From an uncultured Acidobacteriota bacterium (GTDB taxonomy: Bacteria; Acidobacteriota; Vicinamibacteria; Vicinamibacterales; UBA2999), in NCBI GenBank assembly GCA_963814955.1, contig CAWFEX010000011.1, positions 192,796 to 256,795 on the forward strand: a DNA stretch of 64,000 nucleotides, given 5' to 3'. The translations under genes and the position numbers were made by a program. Every line of letters starts with the position of its first letter. Within the stretch, counting starts at the first letter, position 1. Below are positions 1 through 64,000 of the stretch, one piece after another. The notes under the pieces are model-generated. The model was not told where the DNA came from. It worked only from the letters and a program-made list of their open reading frames with translations, and did not search any database.

Positions 1-12
1 GGCCGGAGGTTC

Positions 13-999
13 ATGGACCTCGACCTGTCACTCGACTTCCTGCGCGTCGTCGAACAGGCGGCCATCGCGTGCGCGCAGACGATGGGCCAGGGCGATCGGC
101 ACAAGTCAGACCAGGTGGCAGTGGAGGCTATGCGGCGCGAGCTCGACTCCGTGCCCATCGACGGCACCATTGTCATCGGTGAAGGCGAACGCGACGAGGC
201 GCCGATGCTCTACATCGGTGAAAAAGTGGGCCAGTCGCACAAAGAGACCAACGGCCGGAAGTTCCCGCAGGTGGATATCGCCGTGGATCCACTCGAGGGA
301 ACGAATCTGTGCGCCACCGGAGCGGCAAACGCGCTTGCGGTGCTGGCGGCGTCCGAACACGGCGGCCTGTTGCACGCACCTGACATCTACATGGAAAAGC
401 TGGTCGTCGGTCCGAGCTCGAGGGACGTTGTCGATCTGGATGCGCCCGTGCGGTTCAATCTGCGGGCGATCGCGCAGGCCCTCGGCCGTCGTGTCGAAGA
501 CCTCGTCGTCATCGTTCTGGACCGCCCGCGACACAAGCAGCTCATCGACGAGATTCGTGCGACGGGCGCGCGGATCAGATTGATTGGAGACGGCGATCTT
601 TCAGCCGGTATCGCAGCGGCAGTTGTGGGCAGCGGTGTACATGCGGTCATGGGAACTGGAGGCGCGCCCGAAGGTGTGCTGACGGCCGCGGCGATGCGGT
701 GTCTCAACGGTGAAATCTTTGCGCGTCTCGTCATAACCAAGCCCGAGGACGAGGAGCGGTGTCGTACTATGGGGATTACGGACCTCACAAGGGTGTACCG
801 CTCGAAAGATCTTGCTTCAGGAGAGCGGATCATCTTCGCCGCCACAGGGGTGACCGACGGCACGTTGATGCGCGGCGTGCGGTTCTTCGGAGAGGGCACA
901 CGCACGACGTCGATTGTGATGCAGACCCACCAACACCAGATTCGGTTCATCGACAGCATTCAGGTGAATCCGTCAAAGGATGTGAAGATCAGGTTCTAG
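13..999 (+). CDS. glpX: Fructose-1,6-bisphosphatase class II (GlpX type)
   Basis: Full-length 328-aa [21 protein letters not shown] and DPLEGTN segments and overall pattern match the GlpX family. Confidence 0.9.
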
Positions 1000-1011
1000 T
1001 GGATCCCATCG

Positions 1012-2226
1012 GTGCAGTCCTGGAAACGTAACCAGGCGGCGGTGACCGCGGCTGCCTTCGTGGGTTTTACCGGCTTTACGCTGGTAATGCCGTTCCTTCC
1101 CCTTTATATCCGCCAGCTTGGCGTTACCGACATCGGCGAGATCGCACTGTGGACCGGGGTGACGTTAGGCGTCTCGCCCGCCATCGCTGCGCTCACTGCG
1201 CCGCTCTGGGGACGCGTCGGTGATCGATTTGGCAACAAGCTGCTCGTGCAGCGGTCGCTGATCAGCTTCATCGCAGTGATGACCGCAATGGCGTATGTCA
1301 CGAGACCGTGGCATCTGTTCGCGCTTCGCGCTATCCAGGGGTTCTTCGCCGGGTATGGACCGCTGACGTTGTCGATGGCAGCGCTCTCGGCGCCGCGCGA
1401 GAAAATGGCTGTCGCGATCGGTACGGTGCAAACAGCTCAGCGCATGGGCCCGGCGATTGGACCCGTGATCGGAGGAGTGCTGGCGCCGGTGTTCGGCCTC
1501 CGCAACTCGTTCTTCGTGGCGGCAGGCTTCTATCTGGCGGCATTCATCATGATCACGGTGCTGTTCAAGGAGCCGCCGCGAGCACCAAAACCGGCCGCCG
1601 GCCGTCCCCGGACGGCCTTTGCATCGATTCTGGCGTTCGAAAATTTTCTTCTGGTGATGGTCGTGCTGTTCGGGCTGCAGCTCGTCGATCGAAGCTTTGG
1701 GCCGGTGCTGCCTCTGCATCTCGGCGAGCTGGGCTATTCGTCAGAGGATGTGCCGGTTGTCGCAGGGGTCCTCTTTTCGGTGCTCGCCTTCACCGCGGCA
1801 CTCGGCAATCAACTCTCGAGCCGGGTGCTCAGGCGTCATTCGCCGCGAGTCGTCATCATCTGGGCTGTGCTGATTGCCGCCGCCGGGCTGGGTGTGTTCA
1901 CCATGTCCCGGAGCATCTGGGTGCTGGCTCCCTCGCTCGCCGTGGTGGGCCTCTGCATGGGTACATCGATCACGACGGCATTTACCGCCGGAGGCGCCGT
2001 CATTCCTCAGGACGTGCACGCGACGGGGTTTGGATTTCTGACGAGCGCATCACTGAGCGGCGTGGCCATCAGTCCAGTGCTGAGCGGTCTCGTGGCCGCG
2101 CGGAGCATCCGGGCGGTATTCGTGGTCGCCGTGGCCGTCTTGTTGACGCTCGCCCTCGTCGTAAGGCGGGTCATGGTGGAACGCAACCCGCCAATCGAAG
2201 CGGCGCCGGTCGTCGACCAAAGCTAG
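1012..2226 (+). CDS. MFS transporter
   Basis: 404-aa ORF made of about 12 hydrophobic helices. GRVGDRFGNK loop after TM2 is an MFS signature. Confidence 0.8.
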   Translation: MQSWKRNQAAVTAAAFVGFTGFTLVMPFLPLYIRQLGVTDIGEIALWTGVTLGVSPAIAALTAPLWGRVGDRFGNKLLVQRSLISFIAVMTAMAYVTRPWHLFALRAIQGFFAGYGPLTLSMAALSAPREKMAVAIGTVQTAQRMGPAIGPVIGGVLAPVFGLRNSFFVAAGFYLAAFIMITVLFKEPPRAPKPAAGRPRTAFASILAFENFLLVMVVLFGLQLVDRSFGPVLPLHLGELGYSSEDVPVVAGVLFSVLAFTAALGNQLSSRVLRRHSPRVVIIWAVLIAAAGLGVFTMSRSIWVLAPSLAVVGLCMGTSITTAFTAGGAVIPQDVHATGFGFLTSASLSGVAISPVLSGLVAARSIRAVFVVAVAVLLTLALVVRRVMVERNPPIEAAPVVDQS

Positions 2227-2425
2227 TGCGTCCCTTCTACGCTCCAGGCTCCGGTTGATGAACCCTCATTCTTCGTGTTCCCCCTTATGCTTCCGCCGGC
2301 GCCATGGACGCTTCGTCTTGTCCTCGTGCACCCCACCGGTCTGACGGGGGAGTGGGGCGCGAGGTTTGATCGCCTTCTTTCGTTTAGGTCGTCGGGCCGC
2401 CACGGTCGTGGTGCTATTGTAGTGA

Positions 2426-3712
2426 GTGTCCCCATCAAAGCCGGAACGCGCCGCTCTGGTCGGCCTCGTAAGCGGTCCGGGCCGCCGCCTCGATTCCGAG
2501 CGATCGCTCGCTGAGCTGGCGGGGCTTGCCGACGCGGCCGGCGCCATCGTCGTGCTTCAAGTGATGCAGGAACGACCCAGGCCCGATCCCGCGACATTCA
2601 TCGGGGCGGGCAAGGTGTCGGCTCTGGCGTCCGCCTGCGCCGAGGCAGGCGTGGACGTGGTCGTTTTCGACAACGAGCTGACGCCGGCACAACTGCGTCA
2701 GCTCGAACAGAAGCTCGACTGCAAGGTGGTTGACCGCACGCAGCTGATTCTCGACATCTTCGCGCGGCGGGCGCGAACCCGCGAAGGCAAATGGCAGGTG
2801 GAACTGGCGCAGCTCAAGTACCTGCTGCCGCGCCTCGTCGGTACCGGCACCGCACTGTCGCGGCTTGGCGGCGGCATCGGTACCCGTGGTCCTGGTGAGA
2901 CCAAGCTCGAAACCGACCGCCGCCGCATCCGTACCCGCATCAGGTCGGTTCAGCGGGAAATCGATCACGTCCGGCAGCGGCGCGCTCAGCTCAGAGAACG
3001 GCGGCAGCGACAATCCGTCCCGACGGTCGCCCTGGTCGGCTATACCAACGCCGGAAAGACGACGCTGTTCAACCGCATGACGAACGAACGGGCGGTTGCG
3101 TCAGACGCGCTTTTCGTGACGCTCGATCCCCTTGTCCGCCAGGTACGTCTTCCGGATCGACGCGAGTTGCTCGTATCCGACACGGTCGGTTTCATCGATC
3201 GCTTGCCACACACGCTCGTTGCGGCGTTTCGGGCGACGCTCGAAGAAGTTGCGGAAGCGGATCTGGCGTTGCACGTCATCGATGCGGCGTCGCCGGAACG
3301 TGACCACCACATCGCCGCGGTACGAAAAGTGCTGGAGGAGGTTGGCGCTGCGGAGGTCCCTTCAATCGACGTGTACAACAAGGCGGACATTCTCACTGCT
3401 GATGAACGGCGGCGCATTACCGACCGCGACCCCGGAGCGGCCCTGATTTCGGCGCGCACGGGCGAAGGTATCGACGAGCTCGTCCAGATGATTGCTTCCC
3501 GGGTTGCGCTCGACACGCGGCGCATTACTATTACCTTCGACAGCGACAAGGCGTTCGACCGCGACCAGATTGCCCGGCTCTACCGTGTGGCGCGCGTCGT
3601 GAGCCACGTCGCCACTAACGGCCGCGTCGTGATCGAGGCCGATGTGCCGCGGCGGTACATTGCGCGGCTGACGGCCCCGCAGCCCCCCGGAGAGACTGCG
3701 AATGCGAGCTGA
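2426..3712 (+). CDS. hflX: GTPase HflX
   Basis: HflX N-domain followed by G1 GYTNAGKTTLFN, G3 DTVGF and G4 NKAD. Confidence 0.9.
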   Translation: MSPSKPERAALVGLVSGPGRRLDSERSLAELAGLADAAGAIVVLQVMQERPRPDPATFIGAGKVSALASACAEAGVDVVVFDNELTPAQLRQLEQKLDCKVVDRTQLILDIFARRARTREGKWQVELAQLKYLLPRLVGTGTALSRLGGGIGTRGPGETKLETDRRRIRTRIRSVQREIDHVRQRRAQLRERRQRQSVPTVALVGYTNAGKTTLFNRMTNERAVASDALFVTLDPLVRQVRLPDRRELLVSDTVGFIDRLPHTLVAAFRATLEEVAEADLALHVIDAASPERDHHIAAVRKVLEEVGAAEVPSIDVYNKADILTADERRRITDRDPGAALISARTGEGIDELVQMIASRVALDTRRITITFDSDKAFDRDQIARLYRVARVVSHVATNGRVVIEADVPRRYIARLTAPQPPGETANAS

Positions 3713-5051
3713 ACGGCTTGCCCTCGTTTTGATGATTGCGTTCGTCGCGGCTGGCTGCGCGACGAGGCCGGCGCCGCCCGTCACCACTTCGCCGGCGTTT
3801 CCGGAGTTTGTGTATCCAGTTCCTCCACGTGGTATCGGCACCGTGGATGATGCCGCTCGTCTCGACCGGGGGTGGCGGTTCCTGCAGGCGAACGACCTGC
3901 CGAATGCGGATCTCGAATTCAGCGCCGCTCTGAAACGAACGCCGGCACTCTATCCGGCGCGCGCAGGGAGCGCCTACGTTTCCCTGGCCGGACAAAAGCT
4001 CGATGCGGCACTCAGCGGGTTCGATGCCGTCCTGAAGACGGCACCGACGTATGTGCCCGCGCTGATCGGCCGCGGTCAAACTCTTCTGGCCCTGAATCGA
4101 GACACCGCGGCGCTCGTGGCGTTCGAGGCGGCGCTCGCAGCCGACCCGTCGCTGACGGAGGTACGCCGAAGGGTCGACGTGCTGCGGTTTCGAAGTCTGC
4201 AGGAGTTGATTGAAACCGCGCGGACCGCGACAGCGGCCGGGCGACTGGACGAAGCGGCCGCGGCGTATGAGCGCGCGCTGTCGGCGTCGCCGGATACCGC
4301 GTTTCTGTACCGTGACCTTGGCCTCGTCACACTGCGGCAGGGGAACATCGACTCCGCACTGAATCGATTCCGGCGAGCGGTCCAGCTCGATCCTTCCGAT
4401 ACCGCCTCTTTCATACAAATCGGCCAGCTGCTCGAGCGGCGGGAAGACTTCGCCGGCGCCGAAGCTGCGTACCGGCAGGCGGCAAACAACGATCCGAGTG
4501 CGGAACTGAGCGCGAAGCTCGCGGCGCTTGCGGAGCGGTCGCGCGACGCAAACCTTCCGGCTGAGTTCCGGGCGATTGCGGCGGCGCAGCAGATTGCGCG
4601 GGGCGATTTGGCGGCGCTCATCGGCGTGCGCCTCGAAGACGTCCTGCGGCTCACTCCGGCGAAGGAAGTGGTTGTCACTGACATCGCCGGACATTGGGCC
4701 GCGTCGTGGATTACCGCCGTTGCGCGTGCGGGCGTGATCGAGCCGTTCGCCAACCACACGTTCCAGCCGGGGAGCCCGGTGACCCGGGCCGAGCTGGCGG
4801 GCGCGGTCAGCCGTGTCCTGACGCTTGCGGCGGCGAACCGGCCGGACTTGCGGCCTCATCTCACCGCACGACCCGCAATCGCCGACATGTCAGCCGGCCA
4901 CCTCAGTTACCCGGCCGCGTCGATCGCGGTGTCATCGGGCGTGATGCCTCTCGCGCAGGGCGCTCGTTTCGAAGTGGCACGCCCGGTCTCGGGCGCCGAA
5001 GCCACCAGCGCCATACTTCGCCTGCGCGATCTCACCAGCGCCCAGCGCTGA
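3702..5051 (+). CDS. TPR-repeat lipoprotein with C-terminal SLH-like segment
   Basis: Signal peptide with lipobox (FVAAGC) and repeated TPR-type helices. C-terminal HWAASWI...F.P...VTRAELA resembles an SLH module (tentative). Confidence 0.6.
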   Translation: MRAERLALVLMIAFVAAGCATRPAPPVTTSPAFPEFVYPVPPRGIGTVDDAARLDRGWRFLQANDLPNADLEFSAALKRTPALYPARAGSAYVSLAGQKLDAALSGFDAVLKTAPTYVPALIGRGQTLLALNRDTAALVAFEAALAADPSLTEVRRRVDVLRFRSLQELIETARTATAAGRLDEAAAAYERALSASPDTAFLYRDLGLVTLRQGNIDSALNRFRRAVQLDPSDTASFIQIGQLLERREDFAGAEAAYRQAANNDPSAELSAKLAALAERSRDANLPAEFRAIAAAQQIARGDLAALIGVRLEDVLRLTPAKEVVVTDIAGHWAASWITAVARAGVIEPFANHTFQPGSPVTRAELAGAVSRVLTLAAANRPDLRPHLTARPAIADMSAGHLSYPAASIAVSSGVMPLAQGARFEVARPVSGAEATSAILRLRDLTSAQR

Positions 5052-5057
5052 CCCGCC

Positions 5058-5636
5058 GTGGGCATTCTCACCGTCGCCAACCAGCTGACGATTCTGCGGA
5101 TCATGCTGGTTCCGGCGTTCGTCCTGCTGGTCGTGTACGGCTATCTCGGGTGGTCGCTGGTCGCGTTTCTCGTGGCTGGCATCACCGACGGGCTGGACGG
5201 ACTCATCGCAAGACGGGCCGGCCAGCGGACGAGTCTGGGCGCATGGCTGGATCCAATGGCCGACAAGCTCCTGCTCGTCACGACATTCATTGTCCTGACG
5301 CTGCCTGGCATCCCGTTGACGAACCATCTGCCGCTCTGGCTGACGATCGTTGTGATCAGCCGCGATATCGTGATCGTGGCCGTCGTCGCGATTATCAGTT
5401 TTGCTATCGGCCCGCGCACGTTCCAGCCGTCGGTGTGGGGCAAGCTGGCAACGGCCACCTACATCGTCACGAGCGTCGTCGTGATGTATTACAACTTTCG
5501 CCAGGAGGACGCGGTCATCGTCGACGTGTTCATCTGGACGTCACTCATCGTGACACTGGTGTCCGCGGCCGACTACTTCCTGAAGCTGCGCCGTCTCATC
5601 AACGAAACGCAGGAGCCCACGATTTCGCAGGCATGA
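5058..5636 (+). CDS. pgsA: CDP-diacylglycerol--glycerol-3-phosphate 3-phosphatidyltransferase (CDP-alcohol phosphatidyltransferase family)
   Basis: 192 aa. Motif DGLDGLIARR..G..LDPMADK and four or more TM helices. Confidence 0.85.
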   Translation: MGILTVANQLTILRIMLVPAFVLLVVYGYLGWSLVAFLVAGITDGLDGLIARRAGQRTSLGAWLDPMADKLLLVTTFIVLTLPGIPLTNHLPLWLTIVVISRDIVIVAVVAIISFAIGPRTFQPSVWGKLATATYIVTSVVVMYYNFRQEDAVIVDVFIWTSLIVTLVSAADYFLKLRRLINETQEPTISQA

Positions 5637-5674
5637 ACCGGCCCGGAAGGCAAACCGCCGCGGATCGGGGCGGG

Positions 5675-6607
5675 TTAGGTCGCGAGTTTGCTCTTGAAGT
5701 AGTCGACCGTTTTGACGAGACCGTCTTCGAGTCCCACTTTCGGTTCCCATCCAAGCAGAGTTCGCGCCCGCGTGATATCCGGCCTTCGCTGTTTCGGGTC
5801 GTCCACCGGCAGAGGCCGATACACGACCTTGCTCGATGAACCCAGCAATCCGATGATGACCCGCGCGATCTGCTCGATGGTGACTTCGTGCGGGTTGCCG
5901 ATGTTGACGGGATCGTTGGTGTCGGCGTCCATCAATCGGAGCACGCCGTCAACCAGATCGCTGACATAGCAGAAGCTCCGGGTCTGAGTACCATCGCCGA
6001 ACACCGTGACGTCCTCACCCCGAAGGGCCTGCGACATGAACGCAGGAACCGCCCGGCCATCGCGCAGCCGCATCCGGGGGCCATAGGTATTGAAGATGCG
6101 AACGATTCTCGTGTCGAGACCGTGGTAGCGATGATAGGCGAACGTAATCGCCTCGGCGAACCGCTTTGCCTCGTCGTAGACGCCACGCGGGCCGATTGGA
6201 TTGACGTGGCCCCAGTACGCTTCGGTTTGTGGATGTTCGAGCGGGTCCCCGTACACCTCTGACGTCGACGCCAGCACGAAGCGCGCGCGCTTGGCCAGGG
6301 CCAGACCGAGCGCATTGTGGGTGCCGAGGGAACCTACTTTCAGGGTCTGAATCGGTAGCTCGAGATAGTCGATCGGGCTCGCCGGGCTTGCCCAATGGAG
6401 AATGACGTCCACCGGTCCGTCGATGTCGATGTACCGGGTCACGTCATGTCGAATGAACTCGAACGCGCGGCCGCGCAGGTGATGAAGGTTGCCGAGATCG
6501 CCCGTCAGCAGGTTATCCACGCCGACGACCGTGTGACCGCGATCGAGCAGCGCTTCGCAGAGATGCGATCCCAGGAATCCGGCGGCGCCGGTGACGACGG
6601 CTCTCAA
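5675..6607 (-). CDS. UDP-glucuronate decarboxylase (UDP-xylose synthase-like SDR)
   Basis: Rossmann motif GAAGFLGSH, catalytic YDEAK, plus STSEVYGDP and IFNTYGPRM. Probable TTG start at 6607 overlaps (ATTGA) the true stop of the upstream gene. The ORF track shows it fused into a 790-aa ORF. Confidence 0.8.
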
Positions 6608-8047
6608 TATGCGATTCCGCGCTGGAACAGGCCGCGAAAAAGCGTGAGCCACATGATCTTCAGATCGAGGGTCACCGACCAGTTCTCGATGTAATACAGG
6701 TCTGTACTCGATTCGCTTTTCCAGCGAGGTATTGCCGCGCCAGCCGTTCACCTGCGCCCAGCCGGTGATACCAGCCTTCACCTTGTGGCGCAGCATGTAC
6801 TGCGGAATGCGGTGCTTGAACTGCTCGACGAAGTAGGGACGTTCCGGCCGTGGCCCGACAATCGACATGTCGCCTGTGAGGACGTTCCAGAACTGCGGTA
6901 GTTCGTCGAGGTCGAAGCGCCGGAGCCACCGTCCGATCCGTGTGGCGCGCGGGTCGTCATCGCGAGCCCATACTGGGCCCGTGTCGTTTTCGGCTCCTTC
7001 GGGCATCGATCGAAACTTGTAAACATTGAACGCTTTACCGTCGAGACCCATGCGCTCCTGGCGATAGAAGATCGGACCCTCGGACGTGAGTCGGACGAGC
7101 GCCGCAATAATCGCCAGCGGAAGCGACAGAAGCAGGAGCGCCACGGCGGATACGGCGACGTCGATGGCCCGCTTCACCCACGTATTGAAGCCCTGCAGCG
7201 GAACGTCGTTGATGTTGATGATCGGCAGACCGTCGAGATCCTCGAGACGTGCCCGCAGCGCGATGAACTGCAGAAGGTCTGGCACGACCTTCACGTCGAT
7301 GAATTCGCGGCTGGTGATTTCAATCAGATCCAGGAGCTTCGAATGTTCCTCGAGCGCCAGAGCCACGTACAAATGATCGACACGCTCTCTCTGCGCGATC
7401 TCGCCGACCTCACTCAGCGTGCCGAGCAGCGGCAGGCCGCGATACCCGAGATGGTCGCCGCCTGCCCGGTCGTCGACGAACCCGACTACCTGATAGCCCA
7501 GCTCACGATGCTGCAGGATACGGTCCGCAACCATCCGGCCGAGGTCGCCCGCTCCGGCAATCAGGATGCGCTTGAGGCCGATGCCGGCCCGCCACCGCCG
7601 CTCGAGGAGCTCACGCACGGCCTCACGGGAGCTGTATGTGAACAGAACGTTGAGGCCCAGGAAGAGAGCCCACACAATCTGCGACACTTCGTATGCGCCG
7701 CTGGCCTTGGCTTCCTCAGACGCGTAGTAGACCTGCACGTACAACGTCGAGATGACGCCTAGAACCACGGCAAGGATGCTTCCAATCAGGACGGCGAAGA
7801 AGTCGTCTACGCGCGAACGCCCACGACGCAGGCGATACACACCCTGAAGCTGGAAAGCCAACGGCGTGAGCACGACGATGAACGGCAGCACGTTGACGTA
7901 CTGCTCGAACGGCGGATATCCGTGCGTGACCGGCACGAGACCGCTTTCGAACCGAATCCCGAATGCCAGAATGAACGCCCACGTGGCCAGAACCGCGTCC
8001 GAGACGACGTAGCAGGCGACGAGGAGGCGGTTGTAGCGTCTTACCAT
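6604..8047 (-). CDS. Exopolysaccharide priming polyprenyl-phosphate glycosyl-1-phosphate transferase (WcaJ/WbaP-like), frameshifted near its 3' end
   Basis: N-terminal TM helices, a Rossmann-like [10 protein letters not shown] domain, and a bacterial sugar transferase domain ([31 protein letters not shown]). The canonical tail [24 protein letters not shown] lies in the neighbouring frame after an extra base near 6703. Confidence 0.8.
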
Positions 8048-9153
8048 CGCGTTCCAACAGGCGAGGCCGTGGTCTCCTCGATCACTTCGCGCATCCGGCG
8101 CACGTGGCGCTCACGCGTGAAGCGCTGCGCCGATGCCGCGATTGTCGCGGGGTCGAAGCGACAGCCGGCAACGCGATTGAGTGCCACCGCGAGCGCCGCC
8201 GCATCGGGCTCATCGAACAACACGCCATTCTCGCCGTCGATCACCGTCTCGGTGGCGCCTCCGCGGCCGAGCGCGACGACGGGACGGCCGCACGCATGTG
8301 CTTCGACAGGCACGATTCCAAAGTCTTCCTCTCCGGGCAGTATGACAGCGAGCGCCTTTCGATATTCATCGCGGACTTCCTGATCGCTCAACCGTCCAAG
8401 AAACTCCACGTTCTGTCCTGCCCGGGCTTCCAGCCTCCGCCGATCCGGGCCGTCACCGACGATGCGCAGTGCCGCCCCCACCTTCTCACAGGCATCCATG
8501 GCCAGCTCGATTCGCTTGTACGGAACGAGAGCGGACACGATCAGAAAGTGCGTGCCCGGAGTGATGTCGGTGGGATGAAAAAAGACCGTGTCAACCGGTG
8601 GATACACGATCGTTGTCTCGCGATTATAGTATCGGCGGATCCGTGCTGCAACGTGCGCCGAGTTGGCGACGAACCGATGCACGCGTGCGGTCGTGGCCAC
8701 ATCCCATCGCGCCAGCCTGGCCAGCAGGGGCCGGTACACCCATCGATTCGCGAAGCGTCCCACGCGCGCAGGTCCGAAATACGCATCGAATTGATCCCAT
8801 GCGTACCTCATCGGGGAGTGGCAGTAGCACAGGTGCCGCGCCCGGCCGGGAGGCACAACCGCCTTCGCCGCGCAGTGACTCGAGCTGATCACGAGCTCGT
8901 ACCGATCCAGATCGAACTGCTCGATGGCGAAAGGAAAGAGCGGAAGGTACTTCCGATAACTCGTCGCCGCGAGGGGCAGGCGCTGCACGAAGGACGTCGC
9001 AATACGATGTCGCTCGATTGTCGGCGACACGGAGCCGCGGACGTAACACAAGGTAAAGATATCGGCGTCCGGATGCAGCTCGCACAAAGCCTCGAGCACG
9101 CGTTCGCCGCCGCGCATGCCGGTGAGCCAGTCGTGAATCAGCGCCGTTCTCAG
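8041..9153 (-). CDS. Glycosyltransferase family 4
   Basis: [19 protein letters not shown]-terminus and a C-terminal GT1/GT4 [18 protein letters not shown] motif. Start uncertain: the ORF-track start at 9393 overlaps the upstream gene and is probably too far upstream. Confidence 0.7.
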
Positions 9154-10265
9154 TGGCTGCCTCCGACTTCCTGATAGAGCTCCCGCGTTCGGGCCACCGA
9201 GCGTTCCCAGGAGAACTCGCGTGCGCGGGCAATTCCCTTTGCGCGAAGCTCTGCGCTCAGCGCGGCATCGGTCAGAACCCGGTGCATGCCTTCGGCGATC
9301 GATTCCACCTCGTAGGGATCGACGAGTACGGCGGCATCGCCGGTCACTTCCGGCAGCGACGATACGTTCGACGTCACCACCGGGGTGCCGCACGCCATCG
9401 CCTCCAGGGGCGGCAGACCGAAGCCTTCGTAGAGAGACGGAAACACGAACACCTCGGCGAGCCGGTACAACACGGAGAGTGTTTCATCCGGCTGGTAGCC
9501 GAGGAAGCGGACGTGCTTGTGGAGCTTGTGCGTGTGGACGGCGCGCCTCAACGCCGGCAGCTTCGAGATCTCGTCGCCGATGATGAGCAGCTTCAGCTCC
9601 TCGAAGCCGCGATGCCGCAGCATGTCGTATGCCTCGATCAGCCGGACGAGGTTTTTGTGAGGCTTGATATTGCCGACATACAGCACGAAGCCTTGCGTGA
9701 GCTGGTACCGCTCGCGCACGCGTGCCACGTCCTCCTCCGACGGCGCGGCACGAAACCGCTCGTCGATGGCGTTGTAGACGACCACGATCTTCTCCGGCCG
9801 GACGTTGAAAAAATGAATGATGTCGCGTTTGGAAGCCTCCGAGACGGTGAGAATGCGGTGCGACCGTCGGACCGCCATCCACATCGACGCCTTGGCATAC
9901 GCGTACGCCGCGCGGCTCGGCAGGTATTGCGGGAACATCAGGTGAATGCAGTCGTGAATGGTGACAACCGAGCGGCACCGTGTCGCCGGCGGCAGCACAT
10001 AGTGCGGCGCATGAAACACGTCGGGGCGCTCGCGGTGGAGGACCCACGGCACGTGAATCTGCTCCCGGAGCGAATAGTTTGGCGACGGCTCGAGCACAGT
10101 GCGGAAGTTCGGCCCCAGTTGACTGCCGACGGACAAATCCGATGCCTGGCAGAGAAGGACGTACTCGCTCTCGCGATCGATGCGGGCCAGATGCCGCAGG
10201 AGATTGCGTGTGTACGTCCCGATGCCGAAATCGTGAAGCTTCCGCGCGTCGATGGCGACCCGCAT
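9150..10265 (-). CDS. Glycosyltransferase family 4
   Basis: [10 protein letters not shown] start (ATG at 10265) and [19 protein letters not shown]-x7-E type motif. Confidence 0.75.
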
Positions 10266-10285
10266 CTCTAGTGGACCGGGCGGCG

Positions 10286-10324
10286 TTGTGACTTGTGCCT
10301 TGTGACCTGTGCTTTGTGACTTGG
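10286..10324. repeat. Short tandem TTGTGACY/TTGTGCC tract (variant of the TTTGACY tracts)
   Basis: ttgtgacttgtgccttgtgacctgtgctttgtgacttgg sits in the spacer between two glycosyltransferase genes. Confidence 0.6.
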
Positions 10325-10348
10325 CATGCGTAGCCATTATATTGGCCG

Positions 10349-11176
10349 TCAGTCGGGCGGCAGGCGATTGCGCAGTGCGAGATACCTGCGAAGCAGCGGC
10401 AGCCAGTTCGGGCGGTGCTTTGCGTAGAACGCAAGCTGGCTCCGACGGTACGCCTGCTCCGTGAGACCCGGAAGCGAAGCGACCGACCGTCCGCGTAAAT
10501 GGCGGACCTCGGCGTCAGGGACGAAGAGCACCCTGCGGCCGCGCGCGCGAATCGCCGCGCAGAAGTCGACGTCTTCCGCGTACATGAAATATCGCTCGTC
10601 GAATAGTCCGACCGCTTCGGCGTCGGCTCGGCGCACCAGCAAACACGCACCGCTGACCCAGTCAACCACCCGCGCCCGGCGCGTCAGTCGTTCAACGTAA
10701 CCGCGTATCAGTGGGGTGCCGCGGTCATTGCCGCGGACGAGCAGCCTCTGGCACAGCTCGGCAAACGGTCCAATCATCGAGCCGAACGACAGCTCCGCGC
10801 GCCCCTGTCCGTCCACGAGACGGGGACCGGCGATCGCGGCATCGGGCCTGGACGCGAGTACTTCCAGCAGGCGCGCGATGGCTCCGGGACCAACCTCCGT
10901 GTCCGGGTTCAGCACAAGCACGAACCCGGCAGTCGAGGCTCGAATGCCGATGTTGTTGGCGCGCGCGAAGCCGAGGTTCGACCCGGCATCGATGATCCTG
11001 ACGGCGGGCCAATGCCGCTTGATTGCGCTTGCGGTTCCGTCGGGAGAGGCGTTGTCGACGACAATCGTCTCGCAATCCAGTGGAGGAAGTGTCCGCGCCA
11101 GCGAATCGAGGCACGCGTCAATCTGCCCGATCGAGTTGTATGTGACGATGACGATCGAGAGCCTCCGAGTGGTCAC
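10349..11176 (-). CDS. Glycosyltransferase family 2
   Basis: SIVIVTYNS...VVDNASPDGT GT-A fold N-terminus and a DxD-like region. 275 aa. Confidence 0.8.
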   Translation of the reverse strand: MTTRRLSIVIVTYNSIGQIDACLDSLARTLPPLDCETIVVDNASPDGTASAIKRHWPAVRIIDAGSNLGFARANNIGIRASTAGFVLVLNPDTEVGPGAIARLLEVLASRPDAAIAGPRLVDGQGRAELSFGSMIGPFAELCQRLLVRGNDRGTPLIRGYVERLTRRARVVDWVSGACLLVRRADAEAVGLFDERYFMYAEDVDFCAAIRARGRRVLFVPDAEVRHLRGRSVASLPGLTEQAYRRSQLAFYAKHRPNWLPLLRRYLALRNRLPPD

Positions 11177-11246
11177 CTTCGACCTCTCACTTCGACCTCT
11201 GCGCCTTCACCATCACCTTTGACTTTTGACCTTTGACTCTTGACTT
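11176..11246. repeat. CTTCGACCTCT x2 plus TTTGACY x4 short tandem repeat tract
   Basis: ccttcgacctctcacttcgacctct...cctttgacttttgacctttgactcttgacttacgg. It overlaps the last 11 codons and the stop of the GT4 gene. Confidence 0.65.
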
Positions 11247-12343
11247 ACGGTACTCACCAACACCTCGAGCACCTGCTCCGCGCATGCCTGCCAGGAATAC
11301 CGAGGCATCAGGCGGACAGATGCACCGAGGATGCGGGCTCGCTCGACTTCGTCGAAGAGCGCTCGCTCGATGGCGGCCTGGATGAGCGCGGGATCGGGTC
11401 TCGACACGTAGAGGGCCGCATCCTCGTACACTTCGCGAGCAACGGGCGTATCGAGCACGACGATCGGAACCCCGGCGGCGAGCGCTTCGAGAGGCGTCAG
11501 GCCGAACCCTTCGTACTCGGAAAGAAAGACGAATGCGCGGGCCCGCCGGTAAAGGTCGCGCAGGACTTCCTCGCCCACGTAGGAACGAAGGTTGATGCGA
11601 TCGGCGGCGCCACTCGCCGCAACGAGATGGTCGACATCCACACGCGGAACCGTGCGGTTGTCACCGACGATCTCCAGGCGTACGTCGTTTCGATGTCGCG
11701 CCAGTCGTCCGAAAGCATCGATGAGGGCGGGAATGTGGCGGCGCGTAAAGAGTGAGCCAACGAACAAGACCACATTCTCCTGCGGTGCGGCCTTCTCGCG
11801 CTCGAGCGGTGGCGACGGGACCAGCGAAGTGGTGCCGGGGTAAATGACGTCCACGCGAGCCCCGTCGATGCCGAGCAGCCGCACGATCTCGCGTTTTGAG
11901 AACTGGGAAATCGTCAAGACACGCGCTGCCCGCCTGGCAGCCATCTTTGCGACAGCGCGACGCCGCAATCCCTCGCGCCACCCGAACCATTCCGGGTGCG
12001 CGGCGAATGACACGTCGTGGATTGCAACCACCGTTGGTACCGAAGAGAACACCGGCGCCGTGTACCCCGGGCAGAAAAGAACATCCGCCTTGGTTTGACG
12101 AACGAGCGAGGGCAGTGTGAGCTGTTCCCACATGGTGCCTGCATTACCGGTCCAGCCTCGACGGGCAACGAAGCGGGCGCGCGGTTGCGCCGAAGATTCG
12201 TCCGCGGATTCGGGTGCGCAAAGAACGAACTCGTGTGACCGGGCGGAAGGAAGCTTCTCCCAGACAGCCAGCAGGCTGGCCAGATATCGGCCTACGCCTG
12301 TCGGTTGCTCCCGAAGCTCTCGTGCATCAATGGCCACCCTCAT
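11213..12343 (-). CDS. Glycosyltransferase family 4
   Basis: [16 protein letters not shown] start at 12343 (ATGA overlap with the upstream gene) and EGFGLTPLEALAAGVPIV. Confidence 0.75.
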   Translation of the reverse strand: MRVAIDARELREQPTGVGRYLASLLAVWEKLPSARSHEFVLCAPESADESSAQPRARFVARRGWTGNAGTMWEQLTLPSLVRQTKADVLFCPGYTAPVFSSVPTVVAIHDVSFAAHPEWFGWREGLRRRAVAKMAARRAARVLTISQFSKREIVRLLGIDGARVDVIYPGTTSLVPSPPLEREKAAPQENVVLFVGSLFTRRHIPALIDAFGRLARHRNDVRLEIVGDNRTVPRVDVDHLVAASGAADRINLRSYVGEEVLRDLYRRARAFVFLSEYEGFGLTPLEALAAGVPIVVLDTPVAREVYEDAALYVSRPDPALIQAAIERALFDEVERARILGASVRLMPRYSWQACAEQVLEVLVSTVSQESKVKSQR

Positions 12344-13464
12344 TCTTGATTCTTTGATTGCCGTCGAGCGACGGCGTCGGCATAAGCGTGGCGCAGGGTT
12401 GCGGCCGCTGCACTCCACGTGAACGTCCGTGCGCGCTTGATCCCGGCGGCGCCCGCTTCCGCAGCCGCCCGGTCGTCCGACGCGAGTCGTTCGAGCGCGT
12501 GAGACAGCGACGCGATGTCGGTGGGATCTATCAGCACACCGGCGTCCCCGACGACTTCAGGAAGCGATCCGCGGTTCGATGCGACCACAGGAACTCCGGC
12601 CGACATCGCCTCGAGAGCCGGCAGGCCGAAACCCTCATCGAGTGACGGCATTACGAGCGCCCGAGCACCGGCGTAGAGGGACTCCCGTTCTTCGTCTCTG
12701 ACGTAGCCGACATACTGGACGTGGCCCGCCAGCGGAGGAGCTTCCATTCGCGCCAGCCACTCGGTTGCCTTCGACGTGGTGCGCCCTGCAACAACGAGTC
12801 TGGGAGCTCCCGGCATCCGGTCACGAAGCCTCTGGTACGCATCGAGGAGGGCGCCAAGGTTCTTGCGCGGCTCGAGGGTGCCCAGGAACAGCAGATACCC
12901 GGCAGAGGGCACATTGGGCGCTTGCCCGAGGGTTTTCCACACCGGGGCGCCGGCCGGACAGACGTAAATCCGATCCTCCTCAACGCCCAGGCTTTCGCTG
13001 ATTAACCGTTTACCGTAATGGGTAGAGGTGATCACCGCGTGCGCTCGCAGCGCGTGCGTGCGAGCCAATGCCGGGTAGTCCCGGCGGACTTCGGCACGGG
13101 TGTCCGCCGCGTTCGTCAGGAAAAACAAGTCGTGGATGGTCACCACTTGCGCCGCCCGCCGTGCAGGAATGAGAAGCGGGTGCGGCGAATGGACGACGTC
13201 CACGGGCCCCGCAACCGCTTCAACTGACGGCCATCCAACGCGATTCCATAGCAGGTTCAGCACCCGCACCGGGATGCGCCGGTCGATTATCCGGGCGGCC
13301 AGTTCAGACGATACCTGCAAAGAAGGCCGGTCTTTCCACGAGCTCGTAAAAACGGCGACCTCACCCGGATAGGCTGCGCCATATGCGCGGATGAGCTGAT
13401 GAATGTATTCGCCGACGCCGGTGCGCTCTCGAAGGGCGGGCCGGTAATCGACGAGAATGCGCAT
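12340..13464 (-). CDS. Glycosyltransferase family 4
   Basis: MRILVDYRPA start and EGFGLPALEAMSAGVPVV motif. 374 aa. Confidence 0.8.
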   Translation of the reverse strand: MRILVDYRPALRERTGVGEYIHQLIRAYGAAYPGEVAVFTSSWKDRPSLQVSSELAARIIDRRIPVRVLNLLWNRVGWPSVEAVAGPVDVVHSPHPLLIPARRAAQVVTIHDLFFLTNAADTRAEVRRDYPALARTHALRAHAVITSTHYGKRLISESLGVEEDRIYVCPAGAPVWKTLGQAPNVPSAGYLLFLGTLEPRKNLGALLDAYQRLRDRMPGAPRLVVAGRTTSKATEWLARMEAPPLAGHVQYVGYVRDEERESLYAGARALVMPSLDEGFGLPALEAMSAGVPVVASNRGSLPEVVGDAGVLIDPTDIASLSHALERLASDDRAAAEAGAAGIKRARTFTWSAAAATLRHAYADAVARRQSKNQE

Positions 13465-13526
13465 CGAACCGTTATCATAGCCTCAGCCATTTTGAGGCGA
13501 ACCGGCGACGAAAGTCGCGGAGGGAC

Positions 13527-14824
13527 ATGAAGATCTCCGTCGTTGGTACTGGATACGTTGGCCTTGTCGCGGGTGCGTGCCTCGCCGAGAGCGGCAATGA
13601 TGTGGTCTGTGTCGACAAAGACGACGACAAGGTCCGCATGCTGCGCCGCGGCAAGATGCCATTTTACGAGCCGGGCCTCGAGGAACTGGTCCGCCGCAAT
13701 CGATCTGAAGGCCGACTCACGTTCACGTCCACATTACCGAAAGCCGTCCGCGCGTCGGCCGTCATATTCATTGCCGTCGGCACTCCGCAGGGCGAGGACG
13801 GGTCCGCCGATGTCAACCAGGTGCTCGAGGTCGCACGCGACATCGCCAAGGCGATGAATGGCTACAAGGTGATCGTCGACAAGAGCACGGTGCCCGTGGA
13901 ACGAGTGATCGCGTCCGCGAAGTGATCCGGCGCGAAACGACTCACCCGTTCAGCGTGGTGAGCAACCCAGAGTTCCTCAAGCAGGGTGCGGCCGTCGAAG
14001 ACTTCATGAAACCCGACCGCGTGGTCATTGGAGCCGAGGATCCGAGAGCGGAAGAAATGATGCGCGAGCTCTACAGCCCGTTCACGCGCACAGGCGCGCC
14101 CATCATGGTGATGGACTGTGCAAGCGCCGAGCTGTCGAAGTACGCTTCCAATGCCATGCTGGCGGCTCGCATTTCGTTCATGAACGAGATTGCAAATGTC
14201 TGCGAGCTCGTCGGCGCCGACATCGACCAGGTCCGCCGCGCCGTTGGGTCCGATCGCCGCATCGGCCCCTCGTTTCTGTTTCCGGGCATCGGCTACGGCG
14301 GCAGCTGCTTTCCAAAAGACGTTCAAGCGTTGATCCACTTCGCCGCGGACAAGGACTACGACTTCAGGATTCTCCAGGCTGTCGAGGCTGTGAACAAGTG
14401 CCAGAAGACCCGCCTCCTGGCCAAGATGCGGACGCACTTCGGCAGCCTGAAGGGAAAGAAAGTCGCGGTGTGGGGTCTGTCGTTCAAACCCCGGACCGAC
14501 GACATGCGCGAAGCTCCCTCCGTGCCGCTCATCGAAGGCCTACTGGCCGCGGGAGCGTCCGTCCAGGCGTACGACCCGGAAGCGGTGCCGGTCGCAAAGC
14601 GCATTTTCGGCAACCGGGTTGCGTTCGCCGCCGGTAACTACGAGGCGCTGAAAGGCGCTGATTGCCTCGCTATCGTTACGGAGTGGAACGAGTTCCGTCG
14701 GCCGGACTTTCCGCGCATGCGAAAGCTCATGCGCGAACCGATTGTCTTCGACGGTCGCAATCTGTACACACTCGATCAGATGAAACAGAACGGATTTACT
14801 TACTACTCCATTGGCCGCGCCTGA
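13527..14824 (+). CDS. ugd: UDP-glucose 6-dehydrogenase, split by a 1-nt deletion
   Basis: N-terminus is MKISVVGTGYVGLV. The two ORFs (13527-13925 and 13922-14824) join as KSTVPVGTSDRVREVIRRET... if one G is added to the GG run at 13898-13899. Catalytic GGSCFPKD is present. Confidence 0.85.
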
Positions 14825-15833
14825 TTCCCGCCCTGACCGCGGCCCGGTTCTTGTGACCGGCGGTGCGGGCTACATCGGCAGTCATTGCGCGAAGGCGCTC
14901 CGCCGAGCCGGTCACCGCGTCGTGATCTTCGACAACCTGTCGGCTGGACACAGGGAAGCCACGCTGGGCGCGCCATTTATCGAAGGTGACATCGGCGATG
15001 TCGACGCGGTGCGGCGCGCGCTGCGTGACAGTGGCGCGACCTCGGTGATGCACTTCGCCGCGCTGCTCCTCATTGCCGATTCGGTCCGCGATCCCTCCCG
15101 TTACTATCAGAACAACGTGGTCGGGACCCTTGCGACCCTCGAGAGCATGGCAACCGAGGGCTGCCGGCAGTTCGTGTTTTCGTCAACCTGCGCCGTGTAC
15201 GGCGACCCCACCGAGATTCCCATTCGCGAAACGCACCCGACAGGGCCGATCAACGCCTATGGGCAAACAAAGCTGGCCATTGAACAAGCGCTGCCGCACT
15301 TCGAGCGGGCGTATGGTATCCGGTCTGTCCGGCTGCGGTACTTCAACGCCGCCGGGGCCGACCCGGACGGGGAGCTTGGCGAGGATCACACGCCTGAGCT
15401 GCACGTGATTCCTCGAGCGTTCGACGCGGCGATGGGCGGACTGCCATTCGAGATCTTCGGCGAAGACTATCCAACGCCGGATGGAACGTGTCTGCGCGAC
15501 TACGTTCACGTCAGCGACCTCGCCGACGCTCACGTGCGCGCTTTGAAGTACCTCGAAGAGGGCGGTGCGTCCGCGACATATAACGTCGGCACCGAGCAGC
15601 CTTCGTCGGTGCGGGAAGTATTGGCCGCGGTCGAACGCGTCTGTGGTAAACCGGTGCCGCGACGGGTTGCTCCACGGCGGCCCGGCGATCCGGCGGTGCT
15701 TTACGCATCGGCGGCCCGGATTCGCAGTGAGTTGGGATGGATTCCACGCCACGTTGCGCTCGACACCATCGTCGGCGACGCGTGGCGCTGGCATTCGACA
15801 CATCCGCACGGTTATCAGGTGAAGACACGATAA
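14811..15833 (+). CDS. galE: UDP-glucose 4-epimerase
   Basis: VLVTGGAGYIGSH, catalytic YGQTK, and RYFNAAGADP. Confidence 0.85.
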   Translation: MAAPDSRPDRGPVLVTGGAGYIGSHCAKALRRAGHRVVIFDNLSAGHREATLGAPFIEGDIGDVDAVRRALRDSGATSVMHFAALLLIADSVRDPSRYYQNNVVGTLATLESMATEGCRQFVFSSTCAVYGDPTEIPIRETHPTGPINAYGQTKLAIEQALPHFERAYGIRSVRLRYFNAAGADPDGELGEDHTPELHVIPRAFDAAMGGLPFEIFGEDYPTPDGTCLRDYVHVSDLADAHVRALKYLEEGGASATYNVGTEQPSSVREVLAAVERVCGKPVPRRVAPRRPGDPAVLYASAARIRSELGWIPRHVALDTIVGDAWRWHSTHPHGYQVKTR

Positions 15834-16543
15834 TGTCCAAAATTCGAGGTGTTCTCGACGATCCGCTGCTGTCCGTCGTGATGCCTGCGTTCAACGAGGC
15901 CGCAACCATCGAGGAGATCGTGCGGCGTGTCATGACCCTGACGCTGCGCACGCAGCTCATTGTCGTCGACGATGCGTCAACTGACGGAACGAGGGACATT
16001 CTCCAGCGTCTCCAGCAGGAGCTCGGCTTCACGCTGCTGTTGCAGCCGCACAACCAGGGGAAAGGGGCCGCGTTGCGGCGGGGCTTCGAGGCGGTGAGTG
16101 GCGACCTGGTTGTCATCCAGGATGCGGATCTGGAGTATTCGCCCGAAGAGTTCCCGATGCTCATCGAGCTGATCTGCCAGGGAAGGGCGGATGTCGTATA
16201 CGGATCCCGGTTCCTGGGCCGCCATCGGGTCTTTCTGTTCTCCCACTATTTCGGAAACCGGGTGCTCACGCTGATAACGAATATCCTGTACAACACGATG
16301 CTCACGGACATGGAGACCTGCTACAAGGTCATGCGAACGGAAGTGCTCCGGTCCATGAAGCTCCAGTCCGACGGTTTTGGCATCGAGCCGGAACTCACCG
16401 CGAAGATTTTCAAGCGCGGGTACCGCGTGTACGAGGTACCAATTACCTACGACGGACGCGGATACGAGGAGGGCAAGAAGATTGGGTGGCGCGACGGTGT
16501 AGTCGCACTATGGGTGCTGCTGCGGTACCGGTTCAGCGAGTAA
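15833..16543 (+). CDS. Glycosyltransferase family 2 (polyprenol-phosphate glycosyltransferase-like)
   Basis: ATG at 15833 overlaps the galE stop (TAATG). Motifs LSVVMPAFNEA, VVDDASTDGT and QDADLEY. Confidence 0.8.
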   Translation: MSKIRGVLDDPLLSVVMPAFNEAATIEEIVRRVMTLTLRTQLIVVDDASTDGTRDILQRLQQELGFTLLLQPHNQGKGAALRRGFEAVSGDLVVIQDADLEYSPEEFPMLIELICQGRADVVYGSRFLGRHRVFLFSHYFGNRVLTLITNILYNTMLTDMETCYKVMRTEVLRSMKLQSDGFGIEPELTAKIFKRGYRVYEVPITYDGRGYEEGKKIGWRDGVVALWVLLRYRFSE

Positions 16544-18283
16544 ATGTCCTGTTCCGGCTGCTGGAGTTCGCGCGTCCGCATCGCGCGCGACTGCTTGCCG
16601 CCGTGGCAGCGATGCTGTTGTACGGAGCGGCGTCTGCCGCGCTTGCGGCCCTCATCCAGCCGATCTTCGATCAGGTACTTCCAAATCGCGAGAATCTCGT
16701 TCCGATCGCCGCCGCCATTCTGATCGTTTATCTCATCAAGGGCGTCGGCGCGTACCTGTCGGGGTACCTGATGACCGACGTCGGTCAACGCGTCGTCTGC
16801 GACCTTCGGAATCTGCTGTTTCGTCACATTCTCGGACAATCGGTCGCCTTTTTTGCGCTGCAGACCACGGGAAAACTGCTCTCGCGCATTACCAGCGATG
16901 TTGCGCTGGTGCAGCGCGCCGTGTCCGAAACGATGGGCGACCTGGCACGAGAGTCGCTCGCTTTGCTGGGCTTTGCAGGTCTCCTTGTCTACTACGACGC
17001 GCGCCTTGCCCTGGTCTGTCTGACCGGGGCGCCGCTGGTCGTTTACCCCCTCGTGCGCCTGGGTCAACGCGTGCGGCGGACGGCGCGGCGGAGCCAGGAG
17101 GCGCTCGAACAGATGTCGCACGTGAGCGCTGAAGCGATCACGGGGCATCGGATCGTCAAGGCGTTCGGCGCCGAAGCGCGAGAGACCACGAAATTCGAGC
17201 GGGCGTCGCAGCACTTCTATCGCACGAGCATGAAGGTCACGAGCTCCCTGTCAGCGTTGCCACCGCTGATGGAGTTCATCGGCGGCATCGCCTTTGTTGG
17301 GGCGCTCGTTTATGGATCGCAGGAAATCGGCGCCGGCAGGCTGTCGCCGGGCGAATTTACCGCGTTCGTCGCGGCCCTGTTCATGATGTATGCGCCCGCG
17401 AAAAAGCTCAGCCGCGTCAACGCGGACCTTCAGCAGGCAATGGCTGCGGGCGAACGCATCTTCGAGATTCTCGACTTCCATAACGAAGTGGAGGAGCGCC
17501 CCGGGGCAGTGACACTGCCGCCATTCAGCCGTCGGATCGAGTTTCGCGATGTGCGCTTCGGATACGGAGGCACCGAGGGTCCCGCAACGCTCGATGGCGT
17601 CAGCCTTGCGGTCGGCGCAGGCCAGATGCTGGCGCTCGTCGGGCGCAGCGGAGCCGGCAAAACGACCTTGGTAAACCTGATTTTGCGCTTCTATGACGTC
17701 ACCGGCGGCGCGATTCTTCTGGATGGTCTCGACGTGCGCGACGTGACGCTCCGGTCGCTGCGGTCGCAAATCGGCCTCGTGACGCAGGAGACGGTACTGT
17801 TTGACGATACGATCGCCGCCAACATCGCGTACGGCAAGCGCCGAGGCAACGCGCGACGAGATCGAGGCGGCGGCACACGCGGCGCATGCGCACGAATTCA
17901 TCACGCGACTCGACAGCGGCTACGAGACGATGATCGGCGAACGCGGACAGCGGCTGTCGGGGGGCCAGCGGCAGCGGATTGCGATTGCGCGGGCGATTCT
18001 GAGGGACTCGCCGATTCTGATCCTCGACGAGGCCACCTCATCACTGGACGCTGAGGCAGAGATGCTCGTTCAGGACGCGTTGTCCAACCTCATGCGTAAT
18101 CGCACGTCGTTCGTAATCGCCCATCGTCTTTCGACGGTGCGCCGGGCCGATGCCATCGTGGTTCTAGAGCGGGGCCGCATCGTCGAGTCGGGAACGCACG
18201 ACGAACTGATGGCGCGCGGTGGGGCGTACGCGAAACTTTACGATCTGCAGTTGCAGGAAGAGCCGGCGGAGATCGAGATTTAG
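16510..18283 (+). CDS. ABC transporter, fused permease/ATPase (MsbA/lipid or polysaccharide exporter-like), frameshifted
   Basis: Six-helix TMD, Walker [10 protein letters not shown], signature LSGGQRQR, and Walker [10 protein letters not shown]. The frame switches after NIAYGK near 17839-17842, so the ATPase C-terminal half is in ORF 17801-18283. Confidence 0.85.
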
Positions 18284-18358
18284 CGGTATGTCGTTCGCGA
18301 AGCTTCAGCGTGTACGTCCATTGGTAGGTACTGAATTCAGGTTGCAACGGTCCAGCAG

Positions 18359-19252
18359 ATGATCAAATCGATGACCGGGTTCGCTTCGCTGACGCATGAG
18401 GATGACCGCGCCACGATCGGGCTCACCATCCGCACGGTCAATCACCGGTTTCTCGACATCCAGTTACGCATTCCCTCCTCCCTTGCCGACCTCGAACCGC
18501 GCGTCCGCGCGCTCTTACAGAAGCGGCTGGCGAGAGGTCGAGTCGAGCTGGCTATCAATGTCCAGCTGCGGAGCGTGGCCATACCCACCATCGAGCTGAA
18601 CGCGGGGTTCGCCGGTGCGTTGTCAGCCGCGCTGGATCAGGCGCGCGAGCGCGGTCTCGTATCCGGATCGTTGACACCGGGCGACCTGCTGCGGCTGCCG
18701 CAGGCAATCACCATTCGCGACCGGCCGGTGGAGGCCGATCCCATGGTGGAGGCCCAGCTCGGTGCAAGCGTCGCGGCCACCGTCGAGCAGGGGCTTGCCG
18801 ATCTCGATGCCATGCGGACCCGCGAAGGCGATCATCTCCGCGCCGACCTCGATGCTCGGCGACACATGCTGGCCGGGCTCGTCTCCCAGCTCGCGGCCGC
18901 GGCCGACGACGGTCGCACTACGCTCGAGGCGCGCCTGAGGGAGCGGGTGCGTGAGATCAGCTTCGAGCTGCCAGTCGATCAGGCGATGATCGCGCAGGAG
19001 ATTGTCCGAGCGGCTGCGCGCTCGGACATCAGCGAGGAAGTGACGCGGTTTCGCGCCCATCTGGCTCATTGGGAGGTATTGCAGGCGGCCGACGAGCCAT
19101 GTGGACGGAAGCTCGATTTTCTCCTCCAGGAGATGAATCGCGAAATCAACACGATCGGCGCCAAGGCAGACGGACTGCGCGTGTCGGACCTGATCATTAC
19201 CGCCAAGGCCGAACTCGAGAAGATGCGCGAGCAGGTTCAAAATGTCGAGTAG
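18359..19252 (+). CDS. yicC: YicC family stress-induced protein
   Basis: MIKSMTGFA start and C-terminal DF..EMNREINTIGAK..D motif typical of YicC. Confidence 0.85.
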   Translation: MIKSMTGFASLTHEDDRATIGLTIRTVNHRFLDIQLRIPSSLADLEPRVRALLQKRLARGRVELAINVQLRSVAIPTIELNAGFAGALSAALDQARERGLVSGSLTPGDLLRLPQAITIRDRPVEADPMVEAQLGASVAATVEQGLADLDAMRTREGDHLRADLDARRHMLAGLVSQLAAAADDGRTTLEARLRERVREISFELPVDQAMIAQEIVRAAARSDISEEVTRFRAHLAHWEVLQAADEPCGRKLDFLLQEMNREINTIGAKADGLRVSDLIITAKAELEKMREQVQNVE

Positions 19253-19940
19253 GCCCCCTGACCACGAGGCTCAGGGCAAGCCCTTCGACGGGGCTCAGGG
19301 CAGGCGCGGACTGCTGTTCATCGTCTCGGCGCCCTCAGGCACGGGAAAGACAACGCTGGTCGAACGGCTGGTCCAGGTGGTGCCGAATCTGACGATGTCG
19401 CGTTCGTATACGTCCAGACCGGCACGCACGGGAGAGCGCAACGGCGTCGACTATAATTTCATCAGCCGGGAACGCTTCGAAGCGATGGTGCGCGAGCGGG
19501 CGTTTCTGGAGTGGGCCGACGTTTTCGGCCACTATTACGGTACTTCAGCCGCCGATACCGAGGCATTGCTCGCTGAAGGGCGCGACGTCGTGCTCGTGAT
19601 CGATGTGCAGGGCGCGCGACAGGTCCGCAGTCGTGGGATTGAAAACGCTGGCATCTTCGTCCTGCCCCCTTCAGCCGACATTCTGGAGCAGCGTCTTCGC
19701 GGACGCAGCAAGGATTCCGAGGATCAAATCCGCCGGCGGCTCGAGGTGGCGTGTCGAGAGGTTGACGAGTACTCGCAATACGAATACGTCGTGATCAACG
19801 ACGAGCTCGACGCCGCCGTCGAGCGGTTGGCGTCAATCGTAATGGCCGCGCGCGCGCAGGTGAAGGTCATTCGGCGCGAGGCCGAAAGGATTATCGGGAC
19901 GTTCAGATATGCAAAGACCACCGAAGGAAAACCGGTTTGA
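19242..19940 (+). CDS. gmk: Guanylate kinase
   Basis: P-loop SAPSGTGKTT and the YTSRP.R.GE..G.DY motif. The N-terminal extension makes the start uncertain. Confidence 0.85.
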   Translation: MSSRPPDHEAQGKPFDGAQGRRGLLFIVSAPSGTGKTTLVERLVQVVPNLTMSRSYTSRPARTGERNGVDYNFISRERFEAMVRERAFLEWADVFGHYYGTSAADTEALLAEGRDVVLVIDVQGARQVRSRGIENAGIFVLPPSADILEQRLRGRSKDSEDQIRRRLEVACREVDEYSQYEYVVINDELDAAVERLASIVMAARAQVKVIRREAERIIGTFRYAKTTEGKPV

Positions 19941-20076
19941 GTTCGTCGTGATTGCCAGCCAGCGGGCGCGGCAGCTGCTCGCTGGAGCCCTGCCGCGCGA
20001 AGACGGCGAGAAGAAAGTCACAATCGCGCAGCGCGAGGTGCTCAAACGCAAGGTCGAGAAGATCGATCAGGAGTGA
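19909..20076 (+). CDS. rpoZ: DNA-directed RNA polymerase subunit omega
   Basis: 55-aa ORF, below the track cutoff, found by manual translation. [17 protein letters not shown] is the RpoZ core, and the gene sits in the conserved gmk-rpoZ position. Confidence 0.75.
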
Positions 20077-20077
20077 G

Positions 20078-21305
20078 ATGCCGCTAATCGCCCTCGGCGT
20101 GACGGGCGGGATTGGCGCTTACAAGGCGGTCGAGGTGTGCCGCGGCCTGCAGAAGCAGGGGCACGATGTCGTGGCGGTGATGACGCGATCGGCCGCGCGG
20201 TTCGTCGGGCCAGTCACGTTCGAGGCGATCACCCGGCGTCCGGTCATCACCTCTCAATGGAAGCCGGGGATGAACGCCGACATCGAGCACATTGCGATTG
20301 CGGACGCAATTGCGCTGCTGCTCGTGGCACCGTGCACGGCGAACATGATCGGCAAGTTCGCCCATGGCATCGCCGACGATTTCCTGAGCTCGCTGTATCT
20401 GGCGACGCGGGCGCCGGTGCTGCTCGCCCCCGCGATGAATACGAACATGCTCGCGCACGACGCCGTACGGCACAACGTCCAGACGCTGGCGTCGCGCGGC
20501 GTGCGATTCGTCGAGCCGGGTGAGGGGTATCTCGCGTGCGGCTGGATTGGAAAAGGCCGCCTCGCCGAGCCGGCCGATATCGTTGCCGCGGCCGTGCGGG
20601 TCCTGTCGCCGGTCGAGTCGCTCCTGCGCGGACGGCACGTCCTTGTGACAGCCGGGCCCACGTACAAAGACATCGATCCCGTCCGGTATGTAGGAAACCG
20701 ATCCAGCGGCCGTATGGGATTTGCGCTGGCATCGGAGGCACGGCGGCGCGGCGCGCGCGTCACGCTGGTGGCCGGGCCGACCCGGATTGAGCCGCCAGCC
20801 GTTGACGAGGTCATTCGTGTCCGCAGCGCGGCCGAGATGCACGCGGCCGTCATGGGAATCTCGCGCCATGCGGACGTCGTTGTCATGGCAGCCGCGGTAG
20901 CCGACTACACGCCGGCCGATCCCGCGGCGGACAAGATTGCCAAGACCGACGCGCCGCTGACGATCACGCTCGAACGGACACCCGACATTCTGGCCGAGCT
21001 CGGGCGGATATCGTCTGATGTGGCGACGCGGCGGCCAATTCTCGTTGGATTTGCCGCGGAAACCCGCGACGTGGTGGCCAGAGCTCGTGACAAGCGACTC
21101 CGGAAAGGGGATCGACCTGATCGTGGCAAACGACGTCTCGCGGCCGGACGCAGGGTTCGACGTCGGCACAAATGCGGTGACCATCATCGGCCCCACCGGC
21201 GAGAAGGAATTGCCCGTCCAGGCGAAGGACGAGATCGCGGCAGCGATCTTCGATCAGGTAGAACGGCTCATTGGCACCCGGGCCACAGCACCCGTTCGTG
21301 CGTAA
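20078..21305 (+). CDS. coaBC: Bifunctional phosphopantothenoylcysteine decarboxylase/phosphopantothenate--cysteine ligase, frameshifted
   Basis: [16 protein letters not shown] start. The true C-terminus [10 protein letters not shown]...RATAPVRA* (ORF 21018-21305) is reached by removing one G from GGGG at 21107-21110. Confidence 0.85.
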
Positions 21306-22032
21306 TGTCGAGCGACCAGCTCCGGGCCCATCTCGAATTCTTCGGCGAGCTCGGCGTCGATGGCGTCCGGCGCGACGCAAACTGGAGCCGACGCGCAACG
21401 CCAGATCCGCGCGTAGCCTCTGAACCCCCCGAAGCCACGGAAGCCGCTCCGCCGCAGATCGTTCAGGTGTTTTCCTCCGCGGCCGATGCTCTCGCCGCAA
21501 TCAGAGAGGATCTCGGCGACTGCACCCGCTGCAAGCTTCACCGCCTGGGCCGCCGCCAGATTGTTTTCGGTGTGGGCAATCCGGATGCGGACCTCATGTT
21601 CGTTGGCGAGGGGCCGGGCGCTGACGAAGACATCCAGGGCGAGCCGTTCGTCGGCAGGGCGGGGCAGCTTCTGACGAAGATTATCGAAGCCATCGACCTG
21701 CGCCGTGATGACGTCTACATCGCCAACGTCATCAAGTGTCGCCCGCCGAACAATCGCAATCCCGAGCCCGACGAAGTCGAGCAGTGCGAGCCGTTTCTGT
21801 TTCGGCAAATCGACGCAATCAAGCCGAAGGTGATTGTGGCGCTTGGCAAGTTCGCCGCTCAATCGCTGCTTCGAACCACGGAGCCGATCACTCGGCTGCG
21901 CGGGCGGGAGTACAGTACCGGGATGCAATCCTCATCCCCACATACCATCCCGCCTACCTGCTGCGCACCCCTTCCGCCAAGCGTGACGTATGGGAGGACA
22001 TGAAGCGCGTACGAGCGATTCTTCGTACGTAG
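21305..22032 (+). CDS. Uracil-DNA glycosylase family 4, frameshifted
   Basis: 4Fe-4S Cys motif [15 protein letters not shown], and HPAYLLR in ORF 21736-22032. One base is missing near 21913 (REY|QYRDAIL). Confidence 0.8.
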
Positions 22033-22078
22033 TGTCCGGCTCAGCTCTTCGTACGTAGTGTCCGGCTTCAGCCGGACC
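22021..22078. repeat. Hairpin REP, about 1.5 copies (inverse orientation relative to 45268-45377)
   Basis: cttcgtacgtagtgtccggctcag followed by ctcttcgtacgtagtgtccggcttcagccggacc. The stem is TCCGGCT/AGCCGGA. The first copy contains the udg stop codon. Confidence 0.75.
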
Positions 22079-22172
22079 AAAGTGATGCGCGAAGATACAA
22101 AATTCAAACTGCACTAGACTTGATGGAGAGTCACTGCCCCTTTCATATCCCGTTTGAATCCTGCATCTGGCA

Positions 22173-24401
22173 TTGCGCCTGATATCTGTCGCCGTCCCCG
22201 TTCCGTATCTCGATTCCCTCACGTATAACGTTCCCGACCAATACCCGAAGGCACCGCCAGTAGGGTCGCGCGTCCGTGTTCCGGTTGGAACGCGGATGGT
22301 CGTGGGTTGTGTGATTGGGCATGACGCCTCGATCGCGGCGGACACCGAACCGCGGGACGTTGCGGAGGTGCTCGATTGGGAGCCGTTTCTGCCGCCGGCG
22401 GTTGTCGACCTCTGCCGCTGGGTCGCTGATTACTACATGGCCGGCATAGGGGACGCGATTGGCGCGGCCTTACCCCCTGGAGCGCGGCGCGCGTCGGCAT
22501 ACAAGACCGAGAGAGTGGTGTACGCAGGGCAGGGGTCTGACCCGGGGTCTGACCCCGGGTCAGACCCCACCCGGCTGACTGCTAAGCAGAGCGCGGTGCT
22601 CGAGATGCTCACGACCTCGCCCGACGGCATCAGGACGTCGGCGTTGCGCGAGCGCGGTATCACCAGCGCTGTAATTCACCGCCTCGTTGCCCGCGGTCTC
22701 GCCGCGGTTCGCGAAGAACCGGCGGAGCGCGACCCATTCCAACGCGCCGCAATGTCACATATCAGTCACGATCCGGCGCGCACACTGACGGGCGAGCAGA
22801 CCGGCGCTCTGGACGCGCTCATCCGGCTCGCCGACGCCCGCCAGTTTCACGTGGCGCTGCTCCATGGGGTGACAGGAAGCGGCAAAACAGAGCTGTACAT
22901 GCGACTGGCGCGGCACGTCTGCGAACGCGGCCAGCAGGTTCTCTTGATGGTTCCCGAGATCGCGCTCACGCCGTCGGTCGTCGCGCTGTTCCGCTCGGCG
23001 TTCGGCGCACGCGTCGCCATCCAGCATAGCGGCCTCTCCGACGGCGAACGCCACGACCAGTGGCAGCGTATTCGCGGCGGGCAGGTCGAGGTCGTCATCG
23101 GCACGCGATCGGCCGTCTTCGCTCCGCTCCCCACCCCGGGCTTGATCATCGTCGACGAGGAGCACGACAGCTCCTACAAACAGGACGAGTCGCCGCGTTA
23201 TCACGGACGCGACGTGGCGATCGTGCGGGCGCGCGACGCCGGGGCGCTGGTCGTCCTCGGCTCGGCGACACCCTCGATGGAGACGTATCACAACGCCGCG
23301 ACTGGCAAATACACGCGCCTCGCACTCGAACGACGGGTCCTCGAGCGGCCGCTGGCGTCGGTGACGCTCGTGAACATGCGCGACGAGTACGCAGCGGACG
23401 GACCCGACGTCGTCGTCAGCCGGCTGATGGCTTCCGCCATCGAAGACCGTCTCGCAAGGCGTGAACAGGTGCTCGTCTTGCTCAATCGGCGCGGCTATGC
23501 CACGGCCGTGTTCTGCCGTCAGTGCGGCGATACGTTCGAATGTCCGAACTGCAGCGTGTCACTGACCGTGCACCGCCGGCGCCAGGGGTGGAGCGCACGC
23601 TGTCACTACTGCAATTACTCGACGGCCGTCCCGAAAACCTGCCGCAAGTGCGCCGCGCCGTATCTCGAGCAGGCCGGCTTCGGCACCGCGAGGATCGAAC
23701 AGCACCTGGCAGAAAGATTTCCGGACGCTCGGGTAAGTCGCGTGGACCGCGACTCCGTCAGGCGCAAAGGCACCCTGACAGCGCTCCTGTCGAGATTCGC
23801 GGCAGCTGAGATAGACGTGCTGGTGGGGACGCAGATGATTGCCAAGGGCCACGATTTCCCCGGCGTGACTCTGGTTGGTGTCATCTCGGCTGACATCGGG
23901 CTCGGTCTGGCGGACTTTCGGGCGGCGGAGCGGACGTTCCAACTGCTGACGCAGGTGGCCGGGCGCGCGGGCCGCGGCGAACGCACTGGCGACGCCATCA
24001 TCCAGACGCTTTATCCGGAGCACTACAGCATTCAGGTGGCCTGCCGGCAGGACTATCCCGGTTTCTTCGAACGAGAACTGATCTACCGCCGGACGATGTG
24101 CTACCCGCCTGCGATCGCACTCGTCAACGCGCTGGTACGCGGAAAAACGTTCGATCACGCAATGCAGACAGCCACCGCGATGGTTCGTCGCCTCGAAACC
24201 GTCGCCGATCGCGTTCCGTTCACCTTACTGGGTCCGGCACCGGCGCCGCTTGCACGCCTGCGCGGTGAACACCGCGTGCAATTCTTTCTGAAGGGTCATC
24301 GTCGCGGCGCCATGCGGGACGCGCTGCGCGAGACGCTCGCGGAAATGCCGGACGTGAGACGCCGTGTGACCATCGACGTCGATCCGCTGAATGTTTTGTA
24401 G
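22173..24401 (+). CDS. priA: Primosomal protein N' (replication restart helicase PriA)
   Basis: Walker A GVTGSGKTE, DEEHD, a Cys-rich insertion (CRQCG..CPNC...CHYC..C.KC), and the C-terminal domain. 742 aa with an intact frame. Confidence 0.9.
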   Translation: MRLISVAVPVPYLDSLTYNVPDQYPKAPPVGSRVRVPVGTRMVVGCVIGHDASIAADTEPRDVAEVLDWEPFLPPAVVDLCRWVADYYMAGIGDAIGAALPPGARRASAYKTERVVYAGQGSDPGSDPGSDPTRLTAKQSAVLEMLTTSPDGIRTSALRERGITSAVIHRLVARGLAAVREEPAERDPFQRAAMSHISHDPARTLTGEQTGALDALIRLADARQFHVALLHGVTGSGKTELYMRLARHVCERGQQVLLMVPEIALTPSVVALFRSAFGARVAIQHSGLSDGERHDQWQRIRGGQVEVVIGTRSAVFAPLPTPGLIIVDEEHDSSYKQDESPRYHGRDVAIVRARDAGALVVLGSATPSMETYHNAATGKYTRLALERRVLERPLASVTLVNMRDEYAADGPDVVVSRLMASAIEDRLARREQVLVLLNRRGYATAVFCRQCGDTFECPNCSVSLTVHRRRQGWSARCHYCNYSTAVPKTCRKCAAPYLEQAGFGTARIEQHLAERFPDARVSRVDRDSVRRKGTLTALLSRFAAAEIDVLVGTQMIAKGHDFPGVTLVGVISADIGLGLADFRAAERTFQLLTQVAGRAGRGERTGDAIIQTLYPEHYSIQVACRQDYPGFFERELIYRRTMCYPPAIALVNALVRGKTFDHAMQTATAMVRRLETVADRVPFTLLGPAPAPLARLRGEHRVQFFLKGHRRGAMRDALRETLAEMPDVRRRVTIDVDPLNVL
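22532..22568. repeat. Triple GGGTCWGACCC palindromic unit inside priA
   Basis: ggggtctgaccc ggggtctgacccc gggtcagacccc is translated in frame as GSDPGSDPGSDP. Confidence 0.8.
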
Positions 24402-24416
24402 GCGTTCGGAACGCGT

Positions 24417-25394
24417 CTAGGGCGACCCGACGAGGTCGAGAGGTTCGATCGGGGCGGGTGTAAAGCACAGGACGAACATGACCACCGCGAAGACGGCGAG
24501 CCACAGACGTCCGGTATCGAGCGGAATGTGTTCATCGACCGTGCGCGGGTGCCGTGGCCCGAACGCCAGCAGCATGACCACGGTCAACGCCGTCCAGACC
24601 AGCCATGAGCTGGAAATGAACGTCAGCCCGATCAGCGCCGCCACGGTTCCGAGCGTCACAAACGTACTTCCTCGTCCCAGCACGGCGTACGAGATGTGGC
24701 CGCCATCGAGCTGTCCTATCGGAAACAGGTTCAGCGCGGTTGCGAGCAATCCGAACCATGCCGCGAAGGCCATCGGGTGCATGTTGATCGAATAGCCGTC
24801 GGGGGGCGTTCCCCAGTACAACCACGCGATCGCCTTGAACAAAAGCGGCTCGCCAAGCTCCACGAAGCCGGCGGTGTCGGCGGGCAGCGGCGTGACCCGT
24901 GAGAGACTCATCCCGAGCAGAAGCAGCGGCACGGCAACGAGAAAGCCTGCGATGGGTCCCGCAATTCCGATGTCGAACAGCTCGCGCTTACCCGGAATGA
25001 TCTGCCGGATGCGGATGAATGCGCCGAGCGTTCCGGTGAGCGGCAGCGGCGCCGGCAGAAAATAGGGAAGCGACGCGTCAACGCCGTAGTACTTGCACGC
25101 GAAGTAATGACCGAATTCATGAGCGCCGAGAATGGCGAGAATCGACGCGCTGTACCACAGGCCGCTGAGCACGAATCCCAGCGCGGACAGCTCCTGGTTT
25201 CGGTTGCCGAAGTCGGCGGAGAAGCTCGCGAAATGCTGGGCCCCGACGAGCACGGTCGTAACAACGGTCACGAGGAAGAGAACGAGGTGACGCCAGCGGC
25301 GCGGACGTGGCGCGGGTCGTACCACCGCCGCGAGGGGCGGTTCGACAGGATGACGCAACACGTATTCCGGGGGATTGGACGAAGCGAAGCCCAT
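24417..25394 (-). CDS. Site-2 protease family (M50) membrane metalloprotease
   Basis: HEFGHYFACKYYGV HExxH motif within a TM helix, a polytopic membrane profile, and a conserved distal D in NLFPIGQLDGGH. Confidence 0.8.
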   Translation of the reverse strand: MGFASSNPPEYVLRHPVEPPLAAVVRPAPRPRRWRHLVLFLVTVVTTVLVGAQHFASFSADFGNRNQELSALGFVLSGLWYSASILAILGAHEFGHYFACKYYGVDASLPYFLPAPLPLTGTLGAFIRIRQIIPGKRELFDIGIAGPIAGFLVAVPLLLLGMSLSRVTPLPADTAGFVELGEPLLFKAIAWLYWGTPPDGYSINMHPMAFAAWFGLLATALNLFPIGQLDGGHISYAVLGRGSTFVTLGTVAALIGLTFISSSWLVWTALTVVMLLAFGPRHPRTVDEHIPLDTGRLWLAVFAVVMFVLCFTPAPIEPLDLVGSP

Positions 25395-25402
25395 ACGGGC
25401 CG

Positions 25403-25672
25403 TTACCCGATATTCTGCAGCTCTTTGCCGGGCTTGAAGCGAATGGTCCGCCCCGGCGGGATGCGAACTTCCTTGCCGGTTCGCGGGTTGCGGCCGATGC
25501 CGCGCTTCCGGGGCTTCACCTGAAACACTCCGAAGCCACGGAGCTCGATCCGGTCGCCTCGCTGCATGGAGACGCGCATCGCGTCGAACACGGCATCGAC
25601 GGCCAACTCAGCCTTGACTTTGGTAATGTCAGCGATCTTCGAAACCTCGTTGACGATGTCGACCTTGATCAT
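25403..25672 (-). CDS. HU/IHF family DNA-binding protein
   Basis: 89 aa. The GFG.F....R..R.GRNP.TG arm motif is present (RGFGVFQVKPRKRGIGRNPRTGKEV). Confidence 0.85.
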   Translation of the reverse strand: MIKVDIVNEVSKIADITKVKAELAVDAVFDAMRVSMQRGDRIELRGFGVFQVKPRKRGIGRNPRTGKEVRIPPGRTIRFKPGKELQNIG

Positions 25673-25734
25673 GCAGGGAGATCCTTGGCTGAGGGAACTG
25701 TAACTACTATAGAAAGAACCACTTACGCTGTCAA

Positions 25735-27129
25735 ATGAATCGTGAGCGACTTCTGTCGGTCGTGCTCGTCGGACGCCCGAACGTAGGCAAATCGACGCTT
25801 TTCAACCGCCTGACGGGCCGTAGACGCGCGATCGTCACAAAAATCCCCGGCACAACGCGCGACGTCATCGCCCATCCTGCGGAATGGCGGGGACGGAAGT
25901 TCGAACTGGTGGATACGGGCGGGATGTTTGGCGCGAGTCAGGATCCTCTGCACGATCTTGTGCACGAAAGAGGCCGCCGCGCAATCGCCGCTGCGGATCT
26001 CCTTGTCCTCGTTGTAGATGGACGCGAAGGCCTCGTGCCTGGTGACTTCGACATCGCGAAAGCCGTGCGCGAGGCAAATGCGCCCGCCATCGTCGCCATC
26101 AACAAGAACGATGATCGCCGTGCCCGTTCGAGTGTCCTCGAGTTCCACCAGTTGGGTTTCGACCACGTGCTGGAGATTTCAGCGGAGCATGGGGAAGGCA
26201 CCGGCGACCTGCTCGACGTCGTCGTGGACGAACTAGGGTTGCGGGCGCCAGCCGAGGAGCGCTCAGCCGAGAAAGCGGACGAGGGGAAAGCCTCCCGCGC
26301 AAGAGCGAGAGACGACGCATCGCGCGAGGTCGGCATCGTTGTCGTCGGGCGGCCCAATGCCGGCAAGTCGTCGCTCGTCAACCGATTACTCCGCGAAGAA
26401 CGAATGCTCGTCAGCGAAACACCGGGCACGACCCGTGACGCTGTCGATGCACTGCTCACGTGGCATCGCCGGCAGTTTCGGATCGTCGACACCGCGGGGA
26501 TCCGCCGGCCCGGCCGTGTGGCACGCGGCGGTCAGGTGGAAGCGGTCAGCGTCCTGCTCGCCCGGCGTGCCATGGAATCGGCCGATGTGGCGGTCATCGT
26601 CGTCGACGCCACACAGGGCGCCACCGACCAGGACGCCGCGATTGCCGGGGAAGCGGAGAAGGCCGGGTGCGGAATCATCATCGCCGCCAACAAGTGGGAC
26701 CTGATGAAGGGGAAGGACGGCGACGTTGCGAAGGAGTTTGACGAGGCGCTCCGGCGACAGCTGAAGTTTCTCGATTACGCGCCCGTGCTGCACATCTCCG
26801 CGGTCACCGGAGAGCGCACGCCTCGATTGCTCGAGACGATCGACCGCGTGGCGGCCGCACGAACGATGCGCGTCAAGACACCTGAACTGAATGCACTGAT
26901 GAAGCAGCTCACGAGCGCGCACCTTCCGCCGAGCCGCGGCCGCACCGCGACGCGCATTCTGTACGCCGCCCAGACCGGGGTGGCGCCGCCGACCTTCGTG
27001 ATTTTCACCAACGTGGCCACCGAGCTTCACTTCTCGTACGAGCGGTATCTGGTGAATAACATTCGGGACTCGTTTGGTTTCGTCGGCGCGCCGATCCGGC
27101 TGCACGTGCGACGCCGCCGCCGAAAATAA
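25735..27129 (+). CDS. der: Ribosome biogenesis GTPase Der (EngA)
   Basis: Two tandem GTPase domains (GRPNVGKSTLFN and GRPNAGKSSLVN, each with DTGG/DTAG and NK.D) plus a KH-like C-terminus. Confidence 0.9.
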   Translation: MNRERLLSVVLVGRPNVGKSTLFNRLTGRRRAIVTKIPGTTRDVIAHPAEWRGRKFELVDTGGMFGASQDPLHDLVHERGRRAIAAADLLVLVVDGREGLVPGDFDIAKAVREANAPAIVAINKNDDRRARSSVLEFHQLGFDHVLEISAEHGEGTGDLLDVVVDELGLRAPAEERSAEKADEGKASRARARDDASREVGIVVVGRPNAGKSSLVNRLLREERMLVSETPGTTRDAVDALLTWHRRQFRIVDTAGIRRPGRVARGGQVEAVSVLLARRAMESADVAVIVVDATQGATDQDAAIAGEAEKAGCGIIIAANKWDLMKGKDGDVAKEFDEALRRQLKFLDYAPVLHISAVTGERTPRLLETIDRVAAARTMRVKTPELNALMKQLTSAHLPPSRGRTATRILYAAQTGVAPPTFVIFTNVATELHFSYERYLVNNIRDSFGFVGAPIRLHVRRRRRK

Positions 27130-27153
27130 GCCGCAGGCTGTTATACTTGCCCG

Positions 27154-27727
27154 GTGACTCCAAAGCTGTACAAAGCTTCGGAAGTCTGCGAGGCGACGGG
27201 TGTCCAGCCGTACGTGCTCCGGTCGTGGGAGAAGGAATTTCCCGGGATCGGAGTGCAGAAGTCGCTCGACTCACCGCGTCTGTATCGTCAGTCGGACCTC
27301 GACCAGGTCCTGCGTATCAAGCAGCTCGTCTTCGTCGAGGGGCTCACGCTGGCCGGGGCCAGACGGCGGCTCGAGGAAGAGTCGCCGCGGTCGAAGGCTC
27401 GCACTGCGGCAATCGCAGACGAGGTACTCGACACGCTTGGCGCAGACGCGCGATCGCGGATCGAGCTGGTTCGAACCGGTCTTCGTTCGATCCTTCAGGT
27501 GCTGTCGAAGCGCGCGGGCATGGCGACGGTCCCCGAGCTGCCACGCAACGGATGGCGCCGCGAATCGGCGCTGCGGCGGCGTCAAACCGACGAACGGACG
27601 GAGCACCGCGTCTGCCGCTGGCCGAGGTCGAACGGCGGCCAAGCCGGCAAAGCGTGCGAGCACTCCAAAGCGTGCCTCTGGCGCGCGCAAGGCGAAGGCC
27701 GGAAAACGGAAGCGCACAAGCGCTTGA

Positions 27728-27738
<11 letters not shown>
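27154..27738 (+). CDS. MerR family transcriptional regulator (C-terminus uncertain)
   Basis: N-terminal MerR HTH (YKASEVCEATGVQPYVLRSWEKEF...RLYRQSDL..VLRIKQL). The listed frame runs 11 nt into the tRNA. An alternative frame with a Lys/Ala-rich tail ends at 27727, flush with the tRNA, so an internal indel is likely. Confidence 0.7.
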
Positions 27739-27804
<66 letters not shown>

Positions 27805-27813
27805 ATTTTTCCA

Positions 27814-27859
27814 TGGTTGGTTGCAACGTAATCGCAACGGGCGCCGCGAGTGGCGCCCG
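27814..27859 (+). repeat. Conserved two-hairpin block following a tRNA-Pro 3' end (copy 1)
   Basis: ggttggttgcaacgtaatcgcaacgggcgccgcgagtggcgcccgt, with stems GTTGC/GCAAC and ACGGGCGCC/GGCGCCCGT. It is near-identical to 60138-60182. Confidence 0.7.
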
Positions 27860-27883
27860 TCGCTGTTCTGAGAGGGCCTCGCC

Positions 27884-28093
27884 ATGAGCATTCCGAAAGG
27901 CTTCGAACCGCCCGACTTGGATCCGGAAGTCCTCGCAGACGTTCAGGGAGGCCGCGAGGAATTGTTAGAGGCTGTGCGCAGAATCGCCGCCAACCAGGAA
28001 CAAACGAACAAACTGCTTAAAGAGATCCTCGCCGTGCTCATCGCCGGAAACGATGACGGCGAGAAACGTCGCTACCCGCGCGTCTTGACCTAG
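27884..28093 (+). CDS. Hypothetical small protein
   Basis: 69-aa ORF with no recognisable domain. The bases just upstream of its ATG and its first two codons are conserved at 60203, where the reading frame stops after 14 codons. Confidence 0.35.
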   Translation: MSIPKGFEPPDLDPEVLADVQGGREELLEAVRRIAANQEQTNKLLKEILAVLIAGNDDGEKRRYPRVLT

Positions 28094-28145
28094 GCGCTCG
28101 CCAACAGTCCAATCGTTCGACTGGAACCCGGCCCCTCAGAACTAG

Positions 28146-29256
28146 ATGATTCAGGTTCAATTGAAGCTCCGTCTGACGAAGGCTCAGGATCGCACGCTCG
28201 AGCGGTGGCTGTGGCATTTGACCGCCGTATGGAATTGGGCGGTAAAGACGATTGAGCGAGAGGGGCCACGGCTGTCGCTCTATACGCTCTTCGCTCGACT
28301 AGCTGGTCACGGCTCGCGGATCGGTATTTCTGGTCGTGCCGTGCTTGGGACGGCGCAGACAGCCCACGTCGCATGGCGGCGGGCGTATCGCGGTCAGGCC
28401 GGTCGGCCGCGATTGAAGGGTCTGCGGCGGCCGTTGACATCCATTGCGTTTGACTGCTGGAAAACGAAGCCGCGCGGCCGTCGTATCACCGTCCCAATCC
28501 TGGGGGCTGTGCGGTTTCATCCGCAAGACATCCCTGATGGTCACGTTGGGGCAGCGCGGCTGGTGAAGCGTGCATCGGGTTGGTATCTCTGCTTGTTCGT
28601 TCATGCTGAGCCAGCGCCGATTCAGGTGACCGGCGATGGCGAAGTCGGCATAGACCCAGGCTTCTCGTCGCTCGTCACGCTCTCAACGGGTGAGCGCATC
28701 GAGCACCCGCACGAACTACAGGCGGCGGCTGACCGTCTCGGCCAAGCGCAGCGGGGCAACCAGAAACAGCTCGCGGCTCGTATTCAGGAACGGATCGCGA
28801 ATCGTCGAAAGAACCGGAACCATCATCTCTCGCGACGGCTCGTGGCCGAGAATCGCCTCATCGTCGTGTCGGCCGATCAGCACTGCGCCGTTGCTAGACG
28901 TTTCGGAAAGTCAGTTACCAGCGCAGGACATTTTCAGCTTCGGTCCATGCTTGTGTACAAGTGCAGCCGTACAGGCGGTCGCGAGGTACATCGAAGTGTC
29001 CAATCGGCATTCCACCGCCCTTTGACGGTGCAACCGGACGCGCAACACGCGATCTTTGAAAACTGAATACCACTCCTTTTCCGTAAAGCCGGTCGGGCCT
29101 CGCGTTATGCAGGTCGGGCTAATCGCCGTCGCCGACATCCGGAATTCGCGAAAAGTGTTCAAGCAGTCAATCGCTTATCGGATGTCTCTGGTGCCAGCGG
29201 TTTGGCGGTATGCTGCGAGTACCTGGGGGCCGGTCGCGATATGCCGGTCGGCCTAA
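28146..29256 (+). pseudogene. TnpB-like (IS200/IS605 OrfB, RuvC-fold) gene, decayed C-terminal part
   Basis: The 306-aa ORF has LKLRLTKAQ, RuvC-I GIDPGFSS, and LVYKC..GGREV. The expected RuvC-II VVEDL reads VVSADQ. After about 28990 the family pattern continues in the +1 frame (IEVSNRHSTAL, an in-frame TGA at 29023, then ...IAVADIRNSRKVF, which is RuvC-III-like) up to 29256. The zinc-finger cysteines are mostly lost. Confidence 0.65.
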
Positions 29257-29299
29257 TGATTAATTGGGCTGACCATGTAAAACGGGTGGGAGGCGACGT

Positions 29300-30432
29300 T
29301 TGCGCAGGATTAAAAAGACCTTCGAACTTTCGCGCCGCGACGTGCTTCGACTCGTCTCCTCCGCGGCCCTCGGCGTCCCGTTCGCATCGTCCGCGGCTTA
29401 CGCTGGCCAGGGTGAGCGGCAGCTGCCGCACGAAGGGGTGTTCGAACTCGGGGACGTGCGACTTGAATCGGGCGTGACGCTGCCGAATGTGAAACTTGGG
29501 TACAAGACCCATGGCCGGCTCAATGCCGACAAGAGCAACGTCCTCCTCTACCCCACCCCATATCCCGCACAACACGGCGACATCGAGTGGCTGATCGGTC
29601 CGGGCCGGGCGTTAGACCCTGACAAGCACTTCATCATCGTTCTCGATCAACTGGGTAATGGCCTGTCCTCGTCGCCAGGCAACACTCCGTCACCATTCGA
29701 TCGGATGAACTTTCCGATCGTCACGATCAGAGACGATGTTTCGGCGCAGCACAGGTTGGTGAGTTCTGGATTCGGCATTCGACGAGTCGCTCTGGTGACC
29801 GGGTGGTCGATGGGCGCCCAACAAACATTTCAGTGGGCGGTGAGCCATCCGGACATGGTTGAGCGTATCGCGCCGTTTTGCGGCACCGCGAAAACGACGC
29901 CCCACAACGCCGTGTTCCTCCAAAGCGCTCGATCTGCCCTCACCGCAGATGCCGCGTGGATGGACGGCAACTACAAGGACCAGCCGGTCAAGGGGGTGCG
30001 TGCGTTTTCACACGTCTATGCCGGTTGGGCATTCTCGCAACCCTTCTATAAACAGGAACTGTACCGGGAACTCGGATTCACCTCGCTGGAAGATTTCATC
30101 ACCGGGTTCTGGGAGAAGCGATATGCGCGCCGCGACGCGAACAATCTGCTCTCCATGCTCCGTACCTGGCAGCTGAGCGATGTGGGCTCAACCGTGGGAT
30201 ACGGCGGCAGTCTCGAGCGGGCGCTGGGCGCGATCGAAGCTAAGCCACAGTCATGGCGGGAGAGACGGACCTCTACTTCACGCCAGCGGACATCGAGGCG
30301 GACGCGGCATGCATTCCCGGCGCTCGCTTCCAGGTGATTCCGTCCCTCTGGGGTCACATGGCCGGTGCCGGCCTCAACTCGACGGATTCGCAGTTCATTG
30401 AAACGGAGATCAAGGCTCTGCTTGCGATGTAA
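29300..30432 (+). CDS. Tat-secreted alpha/beta hydrolase (homoserine O-acetyltransferase/MetX-like fold), frameshifted
   Basis: Twin-arginine signal SRRDVLRLV..AAYA and nucleophile elbow GWSMGA. The C-terminus ATVMAGETDLYFTP...IKALLAM* lies in the -1 frame after a missing base near 30244. Confidence 0.75.
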
Positions 30433-31154
30433 ATTCGTGACGCGCTGTGGGCACCTGCTGTTGCAGTGCCACCTCGCGGTTTTTCGGACTGGCCGCCCGA
30501 CCAGCGTTTGCAGCACCCGGCGGCGCGCGGGGCGATCGTGAGCCGCCGCGGCTGAAACGCAGACGTTAGCTCGCGATCGACGCCGTAGCGTTTTGTCTCT
30601 CAGGACACCTGACTGACAGACGAGAGCGTAGCTGCACGTTCCCCACAAAGATCGAGCGTTGCAGGCTCACGAAATGCAACCGTGCGTGCAATCTACTGGT
30701 TGCGTCGCCAGCGCGTGCATGCTGATGTGCAAGTATGGCCGCGCCACTCTGCCGCGCAATCGGCCGCCATCCATGCGTCCTCGATCGTCGTGAATTCGCG
30801 GTTCGCTCCCACAGGGCCTAGGCGTGTTCCGAACGGGATGACATCGATCGTCACGAAGATCCCCGGTTTACGTTCTTCTACGAAGCCATCCGACCCATCA
30901 TGGTGGTGGCGGTGCCACTCTCTGAGCTTCGTCGCGTTCACCACGTTCGCCGCTAGCGATGAGGTCTTGCGCCGGTTCGAGGTGGTCATCGTATGCCGTC
31001 CTGACAGCGGGCCGCGGTGCGAGTCACGCGCATCACGAATCTCTCCGCAACGCGTTCAACAGCAGTGGCCGCTCGCAAAATGCGTCGCATGACTTGTCCG
31101 GACACTGTGTGACAGTGCCGACACTTGGAGCCCTAAATCGTCGGTCGCGATTAA

Positions 31155-31412
31155 TTTCCTCGTCGGTTAGACGACTTACAGAAGATTTCGGTCACATCGC
31201 ACGCATCACCCGACTTCGACGACCTCCCACACGAGTACCTCACCGTTCCGGATTTTGCGGCGTATCTGACGGTGGGCGACAAATTGGTCCGGAAGTGGAT
31301 CCGAGCCGGCGTGCTGCCGGCTTACCGGTTTCCGCCGGGGCCGACGGGCGAGGTGCGCATCGCGAAGGCGGACGCGATCGCGTTCATCGAGCGGGCGCGC
31401 TTTCAGAGCTAG
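31155..31412 (+). pseudogene. Excisionase-type HTH_17 (MerR-superfamily) gene remnant without a canonical start
   Basis: Manual translation gives ...EYLTVPDFAAYLTVGDKLVRKWIRAGVLPAYRF..GEVRIAKADAIAFIERARFQS*. There is no ATG/GTG/TTG upstream of the HTH in this frame. The 3' 48 nt are about 90% identical to 60401-60448. Confidence 0.5.
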
Positions 31413-31588
31413 GCCGATCGCTGCTCCTGTTGCTTACGGGTCACCTGCCATTCCGCTTTGCACTCGGAGCAATACCAGTGCAGCTGGATCTTCTCGCCCC
31501 GAATGGTGTGTTGGAGATGGACAGTGCCCGACCTGCCGCAATGAAGGCAGTGGCCTGGCCTCCGAATGGAAACCGGCGTATTGGGCAT
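31409..31588 (-). CDS. Small zinc-ribbon protein (paralogue 1)
   Basis: MPNTPVSIRRPGHCLHCGRSGTVHLQHTIRGEKIQLHWYCSECKAEWQV. It has a CxxC-x21-CxxC-x2-W pattern and about 60% identity to paralogue 2. Confidence 0.55.
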   Translation of the reverse strand: MPNTPVSIRRPGHCLHCGRSGTVHLQHTIRGEKIQLHWYCSECKAEWQVTRKQQEQRSA

Positions 31589-31700
31589 GGTGGAAACCGA
31601 GCCAGGAGAGCGTATCACGGCTACGGTTCGGGAATTTGCTGAGTATGTGACGGTCAGCCCGAAGACGGTCTGGAAGTGGATCTCAAACCGAGAGTCACCC
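31566..31700 (+). pseudogene. Second HTH_17-like fragment (3' end undefined)
   Basis: TVREFAEYVTVSPKTVWKWI matches the HTH_17 recognition helix. Similarity is lost after KWI, and the rest of the 338-aa track ORF has no recognisable domain. Confidence 0.3.
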
Positions 31701-31947
31701 AAGTCCACAGTGCTTTCGTGCGAGCCAGAAGCGGAGCGATCGAATCTAACGTGCGCATCTTCTCGAGGCTACCCGCGTCGCCGTACTGGTCTGTGGGGGT
31801 CACCGGCCACTCGGCTTTGCAGTTTGAGCAAAGCCAGTGGAGGTGAAGTCTTTCGCCGTCAATGGTGCGCCGAAGATCGACAGTCCCTCGGACGTCGCAC
31901 TGAATGCAGCGACCCGGCCTTCGAAGCGAAACCTGGGTGTTCAGCAT
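31654..31947 (-). CDS. Small zinc-ribbon protein (paralogue 2)
   Basis: MLNTQVSLRRPGRCIQCDVRGTVDLRRTIDGERLHLHWLCSNCKAEWPV. The C-terminal tail is longer than in paralogue 1 and may be frame-affected. Confidence 0.5.
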   Translation of the reverse strand: MLNTQVSLRRPGRCIQCDVRGTVDLRRTIDGERLHLHWLCSNCKAEWPVTPTDQYGDAGSLEKMRTLDSIAPLLARTKALWTWVTLGLRSTSRPSSG

Positions 31948-32385
31948 TTGTGTCGATGGCGCGAGAGATCCCACAAGGCCGCATCGGGTGGAGGCCAGCT
32001 ATGCGCTGGGGAGATCCCGCACTGCCCGCCGTGGGAGATCCCTCGCAGTCGCGGTCTGGAGCGAATTTAGTGCCGGTTCACGCGCGACAAAGACCGGCCG
32101 AAATCCGGCGGCCGACACCAGAAGTCGCCGGGCGCATGCCCTTTTTTCCTGGCAGCGCCGGAATGCGCTACGCGCACGCGATGATGAATGCCTGTTCCGA
32201 GATGGAACACGGCCGATCGCGCGCCTCTTTCCACTGGCCACTTGACCTCAAGGCAAGGCGACGCAACCTAAAAGAATCAGGAGAAATCGAATTGTTCACG
32301 GACCTGTGTGCTGGAGATCGTGCAACTCTTGACGTTGCGGAAGCCTGCTTGATAGTGCAATACATTGCAATATACGCTTCAATCA

Positions 32386-32556
32386 GTGACGCCCAAGACC
32401 GCCAGCACCTTTCGTATCGACGACGAGCTGCTCGAAGCTCTCCAGAAGGTCAAGGAACGCGACGGCATTCCGCTATCAGAACAGGTACGTCGAGCACTAA
32501 AGATGTGGCTCGAGTCGAAAGGCGTCAGGCCGAAGCTGCCGGACCGAAGGAAGTAG
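32386..32556 (+). CDS. Ribbon-helix-helix (CopG/Arc-like) protein
   Basis: STFRIDDELLEALQKVKERDGIPLSEQVRRALKMWLE shows a beta-strand plus two helices, the RHH pattern. A GTG start at 32386 is preferred over the track TTG at 32365. Confidence 0.65.
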   Translation: MTPKTASTFRIDDELLEALQKVKERDGIPLSEQVRRALKMWLESKGVRPKLPDRRK

Positions 32557-32619
32557 CAGATCGGAGACGCCGGATGCAGTGAACACCCGACGGCTCCTGA
32601 GCAAGCAGCACGCGTACAC

Positions 32620-32868
32620 GTGCCGACGAGCCTGACGAAGAGTACCACGCCAGACCCTCCGGCCTTCACACTGGAGGCCGTTATGACATCCGCGAAACCT
32701 ACAGTCGTTCCCACCCATCCCTCTCCGCGTGAGCTCGCCAGCGACTTGCAGCTGCAGCTCTTCGAACAGGCGGCGGCTGCGAGGTTGATTGCCAGACTGC
32801 TCGCGAACTTGCACAAACCGACAGCAATCTTAAGCCAGTCGCCAACGAAGTACTCGACGGCCTCGTGA
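32620..32868 (+). CDS. Hypothetical protein
   Basis: 82-aa ORF between the RHH gene and the integrase fragment, with no recognisable domain. Coding status is uncertain. Confidence 0.25.
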   Translation: MPTSLTKSTTPDPPAFTLEAVMTSAKPTVVPTHPSPRELASDLQLQLFEQAAAARLIARLLANLHKPTAILSQSPTKYSTAS

Positions 32869-32944
32869 CCGTCGCACATGGAATCGCGCGCACATGCTCG
32901 GAGGCCGGCGAAAGCATGTCGACGTTCATGAGTGACGGTGCGCG

Positions 32945-33535
32945 ATGAGTGCCACTCGGAAGCGTCGTCGCGTCGGCGGTCTGCGGAAGCGCTGCGAACA
33001 TCGGCCGGAACAGTGGCCGAAGTGTTCGCACGCGTGGCATATCAACTTCCAATGGCGGGGCGTGCACTACCGCATCAGCCTCGATCGGCATCTCGGCAAA
33101 CACATTGAAGCGAAGAGTGACGCCGAGGACGCCGCGGCGGACATCAAGAAGGCGATCAAGGCGGGGAAGTTCGGAGAGCAGCTGCCGGCAAAAGAAGTGC
33201 TCACCCTGGAGCAACTGCTGTCGACCTACATCAAGGAGTACGTCACGCCCGAACGCCCGCGCTCGCTCGTCAACGCGAAGTATCAGGCCGGTGCAATCGG
33301 TCGCCACGAGCTGACGCTGCCGACAGCCGAGCGGCGCAGGTTTGGTGCCTGGCTCGTGGCGGACGTCACGACCGGCGCGCTGGAGAAGTTCCGAGCGGCG
33401 AGCCGTGTCACGAGCCTCGTGAAATCGAAGGACAAGGACGGCAACCCGAGACGAGCTCGTCGCCAAGCTGCAGCTAGTCGAGCCCGGCGCGTCGGGCTTC
33501 GAGTTCCAACGCGTCGGGGTCGAGGTCCACGGTGA
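32945..33535 (+). pseudogene. Tyrosine integrase, N-terminal fragment only
   Basis: GLRKRCEHRPEQWPKCSHAWHINFQWRGVHYRISL... followed by a core-binding SAM-like region (LTLEQLLSTYIKEYV). The catalytic R..HxxR..Y domain is absent in all frames downstream. Confidence 0.6.
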
Positions 33536-33575
33536 CGAGGAAGTGCGGGAGACAGAGGCGTTCGACGGTCGAGGG

Positions 33576-33758
33576 CTACTGTTTCGGCGCGCCCGGTTCG
33601 TCAGTGGACCACCAGTGCCCGCAGGCGGGACAGTGAAAGATCAGCATATGCCGAAGCTTATTCTCGATGAGGGCAACCGGGCGCTCGCACACGGAGCAGA
33701 CGAGGCCGGTGTGCTTCGGTGTGTCGGTGGTGCGCGGCGGACCATCCTGAGTGGGCAT
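33576..33758 (-). CDS. Small zinc-ribbon protein (paralogue 3)
   Basis: MPTQDG...LVCSVCERPVALIENKLRHMLIFHCPACGHWWS. The start ATG overlaps the stop of the upstream ORF (ATGA). Confidence 0.5.
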   Translation of the reverse strand: MPTQDGPPRTTDTPKHTGLVCSVCERPVALIENKLRHMLIFHCPACGHWWSTDEPGAPKQ

Positions 33759-34171
33759 CACTCTCGACCGGGCGTATCGTCGTATTCCGGTACGAGGCGC
33801 CAGCCCAACTTCCAGTTCTGGGCCTGCAACTGGTCGCTCCAACGGAGTGCGCTGGTCCAGTCGTTGAAGACTCGAGACCCGAGCTTGTGGCCGTTGAGGA
33901 ACCAGGTGACGACCGCTCCGTCAGCGCGCGGACTAAGCACCGCATGCGACAACAACAGGCCATCGGCGCGATGCATTCGCCACATGACGGTCGGCGCGTT
34001 ATACACCAACTGATTGGGCACCGCACCCAAGAGGCAAGGCAGATACCAGGACAGAAAATGCCCCTTTACGCCGAAACCGAACAACGCCCGTCTTGGAAGG
34101 CGGCCAACGGGCAGACAAAGGTCAGGCCCAGATGGGGGGCGGACTGTGACCGATAGACGCGCTAGGCGCAC
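33758..34171 (-). CDS. Hypothetical protein translationally coupled to zinc-ribbon paralogue 3 (start uncertain)
   Basis: Core MWRMHRADGLLLSHAVLSPRADGAVVTWFLNGHKLGSRVFNDWTSALRWSDQLQAQNWKLGWRL, with no domain I can name. An alternative start lies at 33985. Confidence 0.4.
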   Translation of the reverse strand: MRLARLSVTVRPPSGPDLCLPVGRLPRRALFGFGVKGHFLSWYLPCLLGAVPNQLVYNAPTVMWRMHRADGLLLSHAVLSPRADGAVVTWFLNGHKLGSRVFNDWTSALRWSDQLQAQNWKLGWRLVPEYDDTPGRE

Positions 34172-34206
34172 GCTTGAATTCGCGACGTGGCGCCCACTGA
34201 AGCGAG

Positions 34207-34437
34207 GTGATACCGATGCCTAGCGCGGTCGCCGATCGCCACGCAGAACGCGTTTTGGAAAGCCTCTGCGCCTTCTGTCTCCAGCCCTTCGAGCCGACGC
34301 GCCCGCATCAACGGTTCTACCGGCCGTCATGTCGAAAGGCGCATTTCGATCAACGTCGGGAGCGCCGACCGGATCTGTTCCTGGCGTGTGCGGATGCGAT
34401 TGAATCAGCCGTCTTTGACCAACTGAATAGCCGGTGA
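34207..34437 (+). CDS. Small Cys-containing protein (zinc-finger-like C..C...F.P.R..QRF...CR)
   Basis: 76-aa ORF. The CAFCLQPFEPTRPHQRFYRPSCRKAH pattern is seen in small phage/plasmid proteins, but the second Cys pair is imperfect. Confidence 0.35.
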   Translation: MIPMPSAVADRHAERVLESLCAFCLQPFEPTRPHQRFYRPSCRKAHFDQRRERRPDLFLACADAIESAVFDQLNSR

Positions 34438-34479
34438 AAGCCGAAGGCCAGAAGCGGCTGCAGAGGAAACGAAGACAGG

Positions 34480-34668
34480 TTAGGTGCTGAGGGCATCGGG
34501 ACAGTCCCACGCGTGCTCACATGCTGGACAAAAGCGCATCATCCCGCCGTAATGGGTGGCGACGACCAGCGCCTTGCGCGACTGACACTGAGGACATTCC
34601 AGACGAAGAATTAGACCCGGGTCTGCTTTCGGAGTAGTTGCGGACGGCGGAGGATGCGTAGAGGCCAT
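34480..34668 (-). CDS. Small zinc-ribbon protein (paralogue 4)
   Basis: ...LECPQCQSRKALVVATHYGGMMRFCPACEHAWDC shares the CxxC...CxxC-x2-W layout. Confidence 0.5.
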   Translation of the reverse strand: MASTHPPPSATTPKADPGLILRLECPQCQSRKALVVATHYGGMMRFCPACEHAWDCPDALST

Positions 34669-35280
34669 GTTGGACTTCTCGCTTCAGCAGTTGCTCCCTT
34701 AGGTGAGGTTCCCGGACATGGGCAGCTCAAATGGGACAGCTCAGGAAAAAGTGATTCACCTTAACACGCAACTCAACCTGGGCCGTTGCGAGCTTAGGCA
34801 GGCTCAGTTAGTGGACCGGAGGGAGCGAACGGCTTTGGCCGAATCCGCACCGGCGGCACACGGTATCGGGCATTTAGGGTCAGGCGAGGAGATCCTAGCC
34901 CAGATGTAACGATGCTTACGCGCAGTGTTTGACGGTTGCGTGGGAATCACAATGGCGCCAGTTGAAGAGCGAGGCCGCCGAGCGTTGGACCTGGAGCCGC
35001 ATTCCCGGTCAGCGAATGTCTAGGAGCGCGAGCGGATGGCTTTGATGAGTTCGGCGATCTCGCGCGTGAGCGTATCGAGGCGTTCTTCAACTCGACCCAA
35101 TCGTTGGAAGTTTTTGCGTACGACGGCCTCGATATTCTCAAACTCGATCCGGCTCACGTTCATCGCTTCGCCGGGGAGTTTCTTACGCCGTTTCGGAGAG
35201 GGGCGACGCTTGGCCACCGGCCGAGCTTAGCTCAGACGGCTGTGTTGAACAATGTGCCGGTAATTCGCCCTCGGACCGGC

Positions 35281-36378
35281 TTACAGCACGCAGGCCTTTC
35301 CCTCGGCAATAACGTCAGCCACTCTTGCCGGCCCAATCCCACTCACGTCCTCGAGTTCATTCACGGAACGAAACGGGTGAAGCTCTCGCAGGTCGACGAT
35401 TTCCAGCGCGCGGGCCGGACCGATGTGGATAACGCCCTGCAGCTGGACGAAGTCAGCGCGGTTGATGTCGATGCAGGAAGGTGGCGGCGATGCCTCCTGG
35501 ACAGGTGAGAGAGACGCGGCCGGCGGCGGCTCCGCGCGGTCTCCGCGCTCGACACGCACCGTATACGTACCGGTCGACTGTGCTTCAACGATCACCGTGC
35601 CATTGATGTCGGTGCGGTACACGCGCGCTCCGGCGTTCGTGTACAAGTCAAGCGCAGCCCGATCGGGCTGCCCGTAACTGTTCCCGGCGCCGGCGCTCAC
35701 GACGACCACTTCTGGTGAAAGCGCGGCGATACCTTCAGCGGTGTCTCCGTTGCTCGAGCCATGGTGACTGGCCTTGTGAACCTGAACCGGCTTCAGCCAT
35801 TCGGCCTGATGCGTTCGCCACCACGCCCATTCGCGCGGCTCTGCGTCACCTGCCATCGACAGCCGGAACGCGCCGTATGCGGCGACGAGCGCCACCGAGT
35901 TGTCGTTCTGATCCCAGTCCGGAATGCCCGGTGGCGGAACCACCATCAGCGACACCTTTCCCATCGTCACTCGTCGCACGGTCGGCTCGAGGAGCTGGCT
36001 GCCCGCAGCAGCGGCGGCTTCCAGGACGCGAGCGTGCGTCTGGGTGGACGCGGCAATACCGTTCTCGAGGTAGTACGGCGGTTTGAGCGCCCTCAGGACC
36101 ATAGGCAGGCCGCCGACATGGTCAGCGTGGTTGTGCGAGGCGATGGCCAGACCGACAGAGGAGATGCCGTTCGCGGCAAGGTAGTCTCGCATCCGTCCGG
36201 AACGTTCGCCGCCGTCATAGATCACGTTCTGGCCTGTCGGACTCTGGATGAGAACGCCGTCGCCTTGCCCCACATCGACGAAATGCACGCGGAGAAGCGC
36301 AGGCTCCTGTGTTGACAGGGTCTGCACCCACGCCAGGAGCAGTACAGCCGCGAGCAGAACACGACGGCCCGTTTTCAT
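35281..36378 (-). CDS. Secreted MBL-fold metallo-hydrolase (ComEC C-terminal-domain-like) fused to ComEA-type helix-hairpin-helix
   Basis: Start MKTGRRVLLAAVLLLA (signal peptide), VDVGQGDG, HNHADHVGG, HHGS, and a C-terminal INRADFVQLQGV.HIGPARA and VSGIGPARV HhH pair. Confidence 0.8.
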   Translation of the reverse strand: MKTGRRVLLAAVLLLAWVQTLSTQEPALLRVHFVDVGQGDGVLIQSPTGQNVIYDGGERSGRMRDYLAANGISSVGLAIASHNHADHVGGLPMVLRALKPPYYLENGIAASTQTHARVLEAAAAAGSQLLEPTVRRVTMGKVSLMVVPPPGIPDWDQNDNSVALVAAYGAFRLSMAGDAEPREWAWWRTHQAEWLKPVQVHKASHHGSSNGDTAEGIAALSPEVVVVSAGAGNSYGQPDRAALDLYTNAGARVYRTDINGTVIVEAQSTGTYTVRVERGDRAEPPPAASLSPVQEASPPPSCIDINRADFVQLQGVIHIGPARALEIVDLRELHPFRSVNELEDVSGIGPARVADVIAEGKACVL

Positions 36379-36669
36379 AAGAATCCCTTGCGACGGCGAT
36401 CTTGCCATCGCCGGCTCTCGATCACAGACCGAAGTTTTCCTGCCGGTCCGCGCGAAGAACCACGAAAGACGAGGGGATCGCCGCGAAAATATTGTGCGTG
36501 CAGTGTCGAAAGTGTACGCGCATTCCCGGCGCCGTCGGTCGAACGCTGAAGCGTCCGGTCCGGCCGAAATGGTTTGTGACCGTTGCAGTTGCGGCCATCG
36601 TGGAGGGGTGCAAAACTGCGCGGGCGCACCCCTTACCACCTGGCGGACGGCATGCAGAACGGTCGAGGT

Positions 36670-37359
36670 ATGACTCGACCATTTTCAACACCGGTTGCGC
36701 TGCTGATCGCGTTGGCGCTCGTGACGCCGGCGTGTTCGGGAGGAAGCAACAACGAGAACCCCCCGTCGGGCATGGTAACCGGGCCGTCGCCCACGCCGTC
36801 GCCATCGCCGACGCCGTCGCCAACTCCAGCTCCAAGTCCGACTCCGGGCTGCTCGGCCAGCGTTACCGGTCTGCCGACGTCGATACCCGGTGCTGGCGGC
36901 CGCTTCCAGTTCGGGATCGGCGCGTCGTCAGGCTGCTCGTGGACGGCTCGGACGGACGTCGGGTGGGCCGACGTTGCTCCTGGTTCCGGTCAGGGTAATG
37001 CCTCGCCGACGCTCAACGTCAACGCGAACACGACCTTTTTCACCCGGCAGTTCACGGTCAATGTGAACGGCCAGGTGATCCAGGCAACACAGGCTGGCGC
37101 CAACTGCTCCTATACGGTGGATCCGACGTCTCTCGAAGAAAGCTTTGAGGGCGGCAGAGCGTGGGTCAACGTCTCGACCACGGAAGGATGTGGTTGGACC
37201 GTGACCGCCAGCGAAGGCTGGATACGCGTGCTGACGACGAGCGGCGCGGGGAGCGCGACGATTTTCATTGAGTTGTCGCCGAACAGCGGCGACGTGCGGA
37301 ACGCCTTCCTGACGGTCGCAGGCCAGCGCGTGGACATCAGGCAGCGGCGTCGCGGCTGA
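36670..37359 (+). CDS. Lipoprotein with Pro/Ser/Thr linker and two C..W-type beta-domain repeats (BACON-like, tentative)
   Basis: Lipobox LVTPAC, a PSPTPSPSPTPSPTPAPSPTP linker, and the repeats SSGCSWTARTDVGWA and TEGCGWTVTASEGWI. Confidence 0.6.
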   Translation: MTRPFSTPVALLIALALVTPACSGGSNNENPPSGMVTGPSPTPSPSPTPSPTPAPSPTPGCSASVTGLPTSIPGAGGRFQFGIGASSGCSWTARTDVGWADVAPGSGQGNASPTLNVNANTTFFTRQFTVNVNGQVIQATQAGANCSYTVDPTSLEESFEGGRAWVNVSTTEGCGWTVTASEGWIRVLTTSGAGSATIFIELSPNSGDVRNAFLTVAGQRVDIRQRRRG

Positions 37360-37392
37360 CACAACAACACCGGGACCGGTTTCATGACCATA

Positions 37393-37414
37393 GGGCGGGC
37401 CTTGACGGCCCGCC
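37393..37414 (+). terminator. GC-rich hairpin after the lipoprotein gene (terminator candidate, no U-tract)
   Basis: gggcgggcc-ttgac-ggcccgcc lies 34 nt after the stop codon. It lacks a T-run. Confidence 0.3.
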
Positions 37415-37435
37415 TGTGGCGCGTACGGCCTAACA

Positions 37436-37460
37436 CCTACTGCCTACTGCCTACTGCCTA
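37436..37460. repeat. CCTACTG heptamer x3.5
   Basis: cctactgcctactgcctactgccta sits in the spacer before the VanZ gene. Confidence 0.6.
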
Positions 37461-37479
37461 ACGCTCGTACACTGATTCC

Positions 37480-37866
37480 ATGAAACTCGCCCTGGTGACC
37501 TGGGCAGCGCTGTGGGCGTATGTGGCTTCACCTTTTCGCTCGTTCAGACTTCGGCCATCGTTCGAGAATGTGTCGTTGGTTCCGTTCACTGACGGCTCGC
37601 CCCGCGGAATCATTCTCAACATCCTTGCCTTCGTCCCGCTCGGGTTCTTTTGCGCTCGTTTGGGATGGAGCCCGAGGGCCGTTATTTTGATCGGGTCTGG
37701 CGTATCCCTGCTCACCGAGGTGCTGCAGCTGTTCTCGACCCGCCGGCACCCCTCGGTCACCGATCTGATCCTGAATACGGTCGGCACCCTGATCGGGATG
37801 GTCGTGGCCAGCACCATGCACAACCCGGAAACGGTCAACACGAATCAAGAGCGTCTGCATCCCTGA
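37480..37866 (+). CDS. VanZ family membrane protein
   Basis: NILAFVPLGFF and E.LQLF...R..S..D...N..G..IG motifs. 128 aa with four TM segments. Confidence 0.7.
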   Translation: MKLALVTWAALWAYVASPFRSFRLRPSFENVSLVPFTDGSPRGIILNILAFVPLGFFCARLGWSPRAVILIGSGVSLLTEVLQLFSTRRHPSVTDLILNTVGTLIGMVVASTMHNPETVNTNQERLHP

Positions 37867-38225
37867 AGCGTGGAATCAATGGAACACGCACCTGCGGACA
37901 AAACTCCGCGGTAGGTGAGACTTTCGATTACAACCTTGTCGCTCACGGTCTGCCCGCTGGCCAGACCAACGAACATGATTGGAATGCGTCTTGATCAGTG
38001 CCTGGATTGTTTGGGAGGGGATGGATGGGAGCCGAGCTCGCAGCCTCTACGAACCACATGGAAAGACACTACATCGAGCGTTTCCAGATCGCGGTATTCG
38101 GCGGCCTGTTGGAATTTGCGTGGTGGTGTCGGAAGGCGTCAACGAACTTCGAACGCCGGCTCCTGCGCGCGGGCGTTTGGCTGATGGATTCGCAGAAACC
38201 TCGGCATCGCCGGTAGCGCCGATTC

Positions 38226-39722
38226 CTACTGCACCGCCGGATTCTTTCCAAAGAGCCGCCGCGTAATGAGCGGCAGCACCATCACTGCGATCGTCAAGAG
38301 GAACAACGCCAGCGCGATCGGCTGCTGAACGAAGATCGCCAGATTGCCTTCGGACACGATCAGCGTCCGCCGGACGCCGCGTTCGAGCAGCGGCCCAAGG
38401 ACGAGTCCCAGCACCAGAGGCACGGGCGAGTAGTCGAGCTTCAGCATCACGAAGCCCACAGCTCCCGCAACCAGGGCAATCGTAACGTCGCTCATCGAGT
38501 AGTGAATGGAGTAGACGCCAAAGATCACGATCCCAATCACCATGGGATAGAGAATGGCGGTCGAGATGTAGACGATGCTCGCGAGGACGGGAATCAGAAG
38601 CGTGGTCAGAAAGACCAGCATGATGTTGCCAATCCAGAACGAGCCGAACACAGTCCAGACGAAATCGGGATTCGTCGTGAAGAGCAGCGGTCCTGGCTGC
38701 AGCCCAACCATCAGCAACCCGCCCAGCAGTACAGCCGTCGTGCCTGACGCCGGAATCCCGAGAGCGAAAAGCGGGATCATCGCGGCATACGAGGCGCTGT
38801 TGTTTGCCGCTTCTGGCGCGGCGACGCCTTTAATCGAGCCCGAACCGAACTCGCTCGGCGTCCGCGAGTATTTCTTCGCGGTCGCGTACGCCAGCATCGT
38901 CGAAGCTGTGGCGCCGACACCAGGCACTACGCCGACGAAGAAGGCCACCAGCGAGCTCCAGATCAGCACCCATTTGCAGGTAACGAGGTCACGCAGATTC
39001 GGGAGCAGCGATCGGAAACTGTATTTCGCCAGTTTCGCGGTTGTCTGCTGCGAAAGACTGACGAACATTTCAGAAAGTCCGTACAAGCCGACGGCGACGA
39101 TGGTGAAGTCGATGCCGTCGAAGAGATCGACGAACCCAAACGTGAAGCGGGCCGGGCCTGCGATCGGATCGAGGCCAATCATGCCGATCCACATGCCGAG
39201 AAAAAGCGCGGTAAAGCCCTTGACGATGTTGCGTCCTCCGAGCACGGTTACGAGCGACAGCGCGAAGCACATCAGCGCCGTCATCTCGGTCGGCCCGAAG
39301 GCGAGCGCCGCCCGCGCAACGGGGACAGACAGCAGAGCCAGGAGCACGATCCCGATCACGCCGCCGATGAACGACGCGTAGACGCTCATGCCCAGCGCGC
39401 GGCCGGCTTCGCCCTTCTTGGCAAGGGCATGCCCGTCGATGACGGTCATCACGGATGGCGCGTCGCCGGGGATGCCAAGAAGGATCGACGTCACGGCGCC
39501 GCCAAACATCGCGCCGTAGTAGATTCCTGCCAGGCCTGCGATAGCAGCGGCTCCGCCAAAACCAACCGCCACCGGAAGCATGATGGCCGTGCCTGCCGCG
39601 GGTCCGATTCCGGGCAGCACTCCGACAATCAGGCCGACGACGACACCGATGAGGGTGGCAATGAGAAGGTCGGGCGAGGTTGCCCGCGAGATACCGTCCG
39701 CCAAGAGCGAAAGGGCGTCCAT
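38226..39722 (-). CDS. tctA: Tripartite tricarboxylate transporter, large permease TctA
   Basis: 498-aa polytopic protein. GVLPGIGPAAGTAIMLP and VPGVGATAS are TctA signature segments. Confidence 0.9.
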   Translation of the reverse strand: MDALSLLADGISRATSPDLLIATLIGVVVGLIVGVLPGIGPAAGTAIMLPVAVGFGGAAAIAGLAGIYYGAMFGGAVTSILLGIPGDAPSVMTVIDGHALAKKGEAGRALGMSVYASFIGGVIGIVLLALLSVPVARAALAFGPTEMTALMCFALSLVTVLGGRNIVKGFTALFLGMWIGMIGLDPIAGPARFTFGFVDLFDGIDFTIVAVGLYGLSEMFVSLSQQTTAKLAKYSFRSLLPNLRDLVTCKWVLIWSSLVAFFVGVVPGVGATASTMLAYATAKKYSRTPSEFGSGSIKGVAAPEAANNSASYAAMIPLFALGIPASGTTAVLLGGLLMVGLQPGPLLFTTNPDFVWTVFGSFWIGNIMLVFLTTLLIPVLASIVYISTAILYPMVIGIVIFGVYSIHYSMSDVTIALVAGAVGFVMLKLDYSPVPLVLGLVLGPLLERGVRRTLIVSEGNLAIFVQQPIALALFLLTIAVMVLPLITRRLFGKNPAVQ

Positions 39723-40189
39723 CAGATCCCGAAGACGCCTGTGACGAGCGGAACCTGCAGGTACACCGCGAAGAGGAAGTGACAGAGGATGGGGAAGGCG
39801 ACGGCGATGGCCAGAATCGTCGCCGCGGATCTTGCCGTCCAGCGAGGCTGGATCACGGCCGAAATGGCTGGAACCAGCAGGCCACTCGCGACGAGCATCC
39901 CCAACCAGGGCGTGATGACGATGAAGGCGGCGACGATCCCGACGATGGCGAGCGCCTTGTAAAGCCCGGTAGCGTCGAATTGCGCCTCGAGAACCTCGGT
40001 GCCGCGCAGGCTTCGCACCAAATTGGCCAGGCTCAGCGCGACAATCCCCACGCCCACCCAGAACGGAAAGAAGCCCGGGCCGGGAGTCGTCCCGCGCATG
40101 TATCCGTAGGCGAGGGCATTCCTGACTATGTGGAGACCGAGTGCGGCCAGACAGCCGGCAAACACGCGGTCGATTGTTGTCGTCGTCAT
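39722..40189 (-). CDS. tctB: Tripartite tricarboxylate transporter, small subunit TctB
   Basis: 155-aa four-TM protein between tctC and tctA. Its stop overlaps the tctA start. Confidence 0.7.
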   Translation of the reverse strand: MTTTTIDRVFAGCLAALGLHIVRNALAYGYMRGTTPGPGFFPFWVGVGIVALSLANLVRSLRGTEVLEAQFDATGLYKALAIVGIVAAFIVITPWLGMLVASGLLVPAISAVIQPRWTARSAATILAIAVAFPILCHFLFAVYLQVPLVTGVFGI

Positions 40190-40257
40190 TGGCGTTGGGT
40201 CGACCCGGGCGCGACCACCTCGAAGGTCGGCCGCCTAGCAGCGAAGCGAGGTCGCCC

Positions 40258-41223
40258 CTACTTGATGAGGCCGAGCTCGGTCAAGAGCTTGATATAGAGC
40301 TCATTGGTGGTTGCAAGCACCTGTCCGAACTCTTTCGATCCCACGAAGCGCGGTTCGTCCCTGAAACGATCAGGGTACTCACGCTTCCACTCGTCGCTCT
40401 CGGCGACCTTGCGCAGCGCGTCCTCCCAGAACGTTACCGCCTCAGCGGGCGTGTCGGGCGGCATTACCACCCCGCGAAGCTGCACGTGCTCGATGTTGTA
40501 GCCGAGCTGCTTGAACGACGGAGTGTCGGCGAGCGATTGCAGCCGCTCCGGCGTGCTCACCGCGACGGGACGGAGCGTACCGGCTTCGATCTGCGGCAGC
40601 ACCTCACCAGGGTTGCCCAGCATGAAATCGATGTGTCCGCCAAGCACCGCTGTCATGACCTCGCCTTCACCATCGAAAGGGACGGTGTCGATCGTCACGC
40701 CTGTGGCGTTCTGAAGCATGCGGGCAAGCAGCACCGGATCCGAGACCACGCCGACGGTCCCGGTCGTCAACCGTCTTGCCTTTTTCACGTCCTCGAAGGA
40801 TTTGATCGGCGAGGCCGCTCGAACGGCCATGATGTACGGCGACATCGCGATCGCCGCCACCGGAGTGAAATTCTTGTACGTCACCTCCGAGGCGCCAAGC
40901 AGCGGGGTGGTAAAGAAGCTTACGCTCACCGTCGCCAGCGTGTACGGATTGCCCGCCTGCTTCGCGACGTAGGTATACCCGATCGCGCCGCTGCTGCCTG
41001 GCCGGTTCTCGACGAGCAGGTTCACAGGAACGAGCTTCAACTCCCGAATGACGTTCGCAATGGTGCGACTGAGGACGTCGCTGCCTCCTCCCGCTCCGAA
41101 CGGCACAATCATGGTGACGTCGCGCGAAGGGTACGACGCGGCCGCATCGCGCGAACCCTCGCGGCTGCAGCCCGCGACTGCAAGAGCGAGAACGATTCCG
41201 AGGATGACCTGGGTATTGCGCAT
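40258..41223 (-). CDS. tctC: Tripartite tricarboxylate transporter substrate-binding protein (Bug/TctC family)
   Basis: Lipoprotein-like signal (LALAVAGCS), YPSRDVTMIVPFGAGGGSD and NRPGSSGAIG motifs. Confidence 0.85.
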   Translation of the reverse strand: MRNTQVILGIVLALAVAGCSREGSRDAAASYPSRDVTMIVPFGAGGGSDVLSRTIANVIRELKLVPVNLLVENRPGSSGAIGYTYVAKQAGNPYTLATVSVSFFTTPLLGASEVTYKNFTPVAAIAMSPYIMAVRAASPIKSFEDVKKARRLTTGTVGVVSDPVLLARMLQNATGVTIDTVPFDGEGEVMTAVLGGHIDFMLGNPGEVLPQIEAGTLRPVAVSTPERLQSLADTPSFKQLGYNIEHVQLRGVVMPPDTPAEAVTFWEDALRKVAESDEWKREYPDRFRDEPRFVGSKEFGQVLATTNELYIKLLTELGLIK

Positions 41224-42395
41224 TATCTGGACTCCTTCGCCACGTCCTCGCGAAGCAGGTAGCCGTGGCTGTCGCGTCCTTCGAAAAGGCTCTGACGCGG
41301 ATCGGTAATCCGCGCCTCACGAAGCGCGTCGTAGTTCGGAGTGAAGCCAAGTCCTGGACCGCCCGGGATGGTGAGTCGGCCGTCAACCGGATCCGGCGTT
41401 CCGTAGAAGAAGTGTTTGCCGGTCATCCACATGCCGTAATGGAATTCCACCGGGCCGCCGTTCATCAGTCCGCAGAGATGGTGCATGTTGAAAATCGGCC
41501 AGCCGCCGCCGTTTGCCATGGGCAGATTGAAGGCCTGGGCCATGTGCGCCACCTTGAGCGTTTCGGTGATGCCGCCGTTGTAAATTGCATTCGGCTGAAT
41601 CACGTCGACCGCGTGGTTGGCGATGAGCTCGCGGTAACGCCAGCGGTGGCCTTCCATCTGACCGGCGGCAACCGGAATGGACGTCTGTCGCCGGAAATCC
41701 GCAAGTGCCCGGGCGTCGTTCTGCTGAATGGGCTCCTCGAACCAGAGAATGTTGCAATCCTCGACGCCGCGCGCGAGCAGCCTGGCGTCGTGCGGATTGA
41801 ACCAGCAGTTCGCGTCAATCATCAAGTCGATGTCAGGTCCAATCGCCTCGCGCGCCGCCCGCACCCGCCGCACATCGTCTTTCCAGGTGCGGGAGGGTTC
41901 GCCGCCTACGACCATCTTCAACATCTTGTGACCGTCCGCCACGAATTTCCTGCCGTATTCGGCGAGCTGTTTCTCGTCGAAAAAGGGATATCCGAACGTG
42001 GCGTACATGGGCGCCCAGTTCCGGTAACCGCCGACCAGCTCGTGAATCGAGCGATTCTCCTTCTTCCCGCGGATATCCCACAGCGCGACGTCCACCGCGG
42101 ACAGCGCGTTCGAGATCACCCCGGTATAAGTGCGGCTGTTCAGCTTTCTCCAGACATGCGAATGGATCTCCTCTGTATAAAGCACATCGCGCCCCTGGAG
42201 TGCCGGCGCAAGGTGGTGCTCGATGCACGCCATCACGGCCCAGGGAAGGATCGAACCGGTGATGCCAAAGCCCTTCAGCCCTTCGTCTGTCTCGACTTCC
42301 ACGAATACGAACATCCGGCTTTCGATCGACTTGCCGATATTCGGCAGGTCGATTTCGTGCCGATGCAGCGAGGCAGAAATCTTTCCGATCTTCAT
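41223..42395 (-). CDS. Enolase-superfamily enzyme (mandelate racemase/muconate lactonizing family)
   Basis: Start MKIGKISASL. Metal ligands occur in the DANCWF, WFEEP and DVIQPN contexts. It heads the tctCBA operon. Confidence 0.85.
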   Translation of the reverse strand: MKIGKISASLHRHEIDLPNIGKSIESRMFVFVEVETDEGLKGFGITGSILPWAVMACIEHHLAPALQGRDVLYTEEIHSHVWRKLNSRTYTGVISNALSAVDVALWDIRGKKENRSIHELVGGYRNWAPMYATFGYPFFDEKQLAEYGRKFVADGHKMLKMVVGGEPSRTWKDDVRRVRAAREAIGPDIDLMIDANCWFNPHDARLLARGVEDCNILWFEEPIQQNDARALADFRRQTSIPVAAGQMEGHRWRYRELIANHAVDVIQPNAIYNGGITETLKVAHMAQAFNLPMANGGGWPIFNMHHLCGLMNGGPVEFHYGMWMTGKHFFYGTPDPVDGRLTIPGGPGLGFTPNYDALREARITDPRQSLFEGRDSHGYLLREDVAKESR

Positions 42396-42508
42396 CCATG
42401 TCACTCCGTTCTGAGCGGAAGGTGAGCTGCCGTTGCGCGACCCGGACCGCCGGCCGTTATCGTATATGATGGCCACCGATGGACGAACGCTCGAAGAGAG
42501 GACCGTCA

Positions 42509-43537
42509 ATGATGAAGAAGGCGCTGATTGGACTGATTGTCGTGGCGTGCGTAACCGGCGTCATGCAGGCGCAGGGTCGCCAGGGAGGCGGCCGCGGACG
42601 TGGCGCGCAGGAGGAGAGATTCCCCACGCCGCAGCAGTTCGCTGCGTCCAAGCAGACGCAGCAGCACATTGCGACTGCGATGAAGATCGCGCGGAACGAT
42701 CTGGTGACAGAAGCGAAGGCGTTCTGCACGCCCACCGGACCGCAGCGTCCCGCGCTGGCACGGCAGGCCGCCGGCCTCGCCCCGGAGCCCGACCGGCTTC
42801 TCGAGCCGATCCGAATGTTCGAAAACCTCTACTATGTCGGCTTCAGCGATGTCGGCGCGTGGGTGATCCCGACCAGCGACGGAATCATCCTGTTCGACGC
42901 CCTCAATAACGCCGACGAAGGTCGGGATGTGCTGGTAGGCGGGTTGAAAAAGGTCGGTCTCGACCCCGCGCAAATCAAGTATCTGATCATCGGCCACGGA
43001 CACAACGACCATACAGGCGGCGGAGTCTATATCCAGAACACCTACAAGCCGCGGATCCTCATGGGTGGGCCGGACTGGAACACGGTTGTCGCCGGCGAGC
43101 GGCCGGACCGCCCTGTGATGAAGCGTGACATGGATGTGACCGATGGCCAGAAGCTCACGCTCGGCGACACCACTGTCACGCTGATGTTGACCCCGGGGCA
43201 CACGCCTGGAACCATCGCAATGCTGATGCCGGTCAAGCATCAGGGCCGTACTCACACCGCGCTGATCCTGAGCGGAACCCAGATGCCGACACGCGCGTCG
43301 CTTGCGACCTTCGAGCACGTCTTCAACGACTTTGCGAAAAAGCAGAACGCCGAAACCGCGATCGGCTCACACCCGGACATCCTCGTGAACAAACTTCCCG
43401 CGATGGAAGCGCTCGGCCGGCAATATCCCACTGGACCGCATCCGTTCCTCATGGGCCCCGAGCGGTTCGGCCGTTACCTTGACATCGTGCTCGAGTGCGG
43501 CAGGGCGAGACTTGCGGCGTTAGACTCGAGTTCATAG
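42509..43537 (+). CDS. Secreted MBL-fold metallo-hydrolase
   Basis: Signal MMKKALIGLIVVACV, HGHNDHTGG (HxHxDH), and TPGHTPG. Confidence 0.8.
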   Translation: MMKKALIGLIVVACVTGVMQAQGRQGGGRGRGAQEERFPTPQQFAASKQTQQHIATAMKIARNDLVTEAKAFCTPTGPQRPALARQAAGLAPEPDRLLEPIRMFENLYYVGFSDVGAWVIPTSDGIILFDALNNADEGRDVLVGGLKKVGLDPAQIKYLIIGHGHNDHTGGGVYIQNTYKPRILMGGPDWNTVVAGERPDRPVMKRDMDVTDGQKLTLGDTTVTLMLTPGHTPGTIAMLMPVKHQGRTHTALILSGTQMPTRASLATFEHVFNDFAKKQNAETAIGSHPDILVNKLPAMEALGRQYPTGPHPFLMGPERFGRYLDIVLECGRARLAALDSSS

Positions 43538-43597
43538 CAAGGCAAGTTACAGAGGCACAGAGGCACAGAGAAAACGAACAGGCTCTCTGTCTCGACA

Positions 43598-43963
43598 ATG
43601 AGATATCTGGTTACGGCCCTCCTCAAACCCGGACGCCGCAAGGCGCTGCAGCGCGCCGTGGACGAGGGGTCGCTCGGCCACGGTTCGGTTGCGGGTGGTG
43701 AATATCTCCGCGATATGGAGCACGCGCGCGAGCTGCCGGACGGCCGCGTCCGCTGGGTGGAGGTCTGCTTCTGCTCCACACCGCTGGCCGAAGAACGGCC
43801 GTACTGGGAGGAGTATTTCGAGCTGCTTCAAGTGAAGGACGCTCACGCGCGCAGCCGGTGCCGCGACGCCAATGGCGACGAGCCGTGGGCGTGTTGCGAC
43901 TGCGATTGCACCGAGCGCCTCGAGCGGTGGCTCTCGAGGCAGGGGCAGCCATTTCAACCCTGA
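43598..43963 (+). CDS. Conserved hypothetical protein
   Basis: 121-aa ORF with the Cys-rich motifs VEVCFCSTPL and PWACCDCDC. The family is not named. Confidence 0.5.
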   Translation: MRYLVTALLKPGRRKALQRAVDEGSLGHGSVAGGEYLRDMEHARELPDGRVRWVEVCFCSTPLAEERPYWEEYFELLQVKDAHARSRCRDANGDEPWACCDCDCTERLERWLSRQGQPFQP

Positions 43964-44027
43964 CGATCGACCTTTTCGGGAGCCCGGCAATGGAAACAGC
44001 CGGCCGGTCGATCGCCACCCGAAGTTC

Positions 44028-45110
44028 GTGAAAGTCACCGGGCGCACAGTCGCAGCGATCGCTATCGTCCTGCTCGCGCTTGTCGCTGCATGGGCGCCGA
44101 TGGCGCCTTCGCTCGTCGAGGACTGGTTTTCAACCAGCACGTATCCCGCCATCCAGCGGACGGTCACGCCGCTCTCGAACTACGCTCCCGTTGCACTGCT
44201 GGATATTCTGATCATCGCGGCCGTCCTCGCAATTGCCGTGGCGTTTACTCATGCCGTGCGAACCGCTCGCGCCGGCCGGCGGCTGCCCTCGCTTTTGGTT
44301 TTTGTCGGCCGCCTCACGGTCGGCGTCGCGACGGGCTACCTCGCGTTTCTCCTGCTGTGGGGGCTCAACTACCGGCGCGTCCCGATGGAGCAGCGCTTGT
44401 CTGTCGCGCCCGGATCGCCCGCTTCCGACGCGGTCGTTCAACTTGGCGTGATGGCCGTGGCCCAGCTCAACGCGCTTCACGACGAGGCGCATGGATCGGG
44501 TTGGCGGCAACCGCTGGATGATCCGTCGCTGTTACGCGCGTACGGAGAAATCCAGCACGTATTGAGCGATGCCCGACCGGCCGAGCCAGGCAGGTTGAAG
44601 CGCTCGATGCTCGGTCCCTACTTCCGATGGACCAGCGTGGACGGCATGATCAACCCGTTCGGCCTGGAAGTGCTGGTGAATCCCGACCTCCTGCCATACG
44701 AGCGCCCTTTCGTCGCCGCGCACGAGTGGGCCCACCTGGCGGGCTATGCCGACGAGTCCGAAGCGAGCTTCGTGGGATGGCTGACGTGCCTGCGGGCGGA
44801 CGCCGCGGCACAGTACAGCGGATGGCTCGCGCTGTACTGGCAGGTGAGCGGGGAAGTCGATCGGACGGAACGCTCGACGATCGATCGGGCGCTCGGAGAA
44901 GGTCCGAGACGCGACATCAACGCGATCGTCGCCCGCATTCGCCGGAGCGAACAGCCGTGGCTGCGGAATGCCGGCTGGCGCGTGTACGACCAATACCTCA
45001 AGGCCAACCGCGTGGAGGAGGGCATCCGGAGCTACGGCACTGTCCTGACGCTTATTTTGCGGGCCCGCTTCGACGAGGGTTGGACTCCGATCCGGCGCGA
45101 CGCGCCTTAG
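44028..45110 (+). CDS. DUF3810-like membrane-associated putative zinc peptidase
   Basis: N-terminal TM helices and FVAAHEWAHLAGYADESEASF (HExxH-like HEWAH). A GTG start at 44028 is proposed, because the track start overlaps the previous gene. Confidence 0.65.
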   Translation: MKVTGRTVAAIAIVLLALVAAWAPMAPSLVEDWFSTSTYPAIQRTVTPLSNYAPVALLDILIIAAVLAIAVAFTHAVRTARAGRRLPSLLVFVGRLTVGVATGYLAFLLLWGLNYRRVPMEQRLSVAPGSPASDAVVQLGVMAVAQLNALHDEAHGSGWRQPLDDPSLLRAYGEIQHVLSDARPAEPGRLKRSMLGPYFRWTSVDGMINPFGLEVLVNPDLLPYERPFVAAHEWAHLAGYADESEASFVGWLTCLRADAAAQYSGWLALYWQVSGEVDRTERSTIDRALGEGPRRDINAIVARIRRSEQPWLRNAGWRVYDQYLKANRVEEGIRSYGTVLTLILRARFDEGWTPIRRDAP

Positions 45111-45267
45111 CACCATCGTTCGCACGGTTTGTGACCCGTTGTTCCGTGGAATGAGGGTCGGGACGCCGCTGCCGCTGCCGTTCGCGAGCTATCTCATCGG
45201 GCGCCAGTCGTCCGGCCTGCATGTAACGATCTCTGTTTGCCTTGTTCTGTTTGCTCATGTTGTTTTT

Positions 45268-45377
45268 GAGGTCCGGCTAAAGCCGGACACTACGTACCTA
45301 AGGACTGAGGTCCGCCTCAAGCCGGACACTACGTACCCTAAAGACTGAGGTCCGCCTCAAGCCGGACATTACGTACG
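45268..45377. repeat. Tandem hairpin REP, three copies, period about 40 bp
   Basis: Three copies of gaggtccgSctMaagccggacaYtacgtac at 45268-45298, 45307-45337 and 45347-45377. Stem TCCGSCT/AGCCGGA. Confidence 0.85.
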
Positions 45378-45391
45378 CTCCACGCATTGCT

Positions 45392-46545
45392 CTATATCCG
45401 AAAGCGCAGAATCGCGCCGACCCCGCCAACACCCTCCAGGAGTGCCGGATCCTCGATAAAGCGCGTCCTGGCAGCATTCTGCTGCGCGCGTGCCACCAGC
45501 TCGCCTGCGAGCTTGATGCGGTCCGGGTCGAGTGCCGCTTGCGGTGCCGTCGTGTCTACCTCAATCGGGCCTGGAGGTGAATCCGGAGGCAGGCTGTTGA
45601 TGCGTTGAAGGCCCTCGGGGCGGGCGGTAATCAACAGCTCCTCGACCTGACCCTTCGCCAGCGCGTCGAGCGTCGCCTCCGGACCAGTGACGGCGAGTCC
45701 CCCCGCGGACCACGCGTCGATCATGGCCGCAACGCGCTCGGCGTCCGATTCCGCATCGCGTTGCCTGAGCGCGTCCAGCGTTTCCGCCAGTACGTGTGCT
45801 CCGGCGTATTGAGGGCGAGATGCAGCACGTCGATCACTTTCTCGGCCAGGTGTTTTGGAAGCTGATCCATGAGCACCGGCCGCGCCGTGTCGTCGGCGGC
45901 GACGACGATGCGATCGATCGCCTCGCCTCGGACGACGCGGTCGAGAACGGCCACGACCTCCTTCATGTGGTGCAGGTGAAAATTCTCAGAGTGGCGCTGG
46001 TATCGCGCCTGCGACGATCCGCCTGCCGCGCTCCGCCGTGTCTTGGTGTTTGTAACCTCCGCGTGTGCGTCACGACGGCCCAGCCGAAACACGAACAGAC
46101 GCGCCGAGTTCGTATCCACGAGCAGCGCGGCGTAAGCGGGGTACTGATCGTTTATGCGCGCGAGCGGATAGAAGTGGGGGACCGAGCCGATGAACAGCGA
46201 GTGGTGTGTGAACGGCGCGGGGAGCTGGCATGCGTCGAAAAACCCGTCGGCGGCCGAGCACGCAAACAACGCGAGGCCGTGCACCGACGCGGGAACCTCG
46301 CGCGCCAGGTATTCGCGGATACGTTCGACGTCGCGATCGAAGCTCTTTCGTGCGTCGCCGTGGAAGGAGCGGCTGCGCTCCGGGAACACTTTGCGCAGGA
46401 ATATTTCATGAGTGCGCCGGCCGTTATGGTCGGGCCGCATGTCGAGATACAGGCTCAAAACGGGCCAGTCGGTCGGTTCGAAGTCAGCGAGCCTGTCGAG
46501 CTGACTCCGTAGAGGGGTCGCGGTCGCAAGGGTAGTCTTGGGCAT
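45392..46545 (-). CDS. Bacterial eRF1/Vms1-like (baeRF1-type) release-factor homologue, frameshifted
   Basis: Three-domain eRF1-like layout. The loop RRSAAGGSSQARYQRH sits where GGQ is expected. The C-terminal domain (ORF 45392-45724) joins if one base is restored near 45797 (EH..VLAETLDALRQRD). Confidence 0.6.
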
Positions 46546-46577
46546 ACCCGAGCTGTCGCAAGGCGTGTGCCTGGAAT

Positions 46578-47646
46578 TCAACCGCGAGATTCGTCAATTG
46601 CCTCTGTATATCGCACGGACGCCCGACGGAGGCGATCGCGTATCGCTCGCCATAGGCCTGCGTTGTCTGAAAAATCCCTCACGAGGATGACGTCAAGTCC
46701 TGCTGCGTCCAGCTCGCGGAGGGCCGAATACAGTCGGGCCGCAATCGCCTCCACATCGGCTCCCGATCCAAGCTCGGCGATGACAACGGGCAGATCGCCG
46801 AACAGGCGCGCGTCTTCCGTGCGTCACAAGGACACCGACGCGCTTGCCGGCTGCAAGGGCCTCACGAACCCCGTCTTCGAGCGAGGTGGCGGCTGACTCG
46901 GCAACGTGGGGATACAACGTCATCGGCGTGCGGGGGGAATAGTGCTGCGGCAACAGCCCCGGTGAACGCATCGCACTGGCATCGCTCGCAATGGCTGTCG
47001 CCCCGACCCGCACGTCGGGAATGACCTCTCTGAGCGCCTCGATTCCAACGGCGCCCGGTCTCAGCACTGTGGGCGGCACGCTCGTGAGATCGAGCACAGT
47101 GGATTCCACGCCGACGTCGGTCGGGCCCCCGTCGAGCACCATGTCGATCCGGCCGTTCAGGTCCTCCAGAACATGCGACGCCCGAGTGGGGCTGGGTCGC
47201 GAGAACCGATTGGCGCTTGGAGCCGCAACGGGCAGGCCGGAAGCCGTCAGCAACGCGTGTGCAATCGGATGAGCCGGAATCCTGATCGCGACCGTATCGA
47301 GGCCGGCGGTAACTTCGGAGGGCACAGCCGACGAGCGGTGCACGACGAGCGTCAGCGGACCCGGCCAGAATCGCTGGGCCAGCGTGACGGCGATCGGAGG
47401 CACTTCGGAAGCCAGCTGTCTTGCGTCATCAAAGCGCGCGACATGGACGATGAGCGGATCGTTGGAGGGCCGTCCCTTCGCCTCGAACAGCCGGCGAACG
47501 GCGGCGCGATCGAGCGCATGGACACCAAGGCCGTACACCGTTTCGGTGGGGAAGGCGACCAGCCCGCCCCGACGAAGGCAGTCGGCCGCCCTGGAGATAA
47601 CCTCCCGGTCAATGTGCTGCCGGTCGACGTGAACAACTTCAGTCAC
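46578..47646 (-). CDS. tsaC: L-threonylcarbamoyladenylate synthase (Sua5/YwlC long form), frameshifted
   Basis: GGLVAFPTETVYGLG and KGRPSNDPLIVHV motifs. The Sua5 C-terminal domain continues as EDARLFGDLPVVIAELG... after an extra G near 46817. Confidence 0.85.
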
Positions 47647-47669
47647 ACTCTGTAGGGTAATCTGTCATC

Positions 47670-48224
47670 GTGCAGCTCGGGCTCCCATTCGAACAGGAAG
47701 CTCCCGACCAGTTTTATTTCGTACGCCACAAACGCGCTCGGCGCTATGTGATGCGCGTCGACAACGAGGGCCGCGTCCGCATCACCATTCCACGCGGCGG
47801 CTCACGGAAGGAAGCAACGGCATTTGGGATGCGGCACCTCGAGTGGATCGCGAGCGAGCGGGCTCGAGTCCCGTTGACGCCGGTAAGTGCGACGGAGCAG
47901 GTGAAGCTGCGCCGACGGGCGTCAATCGAGCTGCGGGAACGGCTGCTGGAGCTTGCCGCGCGTCACGGGCTTTCCGTTTCGCGCATCAGCATCCGCGATC
48001 AGCGCGCGCGATGGGGATCCTGCGGGCCCGACGGTCATATCTGTCTGAACTGGCGGCTCCTCCTGATGCCGCCGTCGGTGCGGGACTACGTCCTCGTTCA
48101 CGAACTGATGCATCTGCGCCGGATGGACCATTCGAGCCGGTACTGGAAGCTCGTAGCCGACGCCTGTCCCGATTACAGGACGGCACGGCGATGGCTCCGC
48201 GAACACGGCCGCTCGCTGCGGTGA
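47670..48224 (+). CDS. YgjP-like (DUF45/M48-type) metal-dependent hydrolase
   Basis: HELMHLRRMDHS zinc motif and RARWGSC. 184 aa. Confidence 0.8.
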   Translation: MQLGLPFEQEAPDQFYFVRHKRARRYVMRVDNEGRVRITIPRGGSRKEATAFGMRHLEWIASERARVPLTPVSATEQVKLRRRASIELRERLLELAARHGLSVSRISIRDQRARWGSCGPDGHICLNWRLLLMPPSVRDYVLVHELMHLRRMDHSSRYWKLVADACPDYRTARRWLREHGRSLR

Positions 48225-48281
48225 CGTCGCGGGCAACGTGCCGCAACACCGCTAGGTTGTCGCGCGGGCGTTTGGTAGGCT

Positions 48282-48791
48282 TTGACTATGGAGAGCCGCC
48301 GCCAGCTCTTCGCCATAATCGGGGCAGCCCTGGGCCTGACACCGCTGGTCGCCTGGCTCGGCCGTTTTCCGTCTGCCGCTGACAGCGGGACGACTCGCAA
48401 CTTCGCCGTCACAAAGACGGACCAGGAATGGCGTGCGACGCTGACTCGCGAAGAGTACCGCGTGTTGCGTGAGCATGACACGGAGCGAGCGTTCAGCAGT
48501 CCGCTCGATCATGAAACACGCCGCGGCACGTTCATCTGCGCCGCATGTGGAAACCCGCTCTACTCCTCCGGCACGAAATACGACAGCGGAACCGGTTGGC
48601 CAAGTTTCTGGTCGCCACTGGAGAACGCGGTTGGAACGTCGATCGATCGGAGCTTCTTCATGGTACGGACCGAAGTCCATTGTGCTCGCTGCGGCGGCCA
48701 TCTCGGTCATGTCTTTTCCGACGGACCGAAGCCAACGGGCCAGCGGTACTGCATGAACGGAGCGGCGATGAAGTTCGTTCCAGACGCCTGA
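48282..48791 (+). CDS. msrB: Peptide-methionine (R)-S-oxide reductase, exported
   Basis: Tat-like RRQLFAIIGAALG signal, the CAACGNPL and CARCGGHLGHVF zinc CxxC pairs, and catalytic RYCMNG. Confidence 0.9.
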   Translation: MTMESRRQLFAIIGAALGLTPLVAWLGRFPSAADSGTTRNFAVTKTDQEWRATLTREEYRVLREHDTERAFSSPLDHETRRGTFICAACGNPLYSSGTKYDSGTGWPSFWSPLENAVGTSIDRSFFMVRTEVHCARCGGHLGHVFSDGPKPTGQRYCMNGAAMKFVPDA

Positions 48792-48809
48792 CAACAAGGA
48801 CGCGGTGCC

Positions 48810-49472
48810 ATGCATCCACAACGCTTGATCCTCATCGCCGCCCTGGGCATCGCCGTCGGTTACGTGTGGCTGACGGGCGGATTCGTCGGCATCATGGACA
48901 TGTCGGCGCAGAGCACGCCGCCGCCTGCCGTCTCTGAAGTGGAACGGCAGGGACAGGCGGTCGCGACATTTGCATCAGGCTGTTTCTGGTGCACTGAAGC
49001 TGATTTCGACAAGGTCCGCGGAGTGATCTCCACCACGTCCGGCTATACGGGTGGCAAGGTCCCTAACCCGACGTACAGGCAGGTCTCGAGCGGATCAACG
49101 GGTCACGCTGAGGCCGTGCGCGTCGTCTTCGATCCGGCCGTCGTCAGCTACGAGCAACTGCTCGAAAGTTTCTGGCACAACGTCGACCCGTTCGTGGCCA
49201 ACCGGCAGTTTTGCGACGTCGGCAACCAGTACCGCCCTGAAATCTTCTTTCACAACGATGCACAGCGCGTCGCCGCTGAAGCATCGAAGGCACGGATGGA
49301 GAAGCAGTTCGGAGAAAAGATCGTGGTGGCGATCACGGCCGCCGGACCGTTTTATCCCGCCGAGGAGTATCACCAGGACTACTACAAGAAGAACTCCGCA
49401 CAGTACCGGTTTTACCGGTTCGGGTGCGGTCGCGACCGGCGTCTGCAGGAAATCTGGTCCCGCGCCCGCTGA
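48810..49472 (+). CDS. msrA: Peptide-methionine (S)-S-oxide reductase
   Basis: Active-site GCFWC, GYTGG and GHAEAV motifs. Confidence 0.9.
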   Translation: MHPQRLILIAALGIAVGYVWLTGGFVGIMDMSAQSTPPPAVSEVERQGQAVATFASGCFWCTEADFDKVRGVISTTSGYTGGKVPNPTYRQVSSGSTGHAEAVRVVFDPAVVSYEQLLESFWHNVDPFVANRQFCDVGNQYRPEIFFHNDAQRVAAEASKARMEKQFGEKIVVAITAAGPFYPAEEYHQDYYKKNSAQYRFYRFGCGRDRRLQEIWSRAR

Positions 49473-49483
49473 CTGCGCCGGGA

Positions 49484-49518
49484 GGGTCAGACCGGGGTCA
49501 GACCCGGGTCTGACCCCG
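49484..49518. repeat. Triple GGGTCWGACCC palindromic unit (intergenic copy)
   Basis: gggtcagacc ggggtcagaccc gggtctgacccc lies 12 nt after the msrA stop. A degenerate single unit is at 49608-49620. Confidence 0.8.
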
Positions 49519-49752
49519 GTCCACTACCAAGATTGTTCGCCCGTGTGCGGTCTTCGCACATATCTGTGCACCGCCGGCCCGCGGTGTGTCTGTCCCGCCC
49601 GGACGCTGAGGGTCAGACGCCCAACGTAAGCTCTATCAGTTCAATAATTTGACAACGCTTGTGGCACACGTGCGCGCGCGATGCGCAGGGTGGTGATGCT
49701 CTTGCTATGACAAGACCGTTCCGGCCTTGTCGGCAGGGACCTCAATATCCAC

Positions 49753-50207
49753 ATGCAGGCCGAACGTCCTCATATCTTCGTCGTTGACGACGACCGCGCG
49801 GTGCTGTCACTCGTGGGCACGAACGTCAGCTGCCTCGAAGTGCTGCGGGCGCTCCGGACCGTCAGCCCGCAGTGCGAGGCCGTTCTGACCACTGGCTACC
49901 AGAGCGTGGAGGCTGCGGTGGAGGCTCTGAAGCAGAGCCTCACACGACTTGCGTCAGAAGTACTTCATCCAGCGCGGAGGGCGCCCCCAATCCGCAAGTC
50001 CCGGCATCCCTTCTCGAGGTTGAACGGGACCACATCATCCGCACGCTGGAGCTTGTCGGGGGGAACAAGGCAGGCGCGGCACGGTTGCTGGGTATGAGCC
50101 GGCGTGCGTTGTACCGCCTGTTAGAGCGGCATGGATTACACCAGCGTGCCCGATCCGCACGGACCGGGAGTGTGTCGAAACCCCGATGGACCGGACATCG
50201 TGACTGA
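49753..50207 (+). pseudogene. Remnant of an NtrC/ActR-type response regulator (partial REC plus Fis-type HTH)
   Basis: MQAERPHIFVVDDDRAVLSL is followed directly by the distal REC part (CLEVLRALR...AVLTTGYQSVEAAVEALKQ). The phospho-acceptor region is missing. LLEVERDHIIRTLELVGGNKAGAARLLGMSRRALYRLLERHG lies in another frame. Confidence 0.5.
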
Positions 50208-51209
50208 CACCGCCACCCGCCGGCGTCCGCGCATCCTCGTCGCCGACGATACGGACACGATTCGCGCGCTCTTCGAAAAACTTCTGACGGGCGAGGGATA
50301 TCAGGTCGTCAGCGCTGAGGACGGACTCGAGGCGCTCGACGCCGTGAGCGTTCATCACCCCGATGTCGATCCTGCCCGACGTCGGCATGCCCGGCATGGA
50401 CGGCATCGAAGTGTGCCGCAGGCTCAAAAGCGGATCCGGAGACTCGCCTGACGCCGGTCGTCCTGGTCACAGGCCTCTCTGACCTGCCGGATCGGATTCG
50501 CGGGATCGAGGCGGGGGCCGACGACTTTCTGTCCAAGCCGGTGCACCCGCAGGAGCTTCGCGCCCGCGTCGCGGCGCTCTTGCGCATGAAGCAGCTCACC
50601 GATGCGCTCGATTCGGCCGAAGCGGCATTCATGGCGCTGGCGCTGACGATCGAGGCGCGCGATCCAACCACGAAGGGACACTGCGAGCGGCTCGCACAGC
50701 GGGCCATGCGCCTGGGCCGCGCCTCGGCGTGTCCCCGGACGACCTCGAGTGCGCTGCATCGCGGCGGCTACCTGCACGATGTCGGCAAGGTCGGCGTGCC
50801 GGATTCAGTGCTGCTGAAAGCGGGGCCCGCTGTCAGACGCAGAATTTGCATTGATGAAGCGGCACACGGAAATCGGCGACTCGCTGTGCGCTCCGCTGCA
50901 GTCGCTGCGGCATGTCCGCCCGATCATCCGTTCGCATCACGAACGGCTCGACGGCAGCGGTTATCCAGACGGACTGCGCGGCGATGAAGTGCCGCTGCTC
51001 GCGCAGATCGTCGGGATCATCGACGTATACGATGCGCTGACCTCCGCGCGGCCCTATCGGCCGGCGCTGACCAGCGGGACGGCCATCCGCCACCTGATGC
51101 TCCAGGTGGAACAGCGCAAGTTTTCCAGAGGCTTGTCAAGACGTTCCTCGACACGCTGGACAAAGTCGAGGAGACGCCTCAACTGCCTGAAGTCGCAGCC
51201 TGCGGCTGA
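50200..51209 (+). pseudogene. Response regulator with HD-GYP phosphodiesterase domain (RpfG-like), multiple frameshifts
   Basis: REC segments (ILVADDTDTIRALFE, PGMDGIEVCRRLK, VVLVTGLSD, GADDFLSKPV) and HD-GYP segments (KGHCERLA, HDVGKVGVPDSVLLK, HTEIG, HHERLDGSGYPDGL) are spread over at least four reading-frame pieces. Confidence 0.7.
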
Positions 51210-51289
51210 AGAGGACCGCCGAAACCACGCCGCCCGGTCCGAAGAACCCGGCGCCTACGGTCATAACTTCCGAGACGCTGCGGCGCAGG

Positions 51290-52321
51290 TCAGCCGCCGC
51301 GCGTGTGCATCTCGAGGTGGGGATCCCGGCGCAGCGTATCGAGCGGGATGAGCGGTGCGCGGTCGCGCGTTGCAAGCCGATCTTCTGCGCCGCGGTCGCG
51401 ACGTGCCTCCCAGATGGATCGAATCAGCGCGGCCAGCTCCGGTGGAGTGGCCCCGCCCCGCAGCGCCGCTCGCAGGTCAGCACCCCGCGCGGCGTACAGG
51501 CAGAGGTACCACATGCCATCGGCGGTCAGCCGGCTGCGGTCGCAATCCTCGCAGAACGGCCGCGTCGTCGACGCAATGACGCCGAAGACGGTGCCGTCGG
51601 GAAGACGATAGCGATCGGCCGGGGCCGAGGAGACCTCGACGATGGGGGTGATCGGACCGTAGTGGCGCGCCAGAGACTGGAGCATCTCCGCGCGTGACAC
51701 CACGCGCTCCATCGACCAGTGGGTGGCGCCGCCAACGTCCATGTACTCGATGAAACGTACTTCGGCGCCATGCCGGCGGCCGAACTCAATCAGGTCCACG
51801 AGCTCGTCGTCGTTCGTTCCACGGATCACGACCGTGTCGATCTTGAGTCCGGGAAACAGCGGGGCGGCGGCGGCGATGCCCTCGAGCACCGGTGCGAGCT
51901 CGTCGGATCGGGTCAGCTGCGAAAGCGCTGCGGCTGCAGCGTATCGAGGCTGACAGTCAGCCGATGCAGCCCGGCCTGCGCCAGCGCCTGCGCATGCTGC
52001 GCCAGCAGCACGCCGTTGGTCGTCATCGCGAGGTCCTTGATGCCCTGACGCGAGGCCAGCGCCGCGACGAGCCGTGGAAGGTCGCGCCGCAGCAGCGGCT
52101 CGCCGCCGGTGAGCCGCACCTTGTCGACGCCCAGCTCCGACGAACACGTCGACGAGCTGCTCGATCTCCTCGAACTGCAGGATGTCCTCGCGCGGCAGCC
52201 AGACGTAGTCCTGCTCCGGCATGCAGTAGCTGCACCGCAGGTTGCAGCGGTCGGTCACCGACACCCGCAGATTGCGAAGCGGGCGCTGGAACTGGTCGAG
52301 GAGCACTGGGGTCATTATCAA
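51290..52321 (-). CDS. moaA: GTP 3',8-cyclase MoaA (radical SAM), with a compensating indel pair
   Basis: Radical SAM cluster CNLRCSYC and C-terminal cluster [14 protein letters not shown]. The central 70 aa of the uninterrupted ORF are nonsense, while the true segment [14 protein letters not shown]...TLQPQRFR is in ORF 51913-52119. Confidence 0.85.
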
Positions 52322-52324
52322 TCA

Positions 52325-52400
52325 GGTCAAAGGGGAAAGGTCAGGCAAAGGTAAGTACCTTTGACTTCACCTTTGCCTTTTGCCTTTTGACTTTTGACCT
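52325..52400. repeat. Imperfect inverted TTTGMCY/GGTCAAAG tract
   Basis: ggtcaaaggggaaaggtcaggcaaaggtaagt / acctttgacttcacctttgccttttgccttttgacttttgacc sits between the radical-SAM gene and moaA. It ends in ttgaccttacggt, like the 11246 tract. Confidence 0.65.
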
Positions 52401-52405
52401 TACGG

Positions 52406-53534
52406 TTACACAATCGACAGCCTGGTGCGGTCGTGGGGCAGGAACGGGAAGGCTGTGCGCTGGCCCTCGAAAGAGGCGCTCCAGCGCCCGGGAATCCGGG
52501 TCGCGCACCTGGGGCACGTCCCGTCCGGCGTCAGCCGGTACTCCTGAATCAGATATCCGTACCGCGTGATGAGCCGCTCGCCGCAGTGCGTGGCAGGCGG
52601 TGTGTTCCAGGTCGCCGACCCGCCCCGGAAGGTTGCCGGCGTAGACGTACCGCAGGCCAGACTCGCGGCCGATGCCGCGGCTGCTGTCTGCAGCATCGCC
52701 GCCGTGGTGTTGGACGGCGTCGGTCATCCTGTAGTCCTGGTGAAACGCGGTGACGTGCCAGGGAATATCCACCGACACGCCGGCCAGGAACTCCGTGAGC
52801 CGGCGCAGTTCTGGCTCGCTGTCGTTGAAGCCCGGAACGAGCAGGGTCACGATCTCAACCCAGACGCCGCTCGCATGCAGCCAGCGAATCGTCTCGAGAA
52901 TCGGCTCGAGGCGTCCGCCAAGCTCCCGGTAACGCTTGTCGTCGAAGCTCTTGAGATCGACCTTGTACAAGTCGATATGCGGACGGAGGTATTCGAGCAC
53001 GCGCGTCGTGCCGTTGCCGTTGGAGACGAAGCCGGTGACGAGTCCCTGCTCGCGCGCAGCCTGGAACATCGCGACGGCCCACTCGACGGTGATGAGCGGT
53101 TCGTTATACGTCGAAACAACAATCTTCGCGTGCTGGCGCAGCGCATCCTGGACGAGCGATTCGGGTGTCGTATCACGCGGCGGCGCCACCGCCTGCGGAT
53201 CGCGCAGCGCCTGAGACGTAACCCAGTTCTGACAGTAGCTGCAGTGAAGGTCGCATCCGAGCATCCCGAAGCTGTACGCGAGCGCGCCGGGGTATGCGTG
53301 AAAGAACGGCTTTTTCTCGACCGGGTCGCACTGCACGCCGCCAACGTAGCCCCACGGCACTCGGAGACGCCCGCCTTCGTTATACCGGACCTTGCATACG
53401 CCACGGGCTCCCACCGGAATCGGGCAGCGATGTCCGCACGCGTAGCAGCGCAGGCGCGTCTCGTCGATCGATTCGACGAGCTCCGGCGCTGCGTCGCGCG
53501 TGCGCACCGCAAGGACTTCTTCGAGGGTTGCCAT
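52406..53534 (-). CDS. AmmeMemoRadiSam system radical SAM enzyme, frameshifted C-terminus
   Basis: CYACGHRCPIPVGARGVCKVR, DPVEKKPFFH and the radical SAM cluster CDLHCSYCQN. The C-terminal zinc-ribbon part HCGERLITRYGY...CPRCATRIPGRW lies in ORF 52406-52696. Confidence 0.75.
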
Positions 53535-53637
53535 TTCTGACTTGTCCGTTCCCGGTCTACTGCCGTCGAACACGTATCGCGAGTGCCTCGTCCGTTGTGG
53601 CCCTCTACTAGATCGATCGTACGATACCGGTCAATCG

Positions 53638-54810
53638 ATGCACCGGATTCCCAGGCCCGTGTGGCTGCTCGGCTGGTCGAGTCTGTTCACCGATGCGGCC
53701 ACCGAGATGATCTACCCGTTGTTGCCGGTATATCTCTCCAGAGTGCTTGGCACCGGCGCCCTGTCGCTGGGGATCATCGAAGGAGTAGCCGAGGCGGTCA
53801 ACAGCGCGCTCAAGATCGTCTCAGGTTACGTTTCGGACCGTCGGGAGAAGCGCCGGTCGATCGTGATCGCGGGTTACGCGTTGTCCTCGACCGCGAGGCC
53901 GCTCATCGCCCTCACGACAGGCTGGCCCCAGGTGCTTCTGGTACGGGCGCTCGACCGCACGGGGAAGGGCATTCGCGGCGCACCACGGGACGCGATGCTC
54001 GCGCGTTTTGCCGCCACCGGCGAACGCGGGCGCATTTTTGGTTTCCATCGCGCCATGGATCACGCCGGCGCCATTATCGGCCCGCTCGTCGCCACCGCAA
54101 TCCTGTTCTTCGCGCCTGGGGAATATCGCCTGGTGTTCGCGCTGACTGTGATTCCGGGCGCAATCGCCGTTGCGCTGTTGTTTCTGGTACCGGAGCCGGC
54201 AGCAGTAGCGCCCATACCGGTCGCGTCAACAGGCGATTCCGGCGCTCGTCCTGAAGGTCGCAGGCACCTGTTCGCGTTCCTCGCAATACTGCTGTTGTTC
54301 AGTCTCGGTAATTCCGCTGACGCGTTCCTGTTGCTGCGGCTGGCTGACGAAATCGGCAATGCGACGTACGTGCCTCTGCTCTGGTCGGGACTGCACGTTG
54401 TAAAGGCGTCGCTCTCGACGTGGGGCGGAACGTTGTCGGACCGTATCGGGCGCAAGCAGGTAATCGTCATCGGCTGGCTACTTTACGCGCTCGTCTACAT
54501 CGGCTTCGCGACGGCCAGTGACCGCGCAGACCCTCATTGCGTGGTTCCTCATCTATGGCGTTTTCTTCGCGCTCACGGAGGGAGCGGAAAAGGCGCTGGT
54601 CGCCGATCTGGCGCCTGCCAGCAGGCACGGCCTTGCGTTCGGCGCATACAACACTGCATTGGGTATAGGTGCGCTGGGCGCAAGCATCGTGTTCGGCCTG
54701 CTGTACGAGCGGTTCGGCGCGGCAACGGCGTTCACGACCGGTGCGGCGCTGGCGGCCTCGGCAGCCTTGCTGCTGTCGTTCGTTCCGATGTCGTCAAGGG
54801 CGGGTGCTAT
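53638..54810 (+). CDS. MFS transporter, frameshifted (3' end approximate)
   Basis: MHRIPRPVWLLGWSSLFTD start and the DRTGKGIRGAPRDA loop. The C-terminal six helices continue in ORF 54518-54964 after a shift near 54515. Confidence 0.7.
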
Positions 54811-54824
54811 GATCGTAGGTTCCG

Positions 54825-55587
54825 ATGCCTCGAATTCTTCGTCACTAATGACGACGGTGTGCATTCAGAAGGAATACATGCACTTGCCGAAGCGCTGGCG
54901 CCGCTCGGCGAGGTTACGGTCGTTGCGCCGATTCAGGAAGCCAGCGCGATTGGACACGCGCTGACGCTGAGACGTCCGTTGCGGCTGGAGCGCGTGCGAA
55001 ACGACGTCTATGCCGTTGACGGCACGCCGACCGACTGCGTCAACGTAGCGATCGCGCACGTGCTGAACGGCAAGCCGGATCTGATCGTGTCGGGCATAAA
55101 CAAGGGTTGGAACCTGGGCGACGACGTGACGTATTCGGGCACCGTGTCTGGCGCGCTGGAAGGCGCGCTGCTCGGCATTCCGAGTCATCGGCGTTCTCGA
55201 CGCAAAACAAGGGCAACCACTTCGATTTTGCACCGGCGGCGCAGGTCGGCGTTCACCCTTGCCGAAGCCGTTCTCGGGCGCGGGATGCCGAAGTTCACGC
55301 TCCTCAACATCAACGTCCCGTTCGGGCCGAACAAGGGGTTTCGGGCGACCGTGCAGGCGAAGCGCAATCATGTCACCGTGGTGAGCAAGCGGATCGACCC
55401 GCGTGATCGCGCGTATTACTGGATCGAGGAAGGGGAGAACACGTGGGAGCCGCACGACCGCTCGGATTACCAGGCGGTGCGCGACGGCTACATCTCGATT
55501 ACGCCGCTGCATCCTGACATGACGGCGCACGGTGCGCTGGGCTTTGTCGAGAGTCTGCCGCTGGTGACGCCCGCGGAGGTACGGTAG
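54825..55587 (+). CDS. surE: 5'/3'-nucleotidase SurE, frameshifted
   Basis: VTNDDGVHSEGIHALAEAL, SGINKGWNLGDDVTYSGTVSGALEG. The ATG at 54825 is out of frame with VTNDDG, and a second compensating indel pair lies around 55190-55260. Confidence 0.85.
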
Positions 55588-55601
55588 ACTGATTTCTTCG
55601 T

Positions 55602-55680
<79 letters not shown>

Positions 55681-56038
55681 TTTCCTCATTTTCCTCAGAG
55701 AATCCGCAGAACTTAGTCTGGCGGGTCACTCGGTTTTCACTTCCAATTCGAGGGTCGAGAACCGAGTGTCCGGTGCTTCAAATCAGGCCTTCCTCCAAAA
55801 TCCTTCGAGATTTCTCGCTTCCGTCGCTCGCGACTGGTCCATCCCACGGACTCTGCGAAGCAAAGCGCTACCCTCCACGCTACCCTGACAATCGAGATCC
55901 GGCACGATTCGCGATCTGACTAATCAGTTGATCGTGTTGTCGCGACGATGCCATCCGGGGCCGGATCCAAGCCGAGTTTCGCGGCGCGGGAAGGACCTGC
56001 TGGGCACATCCGACGGCGCCGGATGTGGCTGGAGACTG

Positions 56039-59000
56039 TTAGCCGCTGGCCACCTTCGCCTGCCGGAAGAAATCCGCGGGCATTGGTCTTTGCAATTTCC
56101 ACACGAAGCTGATTGGCCGGTCGCCCTTGTGCGAGACGTAGTCTGCGGGGCCGATGAACGTGTAGGGCATCGTGCGCCCGTCCTGCTTCTTTCGTGGACG
56201 CACGAAGAGCAGGATATGGCCGCCACGGTTCCGGTGATGAATGTAGCGCTGCCCGGTCTTCGAACGCTGCGTGGTGGTTGACTGCGATTCCCAATGGAAC
56301 AGAGTGGGCGAAATCGCATAGTCCTTGTAGAGCGTGGATGGCGAATATTCGCGCTCTGATTTTTCAAGCGTCACAAAGAACAGGTCGGAGTTCGTCTGCT
56401 CGTCACGAATCACCCCGGTCTGCTTCCAGGCGGTCTTATTGAAATCCAGCATCCCGAATGCTGTGAGGACATCGTCCACCGTGTGGCGCGCGTGCACGGA
56501 CAGGGGCACGCGGAGGGGCGATCCAGTGGGCCGGGCGAGGTCCAGCGGATAGGTGAGATGCTCTGACCGCTCGTCCAGGAGGGGAATCAGCTCGCGCAGT
56601 TCCTCGCACGATCGCCGGATGCGCGTGAAGGAGCGCGACCGACTCGGCGAGTGTCTTGGGTGCGATCTTCGATGGGATCGCGGCGAAATGAAAGCCGGTC
56701 ACGAGGCGACGATCGGCGTCAGTCCGTTGGATCACGGATGCCGATGCCGCTAGGCGTTCATAGGCCTCGAGCCGAAGCGGATCGTCCACGTGGAGTAGTC
56801 CGGCCAGGCGATCACCGATGAGCGTTTCATATGGCCCTGGAGCGGGCACCTCCAGGCGCGCGTCACGTTGCAGGCCCGACCAACTGCCGGAACGGTACAC
56901 GTCCTCCAACTCCAGGCCCGCCTCCTGAAGGAATTCGGGAAGCGTGATACGACGCCCGGACGCCGAACGAGCGCCGGCGAGCGCCATCAATTCCCTCACC
57001 ATCGCAGGACGACGCGAGGGAATGGCGCTCTTCAGGTTGCCGAGGACGATCTGCGTCGCGACGCGATCCAGCTGCATCGAGCAGCCCGCAGGCAGGAACG
57101 GAAAACCCAGTTGCACCTGCTTCTCGACTTCGGTTCGCGTCGTCCCTGTGACGGCGCGATAGCGAAGGTCGAAGCGGAACTGCCGATGCGACTGGCCGAT
57201 GAAGTCCAGGACCGTCACGCAATCTTTTCTCTCATGGCGCCGCAGCCCGCGGCCGAGCTGCTGGAGAAACACGAGCGCGCTTTCCGTCGGCCGAAGAAAG
57301 AGCAGCGTATCGACCTCCGGGAGATCGACCCCCTCGTTGAACAGGTCTACCGCGAAGAGTACCCGCACCCGACCCGCGCGCAACGAGGCCAGAGCGGCCT
57401 TTCGCGTCTCGCTGTCGGTGTTCGCTGACACGGCGACTGACGGTAGACCGACCTCCGTGAACCGCCGTGCCATGAACTCCGCGTGCGCAATACTCACGCA
57501 AAATCCCAGCGCGCGCATCGTCCCCGCATCGCGGTGCTTCTGCCGCACCTGCTCCAGTACCAATCTCACCCGCGCATCGTCTCCGGTGTACAGGCGCTCG
57601 AGTTCCGCCGTGTCATAGCCTTTGCGAGACCACCGAACCGATGACAAGTCGGTGTTGTCATGCAGCCCGAAATATTGGAACGGGCAGAGCAACCCGCGCT
57701 CGAGCGCATCCCAGAGCCGCACTTCCACCGCGATGTGATTGTCGAAGTAGTGAAGGATGTCTTCGGCGTCGGTGCGTTCGGGCGTGGCGGTCAGCCCCAG
57801 GAGGATTCTGGGCGGCTGTCGAGCCGAGTCGGCCTTTGCGCCGCCGAAGAGATGTTCGAGCAGCCGCCGATACGTCGGCGCCGCCGCATGATGGAACTCG
57901 TCGACAATCACGACGTCGAATGCGGCCGGATCGAGCTGCGCCAAATCGACCTGCGCCAGGGACTGAATGGAAGCAAATACGTGCCGCCACTCGTCGGGCC
58001 GATGGCCGTCCACGTAGAGCTCGCCGAAGTCTCCCGATCGCAGGACTTGGCGGAACGCGCCGACGCTCTGCCTCAGGATTTCTTGTCGATGGGCCACAAA
58101 CAGCAGACGGAGATCTCCGTGCTGATCGCGCAGGCGCTTGTAGTCGAGCGCGGCGACGATGGTCTTGCCGGTTCCCGTCGCGGCCACGACAAGATTCTTG
58201 AAGCGGTGATGCCGTTCGCGCTCCACGGCGAGCTTCTCGAGCATCTCGCGCTGGTGGGGCCACGGTTCGACATCCAGGAACAGAAGCGGCGCCTCGAGAA
58301 AGTCGCCTTGCTCCGGCGCGACCGCGCGATCGAATCGCGCGGCATCCCGGGCCGGTTCATAGGATTCGTATTCGGGACTCTCCCAGTACGTTTCGAACGT
58401 GGCATCGAACTTCTCAAGGATGTCCGGCGAGCCCACCTGCGATAGGCGCACGTTCCACTCCACGCCGTCCACGAGGGCTGACTTCGAGAGATTTGACGAG
58501 CCGATGTAGGCGGTGGAGTAGCCACTGGCGCGGCGGAAGAGCCACGCTTTCGCATGAAGGCGCGTGGACTGCGTGTCGTACGAGACCTTGACCTGCGCGC
58601 CGCGCGCCACCAGCCAATCGAGCGCTTTCCGTTCCGTGGATCCGGTAAACACGGTGGTGATCACACGGAGTGGCCTGCCCGCTCGGCACAGCGCCTCGAG
58701 CGGATCGGCCAACAGCCGCAGCCCATGCCATCGCACGAAAGCGCACAGCAAGTCGATGGAATCGGCGGACGGGATCTCGTGGGCGAGCGCGTGGGCGAGG
58801 CCAGGCTCCCCGCGTGCATTCACCAGGAGGTCTGACGCGGACAGCGCGACTAGCGGGGCGATGACGTTCCAATCCTCGTTCGGCAATCTGGCGATCCGCT
58901 GAATCGCACGCAGTTGTTCAGGCGGGCTTTGGACCAAATCATCGTTGGGCCGACCGTCAGCTGGATTGGCGGCAAGCGAACTGATGATCTTGTTCGTCAG

Positions 59001-59225
59001 ATCCGATTGCGCAGCGGCCCGGTCTTCTTGAGGGAGAGCGTCCAGTGCACGGGCCACCACGGTTGCGATGTGCCGAGCCAAGATGGCATGTGTCTCGGCT
59101 GCGTCGATCTCCTCAGTGACGATGTGGGCGGTGGCGGAATCGAAGCGGAGAAGCCGCGCCTTCAGGCCGGCCGTGACGAGGCGCTCGTAGAGCCCGAAAG
59201 GGAGGTCATCGTCGTCGGTGGACAT
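56039..59225 (-). CDS. SauUSI-like PLD nuclease / SF2 helicase / DUF3427 protein (putative type IV modification-dependent restriction enzyme), one frameshift
   Basis: PLD HKD motif HAKAWLF...GSSNLS, helicase motifs AATGTGKT, DEFHHAAA, TATPER and a QQLGRGLR-type motif VI. The C-terminal DUF3427-like module (ORF 56039-56509: LFFVTLEKSEREYSPSTLYKDYAISPTLFHWESQS...LLFVR) joins after an extra base near 56615. Confidence 0.75.
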
Positions 59226-59330
59226 CGGGAAACGCGGGCAAGGTTACTCGAGGGCGACCCGCCCGAACAATGATCGTCGGGCTCGAACCCGAGCGCTGGA
59301 CTGCTGGCGGCATGCCGCACACGTTGATCG

Positions 59331-59630
59331 TTAGATCCGCGGACCGCGTTCGCGACGCGCGCCCCAGAGGGCGCGAACGATCACTCGTGTGTCATCGAAC
59401 GTGTAATAGAGATGGACGGCGACTCTCCTGAGGTAGACGCGGCGAACGCCGGGAACGGGCGATTGAGCGTAGAGCGTTCCGGCACCCGGAAGCACCGCGA
59501 TGATCTGGAGCGCCTGTTCGAGTTCCTCGGTAAACACGTCCGGGTGGTCGCGGTTGGCCAACCACCAGGCTTTCTCTCGCCGAACGTGTTCTTGCGCAGT
59601 GGCTGTGAAGCGAACGCGGCGATTCTTCAA
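59331..59630 (-). CDS. RelE/ParE family toxin
   Basis: 99 aa with a ParE-like pattern (A..HV...KAWW...R, P.AG, R.Y..R...HLYY). Its TTG start overlaps the antitoxin stop (TTGA). Confidence 0.7.
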   Translation of the reverse strand: MKNRRVRFTATAQEHVRREKAWWLANRDHPDVFTEELEQALQIIAVLPGAGTLYAQSPVPGVRRVYLRRVAVHLYYTFDDTRVIVRALWGARRERGPRI

Positions 59631-59851
59631 CGCGATCGAAGTTGGCGAAGGATCACGTCCGCGTCGACGAGACGACCGGCCTTGATGTCTTCGTCGGAAT
59701 CTTTCAGAGCCTGATGGAGCGCGGCTCGATCTTCCTCATCGAGCCAGTCTCCGGGATCGAGCGGCAGGAGCTCGATTTCGGTTCCTTCGGGCAGATCGGT
59801 GGGCTCATCGACGACAAGTCGCCCGGCCTTCACTCGAGCCTTCAGCGTCAT
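59627..59851 (-). CDS. Antitoxin partner of the ParE-like toxin
   Basis: 74-aa acidic protein (MTLKARVKAGRLVVDEP...EEDRAALHQALKDSDEDIKAGRLVDAD) immediately upstream of the toxin and overlapping it. Confidence 0.6.
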   Translation of the reverse strand: MTLKARVKAGRLVVDEPTDLPEGTEIELLPLDPGDWLDEEDRAALHQALKDSDEDIKAGRLVDADVILRQLRSR

Positions 59852-60077
59852 GCGATCACAGTAGCACCGCGACCGTTGCTCCACAACTCAGGAGACGCGC
59901 GAGCTGGAAGCGGCCGCGATGGGCGAGATCCGGACGAACCGTCGCGAGCATCGACCGCGCCGGAAATTGGCGGCCGTGTTCGGCGAATGCGGGAGCTGGC
60001 CGCGGCCGAACCGCTACCCGGTGACTACCCGAGTGCGAGAATCTGCGAAATCGTTCGAAAACTCGACGCGGCAACGA

Positions 60078-60126
<49 letters not shown>

Positions 60127-60137
60127 CTTTTCATCAA

Positions 60138-60182
60138 TTGGTTGCAACGAAATCTGCAACGGGCGCCGCGAGTGGCGCCCGT
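60138..60182 (+). repeat. Conserved two-hairpin block following a tRNA-Pro 3' end (copy 2), followed by a T-run
   Basis: ttggttgcaacgaaatctgcaacgggcgccgcgagtggcgcccgt followed by tggcgtttt. It differs from 27814-27859 by one substitution and one 1-nt indel. Confidence 0.7.
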
Positions 60183-60220
60183 TGGCGTTTTCTGGCCGGC
60201 CATGAGCGAGCTTCCCTGCC

Positions 60221-60454
60221 GTGATGGTAGCCAACTCGCGGCATAAATCTCGCCTACGACGCGGCCGCGCGGCCCTGGGTTCTATCGTGTCTGGAGTGCT
60301 GACTTTTTTCGCACTCGCGGACGTTCTGACCGTCAGCCCGGAGACTGTCTGGAAGTGGATCAAGGCAGGCTTGCTGCCGGCGTTCAAGTTCCAAGGCGAA
60401 GCGCGCATCGCGAAGGCGGACGCCATCGCGTTCATCGAGCAGGCGCGGCTTTAG
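60221..60454 (+). CDS. Excisionase-type HTH_17 DNA-binding protein
   Basis: LADVLTVSPETVWKWIKAGLLPAFKFQGEARIAKADAIAFIEQARL. It is a paralogue of the remnant at 31155-31412. Confidence 0.65.
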   Translation: MMVANSRHKSRLRRGRAALGSIVSGVLTFFALADVLTVSPETVWKWIKAGLLPAFKFQGEARIAKADAIAFIEQARL

Positions 60455-60699
60455 CGTTGATATGGCTGGGATCTGTCAACTGGGCAGATCGCTCCCGACC
60501 TCACGCGTTGTGAGTTCCCCTTCTCAGCACGCTCTTTCCGTGCTCTTCGTTCTTCAGATCCGTCTGGTCGGCGGCACCGCGTTCTAGCGACGGTTGACGC
60601 TGCTGATATCCGCGGGTTGGGTACCGCCCAGACTGTGGTTCGTCGCGGAGCTGCCTCGCCCTAGGCACGGACGTATCGATGGTGCTGATGTCCATAACG

Positions 60700-61960
60700 T
60701 CTTCGAGGGTTCTCCACCTGGCCGCGATGCCGCCGGCCTGACGGACCTGATGGCCGCGTCACGCTACGCGGGCGGCGGCGGCACCTCCCGTGCGATCGCC
60801 CAGATGAATCCCGTGAGCTCGCGCGCAATCGCGGTCGCGACCTTCGGCTTCGCCTTGCCGCGCGCCACCAGCTTGCGAAAGCGTGACGTCAGGCGGAGCT
60901 GCGCTTTCCACGCGATGTCACAGACGGTCTTCGGCAACGCTTCTTGCCGGTACAGCATCTGCCGTCCGATCCGCGGCACGCCCTGATACGCCCACGCCGC
61001 TTCGGCGAGCAACCGTCGCGCATGCGGATTGCCCGCTTTGGTGATCCCGCCCCGGCGGACACTCGGCCCACTCGAGTATTCCGAGGGGACCAGGCCGAGG
61101 TACGCCATCAGCTCGCGCGGATGCGTGAAGCGGCGAATGTCGCCGACCTCGGTGACCAGACCCACGGCGGTGACAAACGACACGCCGCGCAGCGCCTGCA
61201 ACGCGTCCACCACCGGCGCCCAGCGCCACGCCGGCGTGAGCTGCCGGAGTTGGTCGGTGAGCCGCTCGACCCGGCGTTCGGTCTCGTCGATCGTGTCGCG
61301 GTACTCCTGCAGCGCGATGTGCTGCGGGGCGAGCGGGAAACTGAGATCGGCCAGCCAGCGGCGATACGGGCGCGTCCACCCGGCGCGTCCCGGATAGCGG
61401 CGACCCTGACGGAGCAAGAACGCTTTCAACCGATGCTTGGCTTGGGTGCTCAGGCCGACCGCGTCTTCGCGCGCGCGCACGAGGTCACGCAGGGCTTCAT
61501 CATCGGGCGTCGGAATGTAGATCGCCGTGAGCTCGCCGGCGCGATGCAACCGGGCCAACGCATCGCCATCGCGCCGATCGGTCTTGATCCGATCGCCGCT
61601 CCGTTTCGGCATGCTCGAGGGATTGACGACGACGCAGTCTTCGCCCTGGGCGGTGAGATAGCGGTGGATCCCAAACCCGCACGGGCCGGCCTCGTACACG
61701 AAGCGCAACCGACGGTTCGGCGCCCGCAGCGCCCGCACGACCTTGGCCACCGCCTCCAGGTCGCCGGGGATCACGCCGTAGTGGCGCACTTCGCCGTCGC
61801 GCCCCTCCTCGGCGAGCGAGACGTCGATCGATTCCTTGTGGACATCCATCCCCACGAACATGCTACGTTTCGCCATGACCTGCCTCCGTTGTATGTGGCT
61901 CTGCGCGTCGCCCTCATCGGCGTCGCGTAACCCACGATTTACTACGTGAGGCAGGTCTCT
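60700..61960 (-). mobile_element. IS110-family insertion sequence (ends not defined)
   Basis: Transposase gene plus flanking non-coding DNA. No terminal inverted repeats are visible, as is usual for the family, so the borders are a guess. Confidence 0.45.
60764..61876 (-). CDS. IS110 family transposase (DEDD N-domain plus Transposase_20 C-domain)
   Basis: MAKRSMFVGMDVHKESIDV start, YEAGPCGF and KTDRRDG. The C-terminal part has LMAYLGLVPSEYSSG...GGITKAGNPHARRLL. ATG at 61876 with GGAGG six nt upstream. Confidence 0.9.
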   Translation of the reverse strand: MAKRSMFVGMDVHKESIDVSLAEEGRDGEVRHYGVIPGDLEAVAKVVRALRAPNRRLRFVYEAGPCGFGIHRYLTAQGEDCVVVNPSSMPKRSGDRIKTDRRDGDALARLHRAGELTAIYIPTPDDEALRDLVRAREDAVGLSTQAKHRLKAFLLRQGRRYPGRAGWTRPYRRWLADLSFPLAPQHIALQEYRDTIDETERRVERLTDQLRQLTPAWRWAPVVDALQALRGVSFVTAVGLVTEVGDIRRFTHPRELMAYLGLVPSEYSSGPSVRRGGITKAGNPHARRLLAEAAWAYQGVPRIGRQMLYRQEALPKTVCDIAWKAQLRLTSRFRKLVARGKAKPKVATAIARELTGFIWAIAREVPPPPA

Positions 61961-62048
61961 GCTCCGACAGCCATACTGTCTAGGCCGATCACCGACGGTC
62001 CACGGCGACGGTGGCTCTCTGATTCTCGACACCGCGAGAAAGACCAGA

Positions 62049-63380
62049 ATGACCACAGTGCTTCAAGCCACTTCGTTCGCACGAGCTCGGAACGGACGGT
62101 CCTGGCTCGCGCGCACATCATGCATCGTCACACTGCTAGCGGCGCTGATCTTGATCTTCCGACCGGCCACGAACGCAGTCGCGCAGGGAGGCCCGCAGTG
62201 GTTCTCAGCGTGGACGGTGTCCCACAACGTTCGCGAGACAGCCCCCGCCCTCAGCAGCAGCACCGTGCGCATGATCGTCCGTCCGACGATCTCAGGCACT
62301 TCGTTGCGCATCAAGCTGGAGAACACGTTGGGGCAGGGCCCGGTGGCATTCTCGGGCGCGTTCATCGGTGTGGCGGACACGGGCGCGTCGGTGATGCCGA
62401 GCACGAACACTGAGCTGAGCTTCAACGGTGGTACCAGTCTCAACCTTGCACCGGGCGCGGGGGCGTGGAGCGACCCGGTGGCTCTTGACGTGAAGGCCTT
62501 CCAGCGGTTGGCGGTGAGTCTCAACGTCGCTTCGGCGTCTGACATCAGCACGCACACGCTAGGTCTGGCGACAAATTACTACGCTCCGGGCAGCCTCGGA
62601 GCCGAAGCCTCCGGCAGTGGCTTCATGCCCGTCCCACAACGGGCCTCCGGCACCATGGTCGACGCCTTCCCGTTCTACTGGCTTGCGGCAGTCGATGTCC
62701 TGTCGCCGTTGGTCTCCGGGACTATCGTGGCGTTCGGAGACTCGATCACCGATGGACGCTGCAGCACGACCGAGAACGACGTTGTGCTGCCCGACAAATA
62801 TCTGCGCTGGACGGACGTTCTGGCAGCGCGCCTGAACTCGCGACCTGCGAGTGAAATCAAGGCCATCGCCAACGAAGGCATTGCCGGCAACCGAATCGTG
62901 TCTGGTGGCAACGGTCCTCCGGGACTTGAACGGCTTGACCGCGACGTGCTCGAACGGGCGGGCGCAACTCATGTGATCTTCTTCGAGGGAACGAATGACA
63001 TCACCGGGGGCGCCACTGCCGCGCAGGTCATCGCCGCTACGCAGCAGATCATCGACCGCGTCCACGCGAAGGGTCTTTCGATTATCGGCGTGACTATCAT
63101 TCCGCGCGGCAGGCCTGTGCTAACGGGATGGACGCCGGACATGGAGGCGCAGCGGGTGGCTGTGAACGAGTGGATACGGACCCGAGCGAACTTCGACGCG
63201 ATCATTGATTTCGATGCGTTGTTGAAGGGCGGGCCCGTTTATGCCGGAAGTGAATCGATAAAGGCCGAGTTCAATTGCGACTACACGCATCCCAACGCTG
63301 CCGGGTACAAAGCCATGGGCGAGTTCATCGATCTTGGTCTGTTCAGAACCGGCGCTGCACGGACCAACGACCGTCGCTGA
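62049..63380 (+). CDS. Secreted SGNH/GDSL hydrolase family protein
   Basis: Signal peptide, block I FGDSITDG, block III GTND, and a block V region DYTHP. Confidence 0.8.
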   Translation: MTTVLQATSFARARNGRSWLARTSCIVTLLAALILIFRPATNAVAQGGPQWFSAWTVSHNVRETAPALSSSTVRMIVRPTISGTSLRIKLENTLGQGPVAFSGAFIGVADTGASVMPSTNTELSFNGGTSLNLAPGAGAWSDPVALDVKAFQRLAVSLNVASASDISTHTLGLATNYYAPGSLGAEASGSGFMPVPQRASGTMVDAFPFYWLAAVDVLSPLVSGTIVAFGDSITDGRCSTTENDVVLPDKYLRWTDVLAARLNSRPASEIKAIANEGIAGNRIVSGGNGPPGLERLDRDVLERAGATHVIFFEGTNDITGGATAAQVIAATQQIIDRVHAKGLSIIGVTIIPRGRPVLTGWTPDMEAQRVAVNEWIRTRANFDAIIDFDALLKGGPVYAGSESIKAEFNCDYTHPNAAGYKAMGEFIDLGLFRTGAARTNDRR

Positions 63381-63518
63381 GGGTGTCTCAGCACGAGGAA
63401 TGGTCGATCAGGTAAGCGTATGTTCGATCGGCAACAGCCTAACATGGCATGCAGCCGACGGCGCATGGCCCCGTTCGCGCCGCGACTGATACCAAGCGTT
63501 AGCCGGACACACTCAAAT

Positions 63519-64000
63519 GCAGCACATTCTCGAAGCACCATCAAGGAGGCGACGAGCGGAATTTCTGGCGGCGGTGTCGGGAGCCGTGACCTTCATCGAG
63601 GCCTGGTAACGCCACCCCGTACAGTCGAAGCGTTCGAGCGCTATCTTGCGCGACTGCGAGGACCGGCGCACATTGGATACTGGATCCGTACGAGCGAAGA
63701 CGAACTGGCCGGTGTCATCACCATCAGTGAGATCGTTCGGGGTGCATTCCAATCTGCATACCTTGGGTATCATGCCTTCGTGCCCCACAACGGGCACGGC
63801 CGCATGAGTCAGGGCTTCGGGCGGTCCTCGGCGAAGTGTTTCGAGTCCATCGGCTGCATCGGGTCGAAGCAACATTCAACCCGGCAATACGGCTTCGCGC
63901 GAATTAGTTCGTGGACTCGGATTCCGGCAAGAAGGCTTTTCGCCACGGTACCTCAAGGTTGGTGGTCGCTGGCGTGATCACGAGCGGTGGGCGCTCACGG
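63519..64000 (+). CDS. GNAT N-acetyltransferase (RimJ/RimL-like), frameshifted, runs off the window
   Basis: MQHILEAPS...AEFLAAV, then [22 protein letters not shown] in the next frame. Later, VEA(N)[41 protein letters not shown] is recovered by adding one A near 63870. Confidence 0.65.

Follow-up and report, generated by a model that had tools for sequence, protein, structure and literature searches.

A 3'-truncated tnpB gene of the rearranged-RuvC-II type as a probable inert remnant in a decayed tRNA-adjacent island

The window analysed here is a 64-kb stretch of DNA in which an ORF of 306 aa (28146-29066, +) lies between a 69-aa ORF and a hydrolase gene with a repeated motif ahead of it, all to the right of a proline tRNA gene (Table 1). 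The 306-aa ORF matches Pfam OrfB_IS605 (PF01385) at 33.6 bits against a cut-off of 30.5 and, weakly, HTH_OrfB_IS605, and it carries the RuvC-I aspartate D170 within GIDPGFSS, a column that is D in 116/116 full-length relatives. Judged from its sequence, the ORF is a real TnpB gene, as the initial annotation had proposed on the strength of its RuvC-I region. A database search with the protein gave 901 relatives at E <= 0.001; nearly all of the best 120 of these 901 are 347-404 aa long, and the zinc-ribbon domain PF07282 is present in all of the same best 120 except P0001 and P0060. The nearest full-length relative, P0002 (376 aa), shares 73% identity over residues 1-279. The truncated gene still encodes the N-terminal region, RuvC-I, the S-x-D form of the RuvC-II motif that marks the family and an alternative Glu in beta-5, and as assembled the reading of the gene runs over a 1-nt insertion. 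A search of the genome for intact copies had been proposed as a check; none emerged, as PF01385 has one match only in 6.7 Mb and 18 contigs and no second match to the 306-aa protein was found elsewhere in the same contigs, making the TnpB single-copy.

Table 1. Features of the tnpB locus, in window coordinates
Feature	Position	Strand	Basis
tRNA-Pro(GGG), left border of the candidate island	27729-27805	+	ARAGORN; Rfam tRNA, 66.3 bits
Insertion of ~8.8 kb carrying the tnpB remnant	27814-36640	.	Comparison with genus relatives G004 and G002
69-aa ORF directly upstream of tnpB	27884-28093	+	ORF list; no Pfam family at a credible score
3'-truncated tnpB	28146-29025	+	Pfam OrfB_IS605; identity to P0002; sister contig L087
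RuvC-I Asp (D170, GIDPGF)	28653-28655	+	Invariant in 116/116 relatives
S242-A-D244, family version of the RuvC-II motif (IVVSADQ)	28869-28877	+	Alignment of relatives; solved TnpB-type structures
GG where L087 has a single G; 1-nt insertion, frameshift	28985-28986	+	Alignment of window and L087
GAA, putative alternative catalytic Glu (E in Y-I-E-V)	28993-28995	+	E in 115/116 relatives
47-nt segment from the breakpoint	29014-29060	+	blastn: second copy at C9:30798-30843, 85% identical
End of all family homology (~29018), then TGA (29023-29025)	29018-29025	+	DNA alignment; profile; shuffle test
Bipartite upstream motif unit before the hydrolase gene	29082-29257	+	Paralogous units elsewhere in the genome
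Weak match to right-end hairpin model (CCGGAAT...GTTCAA)	29135-29162	+	CM R1, 14 bits, E = 0.37
alpha/beta-hydrolase gene, twin-arginine-type N-terminus, putative island cargo	29300-30432	+	Pfam Abhydrolase_1, E = 1.1e-10

In four same-genus genomes synteny extends up to and including tRNA-Pro(GGG), and the homology of genus relatives ends at window positions 27810-27860, just past this gene. In G004 and G002, homologues of window 36641-38200 follow after the tRNA, which delimits the insertion listed in Table 1. Its content is that of broken mobile-element parts: besides the 69-aa ORF, the tnpB remnant and the hydrolase it includes an ORF with a weak HTH_17/excisionase-type match and small zinc-ribbon ORFs. 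No integrase catalytic domain was found in the island, and an ORF at 32945-33535 that had been considered as an integrase N-terminus has no Pfam match. From this content and the flanking synteny, the insertion is taken to be a degraded integrative or prophage-like island. There is no TnpA near tnpB, in agreement with the initial annotation, and all Y1 transposase matches fall at other loci. The TnpB family was not found in any of 40 relatives searched, the four same-genus genomes included, and beyond the window's own genome the locus is present only in a 99.83%-identical strain, represented by the contig L087. The closest protein relatives (63-73% identity) are encoded on phage-like contigs, packed among small ORFs and with HNH, DUF1064, HTH_17, T5orf172 and Big_2 genes as neighbours, which fits an arrival of the gene on a prophage-like element. 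A tblastx comparison of these phage-like contigs with the island, aimed at common neighbours, gave noise only.

At the RuvC-II site the protein reads IVVSADQ. The initial annotation had recorded the missing RuvC-II Glu and offered it as a mark of decay or nuclease death; the observation holds, but the interpretation does not survive comparison with the family. S242 (codon 28869-28871) and D244 (28875-28877) occupy columns that are S and D, respectively, in 116/116 full-length relatives. In an HMMER alignment S242 stands opposite the VEDL glutamate of 9yyg, an AI-designed nuclease, and the canonical RuvC-II Glu column is defined by that alignment, HMMER leaving the Glu-bearing residues of ISDra2 TnpB (8bf8/8exa, 8h1j) as an unaligned insertion at the S242 spot. 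An alternative Glu, in a Y-x-E-V context 41 residues past S242, is E in 115/116 relatives (99%); in the window its codon is in frame only by the reading of the sister contig, with the extra G ignored. The RuvC-III motif HDRDxNAA shows at least 90% conservation among full-length relatives. Scoring of the D/E/D residues by alignment, which had been proposed as a check, thus recovers the RuvC-I D and the alternative Glu but not the RuvC-III Asp, which is missing in any frame at the locus.

This arrangement has been described before. Rearranged RuvC-II TnpBs and Fanzors have an inert residue at the canonical site and a conserved Glu "approximately 45 residues away" (PMC10530073), one such protein, TvTnpB, is an active RNA-guided nuclease (PMC10530073), and rearranged RuvC-II branches have been judged active (PMC10691335). 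The present family shares with TnpB2 (Jiang et al. 2023, Sci Adv, PMC10530073) and RIIr (Altae-Tran et al. 2023, PNAS, PMC10691335) a conserved non-acidic residue in place of the RuvC-II Glu, a conserved alternative Glu (here ~41 residues downstream, in beta-5), the retention of the RuvC-I D and of RuvC-III DRDxN in full-length members, and association with Y1 TnpA as well as occurrence on phage-like contigs. The replacement residue is Gly or Pro in those two papers, whereas here it is Ser with an invariant Asp two residues on. Members of the family also move: one Acidoferrales MAG has 4 near-identical copies, each preceded by a Y1 TnpA and closed by a sharply defined right end ...GGAGGTTCAA (also given as ...GGAATCCCCGCCCTTTAGGGCAGGGGAGGTTCAA), and one Waddliaceae contig has 7 copies. 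The S-x-D motif and the downstream Glu are therefore family-wide in a mobile family, and IVVSADQ is no sign of decay or nuclease death. By its conserved residues the family is assigned to the published rearranged-RuvC-II TnpB type, which is active and mobile. The full-length relatives would be active nucleases, given their mobility and the published activity of TvTnpB, while nuclease activity of the window's copy would be impossible with RuvC-III gone.

The reading frame of the gene is clarified by L087, a 5.3-kb contig from an independent JGI metagenome (3300078481) that carries the same locus and is 99.83% identical to the window. Where the window has GG, L087 has a single G, and its tnpB is a clean 292-aa ORF ending in ...GGREYIEVSNRHSTAL-TGA, the TGA being that at 29023. 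A second 1-nt insertion relative to L087, at ~27574, divides a MerR-type gene, which L087 encodes as one ORF of 228 aa, so that the window differs from L087 by two 1-nt insertions in 5.3 kb, each of them frame-breaking. Elsewhere in the genome several integrase genes are also divided between frames. For the extra G at 28985/6 an assembly indel is more likely than a mutation at strain level, and a biological frameshift is improbable. The caution in the initial annotation that an indel-prone assembly weakens any argument from truncation was thus justified, L087 lacking the extra G. The truncation itself is another matter, since L087 and the window agree in where the gene is cut off, in the TGA and in the sequence beyond it.

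A tblastn alignment of the nearest relative runs in the ORF frame as far as ...GGRE, switches to the +1 frame for YIEVSNRHST and goes no further. The +1-frame continuation is YIEVSNRHSTAL, closed by the TGA at 29023-29025, and this TGA occupies the column in which the family has its first zinc-finger Cys (...ST-x-x-C), as had been proposed from the ORF translations. What had been proposed for the sequence beyond it, a resumption up to a RuvC-III-like IAVADIRNSRKVF and hence a C-terminal zinc-finger/RuvC-III part lying out of frame, found no support. In a DNA alignment with three relatives (L003, L085 and L086) all similarity is lost past ...cattccacc, at ~29018. With a profile built from the C-terminal 81 residues of the family, nothing past ...YIEVSNRHST was detected in any of the six frames of 28940-29420; a control, the out-of-frame C-terminus of the relative L114/P0060, a genuine frameshifted pseudogene whose zinc finger has a ~40-45 nt deletion, reaches 45.6 bits with this profile. 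The best local DNA alignment between 29017-29300 and the 3' regions of the closest 7 relatives has a score of 21, against 21.5 +/- 2.3 for dinucleotide shuffles, 184/300 of which score at least as well, and the L114 control scores 53. Pfam finds nothing on the ORF at 29056-29256, and the zinc ribbon PF07282 has no match genome-wide in six frames. The six-frame profile, Pfam, the genome-wide PF07282 search and the shuffle test together rule out an out-of-frame IAVADIRNSRKVF part, and the zinc finger and RuvC-III part are absent, probably through deletion, and not frameshifted.

Two further ideas about the breakpoint were considered, and neither gained support. The TGA could have been a recoded or mutated first Cys codon with read-through; the column fits, but the sequence beyond is unlike the family. 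The 47 nt that follow the breakpoint were likened by eye to right-end hairpin or zinc-finger DNA, and the profile and shuffle tests give this no support; the C9 copy of the same segment is intergenic and has no TnpB nearby. The words common by eye to these 47 nt and the family are CCGCCCTTT, GCAACACG and ttgacgg/gcaaccgg, the idea behind them being an internal deletion between short repeats.

What remains of the protein appears uneroded. Among 158 well-conserved columns only one, that of V241 directly beside S242, holds a residue private to the 292-aa product, F or W being found there in all 116 relatives; the relatives average 2.05 such residues, and the rank of the window's protein is 65 of 117. 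The lack of erosion in the retained 289 residues suggests that the truncation is recent or that the remnant is under constraint, purifying selection fitting as well. Between the window and L087 tnpB differs by one synonymous and one non-synonymous change plus the indel, changes too few for a selection test.

The region between tnpB and the hydrolase gene had drawn attention for three copies of GGTCGG(G)C(C)TAAT, placed where an omega/reRNA scaffold would lie. The repeats are real and non-random, the motif matching 5 times in the window where 0.62 matches would be expected and a direct repeat of 24 nt (29100-29123 and 29234-29257) being 88% identical, but their reading as a scaffold fails, the motif occurring at TnpB-free loci. 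They form part of a unit of ~170 nt laid out as GTTATGCAGGTCGGGCTAAT, a spacer of ~75 nt, GTTTGGCGGTATGCTGCGAG, a spacer of 14 nt and GATATGCCGGTCGGCCTAAT; in the window its parts are copies at 29082-29098 and 29100-29123, the box GTTTGGCGGTATGCTGCGAG at 29200-29219 and a copy at 29234-29257. The motif, written GTTATGCTGCGAG...GATATGCCGGTCGGCCTAC, is carried by six loci. Paralogues of the unit, five or more in all, lie at C15:624784-624954, C15:85366-85443, C15:93154-93370, C15:93964-94036 and C6:939891-939937, the first of which has the two-copy layout and spacing seen in the window, and no TnpB was found near any of these paralogue loci. At the motif loci the 3' box lies ~25-55 nt ahead of candidate start codons of apparently unrelated ORFs, the one in the window being the alpha/beta-hydrolase; the exception is C15b, where only a 72-aa ORF starts that close and a longer ORF begins 238 nt downstream. 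This recurrence ahead of start codons suggests that the unit is a promoter-type upstream motif, in which case the repeats would be an upstream control region of the neighbouring hydrolase gene and not part of TnpB. The hydrolase gene is itself split near 30250-30340, into ORFs in different frames at 29300-30337 and 30253-30432, and it was not found at the syntenic locus of the genus relatives.

Searches for the RNA and the element end gave a similar picture. The fold of 29020-29299 is no more stable than that of shuffled sequence (z = -1.26), and Rfam gives no match there; together with the occurrence of the motif at TnpB-free loci, these results rule out an omega-RNA scaffold in 29067-29299. 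The right end of the family, defined from multi-copy genomes, is GGAAT/C C-hairpin-AGGTTCAA, and within the family the omega-RNA scaffold is encoded by the ORF's 3' end and this right end. An nhmmer search with the right-end profile of the closest clade found nothing at the locus, and the covariance-model search, which had been suggested as a means of locating an omega-RNA, produced only the match at 29135-29162 (14 bits, E = 0.37). A genome-wide search for guide-like matches of at least 14 nt used, as a weak test, the 24-mers after four candidate scaffold ends and gave no meaningful match, the matches being of low complexity only.

The evidence is best accounted for by an inert, 3'-truncated, single-copy remnant of a rearranged-RuvC-II tnpB in a decayed tRNA-adjacent island, a reading to which we assign a probability of about 0.86. 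The locus is the 5' four-fifths of a tnpB from a large IS200/IS605-type family that is also phage-carried. The gene would have entered the species on an integrative or prophage-like element inserted after tRNA-Pro(GGG), and the element would have decayed after insertion. An evolutionarily recent deletion or replacement from ~29018 would have taken the zinc finger, the RuvC-III Asp, the ORF's omega-RNA-encoding 3' part and the right end, and the extra G at 28985/6, if not the more likely assembly indel, would have arisen later. With all four of these gone, no cutting, guide loading or mobilisation would be expected, and the remnant would be inert. Truncated TnpB genes in decayed islands are common. 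Two observations sit less comfortably with the simplest form of this history, namely that the 292-codon ORF is intact in L087 with its retained part uneroded, and that the 14-bit right-end match hints at a 3' history more complex than one clean deletion.

That match is the basis of a variant of the same history in which internal deletions or rearrangement took the 3' part and left a right-end vestige of ~28 nt at 29135-29162. Its CCGGAATTCGCGAAAAGTGTTCAA ends in TCAA as does the right end of the family, it is the top covariance-model match of the whole 64-kb window, it lies ~115 nt past the breakpoint on the correct strand, and the right-end covariance model gives no such match on the paralogous C15 motif unit. 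An E-value of 0.37 is nevertheless at noise level, neither the nhmmer profile nor the shuffle test lends support, and the match sits in the spacer of the host motif unit, the length of which equals that of the C15 paralogue. The match could be an IS right-end vestige or a chance one, and the variant is regarded as unlikely, though worth keeping in mind. An artefactual truncation, in which the organism has a full-length ordinary TnpB IS garbled by an indel-prone assembly, would draw on the two frame-breaking insertions in 5.3 kb and on the splitting of the hydrolase and several integrase genes between frames. It is scarcely credible given that an independent metagenome assembly has the same truncation, TGA and downstream sequence, that single-base indels are unable to account for the loss of ~210 coding nt together with the right end, and that zinc-ribbon sequence occurs in no frame anywhere in the genome.

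The remaining alternative is one that the initial annotation had itself raised, a domesticated derivative of the TldR kind. TldR proteins are reportedly TnpB-like nuclease-dead repressors, a description attributed to Wiegand et al. in 2024. On such a reading the 292-aa protein would be a DNA binder, guided by RNA or not, that regulates a neighbour, for instance the Tat-type hydrolase. The intact 292 codons in L087, the uneroded retained sequence, a catalytic triad left incomplete by the truncation and a gene with a repeat-bearing upstream region directly next door all speak for it. Like TldR and the inactivated, immobilised TnpBs (Altae-Tran et al. 2023), the window's copy has an incomplete RuvC triad, is single-copy and has a non-transposon neighbour. 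Those proteins, however, keep a downstream guide-RNA scaffold, are conserved with a partner gene across species and have a guide matching a promoter. Here the right end is gone together with the omega-RNA-encoding 3' end of the ORF, the downstream region has neither an unusual fold nor an Rfam match, and the repeats are common to TnpB-free loci. The gene is absent from 40/40 relatives searched, including the 4 same-genus genomes, and the hydrolase is not a conserved partner, the whole 8.8-kb region being missing at the syntenic site. No conserved short clade exists among the best 120 of the 901 relatives, the only other short member being the frameshifted pseudogene, and no guide-like genomic match was seen, a weak test that covers candidate scaffold ends only. 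The TldR-kind reading is accordingly very improbable, and so, to the same degree, is the proposal that selection has kept the 292-aa protein as a DNA binder of the island, working independently of a guide or with a new one. Were the latter true, the selected protein might act on the repeat-bearing upstream region of the hydrolase, and a very young TnpB exaptation would be seen at its origin.

The inert-remnant reading makes the locus a truncated member of a published TnpB type. It differs from TnpB2 and RIIr in being a broken member, with zinc finger, RuvC-III and omega RNA lacking in the window's copy. The initial annotation had favoured a dying IS1341-type element (the tnpB-only members of the IS200/IS605 family), and in substance a decayed, TnpB-only remnant is what the data indicate, although two of the arguments used, the missing RuvC-II Glu as a sign of decay and the out-of-frame C-terminal part, were wrong. 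With IS1341-type elements the locus shares a stand-alone tnpB and no tnpA nearby, but it differs from them in that neither a left nor a right end is detectable, the genome has no further copy and the gene has lost its 3' fifth, and its nearest relatives (63-73% identity) lie inside phage-like gene arrays and not in free-standing IS copies.

The locus matters little in itself, and its value lies in the annotation corrections that it prompts. The single-base indels of this assembly break reading frames, so that frameshift arguments on this genome require read support. A C-terminal profile of the family, combined with a pseudogene control, separates a domain that is out of frame from one that is absent. 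Furthermore, where the canonical RuvC-II Glu of a TnpB is missing, the family should be checked before inactivation is called.

The right end of this TnpB family finishes in ...GGAGGTTCAA (loci L020-L022 and L043 of an Acidoferrales MAG; L006-L041), its final bases being TCAA, as in IS608. Because tnpB in the window starts with ATGATTCAGGTTCAA and the right end terminates in this way, the octamer AGGTTCAA is common to the 5' end of the gene and the end of the transposon, and at the former it was detected by the covariance model built on the right-end hairpin. The closest TnpB relatives, at 63-73% identity, are housed on phage-like contigs (L085, L100, L101, L102-L107 and L108-L113), where the neighbouring ORFs abut or overlap. 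These relatives retain the right-end motif GGAAYCGC-hairpin-GCGAAGTTCA, which spans the tnpB stop codon or, in L003 and L108, lies entirely within the ORF. The phage-like setting and the kept motif fit the phage-borne branches with rearranged RuvC-II mentioned by Altae-Tran et al. 2023 (PMC10691335).

Measured against the genus relatives G004 and G002, the window carries an 8.8-kb insertion 3' of tRNA-Pro(GGG) that includes excisionase-like fragments; no integrase catalytic domain was found in it and no distal repeat of the tRNA end was detectable. Inside this island, a 47-nt segment starts exactly at the tnpB homology breakpoint. A second copy lies in the same genome (G000), with no TnpB nearby.

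Gene-splitting single-base indels are present in the assembly. Comparison of the window with the 99.83% identical metagenome contig revealed two 1-nt insertions over 5.3 kb, each of which breaks an ORF. The hydrolase gene is divided between frames as well, as are several genes for integrases in G000. Elsewhere in the family, a loss of ~40-45 nt within the zinc finger has turned P0060 (298 aa) into a pseudogene, with the RuvC-III part still readable in a different frame; it served as positive control. Separately, metagenome contig JAWVHA010013790.1 bears two TnpB-like genes, the shorter of which lies ~900 nt downstream of the other.

Coordinates of features in the window, in G000 (contigs C6-C15) and on related contigs
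Feature	Location	Remarks
tnpB 5' start	window 28146-28160	encodes MIQVQ
Covariance-model match	window 28117-28160	
Insertion	window 27814-36640	
47-nt segment	window 29014-29060	
47-nt segment, second copy	C9:30798-30843	85% identical, intergenic
Indel and frame-split sites	window ~27574, 28985/6, ~30250-30340	last: hydrolase gene
Divided integrase genes	C9:4127-4625, C12:82940-83477, C7:194982-195417	
P0060 pseudogene	L114 3640-3900 (JGI 3300064092 contig)	adjoins VirB8 and T2SSE genes
Second TnpB-like gene	L086 2049-2954 (NCBI)	301 aa, PF07282 match
tRNA 3'-half fragment	L098 6510-6556 = C15:~624510-624556	minus strand; T-arm and CCA-type end
Motif unit, window	29082-29257	
Motif unit, G000	C15:624784-624954, C15:85366-85443, C15:93154-93370, C15:93964-94036, C6:939891-939937	

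A conserved motif unit is present in the window and at paralogous loci in G000, with the core order …GCGTTATGCTGCGAG-N17-20-GATATGCCGRTCGGCCTACTAnTAGTTA… and often an additional GTTATGCAGRTCGGCCTAA box ~135 nt upstream. The copy at C15:624784-624954 is ~230 nt from a tRNA 3'-half fragment at which no complete tRNA was called; the fragment points to a further, old site of integration. In the window and at the G000 loci, the unit is followed after ~25-55 nt by candidate start codons, and the ORFs concerned are unrelated; at C15b the start of the long ORF is 238 nt off. The motif unit may represent a class of promoter or operator peculiar to this organism or its islands.

Follow-up and report, generated by a model that had tools for sequence, protein, structure and literature searches.

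Four small open reading frames (ORFs) on the minus strand of the window, i.e. the whole analyzed stretch of 64,000 nucleotides, appear from their sequence conservation to be genuine genes for stand-alone zinc-ribbon proteins of about 60 residues. We lean towards a joint reading in which they represent an expanded family with a binding or regulatory role, comprising an element-borne type (copies 1 and 2, here termed A-type, our own label for this family) and a mobile module (copies 3 and 4). The preliminary description of these ORFs was partly confirmed as an observation, and its interpretation is partly supported.

The four ORFs and their superfamily

As had been described, four minus-strand ORFs encoding 59-97 amino acids (aa) are present, each with two CxxC knuckles and a Trp past the second knuckle:

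31409..31588, minus strand: copy 1, A-type zinc-ribbon mini-protein of 59 aa, basic (ORF and family profile, E 2.9e-23)
31654..31947, minus strand: copy 2, A-type zinc ribbon of 97 aa, core at 31786-31947
33576..33758, minus strand: copy 3, zinc-ribbon ORF of 60 aa, neutral (profile E 1.6e-9)
34480..34668, minus strand: copy 4, zinc-ribbon ORF of 62 aa, neutral (profile E 5e-14)

The spacer between the knuckles spans 22, 22, 18 and 18 residues in copies 1, 2, 3 and 4, respectively, and the Trp follows the last Cys at the fourth position (CSEC-KAE-W). This gives a motif of CxxC-x18-22-CxxC-x3-W, which retains the CxxC pairs and Trp of the version first proposed and corrects its x17-21 spacer and x2-W ending. 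It is carried by 45 of the 107,388 six-frame ORFs of this genome, as against 0-3 after shuffling; 37 of these 45 are family members, and 0.02 such ORFs are expected per 3.3 kb. The chosen starts are backed by a nearly invariant M1 in the family alignment and, for copies 3 and 4, by database clusters sharing their lengths. Net charge is +5 in copies 1 and 2 and 0 in copies 3 and 4, and rises to +13 in Arg-tailed members.

Copies 1 and 2 are clear paralogues, with the roughly 60% identity initially estimated (32/54 positions, 59%, E 2e-23). Copies 3 and 4 share 35% identity (E 8e-6), pairwise comparison of copies 1/2 with copies 3/4 gave no significant similarity, and only the genome-wide family profile joins them (copy 4 at 5e-14, copy 3 at 1.6e-9). 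The term "four paralogues" overstates this kinship: within a superfamily numbering about 40, there are two subfamilies and, in addition, two members that are only distantly related. This unnamed superfamily appears to be present in low copy in related genomes and expanded here: a profile search recovered about 40 ORFs in this genome, the same profile counting 41 here, 1-9 in same-genus genomes and 0-4 in other relatives. Most of the copies in this genome lie in gene-poor, changeable islands of small genes. Copy 1 is 88% identical to a paralogue at C10:81753, and copy 4 has a 97% identical duplicate at C4:625615-625800, distant relatives in two same-family genomes and a 15-member 90%-identity cluster in metagenomes; the exact sequence of copy 3 occurs in public collections, in a cluster of 3. 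The A-type is a tight family of about 59 aa with the signature MPxTPV..P..C..CG..GTV.LQQTI.G....L.W.C..C.AEWPV, and its profile, run against 1.84 billion proteins, retrieved 937 representative clusters at E<=1e-3, of which 147 reach E<=1e-10. In the metagenome search these clusters were mostly of 52-80 aa with start and motif unchanged, and those bearing any name are called "hypothetical".

In agreement with the earlier statement that no named domain could be assigned, the four ORFs and their family did not reach the curated cut-off in Pfam, NCBIfam, PHROGs or PADLOC. The AF2 model of copy 1 (pLDDT 68, moderate confidence) shows zinc-ribbon topology, with a β-hairpin and a third strand; the two knuckles would hold one metal ion, and the hairpin and third strand would carry the invariant Trp at position +4 from the last Cys. 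Work on haloarchaea has shown that CxxC pairs are not always zinc-binding (PMC11241148). The nearest folds and profiles, all weak, are Rpp21, Trm112, the NrdR zinc ribbon, Elf1, RPB9, eS27 and an HVO_2753-like protein, i.e. zinc ribbons with nucleic acid or large machines as their binding partners; the Foldseek matches to them have a best E of 0.3, which is not significant, at 15-25% identity. The best PDB profile match is 2nb9_A (E 1.7e-4), which we take to be the ZitP zinc ribbon. In addition, 12 family members match PF13717 and eight match the phage family phrog_10675, in both cases weakly.

The phage-family matches would fit an unlikely reading in which the ORFs are anti-defence cargo of mobile elements, such as Lar-like restriction alleviation proteins or other small immunity inhibitors, as would the position of copies 1 and 2, which lie within a tRNA-Pro island at the ends of integrative elements, the weak matches of seven members to Lar_restr_allev (best E 1.3e-4) and that of copy 1 to TIGR03655 (E 0.008). 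However, the Lar scores are all under cut-off (at most 22.6 against 28.6 bits, and 16.5 against 39.6), a PADLOC association is absent, IMG/VR viral contigs contain no close relative, and many members lie in ordinary chromosome, adjoining FHA, BON, cold-shock, rpmE and polysaccharide deacetylase genes. The PADLOC and viral-contig results, along with the lack of a constant partner, also give no support to the anti-defence or addiction role originally suggested.

The tRNA-Pro island and the HTH_17 genes

The surroundings, previously described as decaying, are those of a decayed tRNA-Pro island with the following features:

27729..27805, plus strand: tRNA-Pro(GGG), integration hot spot at the border of the island (ARAGORN, Rfam)
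31236..31412, plus strand: HTH_17 (Xis/AlpA-like) gene converging on copy 1 (PF12728, 34.4 bits, model positions 1-50)
31620..31690, plus strand: N-terminal fragment of a second HTH_17 gene, antisense to the tail of copy 2

The 3' part of the tRNA-Pro together with the next block recurs at C10:82207-82269, adjoining an HTH_17/zinc-ribbon pair, and at window positions 60092-60182. Both HTH contacts that had been noted are real: copy 1 and the oppositely oriented HTH_17 gene have stop codons that overlap in CTAG, and the piece at copy 2 is a true N-terminal HTH_17 fragment, 94% identical to C10:82028-82062 and 84% to C4:637182-637213, whose translation (...VTVSPKTVWKWI) agrees with an intact 77-aa paralogue. 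The HTH_17 gene facing copy 1 has no canonical start before its first helix, the first start being a GTG at 31272, within the domain. Copy 2 has a 43-aa 3' extension, antisense over the HTH_17 fragment, and a 97-aa orthologue with the same extension is found in database record P0035; copy 2 has lost its ancestral stop and may be decaying.

Convergent HTH_17/zinc-ribbon pairs occur at window positions 31236-31588, C10:81753-82168, C15:608k and in the orthologous metagenome contig L047, where the HTH_17 gene is intact. Adjacency to HTH_17 and tRNA-Pro, which the preliminary description offered as a possible family trait, holds at three of the six closest copy-1/2-type loci here and in one orthologous metagenome contig, and is absent at the other loci examined. 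The convergent pairing is tied to only one type of tRNA-Pro element end and is not a feature of the family. Copies 1 and 2 probably arrived with two related element ends, in each of which a tRNA-Pro 3' piece is followed by a zinc-ribbon gene and an Xis-like HTH_17 gene that converge; as these ends became stacked at the hot spot, the two copies would have become neighbors.

A functional version of this linkage, to which we give slim credence, would have the A-type ribbon work together with the Xis-like HTH_17 protein encoded next to it, as a co-factor or antagonist determining when, or in which direction, excision of the tRNA-Pro element runs. The tight convergence and overlapping stops are kept in four loci at about 80% DNA identity, including the orthologous metagenome contig with its intact HTH_17 gene. 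Yet all four derive from a single type of element and may owe the linkage to inheritance alone; no HTH_17 gene lies beside the A-type genes at C15:484k, C15:132k and C9:35k, the G004 orthologue or those on three metagenome contigs; no intact integrase gene lies nearby; and the second tRNA-Pro locus has an HTH_17 gene without a zinc ribbon.

Selection, the mobile module and a shared leader

Copies 1 and 2 belong to a family under purifying selection: dN/dS among A-type paralogues is 0.08-0.46 (0.13-0.46 for copy 1 against its paralogues, 0.28-0.42 for copy 2) and the Cys, Trp and length are kept in hundreds of clusters. The earlier claim that the peptides are under selection stands for the family of this pair and is only weakly shown for copies 3 and 4. 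Comparison of the latter with close relatives gave 7 synonymous and 11 non-synonymous codon changes, with a divergence (3.9-4.3%) not below that of intergenic DNA (3.6%), and no indels in 366 coding nt as against 8 indel positions in 497 intergenic nt; the absent indels and the 7:11 count hint at constraint. The C15:608k copy differs from its orthologue by 3 non-synonymous and 0 synonymous changes, too few to inform. For codon usage, the four ORFs score close to zero (-0.05 to +0.07 per codon; references are 0.157 +/- 0.086 for long genes and -0.12 +/- 0.14 for random small ORFs).

Copies 3 and 4 lie in a module that recurs in other contexts; the features in and next to it are:

33554..34914, minus strand: 1.37-kb module of copy 4, a Trp-rich gene and copy 3
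33758..33985, minus strand: Trp-rich 75-aa protein of a family without assignment, best codon score in the module
35020..35217, minus strand: basic, coiled-coil-like ORF of 65 aa, located upstream of copy 4

The 75 aa are likely the true extent of a 137-aa Trp-rich ORF. This protein has no match in Pfam or NCBIfam and has homologues 71% and 58% identical in two related genomes, with no zinc ribbon alongside. The proposed coupling of copy 3 to its upstream ORF rests on a real overlap, its start sharing one base with the upstream stop, in the form TGATG and not ATGA. The entire module is 94.8% identical in metagenome contig L059, with C4-like flanks, the part with the Trp-rich gene and copy 3 is 97.2% identical in L058, with C12/C9/C10-like flanks, and the C4 paralogue of the module is without copy 3. 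The DNA of copy 3 itself is 97% and 95% identical in L058 and L059, respectively, with its frame undisturbed. The module, with copies 3 and 4 around the Trp-rich gene, is mobile between contexts in related genomes and would appear to recombine between islands. The 65-aa ORF has no family match; a paralogue (C4:1041511-1041714) directly follows the zinc-ribbon gene C4:1041186-1041380.

It is improbable that part of the set, with copy 3 or 2 as the most plausible candidates, is non-functional, be it as decaying or chance ORFs or as remnants of zinc fingers of larger proteins, for instance the TnpB TNB domain or the IS1595 transposase N-terminus. The weak codon scores, the near-neutral rates in copies 3 and 4, the continuation of copy 2 into antisense HTH DNA, the frameshift of member C4:636773 relative to its database orthologue P0034, and the match of copy 3 to Cas12f1-like_TNB (E 6.7e-4), with a broken TnpB 4.5 kb off, would all be compatible with such a fate. 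However, the TNB match is under cut-off (20.2 against 26.3 bits) and copy 3 lacks the RuvC and D-R-D motifs, while every copy, like the 3- and 15-member clusters from other assemblies, retains its length, its start and all Cys and Trp residues, and the coding sequence compared with close relatives is free of indels. Toxin-antitoxin or addiction components of the decayed island are more improbable still: the ORFs are small genes in a mobile-element graveyard, with an RHH (CopG-like) gene at 32365-32556 and a ParE/RelE-like pair adjoining the C10 copy, but the RHH gene is 400 bp off on the opposite strand, the ORFs have no toxin-like neighbors or toxin-antitoxin family match, and across 24 loci none of the zinc-ribbon subfamilies has a consistent partner gene, nor is there a recurrent operon partner.

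Some members are linked by a further element:

31950..32159, minus strand: conserved leader lying immediately before the ATG of copy 2 (nhmmer, RNAalifold, covariance model R1)

This leader, about 200 nt long and known from 7 sequences of two genomes, stands ahead of copy 2 and of three other zinc-ribbon genes from two subfamilies; nhmmer found seven copies in the genome, four of them immediately before zinc-ribbon genes. The alignment and RNAalifold predict a long irregular hairpin in its 116-nt core (31960-32080). Pair counts give 93.6% paired against 33-49% in slid controls, single-sequence folds have z-scores of -1.4 to -4.4, and covariance model R1, built on the leader, yields matches; there is no Rfam match. 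A shared, apparently structured leader before some family genes, including copy 2, suggests common post-transcriptional control, though it could also be a repeated promoter segment and not a functional RNA.

Under the favored reading of an expanded zinc-ribbon family, the mini-proteins, too small for enzymes and without a constant partner gene, would most likely be small trans-acting binding modules through which a cellular machine is regulated or adapted. Nucleic acid is the probable target of the basic members (copies 1 and 2 and those with Arg tails), and protein that of the neutral ones (copies 3 and 4); we infer metal binding, such partners and a regulatory role together.

Relationship to known zinc ribbons

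Ribbons of the MJ0042/ZitP type (zinc_ribbon_4/5, PF13717/PF13719; TIGR02098) share the CxxC-x(about 19)-CxxC arrangement with an aromatic residue four past the last Cys, and that of ZitP is a protein-binding module with PopZ as its partner (PMC5182065). However, no score attains the gathering cut-off (19.8 bits at best, with 30.3 required), and the ribbon of ZitP and its relatives is the N-terminal domain of a larger membrane protein, whereas here it is the entire protein. The Lar family (PF14354, TIGR03655) consists of small prophage-borne zinc-ribbon proteins of similar size, matched weakly, below cut-off, by copy 1 and CPFC-type members; its characteristic C-terminal part is unmatched, and most members here lie outside prophages. 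The transcription and translation ribbons (RPB9/TFIIS C-terminal, Elf1, NrdR N-terminal, Rpp21, eS27 and L37Ae) are the nearest predicted folds and profiles and have the three-stranded ribbon in common with the family, RPB9/C11 also having the same CxxC...CxxCxxxW ending; this likeness is one of fold class only.

The haloarchaeal C(P)XCG micro-proteins (HVO_0758, HVO_2753 and Brz) are, like the family described here, single domains of <70 aa with two Cys pairs, present as dozens of diverged and mostly unannotated paralogues per genome. The HVO_0758 family NF041912 matches copy 4 weakly and not significantly (E 8e-4; 19 bits, the cut-off being 70), and the PDB chains 9e71_Bc and 8q5b_A are likewise weak profile matches. 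Unlike them, the present family is bacterial, and its A-type has CxxCG only at the first knuckle and a signature of MPxTPV, GTVxLQQTIxG, the invariant Trp at +4 and EWPVRRK. Haloferax volcanii encodes 43-49 C(P)XCG zinc-finger micro-proteins (PMC10716476, PMC11241148); Brz regulates bop transcription (PMC2253796), and other characterized haloarchaeal members affect motility and biofilm formation.

Four zinc-ribbon ORFs in an island of stacked elements

All four minus-strand ORFs that had been singled out were recovered:

31409-31588, minus strand, copy 1, 59 aa
31654-31947, minus strand, copy 2, 97 aa with a 3' extension
33576-33758, minus strand, copy 3, 60 aa
34480-34668, minus strand, copy 4, 62 aa

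Each encodes two CxxC knuckles and a Trp as described, but the spacers between the knuckles are 22, 22, 18 and 18 residues rather than 17-21, and the Trp stands four residues beyond the last Cys (CSEC-KAE-W, CPAC-GHW-W), not the second after the knuckle. Copies 1 and 2 share 59% identity (E = 2e-23), matching the earlier figure of about 60%, and copies 3 and 4 share 35% (E = 8e-6), with no significant pairwise similarity between the 1/2 and 3/4 pairs. The pattern C..C-x16-24-C..C...W is present in 45 of the 107,388 six-frame ORFs of the genome, against 0-3 in a residue-shuffled control; given that its expectation is only ~0.02 per 3.3 kb, chance is excluded for the cluster of four. As an observation the preliminary description is largely correct, and its interpretation is partly supported.

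The region carries a stack of element remains after a tRNA-Pro gene:

27729-27805, tRNA-Pro(GGG)
after the tRNA-Pro(GGG), a broken TnpB
29300-30432, plus strand, alpha/beta-hydrolase-like ORF, apparently frameshifted, its C-terminus by eye in another frame (30253-30432)
after the tRNA-Pro(GGG), an integrase N-terminal-like fragment, recognized by eye only and with no Pfam match
31236-31947, two units, each with an HTH_17 gene facing a converging zinc-ribbon gene of the A-type, the tight unnamed subfamily that includes copies 1 and 2

In the first HTH_17 gene the domain is complete but no start codon precedes it, and within CTAG its stop codon overlaps the stop of copy 1; of the second only an N-terminal fragment is left, across which copy 2 extends with its longer tail. 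Copies 1 and 2 are adjacent and converge on or overlap HTH genes, as reported. Related HTH_17/zinc-ribbon units occur on two other contigs of the genome, at C10:81753-82168, beside a tRNA-Pro 3' fragment (91% identical to the copy 1 unit), and at C15:608k (80% identical); the metagenome orthologue of the latter keeps an intact HTH_17 gene, which likewise overlaps the stop of the zinc-ribbon gene by 4 nt. The neighboring copies 1 and 2 are therefore best read as the stacking of two related element ends at a tRNA-Pro hot spot. At a second tRNA-Pro locus the 77-aa HTH_17 gene (60221-60454) is intact, and immediately after it comes an IS110-family transposase (60764-62056, minus strand), with no zinc ribbon; the transposase fills the position held by the zinc-ribbon gene in the other units.

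That the zinc ribbon is a partner of the Xis-like HTH_17 protein that it meets in these units is possible but unlikely. The idea that its homologues are always beside HTH_17 fails: no such neighbor is found at C15:484k, C15:132k and C9:35k, next to the orthologue in the same-genus genome G004, or on three metagenome contigs. The G004 orthologue adjoins an FHA gene and one metagenome A-type gene adjoins a BON gene; the metagenome contigs of the database proteins P0024, P0036 and P0039 are too short to inform on neighborhood.

Copies 3 and 4 belong to a different structure, a 1.37-kb module made up of copy 4, a 300-nt spacer, a Trp-rich ORF (33761-33985, minus strand, with a probable true extent of 75 aa) and copy 3. 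C4:625491-626512 is a duplicate, 96.9% identical, of the module minus copy 3; its Trp-rich gene is split across two frames. The whole module is present in the metagenome contig L059 (94.8% identical, with C4-like flanks), and the Trp-rich gene plus copy 3 in the metagenome contig L058 (97.2% identical), whose flanking DNA lies on C12, C9 and C10 here. The Trp-rich protein, with the pattern …VTWFLNGH.LG.RVF.DWT.AL.WSD.LQAQNW.(L/V)GWRLVPEYDD, has no match in Pfam or NCBIfam, and its homologues in two related genomes (71% and 58% identical; G001:C8:141453-141668 and G007:C115:1705-1914) are solitary. Hence, the translational coupling of copy 3 to its upstream ORF, confirmed here as a TGATG junction, is local. 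L058 and L059, from closely related populations, join segments from five contigs here (C4, C9, C10, C11 and C12) at 95-99% identity; as these junctions lie at zinc-ribbon loci, recombination seems to have hot spots in the small-gene islands. What the analysis mostly clarifies is that the cluster of four consists of stacked element ends and a mobile 1.37-kb module, rather than a dedicated four-gene system. A basic coiled-coil-like ORF of 65-67 aa (…KRR.K.PG(E/D)A..VSR.EFENIE…), for which no family match was found, lies beside a zinc-ribbon gene both at 35020-35217 (minus strand) and at C4:1041511-1041714.

A family of zinc-ribbon mini-proteins in the genome and beyond

The window spans positions 192796-256795 of contig C11 in a genome of 6.7 Mb and 18 contigs. 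A profile built from the four ORFs and searched iteratively against every six-frame ORF of this genome gathered about 40 ORFs of 53-75 aa with a common layout; CxxC-x16-24-CxxC is present in all four starting ORFs and in 37 of the 40.

Subfamilies of the zinc-ribbon ORFs in the genome
A-type: MPxTPVxLxVPxxCxxCGxxGTVxLQQTIxGExxxLxWxCxxCxAEWPVRRKxE; copies 1 and 2, C10:81753, C15:608842, C15:484419, C15:132678
MPNTN subtype: MPNTNxPLPIRCPKC...SLPPExQERI
CPFC subtype: CPFC...VTTTSKA...YWRC..CG.IWN
Very basic subtype: C-terminal tail ERRxGxPDRR...DRR
Singletons: copies 3 and 4 among these

Family members lie in 24 loci, several of them clusters (C4:619-637k, C9:34-36k, C15:132-138k), and these loci have few long genes and many small ORFs whose codon bias is weak. 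The profile gives 41 matches here, 1-9 in four same-genus genomes and 0-4 in 26 further relatives, a contrast somewhat inflated by the derivation of the profile from this genome. Net charge is +5 in copies 1 and 2, 0 in copies 3 and 4, and as high as +13 in Arg-tailed members. This Arg-rich C-terminal tail, roughly ERR(V/I)GxxDRR-x4-6-DRRR, could be matched to no known family and is conserved in many members, both in the genome (C15:163450, C15:137738, C4:1041189, C9:719) and among database proteins (P0001, P0031, P0032, P0034, P0099, P0156). The A-like gene at C4:636773-637249 has a frameshift just past the Trp relative to its orthologue P0034, with loss of the ERRxGLPDRR tail, and downstream of it are an HTH_17 start fragment and, on the opposite strand, an apparent tRNA gene.

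Certain other neighbors recur. Zinc ribbons of the CPFC subtype adjoin cold-shock (CspA-like) genes at C4:996875-997367, C8:38894-39383, C4:1045827-1046552 and C4:635179-635382, lying on the same strand directly upstream at two loci and divergently at one; a further Csp gene is within 1.5 kb of an A-like copy. Two zinc-ribbon islands are flanked by nearly identical GYD-domain-like genes of 108 aa (MPLYLS(R/K)FSYTPETWARLISNPEDRR…; C15:609215-609541, C4:623809-624135).

That the peptides are under selection, as had been argued, holds well for the A-type: dN/dS between paralogues is 0.08-0.46 (0.13 for copy 1 against the C15:608k gene, 0.35 for copy 1 against copy 2), and the start, the length and all Cys and Trp are kept over hundreds of clusters. 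The comparison of the C15:608k gene with its orthologue on the metagenome contig L047 rests on only 3 changes. For copies 3 and 4 the support is weak: against close relatives, the only ones available to this comparison, the 366 coding nt differ by 7 synonymous and 11 non-synonymous codon changes and show no indel, while 497 nt of spacer show 8 indel positions at a substitution divergence similar to that of the coding part. The claimed frame of each of the four ORFs is the best, or tied for best, among the six, and their codon-usage scores are all about zero, a level that exceeds random small ORFs, falls short of long genes and would be expected of acquired genes. That some copies are partly decayed is possible but unlikely. 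We regard as robust the conclusion that the ORFs are genuine genes and that their unnamed family of zinc-ribbon mini-proteins has expanded in this lineage, where changeable islands carry it.

Beyond the genome, an A-like profile retrieved 937 proteins at E<=1e-3, of which 147 reach E<=1e-10, from 1.84 billion representative proteins. Apart from about ten DUF4379-type long repeat proteins, the best matches are of 52-80 aa and begin with MP(N/E)TP, with every Cys and the Trp conserved. The long "fusion" homologues in this search appear to be either high-GC ORFs called in excess or repeat proteins of the DUF4379 type that are unrelated, and offer no fusion clue; the contig of P0030, with an apparent fusion of a copy-4-like half to an A-type gene, has many split genes. 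A word-indexed protein search gave no match with copy 1 alone and 18 matches with an alignment as query, unnamed or "hypothetical" save one "transposase-like", and in 17 of the 18 a precomputed Pfam domain is absent. Among reference genomes the A-type is rare: of 401 genomes sampled from the phylum 2 have it, as does one further genome of the genus. A narrow alignment found one metagenome orthologue, one irrelevant genome match and no match in viral contigs. Copies 3 and 4 are called genes in public collections, in 90%-identity clusters of 3 and 15 members, and single copy-4-like ORFs were found in two further genera of the family, once beside rpmE.

A conserved leader

A k-mer screen of 40 upstream regions revealed a conserved segment of ~200 nt, here called the leader, upstream of four zinc-ribbon genes and ending 2-11 nt before the ATG:

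31950-32159, minus strand, leader of copy 2, directly before the ATG
C10:81534-81742, leader of the C10 A-type gene
C9:35260-35477, leader of the C9:35k A-type gene
C15:137391-137584, leader of the C15:137k gene of the MPNTN subtype
C15:608431-608616 and C8:666532-666714, full leader copies with no zinc ribbon behind
C4:972151, partial leader copy with no zinc ribbon behind
G004:C19:3159-3343, leader copy in the same-genus genome, with no zinc ribbon behind

The proteins behind the four leaders share only ~20-60% mutual identity. A 116-nt core is predicted to form a long hairpin, in which the stem GCGAGAGRTCC/GGGATCTCTCGC closes an inner stem and an apical CAGC...GCTG hairpin. Over seven sequences this pairing holds in 93.6% of cells, against 33-49% with the partners slid, and single-sequence folds yield the same architecture (z -1.4 to -4.4). 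Double changes in three pairs and many one-sided changes to G-U fit an RNA in the gene sense. A covariance model finds six copies here, one in a sister genome and, with strict filters, none in 119 other genomes of the family; in Rfam only the tRNA-Pro was matched within 27000-37500 (E<=0.1), with no match for the leader. Given that the sequences are few and closely related, we treat the leader as a lead rather than an established RNA element. If it is a real one, it would offer a direct experimental handle on gene control. Upstream of the 40 genes neither an ECF-type nor a sigma-70-type consensus shows enrichment, a Shine-Dalgarno-like motif precedes just 13 of them, and a promoter and terminator scan of 31000-35400 gave chance-level results.

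Fold, class and likely role

The earlier statement that no named domain applies is upheld, as none of 39 members reaches a curated cut-off in Pfam, NCBIfam, PHROGs or PADLOC. Sub-threshold matches are spread over zinc-ribbon families (zinc_ribbon_4, IS1595, Lar, DnaJ CXXCXGXG, DUF7836, Elf1, TFIIS). An AF2 model of copy 1 built on 32 sequences, of moderate confidence (mean pLDDT 68; core 73-79), has a hairpin of strands 23-30 and 33-40 and a third strand at 46-48, and points with moderate confidence to a classical zinc ribbon with a three-stranded antiparallel sheet. Foldseek against the PDB gave weak matches only (E 0.3 or worse: Rpp21, Trm112, the NrdR zinc ribbon, Elf1, RPB9), and profile matches to PDB sequences include 2nb9 (E 1.7e-4), an HVO_2753-like ribosome-bound protein, eS27 and RPB9/C11. 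The first of these is a zinc_ribbon_5-type finger that we take to be ZitP. Binding of one Zn2+ by the four Cys would be expected of this fold class, though haloarchaeal examples show it to be poorly predictable from sequence (PMC11241148).

Several specific assignments were rejected. Copy 3 as a TnpB/Cas12f TNB zinc finger (PF07282) scores 20.2 against 26.3 bits and has no RuvC context, its upstream gene encoding the unrelated Trp-rich protein. For the IS1595 ribbon (PF12760) the best score, in other subfamilies, is ~19.6 against 25.4 bits, with copy 4 at 10.6, and for DUF7836 (PF25206) it is 22.9 against 26.7 bits, again in other subfamilies, with copy 4 at 12.7. A defence link through PADLOC-DB comes to two marginal matches within the 39 members (E 0.0027 and 0.0096), neither of them to one of the four ORFs.

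The closest known families are likewise not reached. The zinc_ribbon_4/5 models of the MJ0042/ZitP type give ~19.8 bits for the best of 39 members, against cut-offs of 30.3 and 29.3, the four ORFs being lower; Lar (PF14354/TIGR03655) gives 15.9 and 16.5 bits for copy 1 and 22.6 for the best member, against 28.6 and 39.6. NF041912 (HVO_0758; 19.2 against 70 bits) and PF19769 (CPxCG_zf; 16.4 against 27.2) also stay below cut-off. This is a new unnamed family within the known class of stand-alone zinc ribbons.

As to function, the proteins are too small for enzymes, have no constant partner gene, differ in surface charge and are similar to ribbons that attach to nucleic acids or to large machines; hence we favor the view that they would act in trans as binding or regulatory modules. 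Such a role would parallel the haloarchaeal C(P)XCG micro-proteins, for which most of 16 deletion mutants show phenotypes (PMC10716476) and among which Brz is a regulator of transcription (PMC2253796). Roles as anti-defence cargo or as an addiction component are possible but unlikely. As a rule, small proteins are overlooked or stay nameless. With about 40 related mini-proteins in one genome, and hundreds of environmental relatives of an A-type that has neither a Pfam/NCBIfam model nor a studied member, a family name and model would improve the annotation of soil metagenomes and give a bacterial comparison to the haloarchaeal zinc-finger micro-proteins.

We consider it rather unlikely, though worth stating, that this is a soil-bacterial counterpart of the haloarchaeal C(P)XCG repertoire, with some 40 fast-diversifying stand-alone adaptors spread by island recombination and a subset from different subfamilies placed under one new structured leader RNA. 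Were this true, the leader could be a shared sensor or the proteins' own binding site, the latter allowing autoregulation in the style of ribosomal proteins. The size of <70 aa is shared with the haloarchaeal C(P)XCG micro-proteins, whereas the double C(P)XCG is not: among the second knuckles CSECK, CSNCK, CPACG and CPACE, only that of copy 3 has the C(P)XCG-like G after the second pair.
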